DNA of 64,000 nucleotides, from NCBI GenBank assembly GCA_043228905.1, contig JBHGNT010000020.1:4774001-4838000 (forward strand). The letters are read 5' to 3'. This document shows, one piece after another, positions 1 through 64,000 of this stretch. The notes beneath the pieces are model-generated. The model was not told where the DNA came from, ran no database searches, and was given only the letters and a program-made list of their open reading frames with translations. The DNA comes from Azolla caroliniana (taxonomy: Eukaryota; Plantae; Polypodiophyta). Numbering within the stretch: the first letter of the stretch is position 1; every line of letters starts with the position of its first letter. Position numbers and translations under genes: made by a program.

Positions 1-553
1 GTCGAGCACCTTCAATGCACACACCGGATACTTCGGTATGTTAGCGGTACGAAGGACCGGGGACTGTTATACCGACACGGTATAGTTGGGAATCTAGTCG
101 GATATACCGATGTCGACTAGGTTGGTGATGCATCAAATTGCCAATCCACCTCTAGCTACATGGTTTTTCTTGGTAGCGCGGCTGTTGCGTGGAGCAGCAA
201 AAAGCAGCCAACAGTGGCTCTGTCGAGCACTGAGGCTGAATATCGGGGCGCTACCATTGCCACCTGTGAAGCCATCTGGCTTTGACGACTGTTGCGAGAC
301 CTGCGAATCAAGGTGACGACCCCGATCCTAATCTACTGCGACAATGTAAGCAGCATACAGCTCGCCAAGAATCCAGTATTCCATGCTCGGACAAAGCACA
401 TAGAAGTGCATTATCACTTTGTGCGTGAGCGGGTCCTGAGCGGTGAAGTTGAACTTCGGTATGTTCACACGGATCGGCAAGCTGCCGATATCTTCACCAA
501 GCCACTCAGATCGAACAAGTTGAAGCACTTTTTGGAGATGCTCGACGTGCCGC
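1..553 (+). pseudogene. Ty1/Copia RT-RNase H C-terminal fragment
   Basis: ORF 292-561 has [32 protein letters not shown], the Copia RNase H motif. It is cut by an LTR starting at 554. Confidence 0.9.
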
Positions 554-1024
554 TATCGTGATGTTTCTAACATAGTGTGAAACCACCCTCGAAAAGAAGT
601 AAAATAGTATTACAAATAAACTAGTATTGTGAAGTCAACTTCATTGGTAGAAAAAATACTTTTTCATTTTCCAAAGATAATTCCTTATAAATAAATGGTC
701 AAAGGATTGAACCTTACAATAAATAATGATGAATATTAAGTTAGAGGTGGTTTTCAAAAGTAGACAAAAGTAGAGAAAACGATGGAGAGAAAAAAAAAAG
801 CATGCATGGATATGAGCACATTAAAGAAAAAAGCTCATAATTTCCTCGTCAGATGTCCAAATTAGAAAAGCAAAGATGCATAAGAAATCTAACCCAAAGA
901 GCTTTCCAAGAATATCTTGCATCTAAAAGTTGGGGCTAGAAAACAGAAATGGTGAGGAAAAGAAAAGTTGACTCATATAGACAAGCGATTTTTTTAGGGG
1001 AAAAAGGTAAGCAATCCTAAACCT
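554..1024 (+). mobile_element. 5' part of a Gypsy LTR (same family as 32937-33836), truncated
   Basis: Starts TATCGTGATGTTT...GAAACCACCCTC and is collinear with the solo LTR at 32937 up to AAGCAATCCTAAACCT. Confidence 0.75.
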
Positions 1025-3622
1025 GAGATATTACATGTAATCGACTCACGTGGAATACGAGATGAACTATAACGTTGGAAGGCAAATCCAAATGATAAGC
1101 ATTGGGACCTATACATTTTAAAACTTTTTATGGTCCACAATACCGTGGGGCTAATTTTGCACATGGTTCTGTTCTCAATGTTTCTGAGTCCTTAGGAACC
1201 CGTAGAAAAACCTATTGTCCTATGTGGAATTCCCTTGGTTTTCTATCATGATTCGCATAAAAGACATTTCTGTCTCGTGCCATCCTAAGGTTTTCTTCTG
1301 CTAACTTACGTGCTTCGAGCATATCAGATAGAAAATCCTTTGTACTATCCAAAGTGTGCGAATCAAAAGAAACATCAATAGGAGGACGTGGCGTATAACC
1401 ATACACCAACATGAACAGACTGTATTTTGTTGATGTATGCTTAGCGCTGTTCTAGGCAAATTCCACCATAGGAAGGTAAGTCTCCCATAATGAGGGTTTT
1501 TGCGCTACATATGCTCTCAACATATCCTCTAATATTTGATTCACTCTCTCAGTCTACCCATCTGACTGAGGATGATCAAAAGAATTGAGACTCAAGGTTG
1601 TACTTGTAAGCTTGGAGTCTCGATCACTTACAATCTCCATCAGTAGACCATATAAGCTATAAAGATGTTTAATAAACTTAATAGCCAATTGCTTTGCGGT
1701 AATTGTGGATTTTGTTGGAATGAATCTTGCCATCTTGGTAAGCCAATCAGTAACCACCCAAATGGCATTATTTCCCTCAATGGAACAAGGTAATCCAACT
1801 ATGAAATCCATGGATATACTTTGCCACTTTTCAGCTGGAATATCGAGAGGTTGCAATAAGCCAACTTTTTTCTGTCAGTCGGCCTTAATGACCTGACATT
1901 GTGGACAATGTATAACATAGGACTCTACCTCAGGTTTCATTTTTTGCTAGAAAAACCTACCTTTAATCAAAGCTAATTTTCTTTGGACACCTGGATGTCT
2001 AGCAGAAGGGGCATCATGACATTCATACAGAATTTTATTCTTGATGTCCTTTATGTGTGGTATGAAAACCTTACTATTGCGGTATAATAACCCATTCGCA
2101 ACATAGTAAAGGTTCTTCGGGGTAGATGTGGTTCCATAATCGACGTCAATACCTGTTTTAGCTCTCTTCCAGAACTTGGAAAATGTTTTGTCATCAAGGT
2201 ATTTTTGTTTACCCCGGATCAAATCAAATAAGTCGTTAAATTTCACGAAACTTAGGGCATTAATTTTTGGAATACGATCAGGGCATTTGCAATGGAATTC
2301 AAAGCCCCTTTTCGATATCTAATTTCGAAATCGAAGTCTTGCATCAACTCCGCCTATCTTGCCTTTCGACCTCAAAATTTGTCCGCGAGAGGAAGTATTG
2401 CAAGGATTTGTGGTCCGTTAAAACAGTGAATTTACTACTATACAAATAATGTCACCATTTCTTTAAGGCATAAATGATAGAAAATAATTCTTTTTCTTGA
2501 ACCGAATAATTTCTTTGGGCTGAATCCAATTTTTTGCTTTCAAAAGCAATTGGTCTCCCAATTTGAAATAATGCAGCCCCAATAACATACTCACTTGCAT
2601 CTGTCTCAACTTCAAATGTTTGATTAGGATCAGGTACAACTAAAGTAGGTACATTCACAATTAATGACTTCAACTTATTGAAGGTTTCTTCAAGAGAGGC
2701 ATTCCACTCAATAGGGTTAGTGGACTTTCTTGTGATACCCTTCAATAGGTCCATAAATGGTGCAGTGTAGGATGAATAGTTTTGAAGATATCTTCTTAGG
2801 AATCCAACAAATCCTAAGAAAGATCGTAGCTCCTTAACATTTGAAGGTTGTGGCCAATTTAATATTGCTTCTATCTTAGATTTATCGATAGAAACGATTG
2901 ACCTAGATATGTGGTGTCCAAGATACATAACTTCCTTTTGAAAGAAATCACATTTAGATAGTTTGGCAAATAGCTTGTATTCACGAAGCTTATCCAAAAC
3001 TATTCGGACATGACACACATGATCCTCAAATGTGTTACTATATACCATGATGTCATCAAGGAATACAACCACGAAATTACATAGCTAATCTCTGAATATA
3101 TCATTCATCAATTGTTGGAATGTGGCTAGAGCATCAGTCAACCCAAATGGTAGAACCCGAAACTCATAATGACCATAACGAGTTCGGAAAGCTGTTTTGG
3201 AAACATCTTCTTCTGAAACCCTGATCTGATGATAGTCAGTGCGCAAGTCTATCTCAGTAAAATATCTTGCACTTCTATCTATCAAGTCATTAGAATGAGG
3301 AAAAGGGTAGGAATTGCGAATGGTGAGTTTATTCAAACCCTTGTAATTTACACACATTCGCCAAGTTCCATCCTTCTTCTTGGCCAAGATGACTGGAGTT
3401 CCCCATGGCGATTTGCTGTACCGGATGTGTCCTATCCTCAAGTACTTCTTGATTTGTCGGGCAATTTCATCCTCTTCGGTTCGACTCAACTGATAAGGGG
3501 GTATGCTCACAGGTTTAGCGCCTAGAACCAAGTTTATCTTATGATCTATAGACCGAGAAGGAGGCAATCCTTGAGGTAACTTATCCGGAAATAAGTCCTT
3601 AAAATGCGACAAGATTTCACGT

Positions 3623-4364
3623 TGTCGTAGTGTATTTCATACACTACGTGAAAAACTTATAAAGTACCGATTTAATAAATATGAATAAATAGTAGAAAAT
3701 ATTAAAATATATATAACATTCATAGGGCAAGATTCAAACCTTGCACCTCCATGTTAATAATGTAATGTCTTACCATTACACTAGCATTTCATTAGTGTTC
3801 AAAAGTAGATGTTCCACATAGAAAGGTTAGTTCACCTAGGATAAACTTTAGTTAAAAGAAAAACGCATGCTAAAAGAAAAAGCTACGCATGCACATCTAG
3901 CGTGCATGAACGCTATAGTTGATAATAATAATAATAACGCACAAGTTCGAAAAAGCATGATCACTTTAGATAAAGCATATAGTCTATCTATAGAAAAAGC
4001 ACAGAGTCTATAGTTAGAAAAGAAAAAGCATGGATTGCTAAGACTCTCTCATCTCTATATAAGGATGAGGAGCACAATGTAAGGGTGTGAAAAATATTTG
4101 GGAAATTGGATATATTTCCTAAAACACCACCAATTAATATAATATATTCGTGGGATTCACGAATTTGTGATAAAAATTGTCTCTTACTATCTAAATATTG
4201 ATTAAATACACTGAACTCGTGAGATTCACGAGATTAATAACTTACCTATCTTTCTAATAATCTATTCATAACTATAAACTTGTCTCAAATTCTTCCTCCT
4301 AGTCCAAAACCCCAGTGGTTCCCACCCGACTCACGCAAACGATCCGGAGCCGAAAGGCATGACA
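3623..4364 (+). mobile_element. Solo LTR with 4-bp TSD (ACGT)
   Basis: TGTCGTAG...GGCATGACA is flanked by ACGT at 3619-3622 and 4365-4368. It interrupts Gypsy pol and is homologous to the LTR ending at 56768. Confidence 0.9.
3723..3785 (-). promoter_or_regulatory. tRNA-like Pol III A/B box module inside LTR
   Basis: Minus strand TAGTGTAATGG (A box) and GGTTTGAATC (B box) 43 nt apart, with T-arm stem GCAAG/CTTGC. Confidence 0.65.
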
Positions 4365-7300
4365 ACGTAGAGCATCTTTCTCAAAATCATCCAATGAACT
4401 CTTATCTACAAATTGATACAGAGGATCATTGGGCTGTAATATACACACATAAAATTGTGCATCGACATTTTGACCATAAGTATAAAGATGATTAACAAAC
4501 ATTAAATTGTTTATCGCAGTCCCATGAATAAAAACTTGTTGGTTGTTATTTCCTTCAAAAGAAATAGTATGATTCAACCAATCGATATCAAGACTATGTC
4601 TATTATAAAACCATATGTAACCAAGAACTACATCTACTATTCGTAAACGCATTACATGAAAAGTCAACTTTTTAGTGTAGTTATTTATTACTAGGTGTAC
4701 ACCATGTGCAATTAATGAATGCCTTTGGACACGGCCTCCCACAGTAAGAACTTTGTAGTCGTGGTCACTTTTGGTTGTTTTTATTCGTAACATATGCACC
4801 ATATTAGAGTCAAGAAAATTATGAGTGCTACCATGGTCAAATAGTATAGTTACACTTTGATTGTGGATAGTCCCATAAGTTCTAAGTAAATCGTGTGGTC
4901 CAAGAATATTTTTTTGTAATGCAATAGTACTAACGAAATTCAAATAATTCAAGAACATACTTGGATTATTGGAAGTTGATGGCTTTCTTTGCGGATTGTT
5001 GGAGTAACCGCTCTCCTTTCTCCGCCTACACTCATTGGCTTTATGCCCAGGATTCTTACAAAAGTTGCAGATTATTACCCGCCTTTTCGCATTGTCGCTT
5101 TGACCTATCAGAGAAAGTTGGTATCTACGTTTACCGCTTTCTCCTTCCGACTCTTTTGGTTGGTAACGAGCTTTTGTGTCAAATAGAATGCAAGCACGTT
5201 CCATCGCTTCTCCCAAAGTCTTGGGTTGATGAACGTGGATCTCATAATGAAAATCTTTATTATGGAAACTATTAATATATAATCCTATCAATATTTCCTC
5301 GTTAGAAGCCGACAAAAAAAGTCCATGCTTTGTTATCAAGTGACTTGACAATATCGTCTTGCGTTTTATGGAAATCATCCCTTGTGACGAATTCGATATC
5401 GTCATTAATGTCGTCATGGACCGGAGATATTGATTGGTCGTCCTCATCTCGCATCGGAGAAATTGGATGACCTTGACGGGTGGGAGATGTGGGATGTGTC
5501 GAAAATTTTTGTTGGTTGAGAGATGTGTGATGTGTGGAATTGCGAGAGGAGGAAGCCATGATTAATACAGAGAGTTGAGAGAGTAAGGAAATAAGTATAC
5601 TAAAGTCTACAGTACTAAAGTTATATAAGACTTTAGAATTTGGATGAGGGAGTCAAGTATGATATATTATCATGAGAGATAATACTTATATACCTTTTTT
5701 CATTCAAGTTGGTGAGGATAAAAGATCCCCCTATGATATATCCAATTTAGGAAATTATCCCCTTTTTATCTATTTCGATTCCTAGATTAGACATTAGGAA
5801 ATAAGACCACCCTTTTTAGGAAGTCGGTGATGAGTAGTCGGTCACCACCTCTCTCAAGATAATCCCTTAAATTCTTCCAAACTAGGAAATTCTCCCTTTT
5901 CAGTTAATGAAAAATCCTAGTTTAGGTTTTAGGAATAAACATCCCCTTTTTGGAAGTCGGTGGTAATAGCTTGCGATTTCCATGAGAATCACTGCTAACA
6001 AACAGGGGTGATGATCAAAACATCCCTTCAATCATCATCCCCCTATTCTTCCCATCCATCTCACACTCATGCTCCCCTCTCAAAAAACTAATTTCCCCCC
6101 CTTATCTCTCTCCTTTGTATCGATTATCCATATAATCATAAAATCATCCTTATAATCAACTATATAATCATCCATATAATTGATCCATTAACGCTAATGA
6201 TCAATGGTTTATCCATCCATCATCGCGTAATTTAAACACACCCGTGGTGATGGATGATTGTGGTCATTCGAATAAACCTTAGGGTCGATGATCAATTGAT
6301 CATTGACATTCAATGATCATCACCCTAGTTATATCGGCCAATTTTAATTAAATTGATTATCAATGATCATTATCCTTATATATGATGATCATCAATTATT
6401 TCATCAAAAATTAGATGATCAAGCATCACCTATAGTCTATTGGTGGCCGACCTCTAGAGATGCAATCTCCATACGTAAGGCCGCTTCATGGGCATGGCCT
6501 TCAGATCAAGAGGGGTATACGAAAAATAAAATATAAGTATATTTAAGGTGCTTTTATTTTAATAAATATATATTAAATATCTTAACGTAAAACAAAAACA
6601 TAATAACAATAACAATAATTCCATGAAACTTTATTTATTTATTTTATTTTAAACCCCTTGATTTTATTTTGTGCATCAATGGATCGCACTCAAAGCCTTT
6701 TCATTTAAGGTTATAACAAGGATCTACTAACCAACCCATCAATATATGTCAAAACCTTAATATATTTATTATACATAAACCACACATCAACATATCACCC
6801 CCAAACGGAATCTCCATGGCGTTTTCGACACTTCCCCAATCCATCATTTAACATACATTAGTACATAAAAAAATAACATATTTTCCCGTACTAAAGCACA
6901 CAACGTGAATCCAATCAAACAATATTTTTTTAGGATTAAAACCACTCTAATACCATATGTAATAACCAAGATCATTAATCCTAAAATAAAGACATAAATG
7001 ACAAAAACATACTGAAAATACACGTTACTACCCATCCACCCCCACGCTAGAGTCGACAACGTAGACGATGAATCCCGATCTATTCCATACCAGCCAGGAT
7101 CTCCACGTTAGGACCTTGGTAGATGACTAGTCCACATTAAAGAGAGCTTCGTTAGACGCACTCAAGGGGCTCCCCCCCTGCTAAGGAGAGTATGCCCTAT
7201 TTAATGACACACATTAGGCCAATCCAATAAAGCTGACAACTGAGATATTACAGTATGATAGCCCCCAAATAAGCACGTCTAAACCAATGAACATTACATT

Positions 7301-8749
7301 GAGATTGTCAAGAATGATCTAAATAGATGACTTAACCAACTAGATTCCATGAGAGGGATGCTACAAATGTGCCAACAATTGGATATGTTGGTTATATTGG
7401 CAAATATTCATCTTGGTTCCGAGTTTCATAGGGGTCCAACCAAACTTTTCATGATGTATAATTGATGAAAATATTTGCATATGGCCTTGTTTAATCTAGT
7501 GTCATTGCACATGTTGGTAAATCTAACAAGTGTTGAAAAGGTGGGAGTTGATATAATATTAACCCGTGACACTCAAACCATGAATACCAAATGAGGTATT
7601 CCTAAACATTAGCAATCAACAATGGATTGGTTTGAGTCCACATTGGGGCATGAAACCACAATGCAACAAGTCATCATGTTAAATGGTTCGGTTTTGTTTC
7701 TACCATACATCTTATAAGCTTTGCCATCGATATGCATAAGTCCTCAATTGTAAGGAATATATGATATGTATATATGATTGCGAACCATAACATATAATAA
7801 GTTGAGTTATCATAACCATAATATGAACCATACGTACCATATGTGCATTCACATTCGCGTAAGAAAAACACCCTCAAAGAATGATAAATACCATACTTTT
7901 GGATTATCTATTTATTATGAGGTAAATAAGCCTAAAAAATGGAAAAAAACAAAAACAAAACATTAAAAAAATGGGAAGAAAACAACAAAAAAACACAAGA
8001 ATGTTTGAATAACATTCGCATTCATTTTCCAACGTAGGAAAATGAATGTTATGCTAGACGAACACGAATTTTACGTACTATGATCATAACAATAAACTAT
8101 TTTATTGTTTAAGTTTCTCTAAAATTTAACACATGCATGTGCTTTCTGGTAGATGTGGAGAAATGTTTTAACCTCACATATTTCTTCTCTTTTTTTGAAC
8201 TAGGTATTTTGCATGCATATACTTATTTTTTATTGTTTCCCTTACTTTGATTGTATTTAAACTCATTAAGTACTTTTGAGATTTGTAACATTCTTTATCA
8301 AACCATTCCTTCTTTGAGATACATTTCGAGGTCAAAATAGTAGATTGACAACCATTTTCCCATTTTTTTCCAGCTAATTTATTTATTTTATTATAAATTT
8401 TCTCACGTAGAAATTATATTTTAAAAAATTAGGGAAGGACTATAATAAAATATGAGGAACTTGGGTGGGAGGGGGAGAAATTAATGTATTGTATAGCCTA
8501 TGAAAATTCAAGGTGGAGAGGGATAATCCTTTTTTTTGTGAGAGAGAATGAGAGTGTAGATTGGCTTTAAATGCTTGTTTTTCATGAAAAATACTACAAT
8601 GGTAGTACAACTAGGTCATGACACAATTATAAGGGTACATGAAAGTTGTTGAATTATTAATAGCCAAGAACACGAAATTTGTAGCACAACTAAACCGTGT
8701 AATAGGGGTAGCAAAATATTCCATTGAGGAAAAAATTTCAAATTGTTCC

Positions 8750-9311
8750 TGTTGAGATATCAAGCTCAACTTAGTTACCCACGTAACTTAGTAGTTACCT
8801 CGATAGAATCTAGTTAGTGTGTTGACTTTTTAAACGCCAACTACCCAACGTGGGAGCGAGAAGTGAGTTGGGTAATGTATTGCTTGGAAACATGTGTCCA
8901 CGACCACATGCTTAGCCACATTCGAGATGCTAAGATGCCTAAAGAAGTATGGGTGAACTTAAAGAAAATATTCGCCACCAACACAATGGCACGCAAGCTT
9001 CAACTCCGGCAAGAGTTGAACAACATATGGCAAAAAGATATGTTTGTGTAGGACTACACCGCCAAGATCAAGAGCATTTGGGTGTCATACACAATGGCAT
9101 GCAAGCTTCAACTATGACAAGAGTTGAACAACATATGACAAAAAGATATGTCTGTGTCGGACTACACCGCCAAGATCAAGAGCATTTGGGTGTCATACAC
9201 AATGGCACGCAAGCTTCAACTACAACAAGAGTTAAACAACATACAAAAAAAAGATATGTCCATGTCGGACTACACCACCAAGATCAAGAGAATTTGGGTG
9301 TCATAGACATA
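8750..9311 (+). mobile_element. Deleted Copia: LTR start fused to gag fragment containing a 108-bp triplication
   Basis: TGTTGAGATATCAAGCTCAAC resembles the Copia LTR start at 45865. Gag reads VMYCLETCVHDHML...ARKLQLRQELNN. Repeat units start at 8981, 9089 and 9197. Confidence 0.75.
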
Positions 9312-11100
9312 TGTCACAACACGGTGGAAGGTAGGGATTGAACCCAAGACCTCCTGGTCTCCATTGGGCAACCCTACCCATCATTGTATTCAAATCCAAC
9401 TTCATGTATGGTAGATTGAACAAATAAAGTTCCTAGGTTGCATGCATTCTCTATTCCTAGCTTGCTTACCTGCATTCTCTTTTCCGAGCTTGCATACATG
9501 CATTGTCTATTCCTAGCTTGCATGGATCTTCATGCATTCTCTTTTCCTAGCTTGCATACATGCATTCTCTATTCCTGGCTTGCATGGATCTTTATGAATT
9601 CTCTATTCCTAGCTAGCATACATACCTCTACCTTCTTGTATAAATACTTAGGTGCACCTTGATTCTAATTAAGGTGAACAACACTAGTTATGGAATCATA
9701 AGTCAAGTTCTTGTTCTTTTTCTCTCTCCTAGTTCTTAGTCTCGTCTTGGTTCTACTCTATCCGTGACAGTTTATTCACCTTCCTTTTCTTGCTACCATG
9801 TCTGACTCCGTTGACAACCTAAACCAAGTAATGGCAGCCTTGCAACAACTTCAACTCAAAAATGAAATCCTTCGGGAATCATTACGGGAGCTTCAATTTG
9901 TAACATCAAGAAACCCACCACCCGTTGAGCCACAATCGCCATCGGTACCTAGCCGAATCACTTCCTCTTCCCATCCATATGTCCTCGAACCAACCGTTAG
10001 CCTACTCGACAAATTCAATGTCACGAGGGCGTATCTTCGCGGCTTCATCAATCAAATTCATCTTATCATCCGTTTACAACCCCAACGGTATGCTAATGAC
10101 TTTTCTCGGGTCGGCCTCATTGGCACCCTTCTGTCTGGGCCGACGCATGCGTGGTTTGCACCCTTGGTCGAGACCTCATCCCCTCTCTTAGAAAACTTCA
10201 CCGCTTTCCTTGTTGAGGTCGAAGCTACATTCGGCGAGACAGACCGACGATGAACGACACTCACGAAGCTCTATTCCTTCTAACAAGGCTCACGTCTAGC
10301 CTCTGTCTACGCTTTAGAGTTCCACCAAATTTCCTGTGATGTCAGTTGGGATTCCCAAGCTTTATGCAACCATTTTTGTCGTGGTCTCCGAAATGATGTC
10401 AAGACTCTTCTCTTGAACTTTTCGGAGCCCACTTCGTTGTCTCAAGTAATCTCCCAAGACGTCCAATGTGATAATCGTTTGTTTGAATTTCATTAGGAAG
10501 AACGTGGGACTCGCAGGTTTTAGTCTTCTTCCTGAAATGCATCAATAGCCAGGCCCCACCCTACGTCTTAGTTTCGCCCCCCACTCCAACCTTACCCTCA
10601 CCCAATGATACTCATCCTGCAATGGAGGTCGATTCCCATACCCTAATGGAGATTGACCACGCTCGGTTCCAACCACTAACTAATGCCCAACGCCAACATC
10701 GTCGTGCCAATGGCCTCGGTTTCTATTGTGGTAACCCTGGCCATGTCATCCGCCACTACCAGGTGTGGGGCCCTTGATACAAATTCCACCATGCACATCT
10801 TGCGGAGGTTCCTAGACAACAGGAAAACGACCAAGTCCGGCTGCAGTAGGAGCCATGCCATGCTGCTAGACGCTTCCCATTACCCACGTTTTCCATGCTC
10901 CAACAAGTCCATTCCACCATTAAGAGGGTTTGCTTTGCAAGTAAGTCATTGTTTTGGGTAAACATCAATATACTCTCATGCTTTGCTCAACTCTGGAGAA
11001 TCTACTTGTTTTATCGATATATCGTTTGTCTGCGCACATAATATCTCCACCGTCCGCACATCACAACCCATATCCGTTCAAGCTCTCTCTTCGGGGGCAG
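9312..11100 (+). mobile_element. 5' part of a Tcn1/Tf1-like chromovirus Gypsy (LTR 9312-9769, gag, protease)
   Basis: LTR TGTCAC...GTGACA with TATA at 9639. PEG10/RTL-type gag (LRGFINQI...LLSGPTHAWF), Zn-knuckle remnant near 10715-10760, protease-like ALLNSGESTCFID near 10980. Confidence 0.8.
9322..9392 (-). promoter_or_regulatory. tRNA-like module at LTR 5' end
   Basis: Minus strand GAGGTCTTGGGTTCAATCCCT (T-arm/B box) with a degenerate A box 44 nt upstream. Confidence 0.55.
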
Positions 11101-12294
11101 TTAAATAAGACGATTTATGCGCAAGGAGAAAGGGAAGATGAAGATTCCGGAATATGGCATCGAGGCCGAAACGTCGGATTGAAGTGAATCCAACACGGCT
11201 AGAAGCAATGAAGAACCTCTAAAAACAGGGTTGAAATCGGCCGAGAGGGCCACAAAATCGGTGAACCAGAAGTTGCGTTGATCCACCTGCCAAAAAGAAT
11301 CCCGTAATTTGGTACAGGTACAATGAGTATATGGCACATCATTATGCATATATGGCGAAGGTAGCAAATGTGCGTGAGCCGGAAAGCTACGTAGAAGCGG
11401 CCAAGGACACGAATTGGCATGCTACTATGGAGGAAGAGATGAACGCGCTAACAGAGAATGAGACTTGGGACCTGGTTGACGCATCCAAGGGTGTGGGTGT
11501 GAAGCCTATCGGATGCAGGTGGGTGTACAAGATCAAGTACAACGCCGATGGTTCCGTCAACCAATATAAGGCCCGATTGGTGGCAAAGGGCTACACACAT
11601 AAACACGACATCAATTACGATGAGACCTTAGCGCCGGTCGCGAAGATGGCAACTATCCGTGTATTCCTGGCGGTAGTAGCGGCAAAGGGGTGGCACTTAC
11701 ATCAAATGGATGTAATGAACGTGTTCCTACAAGGCGATCTTGAGGAAGAAGTGTACATGGTACAACCCCCCACATTTCTATTTGAACGAAACACCTCGAT
11801 TGTTTTCCAATTGAAGAAGTCGTTGTATGGACTGAAACAAGCCCCGTGTGCCTGGAAAACGAAGATCACGCAAAGGTTGCATAAGATGGGGTTTGCTCCA
11901 TCAAAATCAGAGACTTCACTATTCATTCGGCCGAGTCGAACTAGACCGTTTAGCCTTCTGCTATATGTCGATGATCTAGTCATCGCTAGTGCCGACCTTG
12001 GAGAAATCAACTGAGTAAATGATGAGAAACGCATGGAATATCGCTCAGCCACAACCGAGTAATAAATCACTTCTATAAGAATCAAACACAGAAATGGGAA
12101 GTGGAGAGTACACAAGAAAAATGACACAGGATGTTTACGTGGAAAACCCTAATAGGGAAAAACCACGGGAGCCCACAGACTCCGAACTATCACTATGAAA
12201 AGAAGGGGTACAATTAGAGACTCGGAGGCAACAACCTCAAGCTCTGTTTCCTCGCATAGTGGTGGTTACAACAGAGTATTGCTCTGTATCTCTT

Positions 12295-12339
<45 letters not shown>

Positions 12340-15116
12340 GTCGCTCTCTCTATACAACGGTTACAACAACAATAACAACCATACTAAAGTGATTGCCCTA
12401 AGTCATATTTATACTTATATGAACTTAGGGCTATTTACAAATATAGCTTCAATGGGCTTACTCAGAAACATATTTACAGATATGTCTTCTACATCCGGTT
12501 CTCACCGGGTCTTCTATATCCGGTTCTCAAGATCCCATCCGGAGGGACTGAAATCCCAACAATCTCCCACTTCACTCTAGAATGGGATGTTTCGTCAACC
12601 TGATCTGTGTCCGACATGCGTCCAGCTTGTCGGGTGTAAGCACTTTGGTCAGGATGTCTGACCCGTTCTCCTCCGTGTGGATCTTCATTAGCACGAACTC
12701 TCAATCTTCAACTCGCTCCCGGATCCAGTGCTACCTGCATTGGATGTGCTTCGTTCTTGAATGGTAGGCCGCGTTCTTTGCAAGGTGGATGACGCTCTGA
12801 CTATCGCAGTAGAGCCGGTGTTCCTCTTGTTGGATCCCTAGCTCACCAATGAAGTCCTTCATCTAGATTATTTCCTTGCCGGTTTCCAACACTGCCATGT
12901 ACTCCGCTTCCGTGGTTGACAACGCAACCGTCTTCTGCAGCCTCGACTGCCACGAAATAGCTTCCCCAGCATAGGTCATGACATATCTGGATGTAGACTG
13001 GCTGGTATCCGCATTAGCCGACATATCTGAATTCGTGAATCTGTCAAAATGGGGTTTACCGGAGCCGAATTAGAGGCACATGCTTGAGGTGCCTTTCAAA
13101 TACCGGAGTATCCACTTGATCACGTTCCAGTGCTCTCTTCCGAGATTGCTCATGAACCAGCTCACCACTCCGACTGCATATCCGATATTCGGCCGGGTAC
13201 ACACCATTGCGTACATCAAGCTCCCGACAACAGAGGCATATTGTATCTTCATCATATTCTCCGTCTTTGCCTTTGTCCTCGGGCTCTGCTTTCCGGTTAG
13301 CTTGCAGTTTGCTGGAAGTGTCGATCTGACCGGTTTCGCGTCCGACATGTTGAACCGTTGAAGCACCTTCGTCGCATACTTTTCCTGTGACAAACACAAT
13401 AGCTTTTTTGGCCGGTCCCGGATGATGTGCATCCCTAGTATATGTCTTGCCGGACCCAAGTCTTTCATTGAGAAGGTCTGGTTAAGGGCCTTCTTCAACA
13501 TCCGTATCTTGACTTGGTCTCGTTCGACAATCAACATGTCGTCCACGTACAGGAGCAATATTAGGAAATCTCCTCCATCAAATTTCTTCACAAACACGCA
13601 GTGATCGGCCTGCGTCTTGTGGTACCCTTAATCGGTCATGAAGGAGTCAAACTTCTGGTACCATTGCCGGGGAGCTTGCTTCAGTCCGTATAAGCTCTTC
13701 TTCAGCCGGCACACCAGGTGCTCCTCCCGTTTCTTCTCAAATCCTTCCGATTAATGCATGTAGATATCTTCTTCGAAGTCTCCATGTAGGAATGTCGTCT
13801 TGACATCCAGTTGCTCTACCTCGAGGTCCATGCTTGCTGTTATGCCCAAAACCGTCCGGATGGATGTCATCTTTACTACCGGGGCAAAGATCTCATCGAA
13901 ATCCACTCCTTTCTTCTGCAGGAAGCCCTTCACCATGATTCAGGCCTTATACCTTGGTGGATGTCTGGTGTCTCCCGGTTTCAGCTTGTACACACACTTG
14001 TTCCGGAGTGCCCTCTTTCCTTCTCTTTCCTTTCAGCAACTCCACCAATTCGTATGTGTGGTTCTCATGTAGGGAATCCATCTCATCCTGCATGGCACTC
14101 AACCACTTGTGGCTGTGGGTGTCTCCTCTTGCTTCTTCAAAGCTTTCCAGCTCCCCCTCATCGGTTAGCAACACATGCTCTACATCCGGAAATCTTCGGG
14201 GGGCTCTTCTCTCCTAGAGAGGATATCTCCGTCCTTGGTTTCTGACTGCTGGTTCGTCCGTTTGTTCCTCATCCTCATCCGATTTGGGATCTTGTCCGGT
14301 TCCGGTGTCTTCTTCTTCTTCTTCTTCGGTCGGTTCGGTTTCCTGTCCGTATCCGGCCGGTTCATCGAGTGCAATCCGGTTACCGGCTAACATCCGGTTT
14401 TCAACCGGGTATATCCTTTTGTCCTCAGGCTGGTTTTCAATGGATGATCCGGAGTTTGTTACCTTCTTCTCCGACTCCCAGTCATCAATGGTCCTGTCTT
14501 CCATGAAGACTATGTCCCGACTTCGGAACACCTTTTTGTTGACCAGATCCACCCGGTAACCGAAATCATCATCGTTGTATCCAAGGAATATGCATGGTCG
14601 GCACTTCGGATCCAACTTTGCTCTCTTGTCCTTTGCCACATGTAGGTATGCGAGACACCCGAACACCTTTAGATGCCGGTAAGACATCCTTACCGGTCCA
14701 TACTTTCTACGGTGAGTCTCCGTCCAAGGGTACTGAGGGTGATCTGTTTATCACATAGGTCGTCGTCGTCAACACCTCAGCCCAAAACGTCTTGAGTAAC
14801 TTGGCATGTGCGAGCATGCTCCGAATTCTCTCCATTATGGTCCGGTTCATCCTTTTGGCCAACCCGTTTAGTTCCGGCGTCTTCAACACGGTGAATTAAA
14901 GCTGGATTCCCTTTGACCGGCAATACTCCTCGAACTACCCCCGATATTCTCCTCCGTTATCTGCTCGAACCACCTTCAGCTTTCAGCTGGTTTCTCTTTC
15001 CACTCTTGCATGGAGCTCCTTGAAGACGAATAGCACCTGATCCTTCATTTTCAACGGCAAGACCCACAGCTTTCGGTTGTGGTCATCTATGAACATCACG
15101 AAGTACTGCGATCTGG

Positions 15117-16644
15117 TGTCAAGAATAGTACTAAAACAAAGAGAGAATTGGTACTAGAGAAGGGAAGTACTATTAGTACTAAGACAATGGGATTGCGTAA
15201 GACTCCCGAGAGGGAGGAAAGAGAAGAAAAGAGAAAGAGAGAGATATAGTGAGGACGAGAGAGAGAGAGAGAGAGAGAGAGGGATGACAATAACAAATGA
15301 TATATTATAGGAAGAGTAAGTACAAGATGGCTATGAGGCTTAAGATTGGCGTTGAACCAATTTGGTTCAACATAATGCCTAGTGCCTTCTTTTATAGTGC
15401 TCTTAAGAGTAATCCTGAAGCTTCTAGAATGTTCCCAAGAAATCTGGAATATACATTAATTTCCTATAATAAAACTTAAATGAAAATAACATCCTACGTA
15501 TTACAATAGATGGTATAGTGGTCAAGAGCTCGACCCATATAACATAAGGTCATGGGTTCGAGTCTTGCCATATCATGACACTATCTCTTCCTTAAGATGA
15601 CGAGTGGAACGAGTCGGCGCTGATTGCGGACCGGGTTTGTTCGGATACTTTCACTGGAACTTTGCAAGAAGATCCTGAGCATTGGCGACATGCTCGACCA
15701 AGTACGTTCGCTTGGACTATAGCTAAGCCAATCGACCAAATAATAAAGTTTGTTGCGAACAAGTTTGGAATCGAGGACGGCAGCAACTTCATACTCCATG
15801 CCGGATTCCAACTCAAGCGGAGGTGGCGGTGGTGTAACACGATCGGGAATAGTGTTTGCTTTGTAAGCTTCAAGAAGAGAGCTATGGAAAACCGGATGTA
15901 TCTGAAGATGCGGAGGGAGATCAAGGCGGAACGTGACATCATTAACCTTACTAGTAATATGGAAAGGACCGAGTCGTCCATAATCCAACTTGTCGCCCGG
16001 TCGAGTGGTCTTGATGTGACGACGTAAGAGCCATACGTGAGAGATCCATCTGGATTTTGCGTAGCCTCTCGAAATGATCCTCGGCACGAGGATTGGCAGG
16101 TAGCTCTAGGGTGTCGATCACTGACCAGTGAGGATGAGAACCGATGTAAGTGTAAAATGGGGAAACCCTAGTCGAGGAGTGAACAACATTATTATATGCA
16201 AACTCTGCAAAGTGGAGAATCTCGGTCGAATCGTCCTATTGATAACTCAGAAAACATGGGAGATATTGTTCCAACGTTTGGTTTGTTCGTTCTGCCTGCC
16301 CATCGGTCTGGGGATGGTAGTTGGAGGAGAGGTTTCAAGAGACCTTGAGCATCTTGAAGAGATGCTGCCAAAATTTGGAGACGATTTGAGGTCCTCGGTC
16401 ACTGATGATATTGTTTGGGAGGCCATGATGCCGAAATACCTCACGCATGACAAGGGCAGCGGTTTCCTCGCTAGTGATGGCCTTAGTACACGGCACAAAA
16501 TGTGCCATCTTCGTATATCGATCGACGACGGTTAAGATAGCATCGAACCCCTTCGAGACCGGCAGATGGCATTATGTTATATGGGTCAAGAGCTCGACCC
16601 ATATAACATAAGGTCATGGGTTCGAGTCTTGCCATATCATGACA
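15117..16644 (-). mobile_element. Internally deleted chromovirus Gypsy (LTR 15117-15580, INT + chromodomain, ~70 bp 5' LTR stub)
   Basis: TSD TCTGG/TCCGG. PPT AAGGAAGAGATAG. ORF 15581-16087 has GPF...HPVFH and chromodomain YEVAAVLDSK...YYLVDW. Confidence 0.9.
15511..15569 (+). promoter_or_regulatory. tRNA-like Pol III A/B box module at LTR 5' end (antisense to LTR)
   Basis: TGGTATAGTGG (fits TRGYNNARYGG) at 15511 and GGTTCGAGTC at 15555. Confidence 0.7.
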
Positions 16645-19600
16645 TCCGGCATGTGACTTCGTGTCCACTTGACACATCGGTATGCACCAGCTCTAGTGCT
16701 GCATTTCGTCTCATCGGTGGTCTTGACCAGAAGGAGGTGCGATTTTGCTTGCCGGCCAAGCAATCGATGCACTTCTCAAGTTGCACGTCCTTCACTGGAA
16801 TGAGGTTGTCTTTGGCAAGCCTCTTCATCCCCTTCTCACTCATGTGACACAGTCTTTTGTGCCATAGCTCACCGGTAGTGTTGGACGCTACGTTCACTTC
16901 TTCCCGGCGTATCCGGGCATTCATCAAGTACAATGTATTGACCTTCTAGGCTCGAGCCACTATTAAGCTCCCTTTGCAGAATTTCATGACATCGTTCTAG
17001 TTGCTGCCTGTGTAGCCTTCATCATCTAACTGACCGGCTGATATCAGGTTTAGTCGAACCTCCGGAACGTGTCGGACATCCTTCAGTAGCAACTTGCATC
17101 CGGTTGATGTCGTCAACAACACATCTCCTATGCCGATAATTCGGCATGTCCATTCATTTCCCATCCGTACACAACCGTGCTCACCGACTGTGTAGGATGA
17201 GAAGCATTTTCGGTCCGGGGTAAGGTGGAACGATGCTCTGGAATCGACAACCCATGTTGTCTCGTCGATGACAAGGTTCAACTCGCTCTCCTTGGTGATG
17301 AGCATTAGTTCTTCTTCACTTGCTTCGATCGCCGTCGTTCCCTTCCGGTCCGGGCCTCGCAGATCCGAACCGTTTCGGTCCGGTGACTTCTTCGAATTGG
17401 TACTGTCGGTTCTGTTGTCCTTCCTGAAATGCCGATAGTTCTTCTAGAAGTGCCCCGGCTTGCCGCAATAGAAGCAAGTGGGCCTCCCCCTTGACTTTGA
17501 CTGTGTCCTCGACTTTTCCCGGTTCTGGGGACTCCGATTCCTTTGTCTTCCGCGTTCCGATTCGGTAAGGAGGGCTTTGGCGTCGGAGATCACCTCCTTG
17601 TCTTTCCAACGTGCCTCATCATCTAACAAGCTCGACTTGACTCTTGCTAGGGATAGTTGTTTTCCTTCCAGCCCGGTGTTGCCCAACGTGATAACTAACG
17701 TCTCCCAGCTATCTGGGAGAGAACCGAGCAGGAGTAGAGCAAGTACCTCATCGGCGAGAGGTACTTCCAACGAGGTTGCTTGGTGTATCATCCTCGGAAG
17801 GCATTCATGTGCTCCGCCATACTGGAGCCGTCTTGGTACCGGAGCCTCACTAGCTTCCGGAATAACAAAACCCGATTAACAACATTTTTGTTCTGAAACA
17901 TAATGCCCTCCCAGAGCTCATGAGCCTTGCTCTCTTCATTGAAGTTGTTGTACAAGCTCATGTTGATGAAGCACCGGATGTATGCCGTTGTCTTCATGTG
18001 CATCACCTCCCACACCATGGCATTGATCTTGTCCGGTCTCTTGTCCCCGAACTGAACCAGCAACCAAAGATCTTTAACCAACCACCAGCATGTCCCTCAT
18101 CTTCGACTTCCACACTGAGTAGTTGGAGCCAGTGAGCTTGAACATGTCGCCGTAAGATTCCTCCATTTTCTGTGTTGCTTGCTCTGATACCAGTTTGATG
18201 AGAAACGCACGGAATATCGCTCGGCCACAATCGAGTAATAAATCACTTCTATAAGAATCAAACATAGAAATGGGAAGTGGAGAGTACACAATAAAAATGA
18301 CACAGGATGTTTACGTGGAAAACCCTAATAGGGAGAAACCACGGGAGCCCACAGACTCCGAACTATCACTATGAAGAGAAGGGGTACAATTAGAGACTTA
18401 GAGGCAACAACCTCAAGCTCTGTTTCTTCGCACAGTGGCGGTTACAACAGAGTATCGCTTTGTATCTCTCTCTCCCTCTCCCTCTCCCTCCCTCTCTCTC
18501 TCTCTCTCTCCCTCTCTCTATACAATGGTTACAACAACAATAACTACCATACTAAAGTGATTGCCCTAAGTCATATTTATACTTATATTAACTTAGGGCT
18601 ATTTACAAATATAGCCTCAATGGGCTTACTCAGAAACATATTTACAGATATGTCTTCTACATCCGGTTCTCACCGGGTCTTTTACATCCAGTTCTCAAGA
18701 TCCCATCCGGAGGGACTGAAATCCCAACAGTAAAGTCTCAACTTGCAGCATCATTCAAAATGAAGGATCTAGGGTACCTTCATTACTTCCTCGGGATCAA
18801 AGTGATCCGAACCCCTGAAGGCATATTGATCAGCCAACGCCATTACATGTTGAATATGCTCATCAAGTTCGGGATAGTAGAATGTAAGCTCATCTCAACC
18901 CCTTTAGACGGAAATGTGAAGCTTCGCCACGGTTCGGGAATGTCGTGCGACCAGACATAGTTCTGACATATTGTCAGAAGCCTCATTTACTTGACAATCA
19001 CTCGACCAGACCTCAGTTACCCAATCAACTTGATCAGTCAATTCATATCGCAACCAAAGGCCGAACATGTTTACTGCATGCAAAGGATATTCCGATATGT
19101 TAGCGGCACTAAGGAAAGAGTGTTGTTGTATCGGGCAGGAGTAGCTTATGAGTTAATCGGTTACACAAATGTTGATTGGGCCAGAAATGCCAACGATCAC
19201 GACTAAACATCCAAGTTTACGTTTTCTTTGGGAAGCGCTGCAATTGCTTGGAGCAGTAAGAAGCAACCGACAGTAACACTGTTGAGCACTAAGGCCGAGT
19301 ATCGAGGGGCGGTTGTTGCTACGTGTGAAGCCATTTGGCTGAAAAGGCTTTTGAAGGATTTGCACGTAGAGGTGTCCGAGCCAACAATGATATACTGTGA
19401 CAACCTCAGCAACATCCAACTTATGAAGAACCCCGTCTTCCATGCCCGGACAAAGCATATCGAAGTGCACTATCATTTTGTCTACAAACAAGTCCCCTTC
19501 GGAGAAGTCGAACTTCTTCATGTCCCAACTGATCGGCAGGTGGCTCATATCTTCACCAAACCTCTTGGCCTAGACAAGTTGTGGCATTTTTCGAGCATGT

Positions 19601-21365
19601 TTGGCCTACAACACCTCGATATGCTGAACTTGAGGGGGAGGAGTGAAGTTGAAAATGAGAGAGACGAAGTCCGAAAAGCCGACCCAGATGAAGAATTCGA
19701 TTTCGGCCCAAATGAAGAAGTTGGAATGTTCAGATCGGCTAAAGAACGAGAATGCATGGACTGATGGAAGAAGATCGGCTAATCGAAGGATAGCGAGATG
19801 TTGGAGGAGTGGCTGAAAAAGAGAGCCGAATCCAGAGCCAACTGAACCAAGGGGAAGTGAAGCCGGCAAGGGCAAGAAAGATGGCAGAGTCAAAAAGGAC
19901 AAAGCCGATCGACTGAAGCCAAGAGCAAGACATAGGCAGATGTGGTCGAGGGCCAGAAAGGGGACGAATCGGAGACAACTGATTCAATTGAAAGTCAAAG
20001 TGAATCAGAAGTAACCGATTCAATTGAAATGTTTGATTTGGAGGAGCCGAATCGACTGGCCAAGCAGACGAGAAGGCAGTTGAAGCCGATGGTGAGACGG
20101 AGGAGCCAACGGGTCTAGGGGCGCCAATACCGTAGTAGCGAGGGAGTTGAGAAGGGCCAAAGCAACAGACAAGCCGACCGTAGAGGTCGAGGTGCACGAA
20201 ACCAAACAAGTCAAAAAGCATCAAATCGCAGGGGCCGTGGGACGCCGAACCAAACTGGAAAAGGAGCACGAGTGAGGCAACATGACGATAGGAGAAGAGG
20301 CTGGAGTGACAAACCAATGGGAATTGACACGGAGGGACCTCAAGTTGAGCTTGAGGGGGAATGTTGAGAGACAAGCTCAATAATGGGCCAATTCGGCTGA
20401 AGAAGCTGAGAACTGAGAACTGAGGGCCGAAGGCCATGAGCTGGGGATTCAGTTGAAGAAGCCGAGAACGCCGAGGGCCGAGGGTCGTGAGCTGAGTAGG
20501 AAGGTTTCCGAAAGGCCGTTGAGGGTCTATATTCCTACTATAGTAAATAGGAATATTGTAGACAAATTTAGTGTCAAGCTCATTTATGAGCATATTTAAG
20601 TACTGACGGTACTTGTGTCAGCCCACTTGTCAAGGGCTTGTATAAAAAGTGCTCATTGAGCACAATGCATGTACAAGGTTTTCATTATTCGAAATAGTTT
20701 TTGTTTACTACTCTCTCTGTTGGCTGGCAAGACCAAAGGGCCGGTTAGAGTCTAGAATGTGAAAAGGGTATTAGTTAAGGATAGGGAGTTGCTATAGATA
20801 AATATTATGTTATTTTGAGAAGATAAATATTATGCTATTTTGAGAAGCGGGCGGACGGACCAGAATCGGTATGCCGATTCGGATCCGAACCAGATCGTTG
20901 TCGGCTGCCGATTGGCACCGGTTTGTAACTCAGTCGGAGACCTATAAAAGGACCCAACAAGAATGTAATCAGGGATGGATAATTAATAGAAGCGTTGTTG
21001 TTTTAAGTATTGTTTAGTGTCTATTTGGTTACCGTCCTATACTTAATATCATTAATCTTACGCGTGTGTTACGATCATTAACAATGCCGATTACTAATCG
21101 ATTAAGACCCATTTGATACCATGGTCCATCCATATCTCACCATACCACCCTTTGGGGAAGTGTTCCATAGGGACACCCTATGTTAGGGCTTGTCCAGCCT
21201 AAAGGATAACATAGTTTTTCCCTGATTACATTCTTGCCGGGTCCTTTTATAGGTCTCTAGCTGAGTTACAAACCGGTGCCAACCGGCAATCGGCAATGAG
21301 CCGGGCCGGACCCGAATCCGCTTCTCAAAATAACATTTGTACGTCGAATCCATGGTTAGCCCTTT

Positions 21366-24076
21366 TCAATTGTCTGTCAAAATGTCGAGAATGATTTGGT
21401 CTAAGGGTTCTAGAGGTTCTTCGGGTAGTTGCTCCGTTTGTTGTGGTGGTTTGCTATTGCTGTTGCTATTGCTCTCCGACCTGCTCTTCCTTTCCGGCTC
21501 CAGTCCCTTCCAGGCTTCCGTCTCCGGCTCATTTGTTTTGGACTCCTCCTCCTCCTGACGTCCGGCTTGCACTGACTCCTGCGGGTTCGGCTGCTACACT
21601 TGAGTTACATTTGGCTAACTTCCTCCGGTTTCGACTGCATTCGGCGTCTGTTCCAGAGAGTGCTCTTTGTCACTAATGTTAATTGTCATCGTTCTTCTAG
21701 CCATTTGTTGTCTCTGCTCCCGTTCATATCGCTTGAACTGAAGTTGGGTATCCAGCTGGTCGTCATCCAGCTGTTCCACCAACCAGCCCACCGCCACCAA
21801 ATGCTCTCCGACCAAGGACAGGAAGTCATCCGTTAACTCCTCCCGTATGGTCACAACGCTTTCTGCGTCCATTTTGTAGAAGTTATCGCTATCCTTTTGC
21901 TGGTTCTCCACATTTGTTCGCAGGACCTACAACTTGGCTGCCTGCTTTGCCCATTTGGACCACCACTGTACTGAGCTTTCTTCAACTAGCCTCCTCGTCC
22001 GGTCCCTCCATGTAAGTACAATGTCTCGAATACGGCCAAGTCCCATCTTTGACTTCTCCTCCGTAACCTACTTTTCATCCTTTAATTGCTTTATGAGGAT
22101 CGTGGTTGCCTCAACTTGTCCTTGATATGGCATCAGTTGCGTCTGATAAGTCGTCTAAACTCTATTCAGAGCCATCTTTGCTCGTTCCATCTCTTGATGA
22201 TGCTGCCGGGTAAGCTCTATTTTGTCCTTCGCCACTTCTGCCAGCATCTTTCCCGCTTTAACTCCCTGGTCCTTTATTCGCCAATGCCGATGCCGTCCTG
22301 TTGACATCATCCTAGAGTTCCCGCATTTTCTGTTGCTGCCAGTCACCTTTTGTCATCAATTTCTTGTGTTCCGCCGCTAGGTTCTTGTGATCCTAGTGCA
22401 ACCTGTCAAAATCCTCCATTTTTTGTTTCAGCCTTTGATTGACTTGGCGTCAGGCCCGGTTCTCACGGTCCTTTTGTTGCCGGAGTTCTTCTTGGAGCCG
22501 CTCAATCGCTACTTCCGCTGATCGCTAGAGTTTGTCCTTTTCTTGCAACAACTTTTCTTTTTCTTCCTTCAATCGGTCATATGCTTGATGACCCGTCCGT
22601 AGATTGTCCTCGGCTCTTTGGAAGTTCTCTGCCATTTTCCGTTGTTCCTCCTCCGCCACCTTCTTCAAGTTTCGTTCCCTAGCCCTTAAGGCCTCTTGGG
22701 CTGCTAATTCCTCTCTGAGAGTGGCAAGTTCTTATTCTTGTGCCTTATTTGCATCCGGTGCTATTTTAGTTACCGACATCTTATTGGTCTGTTCATTCAC
22801 CGTAGCCACCGGTTCTGGTAGTATTGGTCCTTCTATGACCTGCTTAGCCGCCTCTGCTTCGGCCTACACAATTTCTTCTTCCATGCTCCGGATCCTTGAC
22901 CGGGCTACGCTTCTAGCAATGTAGGAGGTTATCGGCGAGGTCTTCCTCCACCTCCTCCTCTTGGGTTCTGATATTGAACTTCGTTGCCAAGGGTTCCGGT
23001 TCTTGTTCTTGTCGGCGCAGCTTGATTTTAAAGGGCCTTACTGGTGGCTCCACCGGTGTCTTTGTCTCTCCTTGTCTCTTCCGGCTAGGCGGTTCTTTCC
23101 CTTGCTACGAGGTACTGCCCTCTTTCCATCTGGGCGTGCGCTTGGCCAGGAGTTGCTACCGTTTTGAATGTTTGTTGGGCGTGGTCTCCGTTACTCGAAC
23201 TCATTTCTTCGTCTTTATCGGCTCCACCGGGGCCGCCAAGAGAGTCAGTCATTGAGCCACGACCGTCCATAATAATTTCTTGCCATTCTACACTGATTCT
23301 ATCGCCGTTCGCAAGCAATCTGTGATGATTACCGACCAATCCACTTGCACCGTGTATGTAGCAATGATGAAACCGGCTTTATTCTTGGGCATTGCCGGGG
23401 GTCGGGGGTACACGAACCCATACTCGTGGAGGACACGAGCCACTTCTCTGAATAGGGGGTCTTCACCACCCTGTGTCCGGTGAGCCTTGCTGGTGAGGGA
23501 ATACTCACCAAAAAACTTGGTTAGCGTTTCAGGAGAAGGGTTCTTGATGGAGTATATGCCCCCTTCCGGCAATCCGATTAGATTGCGGATGGCTTCCTCC
23601 ATTATGAATTCTGTGTCGATTTTAAGCACGATTTTGGTCCTCGCCACCCTGTATCCAGTGAGCCTTGGTGGCGAGGGAACACTCGCCAAAAAACTTGGTT
23701 AGCGTTTCAGGAGAAGGGTTCTTGGAGTAGATGCCCCCTTCCGGCAATTCAATTAGAGCGCGGATGGCTTCCTCCGTTATGACTTCTGTGTCAATTTTAA
23801 ACACGATTTCTTTTGCCTCGTCGTGCAGCGGTGCCTCTGCTATCCTCAGGAAGCCTACCAACCCATGTTGGTTGAACCACTTCTTGGCTGTTTTGAAAGT
23901 GCCATAGGTTCCATCTCGTGGTCTGGTTCTATGGGGGTGGGCAGGGCCGATGTGTTTGTATGTGCTTCTTGCGTCTGTCTGCTTACTTGTATTGTCCTTT
24001 GTGCGCTCAATGCTCTATGTTCGCGAAATGAGAGAGGCTCTGCGAGGCGGAGGTTTCGTGTTCCCATGCTTGGCAC
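21366..24076 (-). pseudogene. Degenerate additional (3') ORF of the Gypsy element: globular domain + long coiled coil
   Basis: Co-oriented ORF fragments downstream of integrase (23288-23689, 21615-21911 and others), E/K/R/Q-rich. Internal ~180 bp duplication at 23500-23810. Confidence 0.55.
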
Positions 24077-26055
24077 CTTTCTCGATTCCCACGCATGCTC
24101 GTCGTGTACTATAATAGCAATTGTGTGACACGTGGTGCACTTTAACTAGGCTTTAAATAGCCACTACATGCCTTTTCGAGGTGTCCGTTCGCTCCTCGCC
24201 TCTTCATGATGATTTTTTTTTCTTCTTCTAGTTCTGATTACCCAGTAACCCTGGCTCCATTGTCTGTTTTTCTTCATGGTTGCCGGCCAACTGCTTGCTG
24301 CTGCCTATTTCCGCATTGTTCTTCGGTTGATGAAATGGGTTCTGTGGCATGGGTCCATAATATGGTTTAAGTCGGAACCCATTTACCCACTTGTCCAGCA
24401 CCTTGCCGGCTAGCGTTCCCAGCTGATATGAGCTGTTGAACTCTCGCGTTATCCAATATGGTCCGGTCCATCAGAACCGTAGCTTCCTCGACATCTTGCC
24501 CATCCGGGTTTGGAACACTAGTACCGGCTTGCCGATTCCAAATGTCTTCTCATTACCCTTCCGGTGGTAGTTGACGAATGCTTTCCGTCGTCGTTGCTCG
24601 AGTTCCATCTGCATTAGGCTCGCTATTCGGTGCTCCTCTAGCTCGCATAGTGCTGCTAACTGGATTTTTTCTGACTCCTTCTCGCTCAGCTGGTCCCAGA
24701 CCTGTATCCATAAGCTTGGAATCTGGAATTCTATTGGCATCACTGCTTTGAGACCAAATGCTAAACGGAATGGTGTTGTCCGGGTACTTGTTTTGTATGC
24801 CATCCGGTAAGCCCATAATGCGTTGTGCAACTTTGTATCCCAATTGGTTCGGTTCTCATTGACAATCTTCTGGAGAATATTTTGCAGAGTTTTATTGGTG
24901 GATTCGGCCAATCCATTGGCCTGCGGGTAATAAGGGGTGCTTCGCTTGTGTACGACCGCATAAAATGTTGTTAGGCTTTCCACCACTTGGCCGAGGAAGT
25001 GTCCACCTTGGTCGCTGATTAATTCGATTGGACATCCATACCAACACCAGATGTACTTGTATAGGAACTTTGCCATCGACGTCGTGGTATTGTCACGTAG
25101 TGCCTTGGCTTCCACCCATTTTGTACAGTAATCTGTGGCGACAATTATGTACCTGTTGCCGGTTCGCATTGCCGATGGCTTTAATGGTCCAACGAAGTCC
25201 AACCCCCATTTCTGGAATGGCTCTAGAGGTAGTACCGGCTGGTGCGGCATGCGTGCTTGTTTCGTTGGCTGGCCCATTCTTTGACACAGATCACATTCCT
25301 TCGTATATCAAACCGAGTCCTTTAGTGTCGTTGGCTACCATAAGCCGCAACGCCATATTTTCCTTGCCGTAGCTTCTCCGGCATAATGTCCTCCGACGAC
25401 CCCACAATGCACTTCCCGTAAAATGGTGTCTTTTTCATCACTCTGGACCACTCGCCGCCATATGCCATCCGCTCCTTTATGATACAATGTATCCTGCACT
25501 AGACAAAAGTGTTGGTTTACACCACCAACCGTTTACGTTCATCCTAATTCATCTCTTCTGGGGGTAGTCTGGTGCTTAAGAACTGGTGCATGATCGTTAG
25601 CCATTTGTCCTCTTCCGCGACCATCCCCTCTACCATGGTTTCCGTTGCAATTTTAAACAATTTGGCATCCGTAAAGTCATCTTGAACACCATCATCGGTC
25701 TCTCTAGATTCTAACCGGCTCAAGTAATCGGCAACCGCATGTTGTATACCTGACCAGTGATAGATCTCAAATTCAAATTCTTGTAATAATAATGTCCACC
25801 GAGCCAGGTTGCCGCTGAGTGATGCCTTTGAGACCAAGTATAAAAGCGTTGAATGGTCTACATGGAATGAAAACTTGCAGCCCAACAAATAATTATAGTA
25901 TTTGGTGACACTATATATCATTCCTAGGGCTTCTCTTTCCATAGTGGAATAATTTCGCTCTGCCTTTGACAGCTTCCGGCTAGCGTAACACACCAGCCGG
26001 TACCACTTAGGTTCGGTAAGTTGCATGATTATGCTGCCGATTGCGATATCTGACG

Positions 26056-26645
26056 TGTTATCGGCCGGTAAAGAAGGCTTAAGGAGTTCCAAACCAAAGT
26101 GTGAAAGGAATAGTTATTCAGGAACTGTTGTAATTAGTAGTCTTAATATATACATATTATTATATAAGAAGATGCGGACGGATGGACCGGAATCGGTATG
26201 CCGATCCGGATCCAGAACGATTCCGTAAAGGTGCCGGTTGGCACCATTTTGTATTTCGCACCGGAGACCTATATAAAGGCCCGGTTACAATGTAATCAGG
26301 AGCGGATAATTAATAAAGCTTATTGTCTTAATCTTCAAGTGTTGATTACCGTTCTATATTTATTGTTATATCTTACGCGTGTTAATTACGGATGGCTAAG
26401 TAATCGATTAAGGTCTAATTAAGCGTTGTGCCATAAGTCATTCTGTCGTACCACCCTTTGGTGACGTGTCTTGAGTGGACACCCTGTGTTAGGCTGTTGT
26501 CCGGCCGACTCCGATCCGTCCGTCCACATCTTCTTATATAAGAATATGTATATATTAAGACTACTAATTACAACAATTCCCGAATAACTATTCCTTTCAC
26601 ACTCTGGTTTGGACCTCCTTAAGCCTTCTTTACTGGTCGGTAACA
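26056..26645. mobile_element. LTR-derived fold-back element with ~141-bp terminal inverted repeats
   Basis: TGTTA...TAACA with TSD TGACG (26051-55, 26646-50). Arm 26056-26196 is the reverse complement of arm 26505-26645. The body is homologous to the LTR at 20718/30455. Confidence 0.9.
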
Positions 26646-29600
26646 TGACGCATCCATGAAGACATGGAACTCTTTTGACCAGTCCAGGGGTTGTACCACT
26701 GGTGCTTGTGACAACATTACCTTGAGTGCGTGGTAAGCCTTGTCCTCTTCATCAATCCATTTAAACAGTGTCCGGTGTATAGCTGCGTGTAGTGGCGTGG
26801 CGAGGTCTTCCAAGTACCAGAGCATTTGGTTATGCCACTGGATCTGTCCTAAGAACCGGCTTAACGCCTTGGTGGTCGTCGGTGCAAGTGCCTGCAAAAT
26901 AGCCTTGACCTTATCCGGGTCCACGACAATCCCCAAGGCCTTATCCGGGTCTACAACAATCCCTTCCTTGCTAATAATATGACCCAACAATGTGTCGTTG
27001 GTCACACCGAAGACGTATTTTGCCGGATTTAAGCTTAACCGGTATTCTCTACACTTTTCCAAGCATAACCTAAGATGATCGAGATGTTCCCCTTTCCGGC
27101 TATATACCGCGAAGTCATCCAGGAATACCTCCATAAATGCCAGTATGAATTCTCCAAATACTTCCATAATAATCCTTTGAAAGGTTGTCGGCGCGGTCTT
27201 GAGTTCGAACATCATTACAACTGCTACAAAGACTCCCCCCCATTCTGTCACGAACGCCATCTTTTCTTGATTGTTCAGGTGCATCCTTATTTGGTTATAT
27301 CCGTTGAAACCATCGAGGAAGCTATAAACCTCGTGCCCGGTTACCGCATCTAAAACCCCATCCGTAAACGGAAGCGAAAATGCATCAGTGACCATTGCCG
27401 CGTTCAATTTCCGGTAATCCACACAAACACGGATCTTGCCGTTCTTCTTCGGCACTACGACAATTGGACTTAGCCAAGTGGCTTTCTTCACCAGCCGGAT
27501 AAAGCCGACTCGAATTAGCTTGTCAATTTCCTCCTTTACTCTTGCCGCGTAGTTTGGGTTCATCCGATAGCATTGTTGTGACACCGGCTTCGTGTCCTTG
27601 CTAAGGTGAATCTGGTGTTGATAGAGTTGGGGGTCAAGTCCCAGCATATCTTTGTAGGACCAGGTGAATACGTCCCGGAATTCTTTTAATAATGTTATCA
27701 TTGCTGATTTGTCTTCTGTTGGCATCTAGTTGGGACGCCTTTACTCATTTAGATACCGCCATTTCTCATTCTAAGGCCTCCTGTGTTTGCCGCAGTTCTC
27801 GGATTGCTTCCTTATCCGGTTCCTCACCGGCCTCTTCCGTTTGCACAATGTATGGAGATACCGCTTCTGCCACGTCCACTTCGAACAGAGGGACGATCCT
27901 TGGTTTTTCTTTAAGGTAGCGGTCCACCTCCTTGTCGGCTAGTCCTGCCAGCATGTTCATGCTTTCGGCATATAGTGGGGTTACATCTTTGCCGGGGCCT
28001 ACTTGCGGTTGCGTGGGTACTCTTACTTTCATTTTCCCTCTTCGAAACGTAATATTGTTCTTCTGCCAGTTCTTTTTGATACGGGCAGTCCTCAGCCATG
28101 GTCGTCCTAACAGTAGTGGGTATGCCCCTTGAGCATTCAGCTAGAGCACTACCATAGAAATTCAGAAAGCATGATCTCCGATCGTCACCTCCAAGTCCCG
28201 GATCAAGCCGGCCGGCCGGACTGAGCTGGTGTCCGCCATCCGGAGCCAGAATGGGTATGGTTCCCACTCCTAAATTCCCAAAGTGTCGCATGTTCGGAGG
28301 CTTATCACGTTTACTCCTGATTCGCCATCGACTATCGTAGCTGGTAGCTCCTGTCCTTTAATAATTGCAGTGATTGTAGGACTGCTAGTGTCCACCACTA
28401 CCGGTCCTTCCTCCGGATTTGAAAAGAGTGCCGAAGCCGGTGCAGGATTTAACGGAGCCATCGCCGACTTCAACCTGTCGGTGAACCGGGGCACTAGTTG
28501 CAGTAACCGGCCCAGTGGTAAAGTGATTTGGCCTTCCTGAAGTGCTTGCCACGTGGGGTTCTCTGGCTGTGCCTTTACGGTGAGTACCTCCACTGTATTC
28601 GTGTGCTCTTTCATTTCGGTGACATTGCGTTCATTGGCCTTTTCAATCCATTCGGTGGTTTGTTTTTGTATGGCCTCTTGTGCTTCCCACTCCACCGTCT
28701 TTCCTTTTGATATGGTGGTGACTTGCTTTATATCTGCTACTTCTGCTATCACCATATTGACTACCAGTCGTTTTTCGTTACTTTTAACCGGACATTGGTT
28801 GCTGTAATGGCCTTCCTGGTGGCAATAGTAACAATATGCCGTCCTGGTATTGCTAAATTCTGGCAATAATCACCGTTATAATCTTGGTTCCTATCATACC
28901 GATCCTGGTCATAAGCATCCCTTCTTTGGTTGTAATCCTGGGAGTAGTCCCGTTCATACCGATCTCAGTTGTAGTCTTCCCTACGTCGGTCGTCGCGATC
29001 GCACCCATAGTTGTAGCGTCTTCTATCATTGTACCGATCCCCACATTCTAGTCGGTATGAGTCCTCCCTCCGGAACCGTTCGTCATCCGGTTCGTGACTG
29101 CTTCCTGGTTCAATGATCCGTACCGGTGCCGCTTGTTGGTTGAGCAGGTTGTACTCGCATCGGTCTGTTGTGTGTGCCCGTGAGTGGCAGATCATACACT
29201 GCGTCCTCATTGTGCAGTCTACCGTCGAATGGCTTGAGTTTAGACACGTTGTGCATTGCAACGCTTGGCGAAACCTGAGATCCTCCTTATTTGGAAGGGC
29301 CCTCTATAGGGATCCCATCGTCATCAGGGAGCTATGTTTATCCATTTCCCGCACCCGATCGATGACTTGATCCATTGTGCTGGCATGGAAATCTAGTACT
29401 GCACACATCGTTTGGAGGGGTTCCCGTAGAGTGGCCAGGAACACTACTTTCACGTCCTCGTCCGGTGGTGTCCTTGTTAACTGGTTGTGTAATGTTTGAA
29501 ATTAGATGATAAATTGGGGCACTGTCTCTTGCTCCTCTTGGTGGGTTGTGTAAAATTGACCGACTAGTTCGCGTTGTTCCACTTGCCTATGGAATAGTCA

Positions 29601-29874
29601 GAGGAATTTCGTTTTCAAGCCCTCAAATGTGGCAAAGCTTCTGGGTAGGTGCTTTGCGTGCCAGCGGGCCGCCGGTCCCTCTAATGTCATGCCGAATTCG
29701 GCCCTGTTCGACTTCCGGTTCAGTCAGCCTTCCGGACACATGATTTGCTTCCCATGTTTGTAGGAACACATAGACGTGCGCCTCCACGTCAGGGTCATCA
29801 CAATACTTCGGATACGGATATGGCATAGTGTAGTCTTCGGGAGGTTGTACCAGAGATATGTGGTCTAGTTCTTG

Positions 29875-30045
29875 CATTGCGGGTGGTGTTGGTGTACAGT
29901 TTTCCACTTCCTCTGCGGGTGATGTTGGTGCAGGGTTTTCCACTTTCTCCGTGGGTGGTGTTGGTGTAGGGTTTTCGGCTGTCTTCGTGGGTGGTGTCGG
30001 TGCGCGGTTTTCAGCTTTCTTCGCGGTTGGTGTTGATGAGTTGTT
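29875..30045 (-). repeat. 33-bp in-frame tandem repeat in gag (ENPTPTPP-like)
   Basis: About 5 copies of GGTGGTGTTGGTG...GTTTTC at 33-nt spacing. Confidence 0.8.
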
Positions 30046-32936
30046 CGATTCGTCGTCCTCTGGATCGTCCGGAGTATCGTGGCTGCTTTTGTAATTCGAC
30101 TAAATGCTCTATTCACTATCCGATTCTGACTCTAAGGTTGAGAATGCCTCCGAGTCTCCATTGCCTTCGGCAAGCATCCACAGTCGTGATTTTGCCTCTT
30201 GCAGGCTCATAAGACTACTGCCCTCATTGGAAAGTTGTTTTTGGAACCGAAGTGCTTCTTTTGTGACCCTCCGTAGCACTCTAGGAAAAGACCGATCCTG
30301 TCGGATCTCTTCGGCCGCTTGCTGGAAGGCTTGCCGTCTTTGTTGTCTTCCGACTAGTCTTCTTCCTTGTTCGGTGACTTGGTCATTAGTCGGTCGAGAC
30401 ATCCATCCCCCGGTGTTCTCTGTTCATTGCAGGAATCGTGGTTGCCAAAAACTGTGTTATCCTTTAGGCTGGACAAGCCCTAACACAGGGTGTCCCTATG
30501 GAACACTTCACCAAAGGGTGGTACGGTGAGATATGGATGGACTATGGTATCAAATGGGTCTTAATCAGTTATTAATCGGCATTGTTAATGATCGTAACAC
30601 ACGCGTAAGATTAATGATATTAAGCATAGGACGATTACTGTAACCAAATAGACACTAAACAATACTTAAAACAACAACGCTTCTATTATTTATCCGTCCC
30701 TGATTACATTCTTGCCTGGTTGTTTTATAGGTCTCCGGCTGAGTTACAAACCGGTGCCAATCGGCAACCAGCAACGATCCGGTCCGGATCCGAATTGGCA
30801 TACCGATTCTAGTTCGTCCGCCCGCTTCTCAAAATAAAATAATATTTATCTTCTCAAAATAACATAATATTTACCTATAACAACTCCCTATCCTTAATTA
30901 ATACCCTTGTCACATTCTGGACTCTAACCAGCCCTTTGGTCTTGCCGGCCAACACTCTTTGTCTCTATCTCTCTCTCATACCATTCTCTGTGATTACCTA
31001 ACTGTCGAGTTTCTGTAACTAAATGTGTACTTGGTTCGGTGTCTATCACACATGCTTCCGCACATGTATTCCTTTTCATTTTTGAAATAGAGTTTTCATC
31101 TTCTTGCTCTCATTCTGTCTCTCTCTCTCACCCACTCTGTGTGTCTCCATTGTTCTCTGTTTCTATCCGGCTACCCCGGTTGTGATCTGTTACAACTTCA
31201 TGCATATTTTCTTTTACATGATATCAAAGCGCGAGGGTTAGAACATCCTCTGCTGCCGGCAAGAGATCTACATACAGACAAACCCTAACTTTCGGAGAAG
31301 AACAAATGAGACGAGAAATGAACAGAGGAATGTGAAGCTCACATATGATGGAGAAGCTTGATAGGAGCAACTACGCATCTTGCTCATATAAGATGCACCA
31401 ATACCTAGTAGGGGATGTGTATTGGAGTTATGTTATTGAGCGACAAGCACAACTGGATCTAGATCGGCTGAATAAGCCTGAGCTGGATCATAGCCGAATC
31501 CGCATCCGGAAGGATGAGCCAGATCGGTATTTGGAAACAAGAGTCGGATCAGGGAGACGGATTAGAGAGCCGGATTTGAGTGTGAACCGGAAGCCTAGTC
31601 GTAGCCTAGACTACTAGGTAATCACTGTCTTGTAGTTAGTGTCAGTTGCACCGCACGTAGGAATGTTGAAGTACCTATCAATACTTCTGTCAGTCCTTTA
31701 TGGACTTGTATAAAAGTGCTCTCTGAGCACATTCTATGTACACAAAGTTTTAGACTATTATTTTGAATAGAGTTTTTTGTTTTGTTGTCTCTCTCATGTG
31801 TATGCTTATTCTTTGTGTTAAGCTTCCATTAAACCTTCTTCTCTTTATTGTTACTATCCGGAAGAGCCGGTTTGGCATAAGCTTCCGCACGCTAACTTTG
31901 ACATGGTATCAGAGCGTGAGGGTTGAGAACCTCTGCAACTGACAAACGCTTTCGACGACAAACCCTAATAACCGGTAACAACAGACAGAGAAAGGTATGG
32001 ACAAAGGTATGGCGAGTTCACTTCCAACAGAGAAGCTTGATCGGAGCAACTATGCATCTTGGTCATATAAAATGCACCAGTACTTGCTACGGCATGGTTA
32101 TTGGAGCTATGTGGAAGGAACCACTGAGGTAGCACCGGAGCCGGCACACAAAGACTTCCCGGCATGGGAGCAAGGAGCGAGCTGAGTATTGTACTGTCTC
32201 ACGTCTGGTGTGCATGATCAGATGCTCAGCTACATCAAAGATGCAAAAATGCTAGAGGCCTGGGAAAATCTTCGGAAGATTTTCACCGCGAGTACCACAG
32301 CCCATAAGTTGCAACTCCGGCAAGAGCTGAACAACATCCGACAAAGAGACATGTCGGTTACGAACTACACCATCAAGGTAAAGGAGATTTGCGACGCACT
32401 CGGGTCCATCAATGTGACAATGGACAAAGATGAGATGGTTCAAAGATGCCTTGGTGGTCTAGCACAATGTTACGGGCCAATCCAAATGGCAATCTGCACA
32501 TGGGAGAAGCCACCGTCCTTCTTCAACTTACAATCAATATTGACGGTCGAAGAAAACCACGTGAGTGAGTCGAGGACCACTCAATCGGACAACTGGATGC
32601 TGTACACGGAAGAGTATCAACCCCGTGGTCGTGGAGGACGAGGTGGGTTGGTACGCAATGAAAGCGTCCGGCAAGAGCAGAACCGAAGGCACAGAGACAA
32701 TGTTGACAGCAGTTCCAGACCCTCCACAAGCAGGGGGAGTCAAGTCGGAGCTGGAAACTGGCAGTTGAAAGCCGACACAAAATGTTGGTATTGTGGCAAG
32801 AAAGGCCATAGAGAGAGAAAGTGTTGGAAGAAGCGTGCCGATTCGGATAAATCCGGATCCGGCAAGGTTGGACAAGGGAACTTGCAAAAGTCGCACTACA
32901 CAGAAGGATCGAAGGATCAAGAACCTAGAAGACCGG

Positions 32937-33836
32937 TGTCGTGATGTTTTCGACACATAGTGCGAAACCACCCTCAAAAGAGAATAAAATGGTAGTCCAG
33001 ATAAACTAATGTTGTTAAATCAACTATAGTAATAAATGAAAGGATAAAAAGTTAGAAGCGATTTTCGAAAGTAGACAAAAATAGAGAAAAAGATAGGAAA
33101 AGAAAAGCTAGCCGTGGATATGAGGAGCAAGGTCAAGTAAAACGTTCGTAATTTCCTCGTCCAATGTTCAAATTAGAAAAGGAAAGATGCATAAGAAAGC
33201 TAACAGAAATATCTTTCTAAGAGTAGCTTGCATGTCAGATTTGAAGTTACTGGACAAAAATAGTGATAAAAAGAAAAGTGGACTCATATAGAGAAACTTT
33301 TGGGGAAAAGAAAGAAAGAAAGGAAGGAAGCAATCCTAAACCTATAAACAAGAGCTTATTTTAAGAAGAGGAGGGAGGGGATTTGAAGAAGAAAAGATTT
33401 ATATTTCCTCTCTCATACTTTTATACCCTAAAAGGGGATAGAAAAAAAAATCATGTAACAAAATAGATCCATTATAGTGATGATTTAGTAATAAAAAGCT
33501 TTCCATGTTTCCTCTCTCATGATCTCTTTCTTTAAAATTTTCTTATGTATAAGTAAAATTAAGTGTTATTCATGCTTGCTTACTCTAAGCCTTCTTACTC
33601 ATAAGAATAATTAAGTATTATTCAATCTCGCATAATCTCCTACTCGAAGATTTGCTCTTATTAATGTAATTAACTATTATTCGATCTCTTATACTACCAA
33701 TTTACTCTTATTAGAGGGAAATATCTCATCTTTAAGCTTAAAAGTGCATTAAGCGTTAAAAGCCTTAAATCCTTCTAGTCCAAAACCCCGGCGGTTCCGC
33801 CTCACGATCCGCACTTATTGGCGGATTTTCAGGACA
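32937..33836 (+). mobile_element. Solo LTR, 4-bp TSD CCGG/CCAG
   Basis: TGTCGTGATG...CAGGACA. Shares the 3' motif CTAGTCCAAAACCCC.G.GGTTCC with the 3623 LTR. Confidence 0.85.
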
Positions 33837-36620
33837 CCAGTAAAGGGCCAACCTTCGTGATGAAGCACAAGGCTAACTCGATGAAGAAGACTACTTCCAA
33901 ATCGGAGGAAGTATGGTACATTGATTCTTGAGCGTCCAACCACAAGACAAGCCATGAAGAGTGGTTCTCTCTTTTGGAGAAACCGAAACAATCGGGGATT
34001 GTCAAAACTGGAGACGACACCCCCCACCCAATTGTGCATGCCGGAGAAGTCCCTTTAAGCCATGTCGGACAAAAGGGGAAGCTAATGAACGTACTACTCG
34101 TTCCGACTATCACAAAGAACCTGGTGTCGGTTGGACAAATTGTCGACCAGGGGATACAGGTGCGGTTTACACACCTTAGGTGCTTCATCGAGGAAGAAGG
34201 CCGGATAATTGCGTAAGGCTGTCGAGAAGGGAGGATGTTCATCCTCACCACTAATGACGTTGGCACTGCCATGTTTGCCAAAGGACAAAAGATTGAATCG
34301 GACATCGATCTTTGGCACAAGCGGATCGGCCATGTCAATTACCGGAGGCTTCAGGACCTGCAATCAAAACAAGTTGTGTTTAGATTACCGAAATTCAGTG
34401 GCCGGAAGGCCCAAATATGTGAAGCCTCCCAACTCGGGAAGCAACACCGAGTTCCATTCCCCACTGAATGAAGCCGAAGCCATAACAAGCTCGACTTAAT
34501 CCATTTGGATGTATGGGGAATGACACAAAACGTTAGTCTTGGCAGGAGTTGGTATTTCGTCTCCTTCATCGACGACTACAACCGGCACACATTGATCTAC
34601 CTCATTGAGAGGAAGAGCGAAGTTTTCAAATGTTTCTGAATCTTTCAAAGCTTACTTGAACGGGAAACGGAGAGCAAGATCAAGTGCCTACAGTTGGATG
34701 GCGGAAAAGAATACTTTTCCGGCCAATTCAACAATTATCTGCAGCAGAACGGAATTCCGAGAGAATTCAGCTGCCGATACACATGGAGCAAAATGGTGTA
34801 GCCGAAAGGAAGAACTGGTCGATTTTCAATGCGGCAAGGGCAATGCTGGAGGAGAAGAGCATGCCTCAATTCTACTAGGCTGAGGCGATCCGGATGACCA
34901 TCTACATCCAAAAATGGATCGGAGACAAGTTGTCAGCACATGGGCTGTATTTCGGGTGGAAGCCGAATTTGAGACACCTTCGTATATTCGGTAGGATAGC
35001 ATATGTGCATGTACCGGATGAGAAGCGAAGGAAGCTGGATCTAAAGTCGGAGAAGTGCATCCTAGTCGGTTACTCGCATGGGCAAAAGGGGTATAAGTGT
35101 TATAACCCCCGAACTAAGCAGGTCGGAGTAAGTCAAGATGTCGAGTTTGATGAGACGGCATCATGGTACTCCTTACCAACTCCAACTCCCGACGAAGACC
35201 CGATTCCGAAAGATGAGGCTACTGAGCCTGAGGAGGTCCAGGAAGAAGATGAAGACTTCAGCACTCTAGAAGAGAGTCCAATCTCATTCCGACTAAGTGG
35301 ACTGAATGAGTAGCAGAGTCGGGATGACCAGTTAGATGAAGAGCAGTAGAGTGAAGACTCTACCATGTTCTCCTCGCACAAGGAACCGAGGAGACGGTTC
35401 ACTTACAAAGAGAAGGGGAAGAAGAAGATGCTGGAATACGATACCAGTAGTGAAGGGTCAGATTGAAGCGGATCTGATCTTGGAAAGGAAGAAGGCAGAT
35501 CTTTAGAAAGGAAGTCTGAACCGGCCAAGAAGGGCCTCAAACTGGCTAACGAAAAGCTACGCCGGTCAACCCGTCATGAGGTACGAGTACAATGACTACA
35601 TGGCGCATCACTATGCATACATGACTAAGGTGGCGGAAGTGCGTGAACCGGAAAGCAACGCAGAAGCGGCAAAGGACGCAAATTGCGTGCTGCTATGGAA
35701 GAAGAAATGTGGGCACTCGATGCCAACGACACTTGGGACTTGGTTGACCCTCCCCGACACTATAAACCAATCAGTTGCAAATGGGTGTACAAGGTAAAGT
35801 ACAATGCCGATGGTTTGATCAATCGGTACAAGGCCTGGTTAGTGGTGAAGGGATACACACAGACCCACGGGAATTGACTACGACGAGACCTTCGCTCCGG
35901 TAGCAAAGATGATGAAGGTTCGCGTGTTACTGGCTGTTGTTGTGGTAAGGGGATGACATCATCACCAAATGGACATGAAGAATGCATTTCTTCAAGGTGA
36001 TCTTGAAGAACGGGTCTATACGATGCAACCCCCCGGTTTCCAATCGGAGATGAACAAGTCAGCAGAGTGTCGACTAAAGAAGTCGCTTTACAGTCTGAAA
36101 CAAGCCCCCCAAGCTTGGAATGCGAAGATCACGCACCGGTTGCGTAAGATGGGGTTTGTGGCCTCTATGTCCCACTCTTCATTGTTCATTCGAAACGGTC
36201 CGGTTTGCATTTTGCTTTATGTAGATGATTTAGTTATCACCGGACCCGAACTCAATGAAATCGATCGAGTGAAGTCCCAACCTTCAGACGCATTTGAAGT
36301 GAAGGACCTAGGGGAACTTCATTATTTTCTTGGGATTGGGGTGATCCGAACCCCTGACAGCATATTGCTCTCACAACGCCATTATGTGTTGAATATGCTG
36401 TACAAGTTCAACATGATGGAATGCCGACTGATATCTACACCCTTGGACCGGAACCTGAAGCTACATCCCGACTCCGGCCCGGCCTGTGATGAGAAACGGT
36501 TCCAACAAATTGTTGGAAGCCTTATCTACTTGACAATCACCTGACCCGACATCAGTTATCCGGTCGGCGTTATCAACCAATTCATGCAGAAGCCAACCGT
36601 GGAGCATCTTCAATGCACAC

Positions 36621-37293
36621 TATCGTGAAGATGCACGTGCGTGTGTTAGCTTGAGTGGAACCACCGGGGTCTCAAACCGGAGAGGAAGTTCGCGAACTTG
36701 TCAAAAAGATTTGATGATGTGGATAGGAGTCGAGGAAACCAATGTCACATTTTGAAAAGATCGAAAGATTGACAATTATAAGAAGTGTAATAATATTGAT
36801 CGATGGTAAAAGAAGAAGAAAAATAAGAAGTATATTTATAAGAAGAATTTTATAATGATGGTGATATCACATATTGAGCCCCCCTTACACAAGCCGAACT
36901 AGAGGCTTTTATAGGTCTCTGCATGCTTGTGACATGCACAAAACCATGGGCTAAAACCATGGTTTTGTGCACACAGTTTTGCTTATGACATGCGTAAAAC
37001 CATGGGCTTAAAACCATAGTTTTGTACGTTAGTTTTCTATGGAATACTGAATATGGGAAGGAAATATACAAAATCTAAAGCACTTAGTAGTAGCTTTAAT
37101 GGTAAGCTAATTGCCTCCTATGTTGGAGGTGCAAGGTTCAAATCTTACTTGCACCCCTCTGTACGTACTCAATGCCATTAGGCCCTAGGATTATTTATTA
37201 TTGATTTATTTTCATTTTTACAAGTATTTGTGTAATGTGCGTGGAACCACACTTGTTCACTTTTTCTCCCACTAGACGTGCAACATCACAATA
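36621..37293 (-). mobile_element. Solo LTR, 4-bp TSD ACAC/GCAC
   Basis: TATCGTGAAG...CATCACAATA interrupts Copia RT, which resumes at 37298. CCCCGGTGGTTCC motif on minus. Confidence 0.8.
37091..37155 (+). promoter_or_regulatory. tRNA-like A/B box module in LTR
   Basis: TAGCTTTAATGG at 37091 and GGTTCAAATC at 37135. Confidence 0.65.
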
Positions 37294-39650
37294 GCACATC
37301 AAATATTGCGGTATGTGAGCGGCACGAAGGACCATGGACTGTTATATCAGCATGGTATAACTGAAGAGCTAGTCGGATACATAGATGGCGTATCGTCGAT
37401 CCACCTCCGGTTACATATTTTCCCTTGGTAGCACGGTTGTTGTGTGCAGCAACAAAAAACAACCAACAGTGGTTGTGTCGAGCACTGAGGCTGAATACCG
37501 GGGCGCTACCGTCACCACTTGTGAAGCCATCTGGCTTCGACGACTATTGCAAGACCTGCGGATCGAGGTACCGACTCTCATCCTGATCTACTGCGAGAAC
37601 ATAAGCAACATACAGCTCGCCAAGAACCGTGTGTTCCATGCTCCGACGAAGCACATAGAAGTGCATTATCACTTCGTGCATGAGCGGGTCCTGAGCAGTG
37701 TAGTCGAACTTTGGTATGTTCAGACGGGTCAGCAGATTGCCGACATCTTCAACAAACTGCTCGGATCGGACAACTTGCAGCACTTCACCGAAATGCTTGG
37801 TGTTCAACATCTCGACGTGCCGCTCTTGAGGAGGAGAACGGGCAAAAGCAAAGAAACTGCCGACGGCACCAATCAAGGAACCGGAAAGGGAAGAACCAAC
37901 AAAGGGGGAGACCAGAGGAAAAAGGGGGCCGAGTCAATGAAGGGAGTTGGCACATCCGAAACAGTCGCAACGAGCGACAGTGGCAGCATAGTCAAGAAGG
38001 ACAGAGCCGACCGGAAGGAGAAGGCCAAGACCCATACATGGTCTGATGTGGTCTGAACAAATTGGAGGAAGCCGATTGGGTTCAAGATTTTGAGAAGCCA
38101 GATCAACTAAAGGCCAACTTGATGAGAAGGCGGCGGAAGTCGACACCAACACGGAGGAACCGACGGGTCGGCAAGCGCCGGAGTCACAGCAGCAAGGGAG
38201 CTGAAATGGGCATGTTGAGCAGATGAAGCGACCGAGGAGGTCAAGGTGTGCAGAGCCAGAAGGGTCGCGGCAAGAGGGACCGAACCAAACGAGGAGCGCG
38301 ATCAAGGCGGAGGAATTGAAGTACCTACCAGTCGCACATAGGAATATTGAAGTACCTGTGAGTACTTCTGTAAGTCCTTTATGGACTTGTATAAAAGTGC
38401 TCTCTGAGCACATTCTATGTACACAGAGTTTTAGAGTATTATTTTGAATAGAGTTTTATGTTCTGCTCTCTCTCTCTATATATATATGTCTCCTATGTAT
38501 GTTTATTCTTTGTGTTAAGCTTCTTCCATTAAACTTCTTCTCTTTATTGTTACTATCCGAAAGAGCCGGTTTGGCATAAGCTTTCGCACGCTAATTTTGA
38601 CATATGTCGAAGGAGAAAATGATGCAACACCAAATTCGACACACAAGGATTTTCTGGCTTGGTAACAATGAGCAAGCAAAGTTCTATAGTACTTCACATC
38701 TAGTGTCATGAACAACTATTGAGCTTACATCTAGGATGCCGAGACGCCAAAGGAGGCTTGGAGAAATCTGAAGAATATATTCGCCGCGAGCACCGCAACG
38801 ATAAAGCTTCAACTTAGGCAGGAACTGAGCAATGTTCGACAAAAAGACATGTCGGTGGCTGATTACAACTCCCAGATCAAAGACATTTGCGACTCTGTCT
38901 CAGTGATCATTGAGGAGGACGAAATGGTGCAGGTCTGTCTTAGTGTGTTGGCATCTAAGTTTGGATCATTCCGGACGACGATCTGCACGAGAGAGAGTAC
39001 GTCGTCATTCTTCGACTTGCAAACAATGCTTCTCATTGAAGAGATCCACACGGATGCGTCGATGAGCATGCACACCGACAACAAAATGTTGTACACGAAG
39101 GAGGATAGAACCCCGTGGTTGTGGTGGACGAGGCAGGTTGGCACGCAACAGAGGCAGCCGACAGGTTAAAAACCGAAGGCATAACTATCATGTCGATAGT
39201 AGTTTCGGATACTTCGGGAGCAAGGGGAGTCAAGGCGGCACCGAAAACTGGCAAGCAAAGGCCGAAACAGAATGCTGGTATTGTGGCAAGAAGGACCATA
39301 GAGAGAATGAATGCTACAAGACTCACACCGATTCGGACAAATTTGGGTCCGCCAAAGCCGTACACAGACATCGACTGCAGTTGCACTACATTGAAGGATT
39401 AGAAGGATGCGGAACCGGAAAAACCAGAAAAGGGTTTAGGGTTTAGGCCTTTGTGATGAAGCACAAGGTGAACTCGATGAAGAAGACCACCCCACAATCG
39501 TATGAACAACCATGAAGAATGATTCTCATACCTAGAGAAACCAGAGCAACTAGGAGTGGTGAAAACCAGAGTCAACACTCCGCACCCGATCGAACATGTC
39601 GTAGAAGTTCCCCTCAGCCATGTCAGACAGAAGGGGAAACTTATGAACGT

Positions 39651-40880
39651 TATCGCGGCGTGGCTCGCTGAGAAGCGTAGCGTTGCGTAGACAACAGACA
39701 TCCTGAAAGTGAGGAAGGAATCAATGGGATTATGGATAGAAGAGACGAAAGAGTAGAGATAGAGTAAATAGAGATCAACAAGATATGACAAGATAGGATA
39801 TAAAATGATATGTGAAGGAATAAAAGAAATTTATAATTATTTGATGAAAGAGTTACAAAAGTGATTGCGAGCATCGTTGAACCATCGAACTTTGTCTCAT
39901 AAGGTAATCACCCTTCTCTTTCTTGATAATAGGCCACAACAATCTTCACTTCAATATTTCGATGAAGATAAGACTTGAACCGCCTCCCTTTCTTTGAGAG
40001 TTGAGCACCGCGACCGTCAAGCTAGAGCTTCTATTCTATGTTCAACTTCTTTCCTTCTTCCTATTATATATAGTATCTCTTATGTAATATAATTCTATTT
40101 GATTGATATATCATACAATATAGTTCTTCAATTTCGATTTCTTCGATCCCTTGTGACCATTCTCCCTTCTCCTTTTATAGGGAAGAGATGGTCCTACATG
40201 TGGGCCATGTGGTGCACATGTAGAGAGGCTCTTGCATGTATGCTATATGGTGCACATGCAGAGAGGCTCTTGCATGTGTGCTATATGGTGCACATGTAGT
40301 ACATTTCATGGTTTAAACCATACAATACTACAACACATATATTCTATATACATCACAAGTATAGTCTAAATGGTAAGGTTTTAATGCCATAAGGTTGGGG
40401 TTATTGGTTCAAGTCCTCTTTTTCCCATGTAATATGCTATATGGTGTGCATGTAGTAGAGGACTTTTGCCCATATAATATGCTACATGGTGTGCATGTAG
40501 TATATTAGATGGTTTGGACTATAAAATACTACTTCAAATAAAACAACGCATATGATGTCTTATGTATTTATCTTATTGTAGACTTTTAATGTGAATCTTT
40601 TGTACTTCACGACATCCACCCCCTCTAGACCTACACATCCTCCGACATGTGCCACTATCTTTCATCTTCATGTTGATCTATTGGAGTATGGTGCATTTGA
40701 AGGCACTAAAATCTTCATCTTGACTTTATCCTTCAGCAGCTCCAACAATTGAGGTAATCGAGCTCTCGGTACTGCAATAGGTTTAAAATTCCAAGGAATA
40801 TGAGGGATAATAAATATTACCATTGGCATCACCACCTTTGGATCTACACAATCAATCTCCTCAAGGTCAAAGCATGCTAC
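39651..40880 (-). mobile_element. Gypsy 3' LTR (39651-40614) + PPT + RT N-terminal fragment
   Basis: Minus strand CTAGAGGGGGTGGA-TGTCGTGAAG. ORF 40668-40964 contains IPHIPWNFKPIAVPRA...PSNAPYSNR. Confidence 0.8.
40362..40420 (+). promoter_or_regulatory. tRNA-like A/B box module in LTR
   Basis: TAGTCTAAATGG at 40362 and GGTTCAAGTCC at 40406. Confidence 0.6.
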
Positions 40881-43800
40881 GGTGTACCAACTTTTGGCCA
40901 AAAATTTAGTACTAAATTGAGGAAGAAAATAGACATTAAAAATTGAAAATAAAACAATTATCATCTATTGAATGGTGTTCAATTTCAAATAACAAATTCA
41001 TTACATCACACTCGAATGTACAAAGATAATATACGTCCCACTCGAAATGTCCCAAGGCTGTATTTAATACATTAATTGTAACTTCATTCTCCTAGGTAGA
41101 GTTGTACGAAAGCACACCTGGAGAAGGTTTGGAATGTGATAGTTGGTCAGTCTCAGTCTCAGTCTCTCTCTCTCTCTCTTCTGTCTCGAAGTTGTCAGAT
41201 AGACAGAGGCAGAAAGTTCGAAAGACGACACATATCTATTACCTATCTCTCTCTTTCTCTCTCTCACTCCACCTTTGAATCTCTGTTTCTTTCTTTCTTT
41301 CTGTTTCTCTCTCTCACTCCACCTTCGATTCTCTGTTTCCCCGCCTAGTTGTTGTTGTGTTCCCCTCTGTGCCAGGTTCAATCTCTGTCTCTGTATATAC
41401 ATAGATTTCTGTTTCCCCGGATTGATGTTCTTGTTGTTGATTTTCTTTCCTTGTGTATGCTCGTTTGTCTCCTCTGCAACAGCCTCGTCAACAACCTCTT
41501 GCATATAGGTGATTTTGAAGGCTTGGTGTGCTCCGAAGGTGTGGTACCTCTGCCTTCGACCTTGGCTCCATCGGCCTCCAACTGGTATGTTATTGTTTTC
41601 GCTTTGTTTCCTATCCATTTGTTTTTAATTTGTATGTGTATGGGCATTTTTAGGTTTTGATTATTCATAGTCTATGTGTTGCATGCCCAACTGGTATGTT
41701 TTCATTTTCTTTGTGTTTCTTGTCTATCTATTTTTAATTTGTATGTGTTTGACATGGATGAGTTTTCTTCCGACTGTTTAGGGTGGTTGTGTGTTTGACA
41801 TGGTTTGTACATGCAACTTAGATGGAGTTGGCTATGATGAGTTGCTATGTTTTCGTTTTGTTGGTATGTTTTCGTTTTCTCTATGTTTCCCGTCTGTCTG
41901 TTTTTAATTTGTATGTGTTAGACATGGATGAGTTTTCTTCTGACTATTTAGGGTTTTTGTGTGTTTGACATGGCTTGTACATGCAATGTGATGATTTGCT
42001 ATGTGTTGATGGTAATTTGATGAGTTTTATTCTAGTACATGCATATTCATTCAACGAGAATAGTGATGACTAGGACAACGACGAGAAGGACACCCATAAA
42101 GAAGACATTGATGAAAGAGAAAGTGAAGACACCAGTGAAGGAAGAAAAAAGGACACCTCTCAAAGAAAGCAAGAAGACACCCACAAGAGAAAGGGTGATG
42201 AATTCATCAATATAGAGAAAGAAGATGTACCACTCCATCATTCAAGCCACACCTCTCGGATGGAGTTATTTCCTTCGAGCACGACCTGAAGTTTATCCTG
42301 AGCTGAAAGAGTGGTTGATAAAAACCTGGGGGTCAGCACATCCCGATACAAGGCGAGGATTCCACATAAGTGGATTGAGGAGGAAATATGTGAACTTATT
42401 GAAGACGAGATATGAACATGTTTATGATACAAATCAAATCTGTAACAATGAGGTGGGTATTGTTTTTGCACGTACATTTGCATGTGAAGTTCAGGGTGGC
42501 ATCGACGTAGATTGGGAAGATTTTAATCAGCATCGGTCAGAACATTATAAAGGGTCCTCCAGTACCAACACTGGCTTGAAGTCATTGGGAACCTCTCATG
42601 TGGATATTCCTTACAACACCTGTCCACCAAGTTCAATCTGCAAAGGTACGGGCCACAATGATTGAAAAGAATGAACAGATGATGGCCAGTTGCATAGCAT
42701 CTATGAGCTCAAGAATACAAGCACTACTTGTTGATTTGGAAGCAGTTAAATCAGCTGAGATACAGGCAGAAAAGACTACATATGAATGGATTGCATCGAC
42801 AATCCAAAATTCAAAAAGTGAGGTGTTGAAAGAGGAGTTGAAGAAAGAGCTAAACAATATGGGCACTCAATTAGGTTCACAGATGAGAGACCTTGATACT
42901 TGCAGGAATGCACATTCCGAAATAGATAATAAGTTATCAGCTTTAAAGTTGCATTCCGAGAACCTTGCGTGCTTGATGCAGGATTTAAAACAAAAAGGTT
43001 TTGAAACTTTGTGTCCATCTGTAATTGAGCACCCAAGTGGTATGGAAAGTACTATTATTAGTATAGCTATATCACGGTATTGGCTTTAAAAGTTATTTAT
43101 TTCTACTTCTGTGGTATGAATATCATATTAGCTAATATATTATAACTTGTGTTTGCAATATGCCAGGTGTATATTTTGTGACCTCGGATTCAAGTTGGAG
43201 GCATATGTTGTGATTACACCGTGCTTGCACATATATTATGTGCTATGTGCTAAGTATCATTTTGAGAAAGAGAATACATGTATGGACCATAAAACTACAA
43301 TTGCGGCTGAGTGGTACTATGCTTGGGGTTTAAAAGTACACCCGTACGGTATGTGCCTCTACTATTCTATTGTTTGTATTATATGATGTCAATTTACATT
43401 TGGATTAGAACTAGTGTATGCCACAATTCATACTTCAAATTTAGGAGAACAATGGATTAGTGTATCTCTAACAACTAATATGTGGAACCCTAATTATGTG
43501 GGTTAGTATTGGCAGTACTCTTAATATATAATTGGTATGTGTAGTTGAAGGGATATTTTCCAGAATTAGTACTAAAAGGGAACCGGGTACAACATCGTCC
43601 AATCTATATTGCAACTTGCCTAGTACTAGTTTAGTAGACACTATACTTGTAGTACACTGTTGACTGTTAGTATTGTTTGTGTAACTTGGGAATTAGTACT
43701 AATTATGTAATTTGGGAACAAGGTGTATAGTAAATTGCTGAATATTAGTACAGTTTGTGTAATTTGGAAATGAGGTGTGTCAAACACATATCACGTTTAG

Positions 43801-43899
43801 TACTAATACTATTCAAGATTAATACTGTTGGTGTAATTAGTACAAGTTATGTAATTAGGTGTGTAGAACACTTATCACGTTTAATATTACTTGTGTGCA

Positions 43900-44560
43900 A
43901 AATACCACGTTAGTACTAAAATCCAATCTACATTTGTTGGATTAGATGTTAGTCCAATCTATATTACAACGTGCCTAGTACTAGTGTTAGTACACACTAT
44001 ACTTGTACATTGTTGACGATTAGTACTTAGCGAGTAGTACATTGTTCATGATTAGTACTAGTTTTGTAAATTGGGAACTAAGTGAGTAGTACATTGCTCA
44101 TGATTAGTACTAGTTTTGTAATTTGGGAACTAAGTGAGTAGTACATTGTTCATGATTAGTAGTCCTTGAGTAATTTGGGAACTAAGTGAGTAGTGCATTG
44201 TGCATGATTAGTACTACTTGTGTAAATTGGGAACTAAGTGAGCAGTACATTGTTCATTATTAGTACTACTTCTGTTCCTTATTAGTACTAGTTCAGTAAT
44301 TTAGGAACTAAGTGAATAGTATATTGTTCAGGATTAGTACATTGTTCATGATTAGTACTATTTGTGTAATTTGGAAACTAAGTGAGTGGTACATTGTTCA
44401 TGATTAGTACTCCTTGTGTAATTTGACTAAGTTAGTAGTACATTGTTCATGATTAGTACTACTTGTGTAAATTGGGAACTAAGTGAGTAATACATTGTTC
44501 ACGATTAGTACTAGTTGTGTAATATGGGAACTAGGTGTAGCTTAATGAATTAGTAATGTA
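43900..44560. repeat. 52-bp AGTACT-rich tandem repeat in intron
   Basis: GTACATTGTTCATGATTAGTACT...GGGAACTAAGTGAGTA at 44037, 44089, 44141 and onward. Confidence 0.9.
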
Positions 44561-45864
44561 GCTCTTGTGACCTACATTGTATATTTTATATCACGGTACT
44601 AACCTTGAAGGTTTTTTGGTTTCTTGCAATGAATGTTGTAGTGTCAAGCAACTCCACGCAGGGAAGGTAATGGAACAACCGGCCCTTGTGCCTAAACCCT
44701 CGGTATCAGCTGAACATTCCAAGGTTCAGGGACCATCATTACCAATAACCTATGAGTTTTATGATGAAGATGAATGTATGAGAAGGGCCATTGGAGCAGT
44801 GGAACATATGCTTCTACAAACAAATTCCCCAAACTCCGGTCAACATCAAAACAATCCAAGTAACACAAATTTTGCCAACATATCTTAATTCTCATTTGAG
44901 AAAATGTTGAATGCCTAATTTCTTTAGAAATAGAGCCAACTAAGAAGAGGAATGTTGCAAGAATGTTGTATGGAAAGGGCAAGAAAGGCAAAGTTGAATG
45001 CAATGGTGAGTCATATATGTTCTCACCTATCCGGAGAGTTGTCAACCTAATGCATTGTCTAATACCATGTACTTGTGTTACTAGATGATGACGAAATGAT
45101 CTTTGGTGAGGGAGATACGAGTCCAAAACCTAATCGTGAAGACGAATTTATCACACTCCCAAGTACACGTCAAAAGCCGGTTTTTGAAAACAATGATTTA
45201 GATCATAACAACCCTATGATAGTGTTGCTTTTGGTGCATTCTATAGATCATAACAACCCTGTTGAGCACTTAGATGTTGTGGAGAAGATGACCAAGCCTA
45301 CCACTTGCAATGGGGTATCTACGGCTGTACAATATGACGATGTAACAATAGGTAAAAAAGTGGCTCTTAACCCTACGTTCATTGTTGTTGGTATGTTTGC
45401 AAACTTTTGAGTATGTGAATTGATACTAATATTCTTTGGAATCCCATTATTTAGGTTTACAAGAGCAGTCTGATTCCCAATTGCAATCAAATGAATCGGG
45501 AACTATATGGAGCACAAGTGCAAAGTTAGATTCTGGGATTAACCTTTGCACGGAGGCAGACTCTGGAAGCACATCTTCCACACATGAGGACTGTGAGAAA
45601 AACGAAGCATTCATATTTGAAGAGCAGTTGGCATGTACAAACAATAATTTGTCTAAAGAAGACCACGAGGAGTGTGGAAAGAATATGACAAGTACTGAAC
45701 AGAAGACTGATTGTACTGAGAATGTATCTGTAGTGTCTAAAGAATCCCATGAGGATTGTGGAAAGAACATTGCTAGTACTGAAGAGGAGCCTGATTGTAC
45801 TGAGAATGTGCTAGTAGTGTCTAAAGAATCCCATGAGGATTGTGGAAAGATCATCGTTACTAAT

Positions 45865-48800
45865 TGTTGAGAATCAAGCTCAACTTGGTCTAGTGTGTGA
45901 ACTCACCTTGAGAGTGAAGAGACACTCCAACGGTCAAGAGTCACCATTATGTCACCACTTTGTATTCTAGCATTTAGTATGAGTCATAGAATCATATTCT
46001 ATGACACATAACTTATAAGCTTTCACATTCTCCATGCTCCATGAGTCTTGTAGTTAATGAAGAGAGAGGGTGACTACATAAAGCACCCTCCTCCCACCTT
46101 GTATAATGTTGAGTCTTTCTCCTTTGTTAATATACTTTTAACCTTGCGTATACTGTGTGTGTGTGTGTGTGTGTGTGTCTCTCTCTCTCTATCTCACACA
46201 CACACACAGTTCACACCTATTCCGCTTCACAAGATTCCATCACTTGATTCTTTACATGGTATCAGAGTGATTTGGTAGCTCGATCTAGCCCATTTGCCTC
46301 ATCGTGATCGTGTGTTGTGCTCCACGCCAACGACCAAGAACCGGCTCATCGCTATCGTAGCTTTGCTACATAGCTCGCATTCAAAGAGAGAAGAAGAAGA
46401 AGAAGAAGAATCGACATAATGAATACTAAAATGGGGAGCGCTCTCCCTACCGAGAAGTTGGATCGAAAAAACTTCGCATCTTGGGAGTACAAGATGCACC
46501 AATACCTTGTCGGACAAGGCTTTTGGAGCTACATCAAAGGAGCGCATGAAGACCGACCCGCCGAAGTGGCTCCCGGATACGCAACATGGGAGCAAGCCGC
46601 GAGCCGTGTGATGTATTGTTTGGTGACATGTGTTCACGACCACATGCTCGGTTACATTCGAGAAGCCAAGATGCCGAAGGAAGTGTGGGAAAACCTACGA
46701 AAGATTTTCGCCGCCAACACGATTGCGAGGAAGCTTCAACTTTGCCAAGAGTTGAACAACATCCAACAAAGGGATATGTCCATCACGACATACACCTTGA
46801 AGATCAAGGAGCTTTGCAACTCGCTCGGCTCAATAAGCGTAAGTATAGATGATGATGAGATGGTACAAATATGCCTCGGCGGCCTCGCACCATGGTTCGG
46901 AGCGATGCGAACTGCCGTTCTAGCACGGGAGAAATCTCCGTCCTTCTTGGAGCTCCAATCAATGCTATTGGTCGAAGAAAACCACGTGCGTACAAGGAGC
47001 AATGAGTCGGAAGACCACATGCTCTACACGCACTCTAATGGAGGAAGAGGACGCGGACGAGCGAGGGTTAGATTCGGCCAAGGACAAGGCGGACGAGGTC
47101 CGACCTACAACAACAACTCCCAATTTCGGCCGCAAAACGGAGGCCAACGAGGAATGTTCGCAAGAAGGGGGAGCTTCCACTCCGGCTCGAGCCGTCAAAA
47201 CGCAACCGAATGCGGATATTGCGGAAAGCTCGGCCACCACGAAGAAGAGTGCCGAAAGAAGATGCGTGAATCGGCTTCCACAAGCCGACAACTCACGAAT
47301 TATGCACACAATTCTGACTACGAAGAGTATAGCGGAATGTATGGGCACAACTCCGACTACGAGGATCGTGGTGGAATGTACGCATACAACTCCGACCGTG
47401 GCGGAATGTTCATGATGAAACATAGAGCAAAGTCTATGTCGGCCTCTACCTCAACTAGTGCCCTCAATCCGGAGGACGTATGGTTTGTTGACTCCGGAGC
47501 CTCAAACCATATGACATCCCACAAAGAATGGTTTCTCGAACTTCGAGAGCCGGAGCGACCCGGTTATGTCGAAAGCGGAGATAACACTACACACACGATT
47601 CGGCACATCGGCAATGTTCCGTTCGGCGAAAGAGGTAAGCAAACATACATTAAAAATGTCTTGCATGTACCCACCATCACAAAGAATTTGGTCTCGGTCG
47701 GCCAAATGGTTGAGCAAGGGATGCAAGTACGATTCGACCAAGAAGGGTGCTTCATCGAAAAAGAAGGCCGAATCATCGCACGTGGAAGAAGAGAGGGCCG
47801 GATGTTCATTCTCGATTCGCACGAGATGAAATTTGCCATGTTCGCGAAAAGCACGAAAGTCGACTCCGACATAGAGCTATGGCATAAGCGAATTGGCCAC
47901 ATCAATTTGGCAAGCAACACCAACACCCATTTCCGAAGGAGCGGAATGTGAGCAAAGGCGTACTCGACATAATTCATTCCGATGTATGGGGTCTGGCTCA
48001 AACGGCAACATTCAGCGGATGCTGATATTACATGCTCTTCATCGACGACTTTTCTAGGCACACTTGGATCTACCCAATGTGGCAAAAGAGCGAAGTGTTC
48101 GGACACTTCCAAAATTTCAACAATGAAGTCGAGAAAGCCACGGGCCGACATGTACGATGCCTTCGATCGGATGGCAGCAAGGAGTACTTCTTGGACGATT
48201 TCACGACGTATCTCCGAAAGGAAGGAATTCGGCGAGAATTCACTTGCCGACACACTCCGCAACAAAATGGAGTAGCCGAGCGCAAAAATCGGCACATCCT
48301 CGAAGTAGCGCGGGCCATGATGAACGAGAAGCATATGCCCAAGTCATATTGGGCCGAAGCGGCAAATACGGCCGTCTACCTAATGAACCGGTGCACAACA
48401 TCCGGCATGCACGAGGTCACTCCGCACGAAAAAGATTCTTCGGAAAGAAGCCGAACCTATCACATGTTCGGATATTCGGCTCCATTGCGTACGTGCACAT
48501 CCCCGACGAGAAGCGTCAAAAGCTTGACCCGAAGTCGGAGAAATGTATCCTCATAGGATACTCACTGGAGCAAAAGGGGTACAAGTGCTACAAGCCCTCA
48601 ACTCAAAAATCTCGGGTAAGTCGAGACGTCATCTTTGATGAGTCCGCATCCTGGTACGCACCAGAGACAACTTCGACTCCGACCCCGCTCGACCCAGAAT
48701 CCACCGAACAAGAGATAGAGGATGAAGATCATCTTACGTGCATGTTCGAAGAAAGTCCGATCACGACCCGACTGAGCGGACCACAAGAGCTTTTGAGCGA

Positions 48801-51131
48801 TCAAAGCACATCACGGCCTAGCCCGAAGATGGACAAAGGCAAGGAGAAAATGGTGGAATATGAAGACGATCGCTTCGACGACGATGAATCGACTCACTCA
48901 CGCGACAGTGAGTTCGGCGGTTTCGAGGTACCAATCGGAGCTAAAACTCCGCCGATCCACCCATGAAAAGAACCCCGTAAGCCGATTCGGCTACAACGAT
49001 TATATGGCGTACCATTACGCCTTTATGATGAAGGTAGCGACAATACGGGAGCCGGAAACCTTTTCGGAAGCCGCGAAAGACCCGCGATGGATCAAAGCAA
49101 TGAACGAAGAGATGCAGGCACTACAGAAGAACGAGACGTGGGATCTCGTTTCCACCTCACCTCACAAAAAGGCGATCGGATGCAGATGGATCTACAAGGT
49201 GAAGTATAACGTCGATGGCTCCGTAAACCGCTACAAAGCTCGACTTGTAGCGAAAGGATACGCTCAGACACATGGCGTCGACTATGAAGAGACCTTTGCC
49301 CCGGTGGCAAAGATGATGACGGTGGGGACCGTAATTGCGATTGCCGTGGTGAAAGGGTGGCACATCCATCAAATGGACGTCAAGAACACCTTTCTACAAG
49401 GCGAATTAGAAGAGGAGGTGTACATGATCCAAGCACCTGGCTTCAACTCGAGCACTCATCCAAAAGCCGTATGCCGACTCAAGAAGCCACTCTACGGCCT
49501 CAAGAAAGCACCGCGTGCTTGGCATTCAAAGATAACGCAATATCTTCAACAAATCGGCTTCCGTATGTCAAAATCGGACAACTCCCTGTACATACGAAGC
49601 GATTCCACAAGTCTGATCATCATCATCTGATATGTGGATGACCTAGTCATTGGAGGTGAGCATCTCGTCGAAATCAATAAGGTCAAATCCCTCCTTTCCA
49701 ACAAGTTCGAGATGACGGACATGAAGGAGCTCCACTACTTCCTCGGCATCGAGGTAATTAGGACTCCGGCCGGAATCATGATCTCTCAACGGCACTACAT
49801 CCTCAACTTGTTATACAAGTTCGGGATGGCTGAGTGCAAATCCGCGGCAACCCCGCTCGATCGCAATCTCAAACTAGATGCGAACTCCGGCACCAAAGCG
49901 TGTGAGCCGACTCAGTACCGGCAACTCATCGGGAGTCTCATCTACCTCACACGATCACACGACCCGATCTCAGTTATCCGGTCGGTCTCCTTAGCCAATT
50001 CATGCAAACACCGCGTGATACTCACTTGGATTGCGCTAAGCGAGTTCTACGCTACGTGAGTGGCACAATGGATTGTGGCATCCTCTACAAGTCTGCGATG
50101 CCAATACGACTCGAGGGGTACACAAAGCCGATTGGGCCGGCTACGAAGCTAATAGAAGATCAACTTCCGGATTTGTTTTCTCCCTCAGCAGTGGAGCAAT
50201 ATCCTGGAGTAGCAAGAAGCAGCCTACTGTCGCTCTTTCGAGTACGGAGGCGGAATATAGGGGCGCAGTCGTAGCTGCGTGTGAAGCCGTATGGCTCAAG
50301 AGGATTTTGAAGGATCTGGGCATACCCATCAAGGATCCGACTTCCCTGTACTACGACAATATGAGCAATATCTATCTGGCTCGGAACCCGGTGTTCCACG
50401 AGTGGACAAAGCACATCGAAGTGCACTATCACTTCATCCGAGAGCGCATTCTGGTTGGTGATGTCGACCTACACCACATTAGCACCAATCTTCAAACGGC
50501 CGACATCTTCACTAAAGCCATAGGAGCCGACAAGCTATGGCAATTCATGACCGATCTCGAATTGATGATCCCTGACCTGCCAAGCTTGAGGGGGAGTACT
50601 AAAGACACTACGCAATAACGTGTGGATTCCGCAACCACGCAACGAAGCAGTGAAGAGCCGATCTACCGCGCAAAGCCGTGAAGAAAGACGCAAGCCGAAG
50701 CACAGACTTCGTAACTACGCACAACGCAAGCTGGAGCACGGATTCCGCAACTCCGCATAAAGCGAGTCGACGCGAACTCCAAAACGTGAGTTGAAGCGGA
50801 TTTCGGATACCGTCTGAAACCGACCCGACTTGAGCTTGAGGGGGCATGTTGAGAATTAAACTCAAACTGGTCTAGTGTGTGAACTCACCTTGAGAGTGAA
50901 GAGACACTCCAACGGTCAAGAGTCACCATTATGTCACCACTTTGTATTCTAGCATTTAGTATGAGTCATAGAATCATATTCTATGACACATAACTTATGA
51001 GCTTTCACATTCTCCATGCTCCATGAGTCTTGTAGTTAATGAAGAGAGAGGGTGACTACATAAAGCACCCTCCTCCCACCTTGTATAATGTTGAGTCTTT
51101 CTCCTTTGTTAATATACTTTTAACCTTGCGT

Positions 51132-51164
<33 letters not shown>

Positions 51165-51240
51165 CTCTCTCTCTATCTCACACACACACACAGTTCACAC
51201 CTATTCCGCTTCACAAGAATCCATCTCTTGATTCTTTACA
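45865..51240 (+). mobile_element. Near-intact Copia (youngest-looking in window)
   Basis: LTRs 45865-46256 and 50847-51240 are highly similar. TSD CTAAT, PBS TGGTATCAGAG at 46257, PPT GAGGGGGCA. Gag-PR ORF 46419-47951, then INT/RT/RH with a few frameshifts. Confidence 0.97.
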
Positions 51241-52539
51241 CTAATGAAGGGGAGCCTACTAGCATCACCCATGAGGACCAGGCAATAAAAACCACCCAAG
51301 AAGGGGAGCATGGTTCTCTTAAGAATGAGGTGATAGCCACCGTACAAGAGGAGTTGACCCAAGAAGGAGAGCACAGTGGTCTTAAGAATGAGGTGACTAT
51401 GACCAGCCAAGAGTTCGCCAGGAGTATTGTTGTAGCCCACATACATGAGCCTAATTGTACTGAGACTGAGCATACTAGCAACAACATGAGTACTAAAACA
51501 ACCCACATTCAGGAGATGAGTGATAATTTTTCTATCGACAGTACCTTTGTGGATGTGTGTACAAGCATTGTAGTTGCAAAAAACACAGTTGCTCTCTCAA
51601 GCGTGCCACTAGTACAAGGTGCCCGTGCATCCACGCCTGTCTCTGATGCCTCTAATGATGAAGTGCCACTTAGTCAGTTGATACCTAAAGGCTTTAAGAT
51701 AAAGAAGAATGTAAAATAAAAAAAAACTGGCACCAACAACAAGCGCATTACAAGATCAGCCAAATTGCCCTCTAGTGCCTGATTGTCTTTTGATTGTACT
51801 TGAACTTTAGTTGAATTGTTAGTGATGTGAGAAATTGAACTATTTGGTATACCAAAATACTGTCTCATTTATCTAAAATAGTTATACCAGTGTCTTTCGA
51901 TTGTACTTGAACTTTAGCTAAACTGTTAGTGATGTCTGAAATTGAACTATTTGGTATACCAAAATTCAGTAGTTATACCAGTGTGAAATTCTATATTGCC
52001 AATTGCAGAGAATGAAAATGTATTCTATTGTTAACTGTTGTAGTGTAATCTGAATTTCTATATTGCTAATTCTGAAATGATCTTTGGTGAGGGAGGTACA
52101 AATTTATCACACTCCCAGGTACACTCCCATGCAACCATGATTGTGTTGATTACAAATAAAATTCTATATTGTTAACTGAGATGTTATATACAGTTCGTTA
52201 TACCAGATGAAGATTTAGAAGACTGGTATATACTGTCATGCAACCGAGCTTTACATCAGATGTATGTATCCGTCTAACTGAGATACTTTGGGAGACTACT
52301 ATGTATTACTTAATACTTGCAATTCACATTGGGAGACTGTTATGTATTACTTAATACTTGCAATTGACATTAGTACTAAACTAATATGTATATTGATACT
52401 TGTGTTAGTACTAATATGTATATTGATACTTCGAAGTATGGTCTCCTTGAGTGCACATGGTTAGAGTTGAATAATGACTTGAGTGCACACAATAGAGACT
52501 TGATAGTTGAATAAGTTTGGGCCATATTTAGGCTACTAA

Positions 52540-52760
52540 GTATTTAAGACTTCACACCTTAAACCATAGAAACAAGCAACTCTATAATTACCATAAACAC
52601 TGACAATACAAAAGTATTGAAGACTTCACACCTTAAACCATGGAAACAAGCAACTCTATAATTACCATAAACACTGACAATACAAAAGTATTGAAGACTT
52701 CACACCTTAAACCATGGAAACAAGCAACTCTATAATTACCATAAACACTTACAATACAAG
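52540..52760. repeat. 74-bp tandem repeat x3 downstream of transposase A
   Basis: AGACTTCACACCTTAAACC at 52547, 52621 and 52695. Confidence 0.9.
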
Positions 52761-52933
52761 CTCAATAAATAGTCTCAATACATCAAATATATCGATTCAT
52801 AATACATAATAGAAGAAAGGAATTATATCGATTCATTTTTCAATCATCAAAATTAATATATCAATACATCAAATAGTGAACTACAAGTGGATGTTTTTCA
52901 GTTTTCTGGTACAATGTATTGATAGGGTGACTT

Positions 52934-55900
52934 TCAAGCATTAAATAGAGAGACCTCCCCTAATATGTGCTGATGAACCTCTTGGGGGACCTTGTAGACA
53001 GTGTTGTATCCCTTAACCTTGTGCTTTGCTCGAGTCATATTGAATTTGATCGCAAGAATGGCATCAACGTAGATTATTGCGATCGGTGCTTCTTTTAGTA
53101 ATGCATATGTGTTCTTGCACTGCAGCAACTTTGCATAATAGTTTCCATACACGACAGACTCACCAAGGTTGAAATTGTTGCCCCAGCCATCCCTCACCAC
53201 TTCTTTCAATAATGTTTTGCCTTGCTTGCACACCATAATGTAGTAGTCTTCTAAATCTTCATTCTAAGGAGATTTGAGCACTGCAAAATGATCTCCAACT
53301 TCCAATAAAACTGCCAAGTCTTGATGTTGGTTGTAGTATACAATATCATTTGAATGCACATCCTCTTCAATATCATCTTGTCGTTCAGGCTCAAGCTTCT
53401 GCAACTTCCAGGGCTCGACGATTGATAGGTTGATGCATTTATCCCAGGCTTCATCTATACACATGGAACAAAACCCTAATACACAATGGGTGTTGCATGT
53501 GCCTTTCACGGTTTTACAACCATATGATTTAGTACTATCAACCTCATCAGCGCGAACTTCAACAAACAATCAGTTCTTATCATCATTTGACATCTTCCAT
53601 GTTAGCCACTGCACAACATCATGTGCATTTTGTAACTTAGCACCATTATTATCCAACTGCTCACTTGTAAGGGCACGTTTGATCACAGCCCCCGCGCCAT
53701 CATGCTCTCCTTTTCCATGTCCAGACCCGAAGGAGTTCCATTGCATACGAATGTTGAATAAGGAGAAATACCTGCTTTTGTATCTTAGGTTTCCAACAAA
53801 ATTAGTACTATGTTGTCAATCGAGAGTACTACACATCCATTAATACTGATTTAGCACAAATACAAAACAAAGCATAGCACAACGTATCCATTGAGAACAC
53901 TCTACACTTATTAAAAGATAAATAGTACTATGTTGTCAACCATGTGAACTTGGCATCCATTAATACTAATTTAGTATAGATACAACACAAAGCATAGTAC
54001 AATGAATTCATGGAAAGCACTCTACATGAATTAACAAATAAATAGTACAAACTCTTCAATATCAGATAGTACTATGTTGCTGATGACGAGTACTTTACAT
54101 TCATTACTACTTTAGTACAGATACAATACACAATACAGTACAATGTGTCCACAGAGAACACAACCCTCCTTAGAAGATAATTAGTACTACAACACATGTA
54201 CTTTACATCCCCCAATAAATACTGATTTAGTATAGATACAACATATAGTACAATACAGTGTGTTCATGGAGAACACTCAGCATGGATTAATAGATAAGTA
54301 GTACGAACTCTTGAATATAAGACAGTACTATGAGTACAAGACATGTACTTTACATCTTCCGATAATTACTGATTTAATATAGATACAACACCAAGTACAA
54401 TACAGTGTGTTCATGGAGAACACTCAACATTAATTAATAGATAATTAGTACAAACTCTTCAATCTAGGACAACACTATGAGTAAAAGACATGTACTTCGG
54501 TCAATACTATGAGTACAAGTTGAGTAAATACTGATTTAGTACAGATACAACACACAACATAGTACAATGTGTCTATGGAGAACACTTCACATGGATTAAA
54601 AGATAATTAGTACAATTCTCTTAAGGATGGACAATACTATGAGTACAAGACGAGTACTTTACATCCTTCTGTAAACACAAAATAGTACAGATACAACACA
54701 CAACATAGTACAATGTGTCTATGGAGAACACTTCACATGGATTAAAAGATAATTAGTACAATTCTATTAAGGACAGACAATACTATGAGTACAAGACGAG
54801 TACTTTACATCCTTCTGTAAATACTGATTTAGTACAGATACAACACATAACATAGTACAATGTGTCTATGGAGAACATTTCACATGGATTAAAGATAATT
54901 AGTACAATTCTCTTAAGGACGGACAATACTATAGAGTACAATACGAGTAATTTACATTCTTTAGTAAATACTGATTTAGTAAAGATACAACACACAACAT
55001 AGTACACTTTGTCTATGGAGAACACTTCACATGGATTAAAAGATAATAAACACAGATTCACGTGATAGGATAGTACTATTTGATCAATCAAGAACAGTTA
55101 ACTTAGTTACAAACAAAATTAGTATGCATGCATCCATGTGAATAGTGCTGTGTTCGAATAGTTACAAACATAATTAGTATGTATCCATGTGAATAGTACT
55201 GTGTGTGAATAGTTACAAACATAATTAGTATGCATGCACTAACACAAGAATTACTTCCTTACACATTGCATGATAAGTACTAAACATATGGATTAAAAAT
55301 TACCTGACGATAAAGTAGAATGATCGTGCCGCCTTAAACTACGAGGCAACACCATCAGACCAAACCCAATGACCGTTAAAGGTTAACCCTAGAGACAATA
55401 AATTTGCATGGTGAAGCTTAAAACAACGTTGAACAAATAGTGTATCATGTTTTTTATCATCTGAAATGTAAAATATTGATTTCTTATATAACTCACCGTC
55501 TTGCCTCCAATAGCAAATATGTACAAGTATTGTACATTGATCATTGTACCAATGCATTGATTGAACCTCATTTTGAACTTTAAATGTATAGTTTTCTGCA
55601 AAGTCAATAACAGATACGATGACACCCGTTGGTAAGTTATTAATACATTCCTTGAACTGTGAATTTTGCCAATAACTCCGAAAGTTATGTGGAATGAACT
55701 CCCCAAGTTGTTTCTTAAATTCTGAGACAAGGGTAGGAGCACATGTCTCCTTATATACTTCCTTGATATGCTTAGTTACAAGTCCCTTGCCAATATTTTC
55801 AGTCACATACTCTAAATATTTCCATTTCACGATATGACTATTTCCCAAATCAAGCTCCTGCCTACAAAATAATGGTACCGGACAAACCTTACATGTTCTT

Positions 55901-56075
55901 AATAGACATGTACGACGATGCCACTCACATGATGGTTCTTTTTCACAAACACAAGACCTCCATAGCTCAGAAACGGATGCATAAGTCATGTTTCATGCAT
56001 TACACCTATTATCCTCCCCATTTGGTCTACAAACCTCACAAGTGCAGACACATAAGTCCCCGTGTATACCCTTAG
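52934..56075 (-). pseudogene. DDD transposase copy A (Sola2-like), 5'-truncated, intron 53772-55303
   Basis: Reads IDFAENY...WSDGVAS*FKAARSFYFIV-R|YFSLF...SFGSGHGKGEHDGAG after splicing a phase-2 GT-AG intron. Has premature stops. The C-terminus aligns with ORF 61954-63456. Confidence 0.85.
53790..55250. repeat. ~146-147-bp satellite filling the intron of transposase A
   Basis: ACAGATACAAC register at 54541, 54687, 54834 and 54981, with more degenerate copies leftward. Confidence 0.9.
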
Positions 56076-56079
56076 AACC

Positions 56080-58005
56080 AGACAAAGAAAACTAGCAAAC
56101 ACCGGATGAAGCAGAACCGGAAAGAGCCGGATGAAGAAGGCCGGTGAGAGTCTCTCACTGGATGAAGAGACATATTTGTAAATAGAAGAAAGTATAAAAA
56201 TATATATATTACATGCATAGGGCAAGATTCGAACCTCGCACCTCCATGTTAAAAATGTTAAGCCTTATCATTATACTAGCGTATTATGAATTTTAAAGTT
56301 ATACTAAACTTTATCCCATGTAAAATTTCTAGACATGCATGGTACAAAAAGTTCTTCATGCATAGACACTCGAGTTAAAAGAAAAGATGAGATAGAAAGC
56401 TAATCATGCACATGCAGTGTGCATGAAAAGTAAAGATAGGAAAAGCATGATGCTTGCATGTGATAAACTTAGACTCTTCCAACACTATATAAGGAAGAGA
56501 GAAAGATGTATGGAGGTTGTTGATTATTTTACAAGGGGATTAATATAATATAATCGTGGGATCCACGAGTTTGCTACCTATTTTACTCTCTTAATTTGAG
56601 TACTCACTAATACACTATACTCGTGGGATTCACGAGTTTTTCATATCTTTCTTTCTTACAATATATTTCATATTCTTAATTGCCTTAGAATTTTCTTTCC
56701 TCCTAGTCCAAAACCCTAGCGGTTCCCACCCAGCTCACGCAACGATCCGGAGCCGTAAGGCACGACACAAGTGGTGAACCCGACGTGAACACGGGTGGCA
56801 AGGAGATGGAAAATCAACCGGAGGCTAACAACATGATGATGATGTTCGAGCGGATTCTTCAAGAACAACGTGCAATGTCGGAGATAGCGGTGGTAGTAGA
56901 GCGGCTCATGCAACGGATCGGGCAATTCAACGGGAAGGACGTATCGCGCTATCTTCGGGACTACAAGGCGGACTGCAAGTGGCATCCTTCAACCGGGTGG
57001 CTACCGACGGGCTTCAAGCAAGTATCCACGGGCTACGACAACAAAATCCGACGTGGGAAGCATTTGAAGAGGCGCTAAAGACCACGTTCGCTATCGAGGA
57101 CTCCTCCAAGGCAACGCGGAGAGGATTTGAGGATTGGGTGGAAACGCCGGACAAGGGTATGAAGGTCCTCGATGTGTTTTCGGCATTTGAAAGTCAGTTC
57201 GGGAGGTTGTCTGTGAGAGATCAAGCTATCCTCACACCGGACAAAGTTATCATGTTCTTACGAGCCGTAGACGTCTGGGACTGGAAGGATCTTGGAGTGC
57301 TTCTAGAGGACACGACTACCGAGAGTGGCCTCACCAAAACATGGGAAAGCGTGCGGGATATCGTCGCGCGATACACAAAGAGGGGACAATGGCTTGCCAA
57401 CGAAGAAAAGAGGGTTTCGGAACCGATTCCGAAACCGAGATCCGGATCGGAAGACCATCAACCGCGGGCTCGAGAAGCTACGACTGAGAAGGGAATCGAC
57501 GCAACTATGGTGGAGCAGTTGCTGAAGGAGATGGAGAATCTAAAATTCGCGATGGTGAAGAAGTCGGATGACCGTCCCACAAGTTCCAAGTATATGGACT
57601 GTCGATGCATATGGTACGATAGCACCGAACATGATCGGAGGGATTGCGACGAGCACAAGGAAGCGCTACGACAAGATCTTATCTACCACGAGGGAAATCG
57701 GATTCATTCGATGGACTCTTGGAAGCCGCTCCGACCGAACTTCTAAAAAGGCGGCATGAAGAAGGTCCTAGAGGAGGAAATAATGGCGAAGAGCAATTAC
57801 ACGACAACCGCGGGAATACGTGTCGGGGAGTCATCGGGAGCAAAGGTGTCTTTTTGGCCGGAAGTGCTAGAAAGCACCAAGAAAACCGACTCTAACGAGA
57901 TCCGAAGCACCGCCCGCGGAAGGCATCCAGGAAGCTACGGGATGGGAGTGCCCCGTGGATAAGAATAGTGTGTTTGCTTTATGCCAATTGCATGAAGTGT
58001 ATGTG
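56080..58005 (+). mobile_element. Gypsy 5' LTR (to 56768), tRNA-Trp PBS and gag, truncated
   Basis: The LTR ends GGCACGACA, followed by TGGTGAACCCGACGTGA, complementary to the plant tRNA-Trp 3' end. Gag FNGKDVSRYLRDY...C-x2-(C)-x4-H-x4-C. The LTR left edge is uncertain. Confidence 0.85.
56218..56281 (-). promoter_or_regulatory. tRNA-like A/B box module in LTR
   Basis: Minus strand TAGTATAATGA...GCGAGGTTCGAATCTTGC. Confidence 0.65.
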
Positions 58006-58354
58006 GGTGGAAGCATACGAGTGGAAACAATTAGCTATGTCCTTGACATAGCTAATTAGCTATGCAAAAAGCTACCATTGATAAATAGTCATTTTAGTAA
58101 AAAGCCATCATTAATAAATTAAGTATGCAAAAAACTACCATTGAAAATACTAGAGTGTTTTAATTACATATGTAAATGAGTGCCATAAATGTGCAACATA
58201 AATTGATGTGTGCACCATAAATGTGTACCATAAATTATATATCGAATTCCTAGGTCCATTATGCATGATCCTTTGCCACATCACGTAGGCCATCTCTAGT
58301 TGAGTACTGTGGGTTAGTTGCTACCACTGTTGCTAAACCCTATCGAGTCCACCT

Positions 58355-59150
58355 GCCGCCACTCTACACTGAGGGGCCGCTACTGTGCGTTCCAAGCATC
58401 ATCAAAGAGCTGCTCAATCTGACGGGGTTCTCTTCTCTGTGACACTCTACACTCAGGGGCCACTACTGTGCATTCCAAGCATCATCAAAGAGCTGTTCAA
58501 TCTGACGGGGTTCTCTTCTCTGTGCCACTCTACACTCAGGGGCCATTACTGTGCGTTCCAAGCATCATCAAAGAGCTGTTCAATCTGAGGGGGTTCTCTT
58601 CTCTGTGCCACTCTACACTCAGGGGCCATTACTGTGCGTTCCAAGCATCATCAAAGAGCTGTTCAATCTGAGGGGGTTCTCTTCTCTGTGCCACTCTACA
58701 CTCAAGGGCCGCTGCTGTGCGTTCCAAGCATCATCAAAGAGCTGTTCAATCTGACGGGGTTCTCTTCTCTTTGCCACTCTACACCCAGGGGTTGCTACTG
58801 TGCGTTCCAAGCATAATCAAAGAGCTATTCAATCTGACGGGGTTCTCTTCTCTTTTCCACTCTCACTCAGGGGCCGCTACTGTGCGTTTCAAGCATCATT
58901 GGTAACTGTTCAATCTGACGGGGTTCTCTTCTCTATGCCACTCTATTCTCAAGTGCCTTCTATGTGCGTTTCAAGCATCATCGGTAACTGTTCAATCTGA
59001 CGGGGTTCTCTCCTCCATTGCCATCATTCTATACTCAGTTGCCACTACTGTCCAGTTCCGGATTGCTTCCACATTTCGATTTGACGGAGTTCACTCATCC
59101 AACGGCAACATTCTACACTCAGTTGTTGCCATTGGTCGGTCTTGGATCGC
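58355..59150. repeat. 83-bp tandem array (~8 good copies, then degenerate) upstream of transposase B
   Basis: Near-identical ORF starts at 58385, 58468, 58551, 58634, 58717 and 58800. Confidence 0.95.
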
Positions 59151-59346
59151 CTCCTCAACTGTTGGATCCAACGGAGTGAAATCCTCTACTGTTCGGTCTT
59201 GGATTGCAATAACTTTTCTATCTATTGATTATCTTGTGTATTGTTGTGTCTAATCTTGTGTATTGTGTGGAATATTTTTGTGTATTGTTGTTGCCCATAG
59301 CCATCTTTAATACTTGTTTTTTTTTCTGGAAATTTAGGGTTTTAAC

Positions 59347-62300
59347 ATGTCTAGCCAAATGGAAGGGGAAGAAGGGTGTTTAGAATTACCCCTCAATGAT
59401 CATAAGGATAGGGATGATGTTATCAGGACACAACAAGCCATACGAAACTATTGGGCAGAAAAAAAAAGGAAACATCGTCAATTGTTGAAGGATACGAAAG
59501 CCACACTCAGTAAAGGTAAGGATAGTTTAGCTGAGAATGTAAGTAATGCGACTACCATCATAGAGAGAAAGGTTGTAGACTATTTCAATGTTCAAACCAA
59601 GCACATCAGCAATGAAGAAAAGAAGGTAGTACTTTATGGAATATGTAATGATCCATCGATAAAGGACTTAGTTGATTGTGATGGTCTTAATGCAAACATA
59701 TCATCTATTTTAGTAAATAATCTTCGTAATAGTTTCGTATCCATGAGCAGGTCAGAAGATGATCTTGTCTTAAAAAGGTCTAGTCTAATGATGTTACTTA
59801 ATAGTGATGTTGACGATATAAACATCAGTGAGCTATCTAAGGTAATTGGTGTTAGTAGAAAAACAGTGTACAATACAATGAACCGTATAATTTCCTCGGG
59901 TGAAGGAACTAGTCTACTAAAGCTAACTACAAGATGTAAGCCAATGACACCCATAACATTTGAAATCAAGGATGTAATCACAATGTTTTGGACTAATGAG
60001 AGTAGGGTTTCACCCAATAAAAAGGATTTATGCAGGAAACGTGTTGGAAGAAATCAATACGAGGAGCATCCCATTCATATTCTTGATGTACCTCAGGTAT
60101 TTACATTTATCTCAACATTTGTTTTGACTCTACTCGGAAAGTTAATTAGCTCAGTTAGCAGAAAAGCTAATTAGCTTATCAGTTACATTTACCTCAGTTA
60201 GCTAATAGGATCGCTACTACATAGGTAACTAGCTACTCTCAATAGTTACTACCATGATAGCTAATTAGCTATTCTCAATACCTCATTTAGGTACTACCAG
60301 ATAATTAGCTGTACTGCTAGCTAGTTAGCTATTTCGTTATTACTAGCTAATTAGCTACTAGGAAAGCTAATTAGCTACCATGATAGCTAATTAGCTACTA
60401 TGATAGCTACTACATAGGTAACTGGCTACTCTCAATAGCTACTACCATGATAGCTAATTAGCTATTCTCAATACCTCATTTAGGTACTACCAGATAATTA
60501 GCTGTACTGCTAGCTAGTTAGCTATTTCGTTATTACTAGCTAATTAGCTACTAGGAAAGCTAATTAGCTACCATGATAGCTAATTAGCTACTATGATAGC
60601 TACTACATAGGTAACTGGCTACTCTCAATAGCTACTACCATGATAGCTAATTAGCTATTCTCAATACCTCATTTAGGTACTACCAGATAATTAGTTGTAC
60701 TGGAAGCTAGTTAGCTATCATGGTAGCTAGTTTGTTATTTCGTTATTACCAGCTAATTAGCTACTAGGAAAGCTAATTAGCTACCATGATAGCTAATTAG
60801 CTTACTAGGATAGCTAATTAGCCACCGTGATAGCTAATTAGCTACTAGACCAGCTAATTTGCTACCATGATAGCTAATTAGTTAGGATAGCTAATTAGCC
60901 ACCATGATAGCTAATTAGCTACTAGACCAGCTAATTAGCTACCATGATAGCTAATTAGTTACTAGGACAGCTAATTAGCCACCATGATAGCTAATTAGCT
61001 ACTAGACCAGCTAATTAGCTACCATGATAGCTAATTAGTTACTAGGAAAGCTAATTAGCCACCATTATAGCTAATTAGCTACTAGACCAGCTAATTAGCT
61101 ACCATGATAGCTAATTAGCTACTAGACCAGCTAATTAGCTACCATTATAGCTAATTAGTTACTAGGAAAGCTAATTAGCCACCATGATAGCTAATTAGTT
61201 ACTAGGAAAGCTAATTAGCCACCATGATAGCTAATTAGCTACTAGAGCAGCTAATTAGCTACCATGATAGCTAATTAGCTACTAGGACAACTAATTAGCT
61301 ACTAGGACAGCTAATTAGCTACCATGATAGCTAATTAGCTACTACGACAGCTAATTAGCTACCATGATAGCTAATTAGCTACTAGAATAGCTAATTAGCT
61401 ACCATGATAGCTAATTAGCTACTACGACAGCTAATTAACTACCATGATAGCTAATTAGCTACTAGGACAACTAATTAGCTACTAGGACAGCTAATTAGCT
61501 ACCATGATAGCTAATTAGCTACTAGAATAGCTAACTAGCTACTAGAATAGCTAATTAGCTACTAGGATAGTTAGCTAGTTACGAGAATAACTAATTCCCC
61601 TTTATTACGCAGGTCGATTTATTTATTAGGTTCAAACGAATGCATCCAACTATCAAAGTTCAACTACGAACATTCGAGTCTCTTAAGCCACACTTTGTGA
61701 GACGCTTAAAGGATCGATACACATGTTGTTGCATTTACCATGTACAGATGGGTTTTCTGAAGGACTCTGTTAATCTACTACGTCACCATAGCGCATCCCT
61801 AACTAATACAGTTTGCAAATGTGGGTGCCCAATCTGTCGATCAAGCCCGCAAGAGGAGTGTAAATCATCTGAGCACGTTATCTCTTCCATGAGTTATTTA
61901 TTAGATTCAATATTGTGTCCGAGAGAAACTGACGCTATCTTCCATATTCATAAATGTGTCATGGGTTTATATGTCAAGATTGTGGCCCTACTAGATTTAG
62001 GTGGTGTCCAAATGAATTGAGTAGTGAAATATTGATCTCTGTGAAGTTATTTGAGTCAGTGAACACCAATTTCGAAGGAAATGTGTGTAAAAGAAAGGAT
62101 CTAGTTCGGAAGATGCTTAAACCAAGGGATTTGGTGTCTCTGTTTGTAGTATCTCTAGGAAAGTTCATTAAACACAACTTCATTTATTCATGGCAGGCCC
62201 ATCAGTTTAAGACTTGCATATCTGATTTCCCAAATGATGTAGTAGTCTCAGTAGTAGATTTCGCAGAGAATTATACTTTCAAGCAGCAGAATGAAATTCA

Positions 62301-63456
62301 ATCTATGCATTGGTGTTCAGTTCAGGTAACCATTTTTGTGCACATAACATATTTTCGAGTTTCAGGTGATGTTAAAAAAGTAATTCATTTCTTTATTTCC
62401 GATGATAAGAAGCATGATACCTTGTTCGTCCAACACTGTTTTAAGTTACATTGGCAGTGGTTATTAGCTCAACGTTTGGAGCTTACTCAACATTGGGTCT
62501 GGTCTGACGGAGCTGCGTCACAATTCAAGGCTCGACGTCCATTTTATTTTGTGGGGAGGTATCCTACTATAACAGGTTTGGAGATGAGATGGAATTTTTT
62601 TGGGTCTGGCCATGGTAAAGGTGAACATGATGGTGCAGGGGCTGTTATAAAGCGGGCACTTACCCATGAACAACTAAAGACAGATGGTGTGCACATGAAT
62701 TGTGCATCACATTTAGTTGAATTTTTAAGAACAAATATGTCAACGAGTGCCACAGGTGTTTATTCCTCGCAAGTCCGAGATATCAAACGTGAATTTTGGG
62801 AAGTGAAGATAGATGAAGTAAATAGGGAGAAGACCTGGGAGTGCCAAGGAATTCCCGAATTGCGATCTCTGCATGCTGTTCGCGGTTATTCCAGGTTGGA
62901 TGGTCATTGTATTGCGGTTAGAGAATTGACTTGTTTTTGCTTCCATTGTGTGCAGGGAAATTGGAGATATTGTCTAAACAAAGCATACATTCAGAATTGG
63001 GAGTATCACACTCTGAATGATAAGGAAGCAGTTGATGGAGAAACAGGGCAGAATGCTGACTTCACATATGAGGGACTTGGAGATACTTTGAGTGATGTCC
63101 TGAACGTTGGGGATAACTTCGCTGTAAATGCTGAAGAAGGCAATTCAGAGGGTGCTGATTTCTATATATTAAAGTGCACGGTTAGTAAACAGTGTGCAAG
63201 GCAGAATATTGTAGATGCATGGGGAAATTTTGTATCTGCCGGGACATTCTACATCGAAGGCATTTTTTATGCAAAACTAGATGACTACGAATATGTGTAC
63301 AGGCTGTTAGAAGACAAACCAGCGGCGTATATGTACTCTCATTTGGTCAGATGCATCAACGTCCCAATGTCAGAATACAATAGCTGCTCCGGTTTATACA
63401 CTGTTGGTGCTAATGTGTATGAATGTATTTACAATAGTATGCCATGGAATTTGTAG
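59347..63456 (+). CDS. DDD transposase copy B (Sola2-like), ~863 aa after splicing and repair of one 2-bp frameshift
   Basis: Exon 1 59347-60096 (HTH-like ISELSKVIGVSRKTVY). Phase-0 GT-AG intron 60097-61612. Exon 2 has FESLKP...TCCCIYH, Cys clusters, DFAENY, SDGAASQFK and HGKGEHDG. Frameshift at ~61970. Confidence 0.85.
60140..61595. repeat. Palindromic AGCTAATTAGCT minisatellite (21-bp unit; ~193-bp higher-order repeat x3) filling the intron
   Basis: Alternating CTACCATGATAGCTAATTAGC / CTACTAGACCAGCTAATTAGC units. TACATAGGTAAC register at 60218, 60411 and 60604. Confidence 0.95.
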
Positions 63457-63935
63457 CTACAAGTAGCACTTACCATGTTCTCTTGTAAAACAAACATGTA
63501 TTTCGCGAAAACAGATCAATAAATTCGTTTGGAATCAATTTCTTGTATACAGTCTGCTTTCTGTGCTTCTTTCTCAATAAAATCATGTCTTTTTTGTTAA
63601 GTTTTAAGTTATAAGTTATAGCGAAATAGTCATTAGTAGCTAATTAGCTGTACAAATGCAGCTAATTAGCTGTACAAATGTATTTACAATAGTATGCCAT
63701 GGAATTTGTAGCTACAAGTAGCACTTACCATGTTCTCTTGTAAAACAAACATGTATTTCGCGAAAACAGATCAATAATTCGTTTGGAATCAATTTCTTGT
63801 ATACAGTCTGCTTTCTGTGCTTCTTTCTCAATAAAATCATGTCTTTTTTGTTAAGTTTTAAGTTATAAGTTATAGCGAAATAGTCATCAGTAGCTAATTA
63901 GCTGTACAAATGCAGCTAATTAGCTGTCAATAGCT
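63424..63935 (+). repeat. ~255-bp tandem duplication of transposase B stop codon + 3' UTR
   Basis: TGTATTTACAATAGTATGCCATGGAATTTGTAG at 63424 and 63679, each followed by AATAAA. Confidence 0.9.
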
Positions 63936-64000
63936 AAATAGTCATCAATAGAATGAAATCAACAATCTGCAACATATTCCTCAAATTACACAGTAGATAA

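What the first reader, a model, noticed from the sequence alone, without database searches (positions are those of the whole stretch)
20718..30954. 10-kb Gypsy bounded by inverted rather than direct LTRs
Seen: 20718-21211 is the reverse complement of the 5' LTR 30455-30954 and includes the few spacer bases up to the PBS (TAGTTTTT). It then joins an antisense U3 piece (21219-21335) about 32 nt downstream of the TATA box, roughly the U3/R boundary. The host Copia LTR continues on both sides with CTCTC/CTCTT. Inference: a plus-strand strong-stop DNA primed minus-strand synthesis, giving a U3-U3-ended cDNA that integrated in one event. It is the same LTR group as the 26056 fold-back, so this lineage may be prone to snap-back integration.
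Basis: partly seen in the sequence, partly recalled or inferred. Interest (0 to 1): 0.72.

Follow-up and report, generated by a model that had tools for sequence, protein, structure and literature searches.

The report
Retrotransposon inserted with two left ends
This dead 10-kb plant jumping gene has its two end repeats facing each other instead of in tandem, although its family is built normally, so it is likely a one-off copying error that the element's insertion enzyme still pasted in by two identical ends.

Summary
The inverted LTR pair is real: 34 substitutions in 502 aligned bases around a decayed Ty3/Gypsy element. The family is normal. A relative (L001) has the LTR in direct orientation, preceded by a tRNA-like site instead of a PPT. 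The two arms are sisters (27 shared differences from L001, 15 private each) and no more diverged than the arms of a younger insert nested inside. The left arm ends at the LTR-PBS spacer with no tRNA copy, the end described for second-round plus-strand strong-stop DNA in Ty3, and not at the CA an integrase would leave. It joins antisense U3 32 nt past the TATA box. Best reading (0.65): one aberrant reverse-transcription product, integrated by two U3 ends. Weak points: the TSD is 4/5 in a CT tract, host continuity is only suggestive, and no shown contig bridges the key joint. Lineage-wide proneness is not shown. This scan noted similar two-U3-end insertions before, in other genomes and once elsewhere in this one; six literature searches found no description.

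The parts
20362..20717 (+). Host Copia LTR, first part; follows a polypurine tract at 20353 and carries a TATA-like box at 20639
   Evidence: RVT_2 upstream at 18592-18960; 71% to related Copia LTRs at 31682 and 38344
20713..20717 (+). Left copy of the likely 5-bp target duplication (CTCTC)
   Evidence: weak, lies in a CT tract
20718..21211 (+). Left arm: complete LTR (U3-R-U5) pointing into the element, inverted relative to the 5' LTR
21212..21219 (+). LTR-PBS spacer plus the first base of the PBS; no tRNA copy; joint J2 at 21219/21220 with 1-nt overlap
   Evidence: family contigs continue here with the PBS (table 7)
21219..21335 (-). Remnant of the original 3' LTR: U3 positions ~115-258 with a 26-nt gap; TATA first T at 21251
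21336..21355 (-). Joint J1 and the surviving first half of the family's tRNA-like plus-strand site; the second half and the U3 start are deleted between 4-nt repeats
   Evidence: alignment to L001; bridged by a single-copy contig in run X1
21370..24100 (-). Broken extra 3' reading frame(s), no Pfam family; holds a 177-bp tandem duplication at 23458-23809
   Evidence: its end matches the frame end in L001
24471..25307 (-). DDE integrase core (rve)
   Evidence: PF00665, E 3e-10
25454..27725 (-). RT and RNase H, split by the nested insert; 3 stops in the part after the insert
   Evidence: RVT_1 E 2.7e-20, RT_RNaseH E 6.6e-26; tblastn
26056..26645 (+). Nested 590-bp fold-back insert of a related family: near-complete LTR plus 141-bp inverted U3, exact 5-bp duplication TGACG
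   Evidence: family contigs lacking it in X1 and X5 with 5 letters fitting both sides (table 5)
27766..30100 (-). Broken gag/protease region (by position and by similarity to L001; only a sub-threshold zinc-knuckle hit)
30432..30454 (-). 7-nt spacer and primer-binding site
   Evidence: same in L001; assignment to tRNA-Arg is recalled and from earlier scan notes
30455..30954 (-). 5' LTR of the element
   Evidence: outer junction bridged by contigs in X1 and X5
30955..30959 (+). Right copy of the likely target duplication (CTCTT)
30960..31078 (+). Likely second part of the host Copia LTR: CT tract, then CTTCCGC at 31055, then CA
   Evidence: motif spacing fits, alignment not significant (18 of 300 shuffles as good)

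Best explanation
This is a dead Ty3/Gypsy copy of a normal direct-LTR family whose 3' LTR end is replaced by an inverted full LTR, likely made in one faulty round of reverse transcription and likely integrated as one piece by two U3 ends. Shown: the anatomy, the normal family, the sister relation of the arms, and the two joints. Inferred steps: (1) after the tRNA primer was removed, a repeat round of plus-strand synthesis gave a free U3-R-U5-spacer strand, as described for Ty3; (2) its 3' end jumped, on one base of overlap (or on an A tail), onto a plus-sense template ending near the U3/R boundary of the 3' LTR and copied it back through the coding region to the 5' LTR; (3) fill-in gave a duplex with U3 at both ends, which integrase trimmed to TG...CA and inserted with a 5-bp duplication; (4) the inner LTR lost two further stretches, before or after insertion, and the fold-back insert arrived later. 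The copy is predicted to be unable to move again.
For: Family normal: L001 has frame end, tRNA-like site, LTR, spacer, PBS and gag all in direct order; family contigs continue after the spacer with the PBS in 4 of 4 runs (10, 13, 7 and 8 contigs). Arms are sisters: against L001, over 467 columns, 27 differences are shared and 15 are private to each arm, in both U3 (8 shared) and R-U5 (19 shared); 19 of 30 private changes are C>T or G>A. Both arms carry a 25-bp duplication that L001 lacks. At 13 of 32 left-arm sites checked, both arms carry an allele that is in the minority by X1 depth (from 40 of 157 rows shown). Internal clock: the nested, necessarily younger insert has arms differing at 12 of 141 sites against 34 of 502 (Fisher p 0.46); two direct-LTR elements in the window give 27 of 534 and 8 of 392. 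The left arm ends at spacer plus one base, matching Ty3 second-round strong-stop DNA, which stops at the end of U5 once the tRNA is gone and is then displaced (PMC5371799, passages); it does not end at CA as an integrase joint would. The other side of the joint is 32 nt from TATA. Host: the left flank ends and the right flank starts in a CT tract, and CTTCCGC (8 copies in 64 kb, both strands) follows 95 nt on, against 92 nt in a related LTR. One TSD mismatch has a 30% chance at this age.
Against: The TSD is 4/5 and 10 of 32 neighbouring 5-mers match as well. Host continuity is not proved: the right half aligns weakly to the expected part of two relatives (18 and 119 of 300 shuffles as good) and about as well in a wrong register to one (9 of 300), and MAFFT chose the wrong register. 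Two members of one young subfamily would also share the arm characters; only one full outgroup LTR was available, possibly from another species. None of the 32 pieces shown (of 4,234) bridges J2 or the left junction. The overlap at J2 is one base, so priming cannot be told from end-joining. The U3/R boundary is predicted from TATA spacing only. The inner U3 piece differs from both arms at 8 of 98 sites (arms: 7 and 4 private) and carries the L001 allele at one site where the arms agree; this fits a sister template or parallel change and is unresolved.
Confidence: 0.65

Rival explanations
1. One insertion, but formed by tail-to-tail joining (ligation or hairpin capping) of an LTR-long DNA to the U5 end of a complete cDNA. 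This gave a 500-bp perfect palindrome, whose inner arm then lost three stretches (R-U5, the 26 nt and the J1 stretch).
For: All three losses lie in the inner arm, as expected when a palindrome breaks its symmetry (general knowledge). It also predicts the unprocessed spacer end and sister arms. Earlier scan notes describe LTR-internal-LTR plus inverted LTR in another genome (e1-9560544, not tested here).
Against: The loss would have to start exactly at the palindrome centre and end at the predicted transcription start, with one base of overlap; nothing in this model picks that place.
Confidence: 0.15
2. Two separate insertions of sister copies in opposite orientation, followed by a deletion from the PBS of one to the 3' LTR of the other.
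For: The left arm looks exactly like a 5' LTR cut at its PBS. The TSD and host continuity are weak. The window is a dense nest with other deletions. Arm divergence (6.8%) is above that of both direct pairs in the window (5.1%, 2.0%).
Against: It needs two sister copies, both breakpoints at reverse-transcription landmarks, and outer flanks that happen to fit one host LTR position with 4/5 identity. The arms are no more diverged than those of the younger nested insert.
Confidence: 0.12
3. Rearrangement after insertion: a replication or repair template switch copied the 5' LTR, inverted, over the 3' end of a normal copy.
For: It would also give sister arms.
Against: The switch back to host DNA would have to fall exactly on the TG end and leave the duplication in place.
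Confidence: 0.04
4. A family that normally has inverted LTRs and replicates that way (DIRS-like, with the inner U3 piece as a working part).
For: Both elements of this LTR group in the window have two U3 ends.
Against: L001 is direct; depth over J1 is 177 against thousands in most LTR bins in X1, so that joint is private; the integrase is DDE-type; the two window elements have different joints.
Confidence: 0.02
5. Assembly or library fold-back artefact.
For: J2 and the left junction are not bridged by any contig shown.
Against: The arms differ at 34 sites with symmetric, transition-rich change; the right junction is bridged in X1 and X5 (two studies) and J1 in X1 (X1 may be the source sample).
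Confidence: 0.02

Closest known systems
Plant non-chromovirus Ty3/Gypsy elements, OTA-like with a 3' extra frame (Neumann et al. 2019, PMC6317226; passages)
   Same: RT-RH-INT order, PBS after the 5' LTR, TG...CA ends, 5-bp duplication, extra 3' frame; nearest named RT hits are from a fern and a liverwort at 47-62% identity.
   Different: This copy has inverted LTRs; the family has a tRNA-like site instead of a PPT. No tree was built, so no clade is claimed.
Ty3 repeated plus-strand strong-stop synthesis (PMC5371799; passages)
   Same: The second-round strand ends at the end of U5 without a tRNA copy and is displaced as a free strand, as the left arm would require.
   Different: In Ty3 it anneals to the minus-strand 3' end through R-U5; here it is joined end-on to a minus-sense copy that starts near the U3/R boundary.
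Template-switch complex insertions of Triticeae, rice and maize (Sabot and Schulman 2007, PMC1950507; part 1 of 2 read)
   Same: An abnormal reverse-transcription product integrated as one unit, recognised by one TSD and similar outer LTRs.
   Different: Those have three direct LTRs and two internal regions, with one U3 and one U5 end.
Ginger DNA transposons (Bao et al. 2010, PMC2836005; passages)
   Same: A Gypsy-type integrase between terminal inverted repeats starting TGT. The paper suggests Ginger1 TIRs came from two opposite LTRs of two insertions and calls the chain of events unclear.
   Different: Ginger TIRs are 40-270 bp with 4-bp TSDs in most families and no RT; here the inverted LTRs likely arose in one step and there is no sign of cut-and-paste movement.
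Autointegration inversion circles (PMC7197481; passages)
   Same: Particle-borne products with an inverted part between LTRs.
   Different: They are circles joined by integrase; an integrase joint should fall at the processed CA (general knowledge), while this one keeps 8 further bases.
DIRS-1 (PMC3950715; start of abstract in search listing)
   Same: Retrotransposon with inverted terminal repeats.
   Different: DIRS uses a tyrosine recombinase and inverted ends are its normal form; here a DDE integrase and a direct-LTR family.

Membership tests
Ty3/Gypsy LTR retrotransposon | RT, RNase H, integrase in that order | tested here: met
   (13 frames of the element among 26 of 56 listed frames scanned)
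Ty3/Gypsy LTR retrotransposon | Two direct LTRs | tested here: not met
   Inverted in this copy; direct order in relative L001, so the family meets it and this copy is an aberrant member
Ty3/Gypsy LTR retrotransposon | PBS after the 5' LTR | tested here: met
   tRNA identity recalled, not tested
Ty3/Gypsy LTR retrotransposon | PPT before the 3' LTR | tested here: not met
   L001 has a split tRNA-like end there; Rfam gave no hit on it; deleted in part in this copy
Ty3/Gypsy LTR retrotransposon | TG...CA ends with 5-bp TSD | tested here: inconclusive
   Ends met; TSD 4/5 in a CT tract
OTA / Athila / Tat clade | RT-RH-INT tree position and presence of aRH | not tested
   No tree or aRH model run; only one RNase H was seen by Pfam
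DIRS | Tyrosine recombinase instead of DDE integrase | tested here: not met
   rve hit, no recombinase hit in 13 frames
DIRS | Inverted ends as the family's normal form | tested here: not met
Ginger | No RT/RNase H; TIRs of 40-270 bp | tested here: not met
   RT present, arms 500 bp
Ginger | Cut-and-paste movement of TIR-bounded copies | not testable with these tools
   No whole genome held
Template-switch complex insertion | One TSD and outer LTRs from one round | tested here: inconclusive
   Sister arms met; TSD weak
Template-switch complex insertion | Third direct LTR between two internal regions | tested here: not met
Autointegration product | Internal joint at the processed U5 CA | tested here: not met
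   8 bases beyond CA are kept

The most novel reading that the evidence does not exclude
The PPT-less, tRNA-site-primed Gypsy lineage of this plant sheds free plus-strand LTR DNA so often that it repeatedly integrates copies with two U3 ends. In one step this makes integrase genes bounded by long inverted repeats, the missing intermediate proposed for Ginger DNA transposons, and inward-facing promoters whose hairpin and antisense RNA could silence the parent family.
Probability: 0.2. Interest if true: 0.75.

Novelty: new variant of a known kind. Interest (0 to 1): 0.45.

Why it matters
It is a natural record of how reverse transcription fails in the particle and suggests that a Gypsy integrase accepts two U3 ends on a 10-kb substrate in a plant. 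The joint preserves the end of second-round strong-stop DNA, which would be indirect evidence that this PPT-less lineage restarts plus-strand synthesis as Ty3 does. It offers a one-step route from an LTR retrotransposon to a TIR-bounded integrase gene, a step the Ginger paper calls unclear. LTR finders that need direct repeats would miss such copies. As a single dead copy of a shape this scan has met in several genomes, its own weight is moderate.

Tried and rejected
No whole genome is held, so no genome-wide count of inverted pairs and no LTR tree. Viral and prokaryotic collections held no family or host copies (0 loci each); the one metagenome scan gave one locus. No RNA holder listed. No empty-site joint 20717-30955/60 among the 15 of 237 joints shown, and no bridge of J2 or the left junction among 32 of 4,234 pieces shown; both outputs were cut, so this proves nothing. 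X2 falls one letter short of the 31-letter rule at the right junction. The five opposite-strand joints all link the left arm to the inner U3 piece and read as ordinary LTR deletion variants (my reading), not new fold-backs. MAFFT of host halves was uninformative. Rfam found nothing on the tRNA-like site. Look-ups of earlier findings by sequence and by nearby place were empty. PMC2939329 (passages) says only that recombinant Ty1 integrase accepts DNA ending in the proper dinucleotide; nothing on two U3 ends. The Lauermann and Boeke 1997 paper is not held; it is known here only through the review. Rejected: DIRS-like family, Ginger membership, autointegration, assembly fold-back.

Full report
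Observation. A self-comparison of the window shows 20718-21219(+) as the reverse complement of 30954-30447 at 92.1%. The alignment starts at TG on both sides and ends in the LTR-PBS spacer. It has 34 substitutions in 502 columns, 27 of them transitions, and a 6-bp indel. Between the arms, on the minus strand, lie a PBS, a broken gag/protease region, RT, RNase H and a DDE integrase (26 of 56 listed frames scanned, 13 in the element), then broken extra frames with no Pfam family. The order is Ty3/Gypsy. The nearest named RT relatives are from a fern and a liverwort at 47-62% identity; closer hits are unnamed.

The family is normal. One metagenome scan returned one relative, L001. It reads frame end, a split tRNA-like end, two bases, LTR, spacer, PBS, gag, all in direct order. 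Contigs of four public runs that end on the spacer continue with the PBS (10, 13, 7 and 8 contigs). So inverted ends are not the family's design. The family lacks a PPT, which agrees with earlier scan notes on this genome. That the site copies tRNA-Arg is recalled and taken from those notes; Rfam gave no hit.

Against L001 the inner U3 piece is the remnant of the original 3' LTR. A deletion between 4-nt repeats (J1, 21335/21336) removed the second half of the tRNA-like site and the U3 start, and a 26-nt gap follows. J1 is bridged by a single-copy contig in run X1 (21267-21424, no differences), and depth over it is 177 against thousands in most LTR bins, so it is private to this copy. The right junction is bridged in X1 and X5, two studies; X2 falls one letter short. 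X1 may be the source sample. No piece shown bridges J2 or the left junction (32 of 4,234 shown).

One event or two. Over 467 columns shared with L001 the arms share 27 differences and have 15 private changes each, of which 19 of 30 are C>T or G>A. They share a 25-bp duplication that L001 lacks. At 13 of the 32 left-arm sites taken (40 of 157 rows shown), both arms carry the minority allele by X1 depth; two of these border the duplication and may be alignment effects, and summed depth is no copy number. The 590-bp insert at 26056-26645 sits inside RNase H with an exact TGACG duplication and is absent from family contigs in X1 and X5. It must be younger, yet its arms differ at 12 of 141 sites, no less than the large arms (p 0.46). 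This fits arms that were identical at insertion. It does not exclude two members of one young subfamily.

Host site. The left flank is a Copia LTR starting at 20362 after a PPT and ending in a CT tract. The right flank starts in a CT tract and reaches CTTCCGC 95 nt on; a related LTR has it 92 nt on, near its end, and the motif occurs 8 times in the window. A separate LTR tail follows at 31079-31218 (0 of 300 shuffles as good) before a PBS. But the direct alignments of the right half are weak (18 and 119 of 300 shuffles as good; 9 of 300 in a wrong register), and the 4/5 TSD is matched by 10 of 32 nearby 5-mers. Continuity is likely, not proved.

Mechanism. The left arm keeps the 7-nt spacer plus one base and no tRNA copy. 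An integrase joint would fall at CA (general knowledge), so autointegration is unlikely. In Ty3 a second round of plus-strand synthesis, after tRNA removal, stops at the end of U5 and is displaced as a free strand (PMC5371799, passages); the left arm has that end. The partner side lies 32 nt from TATA, near the predicted U3/R boundary. I infer that the free strand jumped on one base of overlap, or on an A tail, to a plus-sense template ending there, copied it to the 5' LTR, and was filled in to a duplex with two U3 ends that integrase inserted (0.65). Tail-to-tail joining with later deletion in the inner arm gives the same sequence (0.15). Two opposite insertions plus deletion need both breaks at these landmarks (0.12). 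The inner U3 piece has 8 private sites in 98 against 7 and 4 for the arms; whether it came from a sister template is open.

Consequence. The copy is predicted dead: no plus-strand site, no sense R-U5 at the 3' end, pol interrupted. A transcript across 20718-21340 would fold into a long hairpin (-251.7 kcal/mol, z -14.6), which follows from the inverted repeat and is no evidence of expression.

Proneness. Both elements of this LTR group in the window have two U3 ends, and an unchecked note reports a third inverted case in this lineage elsewhere in the genome. None of the 15 contig joints is a further fold-back inside this LTR, and no genome is held. The claim is open.

Comparison and novelty. 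The closest described class is template-switch insertions with one TSD (PMC1950507, part 1 of 2), which keep direct LTRs. The Ginger paper proposes opposite LTRs from two insertions as the source of TIRs (PMC2836005, passages); this case would reach that shape in one step. Six searches listed no paper describing natural two-U3-end retrotransposon insertions, judged from titles and abstract starts; subscription journals are mostly not covered. This scan has noted the shape in at least nine genomes (unchecked notes). Verdict: real, a new variant of a known kind of error, interest 0.45.

Noticed in passing
L001:85-142; window 21337-21355: The family has a split tRNA-like 3' end with a small palindrome two bases before the LTR in place of a PPT, as earlier notes on this genome describe; only its first half survives in the window copy.
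   Followed up: partly
L001:1-1550: One LTR lies between a 3' frame end and a PBS plus gag: a tandem array junction or a one-LTR circle.
   Followed up: no
window 26056-26645: Fold-back insert: LTR stopping some 13-20 nt short of the U5 end, then 141 bp of inverted U3, about 2 nt of overlap at the joint, exact TSD. Summed contig depth over it is far above that of the large element's LTR.
   Followed up: partly
window 12020-18729: Minus-strand element with direct LTRs (27 of 534 differences) and a GTAAA duplication, nested in the host Copia RT.
   Followed up: partly
window 45865-51240: Younger Copia-like element with direct LTRs (8 of 392 differences) and a CTAAT duplication.
   Followed up: partly
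window 31079-31218: Tail of a second Copia LTR followed by a PBS at 31219; the host Copia likely inserted into it. The host's 5' LTR was not found in the window.
   Followed up: partly
window 2374-3573: A second, distant Gypsy-type RT-RNase H on the minus strand (35% identity to the relatives of this family).
   Followed up: no
window 53800-55047, 58358-59125, 60130-61596: Three tandem arrays; the last has units that also match their own reverse complement at 66-77%.
   Followed up: no
window 20639-21340: The host LTR's TATA-like box lies about 80 nt before the left arm and points into it, so read-through would give a hairpin RNA.
   Followed up: partly

What the first reader, a model, noticed from the sequence alone, without database searches (positions are those of the whole stretch)
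26056..26645. MITE-like element made from an LTR: 141-bp inverted U3 arms with a clean 5-bp TSD
Seen: an almost complete Gypsy LTR reads forward to near its 3' end. At a CCGA microhomology (~26505) it turns and copies its own first 141 bp in reverse. The unit has TG...CA ends and the perfect TSD TGACG inside a relative's RNase H. Solo LTRs formed by recombination do not have this shape. Inference: plus-strand strong-stop DNA snapped back on itself, and the product with two U3 attachment ends was integrated. This would be a route from LTR retroelements to TIR-bounded, hairpin-RNA-producing units.
Basis: partly seen in the sequence, partly recalled or inferred. Interest (0 to 1): 0.75.

Follow-up and report, generated by a model that had tools for sequence, protein, structure and literature searches.

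The report
Nested retrotransposon copies with mirrored ends
This 590-base insertion is the end-repeat of a plant retrotransposon joined to a reversed copy of its own first 141 bases, and the larger retrotransposon it landed in also has reversed end-repeats; both are likely one-off copying errors that integrase still inserted, and no spread of the mirror form is shown.

Summary
The structure is real: 141-bp arms (12 differences), TG...CA ends and a perfect TSD (TGACG) splitting the host RNase H; host paralogues lack it in 4 of 4 runs laid. All 8 related LTR ends compared are ordinary; the unit lacks only 11-13 nt of U5, and the junction overlap is CC, not CCGA. Its junction joins the LTR plus the spacer up to the primer site to the point 32 nt after the TATA box, both reverse-transcription landmarks. 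Best reading: a template switch onto plus-strand strong-stop DNA gave cDNAs with two U3 ends, which integrase inserted. The small unit may be the solo-LTR remnant of such a full-length copy. 'MITE-like' is unsupported: no second copy of the junction was found (weak test), it has no primer site, and its own promoter would transcribe one arm only. The scan noted similar mirror-ended LTR products in this and other genomes; nine paper searches found no description. Interest 0.4.

The parts
26051..26055 (+). left target-site duplication TGACG
   Evidence: empty site in host paralogues
26056..26506 (+). forward Gypsy LTR (U3-R-most of U5), lacking the last 11-13 nt
26056..26196 (+). left arm = first 141 nt of U3
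26175..26225 (+). U3 stem-loop; the arm ends on the last stem base before the 4-nt loop (26197-26200)
   Evidence: z -2.9, 0 of 200 shuffles fold as well
26270..26277 (+). TATA box of the LTR, downstream of the left arm
26500..26508 (.). junction; overlap CC (26505-26506), or TCCGG plus a 9-nt skip
26505..26645 (-). right arm = inverted copy of U3 1-141, ends in CA on the + strand
26646..26650 (+). right target-site duplication TGACG
20713..20717 (+). host left flank CTCTC (probable TSD, 4/5 with CTCTT)
   Evidence: a 4/5 match arises in 2-11% of local 5-mer pairs
20718..21211 (+). host's inverted full LTR (its second U3 end)
   Evidence: 92% like the 5' LTR, 39 differences in 512 aligned sites
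21212..21219 (+). 7-nt LTR-to-PBS spacer plus one shared T; ends at the primer-site boundary
   Evidence: compared with the 5' LTR end of the host
21219..21337 (-). remnant of the host's direct 3' LTR: U3 pieces ending at LTR position 258 (TATA+32), with two deletions
21338..21362 (-). first half of the non-PPT motif that precedes the 3' LTR in relatives; second half deleted
   Evidence: L010, L003
21363..30429 (-). host internal region: decayed gag (CCHC), RT, RNase H (split), integrase and about 3 kb of extra reading frames
30430..30454 (-). host primer-binding site (starts TGG at 30447) and 7-nt spacer
   Evidence: same layout in L008, L009, L010
30455..30954 (-). host 5' LTR
30955..30959 (+). 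host right flank CTCTT (probable TSD)

Best explanation
The 590-bp unit is likely a one-off reverse-transcription error: a plus strand that was 11-13 nt short of the U5 end would have switched template onto plus-strand strong-stop DNA at a hairpin in U3 and copied it back to the U3 start, giving a cDNA with two U3 ends that integrase then inserted with an ordinary 5-bp duplication. Shown: the anatomy, the TSD, ordinary LTR ends in relatives, and a second inverted-LTR insertion (the host). Inferred: the template switch, its timing before integration, and integrase use of two U3 ends. Two routes give the same final sequence and cannot be told apart here. (A) A full-length cDNA acquired the inverted end, was integrated, and was later reduced by recombination between its direct LTR parts to a solo unit (about half of this explanation's weight). 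(B) An LTR-length strong-stop DNA folded back or primed on a second one and was integrated as such. The host is likely the same kind of accident at full length: a strong-stop DNA ending at the primer-site boundary joined at the predicted U3/R boundary. Both copies are predicted to be dead ends.
For: TG...CA ends and a 5-bp TSD are the LTR-integrase signature (93.4% of plant elements have 5-bp TSDs, PMC6317226 passages); TSD and empty site shown. The inverted copy stops exactly at the first base of U3, as a strong-stop DNA template would make it. Host junction: the forward LTR runs through the 7-nt spacer and stops at the PBS boundary, which is where second-round (+) strong-stop DNA ends once the tRNA is removed; in Ty3 such molecules are displaced and dead-end ones accumulate in particles (PMC5371799 passages). 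Its partner point is TATA+32, about where plant transcription starts (recalled). Arm divergence 12/141 fits host LTR divergence 39/512 (Fisher p 0.72) and 10/141 over the same U3 stretch, and is mostly transitions, so both pairs fit identity at insertion followed by decay. Differences from the majority letter fall on both arms (4 left, up to 8 right, p 0.39). Solo-LTR formation occurs in this clade (L003 and L011 share a right flank; L011 has a 5-bp TSD). Truncated viral ends priming on viral DNA in either orientation is described for HIV (PMC5041404 passages).
Against: The small unit's break point is not a natural stop of reverse transcription; a 3' trim would need a host nuclease or an early stop. 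The overlap is only 2 nt. The host TSD is 4/5 in a CT-rich tract (2-11% by chance), and no contig joint across the host's site was among the 15 listed of 328. The U3 remnant of the host is about as far from both LTRs (15 and 12 of 99) as they are from each other (11 of 99), so it does not show a separate template. The landmark coincidences were noticed after the fact. No genome was held, so recurrence and copy number could not be counted.
Confidence: 0.62

Rival explanations
1. An ordinary solo LTR was altered in the chromosome: a replication or repair template switch entered through the 5-bp terminal inverted repeat (TGTTA/TAACA), copied 141 nt of the other end in reverse and returned at CC, leaving the TSD untouched.
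For: Explains the TSD without two-U3 integration; ordinary ends in TAACA (6 of 8) share 5 nt with the unit's start; return point at a hairpin tip; such four-point switches create inverted repeats in human DNA (PMC5453318 abstract and passages).
Against: That paper treats short events; the host would need a 10-kb jump copying about 500 nt that happens to end at the PBS boundary and return at TATA+32. Arm divergence is no lower than the host's, so there is no sign of a later event.
Confidence: 0.15
2. Integrase joined the U3 ends of two separate cDNAs at one site, and host end-joining trimmed and linked their free ends at a 1-2 nt overlap.
For: Gives a clean 5-bp TSD, needs no special second-strand step, and fits the short overlaps and the 11-13 nt trim. 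Two-donor integration in vitro is recalled, not from a call.
Against: Does not by itself explain why the host's forward piece ends at the PBS boundary and meets the predicted U3/R boundary; the arms fit one source copy.
Confidence: 0.13
3. The unit is a member of a mobile, MITE-like family with LTR-derived inverted termini, moved by an integrase-like transposase or re-copied through RNA.
For: Ends fit the TGTNR pattern and 141 bp lies in the 40-270 bp TIR range of Ginger1 (PMC2836005 passages); sequence like the unit is very abundant in the runs (summed depth 102,439 over 26224-26587 in X1 against about 2,000-11,000 over most host bins).
Against: No opposite-strand joint among 5,329 contigs laid in 4 runs; 1 match in the window and 0 of 11 loci; 6 of 6 related loci have ordinary ends; no PBS or second-strand primer site in the unit; both arms have decayed. 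The contigs are short, so absence is not proved.
Confidence: 0.06
4. Assembly artefact from a fold-back read or mis-join.
For: No laid contig spans the whole unit.
Against: Arms differ at 12 of 141 sites with a transition bias, a perfect TSD is present and the host frame resumes after it.
Confidence: 0.03

Closest known systems
Solo LTRs of plant non-chromovirus Ty3/gypsy elements (OTA side; PMC6317226, passages)
   Same: LTR sequence, TG...CA ends, 5-bp TSD; L011 is an ordinary solo LTR of the clade
   Different: U5 end replaced by an inverted copy of U3; host has inverted full LTRs
Aberrant HIV-1 proviruses (PMC5041404, passages)
   Same: truncated end joined to viral DNA in either orientation through short homology
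   Different: there one end is put in by host enzymes and host duplications are usually long; here a clean 5-bp duplication and two attachment-site ends
Dead-end (+) strong-stop DNA of Ty3 (PMC5371799, passages)
   Same: displaced LTR-length plus strands ending at the tRNA boundary are the likely template or primer
   Different: not reported there as integrated two-U3 products; Ty3 uses a PPT, these relatives lack one
DIRS-1 (search listing and abstract starts only)
   Same: retrotransposon with inverted LTRs
   Different: DIRS-1 uses a tyrosine recombinase and inverted LTRs are its normal form; the host has a DDE integrase (rve) and its relatives have direct LTRs
Ginger1 and Ginger2/TDD DNA transposons (PMC2836005, passages)
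   Same: TGTNR termini, TIR length in range, Gypsy-integrase kinship
   Different: Ginger1 has a 4-bp CCGG/CCGT TSD and its own transposase; here the arms are LTR U3, there is no coding sequence and no shown mobility

Membership tests
MITE | terminal inverted repeats and TSD, short, non-coding | tested here: met
MITE | many copies of the same unit with different TSDs | tested here: inconclusive
   no second junction; contigs short, no genome held
MITE | termini derived from a DNA transposon with a matching transposase | tested here: not met
   arms are the U3 start of a Gypsy LTR
Ordinary solo LTR | one full U3-R-U5 with TG...CA and 5-bp TSD | tested here: not met
   last 11-13 nt of U5 replaced by inverted U3; TG...CA and TSD are met
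TRIM / non-autonomous LTR element | two direct LTRs with PBS and second-strand primer site | tested here: not met
   repeats are inverted; no internal domain or PBS
DIRS order (host) | tyrosine recombinase instead of DDE integrase | tested here: not met
   rve at 24474-25307; no recombinase hit in the host fragments scanned
DIRS order (host) | inverted LTRs as the family's normal form | tested here: not met
   L010 has the same LTR in direct orientation after the 3' internal end
Ginger1 | TGTNR termini and 40-270 bp TIRs | tested here: met
Ginger1 | 4-bp CCGG/CCGT TSD and transposase gene | tested here: not met
   5-bp TGACG; no coding sequence
Ty3/gypsy (host) | gag, RT, RNase H, integrase in that order | tested here: met
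   protease gave no Pfam hit
Named plant lineage (Athila, Tat, Phygy, Selgy) for the host | placement on an RT-RH-INT tree; aRH or chromodomain state | tested here: inconclusive
   no tree built; no aRH or chromodomain hit in the fragments scanned; nearest named RT hits are Adiantum (50%) and Riccia (44%) proteins
PPT-less, dual-tRNA-site lineage (scan notes) | no purine tract; motif ending CCA 2 nt before the 3' LTR | tested here: met
   2 of 2 related loci that show this region (L010, L003); half deleted in the host; unit linked only by LTR likeness
PPT-less, dual-tRNA-site lineage (scan notes) | motif is the 3' end of a tRNA and primes the plus strand | tested here: inconclusive
   no tRNA hit by Rfam or ARAGORN; identity rests on scan notes and recall

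The most novel reading that the evidence does not exclude
In this PPT-less lineage the plus strand is tRNA-primed, so a strong-stop DNA that folds back would copy the attached tRNA end, rebuild a primer site and get its second strand from a new tRNA. Mirror-ended, integrase-ready units would then arise unusually often and could seed TIR-bounded families with Ginger-like ends: a direct road from LTR retrotransposons to DNA-transposon-like elements.
Probability: 0.12. Interest if true: 0.75.

Novelty: new variant of a known kind. Interest (0 to 1): 0.4.

Why it matters
It suggests that LTR integrases accept two U3 ends in vivo and that strong-stop DNA gets captured, leaving fossils that LTR finders (direct repeats only) miss and MITE finders would misfile. 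Two nested cases in 10 kb, one with junctions at reverse-transcription landmarks, make the rate and break points testable genome-wide, and a comparison of PPT-less and PPT-bearing families would test the tRNA-priming idea. As long as no spread is shown, it is a fossil of a rare error, not a new mobile class.

Tried and rejected
Whole-genome count of junctions: no genome held. Expression: no RNA holder listed. Junction recurrence: 4 of 15 listed runs laid on the forward LTR; 3 joints listed, none on opposite strands; pieces are at most about 160 aligned letters, so this is no proof of absence. Summed depth is no copy number and was used only to say the family is abundant. Metagenome motif scan: 11 loci, 5 dropped (L002, L004-L007: no likeness to the LTR, GC 52-60%). 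Viral contigs: no relative. Empty site of the host: flanks searched separately in the window; paralogues only about 71% alike and not informative past the site. Separate template for the host U3 remnant: not shown. tRNA identity of the pre-LTR motif: Rfam and ARAGORN negative; its fold is no better than shuffles in L010 (z 0.31) and weak in L003 (z -1.6). Papers: nine searches gave no description of integrase-bearing LTR elements with two U3 ends; one search listed 15 of 179; most subscription papers are not searched and no supplements were read (those of PMC6317226 could place the lineage). The EMBO J 1997 paper on Ty strong-stop transfer was not held; a review was read in passages instead. 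Scan look-ups by relatives, by sequence and nearby were empty.

Full report
Observation. The unit spans 26056-26645. Its arms (26056-26196, 26505-26645) are 141 nt, 91.5% complementary and 308 nt apart. It begins TGTTA, ends TAACA and is flanked by TGACG on both sides; a perfect 5-mer match arises in 0.1-0.4% of local pairs. It cuts the RNase H domain of a minus-strand Gypsy: Pfam RT_RNaseH_2 positions 1-40 lie on one side and 37-99 on the other. In 4 of 4 public runs laid (of 15 listed), contigs of host paralogues (20 differences in 153 on one side) join 26050 to 26646, skipping 595 nt with TG..CA ends. The 12 arm differences are 10 transitions and 2 transversions, which a fold-back read or mis-join would not give.

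What the forward part is. Positions 95-451 of the unit align at 70% with both host LTRs. A motif scan of metagenome contigs gave 11 loci; 6 are related LTRs and 5 show no likeness and were dropped. All 6, and both host LTRs, go on past the unit's break point for 11-13 nt to an ordinary end in AACA; none of the 11 loci holds an inverted repeat at E up to 1e-4. The overlap at the junction is CC, since 0 of 8 ordinary ends read CCGA. An alternative reading is a 5-nt overlap followed by a 9-nt skip. The arm ends on the last stem base before the loop of a U3 hairpin (z -2.9), noticed after the fact.

The host has the same shape. The host runs from 30954 to 20718 and is bounded by inverted full LTRs, 92% alike, with flanks CTCTC and CTCTT. 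A 4/5 match arises in 2-11% of local pairs, so this TSD is probable, not certain. Its direct 3' LTR survives only as U3 pieces with two deletions, ending at LTR position 258. There it meets the inverted LTR, which carries the 7-nt spacer and stops at the boundary of the primer-binding site with one shared T. Position 258 is 32 nt after the first T of the TATA box, about where plant transcription starts (recalled). In Ty3, repeated plus-strand priming displaces strong-stop DNAs, the second ends where the tRNA was removed, and dead-end ones accumulate in particles (PMC5371799, passages). Both sides of the host junction are thus reverse-transcription landmarks. Relative L010 has the same LTR in direct orientation after the 3' internal end, so inversion is not the family's normal form.

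Age. Arms differ at 12/141, host LTRs at 39/512 (Fisher p 0.72) and at 10/141 over the same U3 stretch. Four arm differences are private to the left arm against the majority letter in the runs and up to 8 to the right (six rows of that table were not shown). This fits arms identical at insertion, soon after the host's own insertion, and long decay since.

Mechanism. Most likely (0.62) a plus strand short of the U5 end switched onto plus-strand strong-stop DNA, its own or another molecule, and copied back to the U3 start; integrase used the two U3 ends. Either this happened on a full-length cDNA that was later cut down by recombination between its direct LTR parts, or on an LTR-length molecule. 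Solo formation occurs in the clade: L003 (3' LTR) and L011 (solo, 5-bp TSD) share a right flank. Rivals: a chromosomal template switch on an ordinary solo LTR (0.15; PMC5453318, abstract and passages), two-donor integration with end-joining (0.13; recalled), a mobile family (0.06), artefact (0.03). Against the best reading: the unit's break point is no natural stop, overlaps are 1-2 nt, the host U3 remnant does not look like a separate template (15, 12 and 11 of 99), and no genome-wide count was possible.

Mobility and hairpin RNA. Sequence like the unit is very abundant in the runs, but that is what an abundant ordinary LTR family gives; loose ends at 30479 in three runs (9, 22 and 17 contigs) read like an ordinary LTR end of a sister family. 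Laying 4 runs on the forward LTR alone placed 1,560, 2,188, 1,186 and 395 contigs and listed no opposite-strand joint; the junction motif occurs once in the window and in 0 of 11 loci. The contigs are short, so a family is unlikely but not excluded. The unit has no primer site. A read-through RNA of the whole unit folds into a long stem (-292 kcal/mol, z -25), but the TATA box lies downstream of the left arm, and an RNA from the predicted own start folds like shuffles (z 0.23). Hairpin RNA would need read-through, for example from the host's 5' LTR.

Lineage. The host has gag (CCHC), RT, RNase H, integrase and about 3 kb of extra frames, with no chromodomain or second RNase H hit in the fragments scanned. 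Nearest named RT hits are fern and liverwort proteins at 44-50%; closer ones (up to 85%) are unnamed. This suggests a non-chromovirus Gypsy of a seed-free plant; no tree was built. Relatives L010 and L003 have no purine tract; a motif ending CCA lies 2 nt before the 3' LTR, and the host keeps its first half. Scan notes read this motif as an inverted tRNA site; my Rfam and ARAGORN tests did not confirm it. If it is one, a folded-back strong-stop DNA would copy the attached tRNA end and rebuild a primer site for its second strand. That is my most novel reading (0.12). Against a special role: scan notes report mirror-ended products in other genomes and in a Copia of this genome (unchecked).

Comparison. 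It works like an aberrant retroviral integration product (PMC5041404, passages) but with a clean duplication. It resembles Ginger termini (PMC2836005, passages) and DIRS inverted LTRs (listings) without meeting their defining features. Nine searches found no paper on integrase-bearing LTR elements with two U3 ends; the library lacks most subscription journals and no supplements were read. Verdict: real, a new variant of a known kind, found before by this scan on other DNA; the nested pair and the landmark junction are what this window adds. Interest 0.4.

Noticed in passing
window 20713-30959: The host Gypsy has inverted full LTRs with a 4/5 TSD; its junction lies at the PBS boundary and TATA+32.
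   Followed up: yes
L010 95-142; L003 746-793 (minus); window 21338-21362: No polypurine tract before the 3' LTR; a motif ending CCA 2 nt before the LTR instead, with an 8-bp stem in L003.
   Followed up: partly
L003 and L011: Same right flank; L003 has internal sequence before the LTR, L011 is a solo LTR with TSD ACTGT: a full-length and solo pair at one locus.
   Followed up: partly
L010 1-1550: One LTR with 3' internal sequence before it and PBS plus gag after it: tandem array, one-LTR circle or collapsed assembly.
   Followed up: no
window 21369-24014 (minus): About 3 kb of extra reading frames after the host integrase, with a 175-bp internal duplication (23458-23809) and no Pfam hit in the fragments scanned.
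   Followed up: partly
window 20352-20717: The host seems to sit inside the 3' LTR of a Copia element (purine tract then TG at about 20362); that LTR family is abundant in the runs.
   Followed up: partly
window 12020-18729 and 45865-51240: Two ordinary Copia elements with direct LTRs (93.5% and 97.5% alike) and 5-bp TSDs (GTAAA, CTAAT).
   Followed up: partly
window 58358-59125, 53800-55047, 60130-61596: Tandem arrays with units of about 83, 120 and 200 nt; the last also has an internal inverted match.
   Followed up: no
window 59338-60174 and 61954-63456: A 278-aa frame with a weak HTH hit (below cut-off) and a 500-aa frame without a Pfam hit.
   Followed up: no

Follow-up and report, generated by a model that had tools for sequence, protein, structure and literature searches.

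Two transposases with repeat-filled introns

The window, a 64,000-nucleotide stretch of the Azolla caroliniana genome analyzed at its full length, contains two related transposase genes, A and B, each with an intron of about 1.5 kb filled with tandem repeats. How did such arrays come to lie in these introns, and what might they do for the elements that carry them? Element B is laid out as follows.

58005..58070 (+): B 5' terminus, with GGGTGGAAGCAT, the inverted pair GCTATGTC-N3-GACATAGC, then AGCTAATTAGCT at 58050
58358..59015 (+): 83-bp tandem array in the B 5' region, motif-free
59347..60096 (+): transposase B exon with an HTH-like segment (alignment; Pfam HTH_11, E 6.5e-5, under the curated cut-off)
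60097..61612 (+): B intron 1, phase 0 (between LDVPQ and VDLF), 1516 nt, GT..AG, filled with 20-bp units built around the palindrome AGCTAATTAGCT
61613..63456 (+): main exon of transposase B, with Cys-rich region, DDD core, and BAH-like C terminus (~63070-63430)
63638..63925 (+): four AGCTAATTAGCT copies within a 254-bp duplication in the B 3' flank, not an element end

The length and phase that an earlier note on this DNA had given for the B intron (60097-61612, GT..AG) were confirmed, but its repeats are not the 21-mers described there: the unit is 20 bp in 46 of 63 spacings, and a 193-bp higher-order repeat is superimposed. The window contains 40 copies of the palindrome AGCTAATTAGCT (0.01 expected), none of them before 58050. 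The catalytic Asp codons lie at 62257, 62506, and 62629, the reading frame is open, as claimed, at the codon where A has its intron, and the gene is broken by a frameshift near 61968. As to the idea that each palindrome recurs near the element ends, the copy at about 58050 does adjoin a true 5' terminus (58005), whereas those at 63638-63930 belong to the 3' flank; the 3' end of B is outside the window, and the minus strand displayed no terminus pattern at this flank. The B splice joint (60074 to 61610, judged exact) was present in one contig (depth 3.96) of run X18, which is guessed to be RNA and bears another species label, while no joint for A was found among the contig matches listed. Intron DNA, too, is covered by three runs guessed to be RNA, and run X22 gave no matches. 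In DNA runs, depth over the arrays was of about the same order as over the exons, depth not being a measure of copy number.

Element A and its surroundings comprise the following features.

40864..40915 (-): A 3' terminus, with TTAGTACTAA at 40906, matching the 5' ends of the A relatives L044:2072, L053:1355, and L055:506
42216..43086 (+): ORF2, second gene of A, conserved N domain and coiled coil, 85% identical to P0129
43168..43347 (+): inferred RING-like exon of ORF2, E 3e-9 to P0131 421-478 (pairwise)
43349..44610 (+): inferred ORF2 intron, GT..AG, containing a 52-bp AGTACT-rich array at 44025-44537 (sequence, TRF)
45865..51240 (+): Copia LTR retrotransposon within an ORF2 exon, with 5-bp target duplication CTAAT
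52370..52415 (no strand): TTAGTACTAA twice, in the stretch where the 3' ends of ORF2 and transposase A converge; this is no end of the element
52934..53771 (-): last exon of transposase A, encoding the third Asp and the BAH-like C terminus and disrupted by stops and deletions, 88% to P0114
53772..55303 (-): A intron 2, phase 2, 1532 nt, GT..AG, with units of 146-147 bp, also 120 and 51 bp
55304..56082 (-): middle exon of transposase A, encoding the first and second Asp, broken off at 56082, 94% to P0101
56083..58004 (+): region between A and B, presumably a Gypsy-like fragment with a partial LTR and a gag-like ORF, into which B inserted

Transposase A is broken as well, with a premature TAG at 55339-55341, further stops, and an end at 56082. 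Its phase-2 intron of 1532 bp was found where the earlier note had placed it, separating the SDG and HDG aspartates, the second and third of the catalytic triad. The description of its filling held in part: the 146-147-bp unit is rich in GTACT/AGTAC, yet the unit is no palindrome itself. GTACTA/TAGTAC reach 19.6 per kb in this intron versus 0.5 per kb to the left of the element, and 26.6 per kb in the predicted ORF2 intron. Similarly, the TTAGTACTAA near 40907 adjoins a true 3' terminus at 40864, which begins AGG and mirrors, in inverted form, the 5' end of the family, while the pair at 52370-52415 lies in the 3' flank.

The introns are older than the arrays

We compared 80 related loci, of which 21 were not callable; at intron site 2, inspection by eye discarded 8 of the 18 "broken" calls, these being ambiguous or artefacts of the pattern. 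All 21 plant-type loci in which both sides are visible have an interruption at the site of the B intron. In the A lineage, intron 1 is 89 to 92 nt and intron 2 is 927 to 1532 nt, whereas L007 displays the opposite arrangement (1594 nt and about 130 nt); an array can thus sit in either of the two transposase introns. Whether A ever had B's intron had been considered undecidable, but relatives 87 to 97% identical to A's exon carry the 89-92-nt intron there. Since the B site is always interrupted and the relatives of A have a short intron at this position, the sequences indicate that the introns came first and that the arrays grew inside them, the reverse of an intron made of satellite. The array lies at the same position in the sister copies L001 and L044.

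A and B resemble Sola2 transposons

By-eye comparison with the alignment in Additional file 10 of PMC3627910 places A and B among the plant Sola2-type DDD cut-and-paste transposons, as broken copies belonging to two families. They share with Sola2 the motifs C-C-x-x-H, DF(A/S)ENY..Q.E.QS.HW, ISDD..HD, SDG.A.Q(F/Y)K, and W.FF...HGK...DG.G (PMC3627910). The predicted catalytic core (model pLDDT 79.5) adopts an RNase H/integrase fold, matching integrase (VIA Z 9.7, rmsd 3.2 over 146 residues) and Mos1 (Z 9.2). Short terminal inverted repeats are likewise common to Sola2 and these elements. Sola2 ends start with 5'-GRG, and GGGT..AGCA was found at the 5' end of B and of eight other loci, both ends being visible at no single locus. 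CACTA/Chapaev-type CAC termini were dropped given the shared GGGT start. Sola2 target site duplications are 4 bp and AT-rich (PMC3627910); the flanking 4-mers here, with one end visible per copy, are mostly AT-rich, and few fit AWWT. Self-BLAST of loci longer than 4.5 kb gave no convincing long TIRs, the candidates in L075 and L068 being other AT-rich repeats. Related elements occur in liverworts, conifers, and Klebsormidium; none was found in the viral contigs searched.

Unlike known Sola2, A and B have two GT-AG introns, motif arrays, and a BAH-like C-terminal domain, and A has a convergent second gene. In the literature covered, which lies outside the founding Sola papers and Repbase Reports, none of these features was found in print for Sola2, and a Sola2 with Fanzor was the sole two-gene Sola2. 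The C-terminal domain model (pLDDT 89.7) has BAH-containing chains at ranks 1 to 17 (Z 5.1-6.8, rmsd 2.8-4.5 over 79-96 residues), the first non-BAH match having a Z of 4.9; Foldseek E values were at least 0.059, and no sequence match was found in Pfam or the PDB.

ORF2 of A runs convergent to the transposase gene and combines a conserved domain with a variable region containing peptide repeats. It matched neither the VANC domains DUF1985/DUF287 nor any DNA-binding family in Pfam, and a profile search turned up neither a relative with a name or Pfam annotation nor a solved structure. ORF2 aligned weakly (15 to 23%) with ORFs that lie on the minus strand, behind the transposase, in L012, L016, L017, and L034. 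The second gene of B lies beyond the window.

Families around A and B repeat their own motifs

The top five intron 7-mers of an element occurred in its own 3' flank at 10.1 per kb, compared to 1.3 off the diagonal (n = 20, permutation p = 0.0004), and in its own 5' end at 15.0 versus 2.4 (n = 8, p = 0.0016, A's 5' region being borrowed from L044). For 3 of 20 motifs the own flank was the best match, and 4 of 20 flanks were matched best by their own motif. The signal stems from B, L002, L003, L005, L008, L009, and A; it is missing in roughly 12 loci that are more distant. Motif copies are located within 70 bp of the termini. GTACTA is the top 6-mer in all five A-lineage arrays, and BLAST aligned nothing among the 146-bp unit of A, the 52-bp unit of ORF2, and the 41/19-bp units of L055, L065, and L080 beyond 23 nt at the intron start; the motif is thus retained as the repeat units are exchanged. 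GTACTAA and TTAGTAC stand at 9:1 and 18:4 in two oppositely transcribed genes, showing that motif orientation tracks the element axis and not the transcript.

Two observations temper this picture. The 83-bp array of B and a 74-bp array of A lack the motif, and these elements therefore form repeats without it as well. Conservation of the B palindrome is high (0.86-1.0) but is weak evidence of selection, because the spacer differences are shared alternating variants.

Co-variation of motif and HTH, which the earlier note had proposed to look for, was not visible among 18 exon-1 sequences in an informal comparison. The HTH helix is nearly identical in B, L002, and L003, whose motifs differ, and AGTACTA is common to A and L020, whose helices differ. 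The proposed reading as element-specific binding-site arrays gains from motif specificity across relatives, the persistence of the motif, and the copies near termini; the binder may be the second gene, which the earlier note had missed, rather than the transposase.

The spacing of the units is a further regularity. In a post hoc test, devised once the periods were seen, unit lengths inside elements lay close to multiples of ~10.25 bp (Rayleigh p = 0.0005 at 10.3 for 59 arrays), and this held for 43 arrays after hand deduplication (jitter p = 0.0001). Five of 23 families contradict the phasing. Arrays outside elements, a small control set (n = 19/18), displayed no ~10.25-bp phasing. The longer units measure 146, 147, 168, 173, 177, 184, 187, and 193 bp.

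What the arrays may do

On balance, we lean toward reading the arrays as multivalent docking platforms: a DNA-binding protein encoded by the element itself would bind there and protect its own family from silencing, by analogy with VANC. Slippage or unequal exchange would amplify any motif-bearing unit, only introns and flanks would tolerate array growth, selection would maintain the motif, and the protein would dock on the arrays and allow its family to escape silencing. As the binder, the convergent ORF2 is slightly favoured over the transposase HTH, since the known case of intronic arrays involves an accessory protein and the motif does not follow from the HTH helix. Against docking, shared motifs could come by descent among related elements, and copying within an element would likewise spread a motif.

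The precedent is described, in the accessible text of PMC5735166, as VANC motifs of 8 to 9 bp piling up as tandem repeats in introns, intergenic regions, and terminal regions; the same distribution was found in the A and B clades and not in the ~12 distant loci. According to that text and the available part of PMC10398659, VANDAL/VANC and these elements share family-specific 6-12-bp motifs and fast-changing tandem repeats, and VANC, as characterized there, resembles ORF2 in being an accessory gene that pairs a conserved domain with a variable part rich in repeats. VANDALs are Arabidopsis Mutator-like elements, a superfamily unrelated to the Sola2-type A and B, and motifs here, unlike theirs as far as those texts go, are often palindromic and helically phased. 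VANC is described as binding its motif and demethylating cognate copies. In the portion of bioRxiv 10.64898/2026.08.24.746577 available, Spm/CACTA TnpA and the AtMu1 transposase are sequence-specific activators; those systems, like these elements, have family-specific motif clusters tracking element phylogeny, and the role of binder can fall to an accessory protein with an HTH or to the transposase. Binding and demethylation there concern the termini, while most motif copies here lie in introns; the word "Sola" is absent from the main text. Tetris/TIR-220 and other transposon-derived satellites also involve internal tandem repeats of a DNA transposon, but in the part of PMC4079207 available these lie in TIRs and form free kilobase-size arrays, whereas the arrays described here are known inside elements.

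The main rival, which we consider unlikely, is neutral internal duplication, in which short AT-rich palindromes would seed slippage and template switching in post-excision gap repair, so that an unbound word spreads to every non-coding part of an element and drifts from family to family. The motif-free arrays and the many distant loci without motif sharing suit this view, as do motifs that are self-complementary or in inverted pairs (B, L005, L007, L008, and L009) and a DNA contig joining the intron array of B to its 3' array (60806 to 63632), as expected from microhomology. However, it does not predict helical phasing, and the copies close to termini and the single hexamer topping unalignable units of 146, 52, 41, and 19 bp speak against it.

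With considerably lower probability, the arrays might organize chromatin through host factors or nucleosome positioning, the BAH-like tail reading nucleosomes and family specificity being a by-product of descent. The best phasing at 10.25 bp, the units of 146-147 and 168-193 bp, and the 17 leading BAH matches are compatible with this, but those matches are of low score and have no sequence counterpart, and a host factor leaves a different word per family unexplained.

A role in RNA, with the arrays forming hairpins or serving as branch-point decoys and so throttling transposase splicing, is very improbable. The B array folds far above shuffles (z -14.8), CTAAY lies within several motifs, and one X19 contig reads unspliced through A's acceptor; yet the B centroid is empty, the A array does not fold beyond shuffles (z +0.62), CTAAY has no sense bias in B, L002, L003, L005, and L007, and X19 may hold DNA. 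Since orientation follows the element and motifs also occur at termini, outside introns, the earlier suggestion of hairpin splicing regulators is disfavoured. Least probable of all are foreign insertions (MITE, Helitron, or free satellite) landing in introns: although the window is itself a nest of insertions, AGCTAATTAGCT is nowhere outside B in the 64 kb and in L001 only among 80 loci, arrays are placed alike in the sister copies, and the motif belongs to the element's own terminus.

Beyond the docking reading, we tentatively raise, as a rather unlikely extension, that plant Sola2 elements independently evolved a VANC-like anti-silencing arms race, in which an unrelated accessory protein would read the helically phased, often palindromic arrays of each family within the conserved transposase introns and the BAH-like tail of the transposase would read histone marks.

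The arrays illustrate one route of intron growth in large plant genomes. They also provide at least six motif-family pairs for studying protein-motif co-evolution: AGCTAATTAGCT, GTACTA, ACCATTAA, GTGGTAATTA, AGTACCAA, and AGGTGAAA. Sequence-specific anti-silencing has been shown for a few Arabidopsis and maize elements, and finding a similar DNA layout in a superfamily unrelated to those would suggest a recurring solution. If the arms-race reading is true, these elements would hold, outside the flowering plants, a protein family new to targeted epigenetic activation.

Two introns and their repeat arrays

Splicing in silico restored both reading frames, confirming the two introns that an earlier note had read from the sequence in two broken Sola2-type DDD transposon copies, A and B:
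53772-55303 (-), phase 2 intron of the A transposase gene
60097-61612 (+), phase 0 intron of the B transposase gene

Both have GT..AG borders and are filled with tandem repeats. In A, TRF gave units of 146-147, 120 and 51 bp; in B it gave a 20-bp unit, replacing the 21-mers described earlier, with a higher order of 193 bp. The B word AGCTAATTAGCT occurred 40 times in the window (expected, 0.01), every copy at or beyond 58050.

Splice joints were sought by aligning only four runs guessed to be RNA, which may contain DNA. For B, one contig of run X18 (depth 3.96, run of another species label) carried the exact predicted joint, from the exon end to 61610-61612 and onward, although an intron-less DNA copy would be an alternative source of this contig. 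For A, no joint was found among the contig rows listed from these runs, and an X19 contig crossed the acceptor unspliced.

We then compared the intron sites across 80 homologous loci. An intron lay at the B codon in 21 of the 80, those showing both sides, with intact GT..AG in 17 of the 21; the site was uninterrupted in 22 distant loci, which form the outgroup in the tree. Seven of the 21 were close relatives of A (the A lineage), with an intron 1 of 89-92 nt, so that B's intron, said earlier to be beyond view in A, can be seen in its lineage. At the A site, a same-phase interruption was present in 10 of 59 callable loci: L007, L019 and eight A-lineage copies. Either intron can house the array: intron 1 is short in the A lineage and long in L007 (1594 nt), whose intron 2 measures about 130 nt. 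By this comparison, the introns predate the arrays. Separately, nine further homologous ORFs (P0090, P0093, P0096, P0098, P0104, P0106, P0113, P0118 and P0115) begin or end at GHGKG, borders that suggest a third intron site directly ahead of the third Asp in other subfamilies.

Identity and anatomy of the elements

The A and B proteins agreed by eye, motif by motif, with the published Sola2 alignment (PMC3627910). The core of the structural model could be superposed on integrases and on Mos1, with Z values reaching 9.7. Named relatives came from Calypogeia, Riccia, Klebsormidium, Cryptomeria and Taxus, and the host is itself a land plant. A common terminus, GGGT(C/G/A)RWAGCA, opens B at 58005 as well as eight loci, and its inverted copy closes A at 40864; A therefore covers at least 40864-56082 and includes the convergent ORF2. 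Sola2 termini follow a GRG rule. The ends presumed earlier, at 52370 and 63638, proved to be 3' flanks.

Further features of the two copies:
52937-53330 (-), transposase C-terminal domain of A
63070-63430 (+), the same domain in B
45865-51240, element that we take to be Copia, splitting ORF2 of A (LTRs near-identical, 98% over 300 nt; 5-bp target duplication)
58034-58052, ATGTC-N3-GACA(T/A) inverted pair, some 30 bp in from the 5' end (also L002:85-105, L003:1820-1844 and L007:70-88)

The flanks of the inverted pair change in step: B and L002 have GCT..AGC, L003 and L007 have GTG..CAC, a pairing discordant with the transposase tree. The C-terminal domain was modeled with confidence (pLDDT 89.7). 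All of the best 17 structural matches of the model had BAH domains (Z, 5.1-6.8), and the domain, a possible histone reader by this modeled likeness, was found also in intron-less outgroup loci.

ORF2 of A comprises an N domain, a coiled coil, a predicted RING-like exon and an acidic repeat tail. Eight loci (L003, L005, L012, L015, L016, L017, L034 and L059) likewise carry an ORF on the minus strand behind the transposase, those of L012, L016, L017 and L034 aligning weakly to ORF2; the convergent ORF of L005 (2767-3972, minus strand) matches Pfam PF03031 (E 8e-15), an NIF/FCP1-like phosphatase domain. Both transposases are broken, A by a stop past the second Asp and more stops later, ending at 56082, and B by a 2-nt frameshift near 61968, absent from other copies. 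Across 483 codons, B differs from its sister L001 silently at 29 and non-silently at 16. Window 1-40000 is a crowded nest of decayed retrotransposon pieces, presumably Gypsy- and Copia-like, and a small AGTACT cluster lies near 15126-15180.

Family-specific motifs

Intron-array words by locus
L002: ACCATTAA
L003: GTGGTAATTA
L005: ATGCTAA
L007: AGGTGAAA
L008/L009: AGTACCAA
A lineage: GTACTA

In 3' flanks (n = 20, P = 0.0004) and at 5' ends (n = 8, P = 0.0016), motifs learned from introns scored higher within the element they came from. The effect was concentrated: sister families tied, about 12 distant loci gave no signal, and the own flank ranked first for just 3 of the 20. Five arrays of the A lineage, with mutually unalignable units of 146, 52 and 41/19 bp, all had GTACTA as their top word, and the orientation of this word tracked the element across two genes transcribed in opposite directions. 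Neutral internal duplication, which would by itself have produced the arrays, is the main rival account and seems to us less likely than the docking-site reading given below. In a post hoc test, with a second list cut by hand from 59 to 43 arrays and a control of 18-19 arrays, unit lengths bunched near multiples of 10.25 bp inside elements and showed no such bunching outside them. The B array folds as RNA, as any palindrome array would; the A array does not. An X2 DNA contig linked the B intron array (60806) to the B 3' array (63632); it may stem from a non-autonomous derivative with an internal deletion, or from similar repeats joined in error.

Putative function of the arrays

On sequence grounds, we lean toward the arrays being docking sites for an element-encoded protein: tandem duplication would amplify units carrying the motif wherever coding is unharmed, and selection would retain the word. 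As putative binder we place ORF2 slightly ahead of the helix-turn-helix-like segment in transposase exon 1, because the helices of that segment do not track the motifs, contrary to the co-variation envisaged in the earlier note; the lack of a recognizable DNA-binding domain in ORF2 counts against this choice. In known systems, VANC proteins bind family-specific 8- to 9-bp motifs of VANDAL elements, which pile up as tandem repeats in introns and in intergenic and terminal regions (PMC5735166), and Spm TnpA and AtMu1 transposase activate cognate copies via motif clusters at termini (bioRxiv 10.64898/2026.08.24.746577). Motif-filled introns are a real, family-wide feature, and would represent a variant of a known design, of putative function, in a superfamily unrelated to the known cases.
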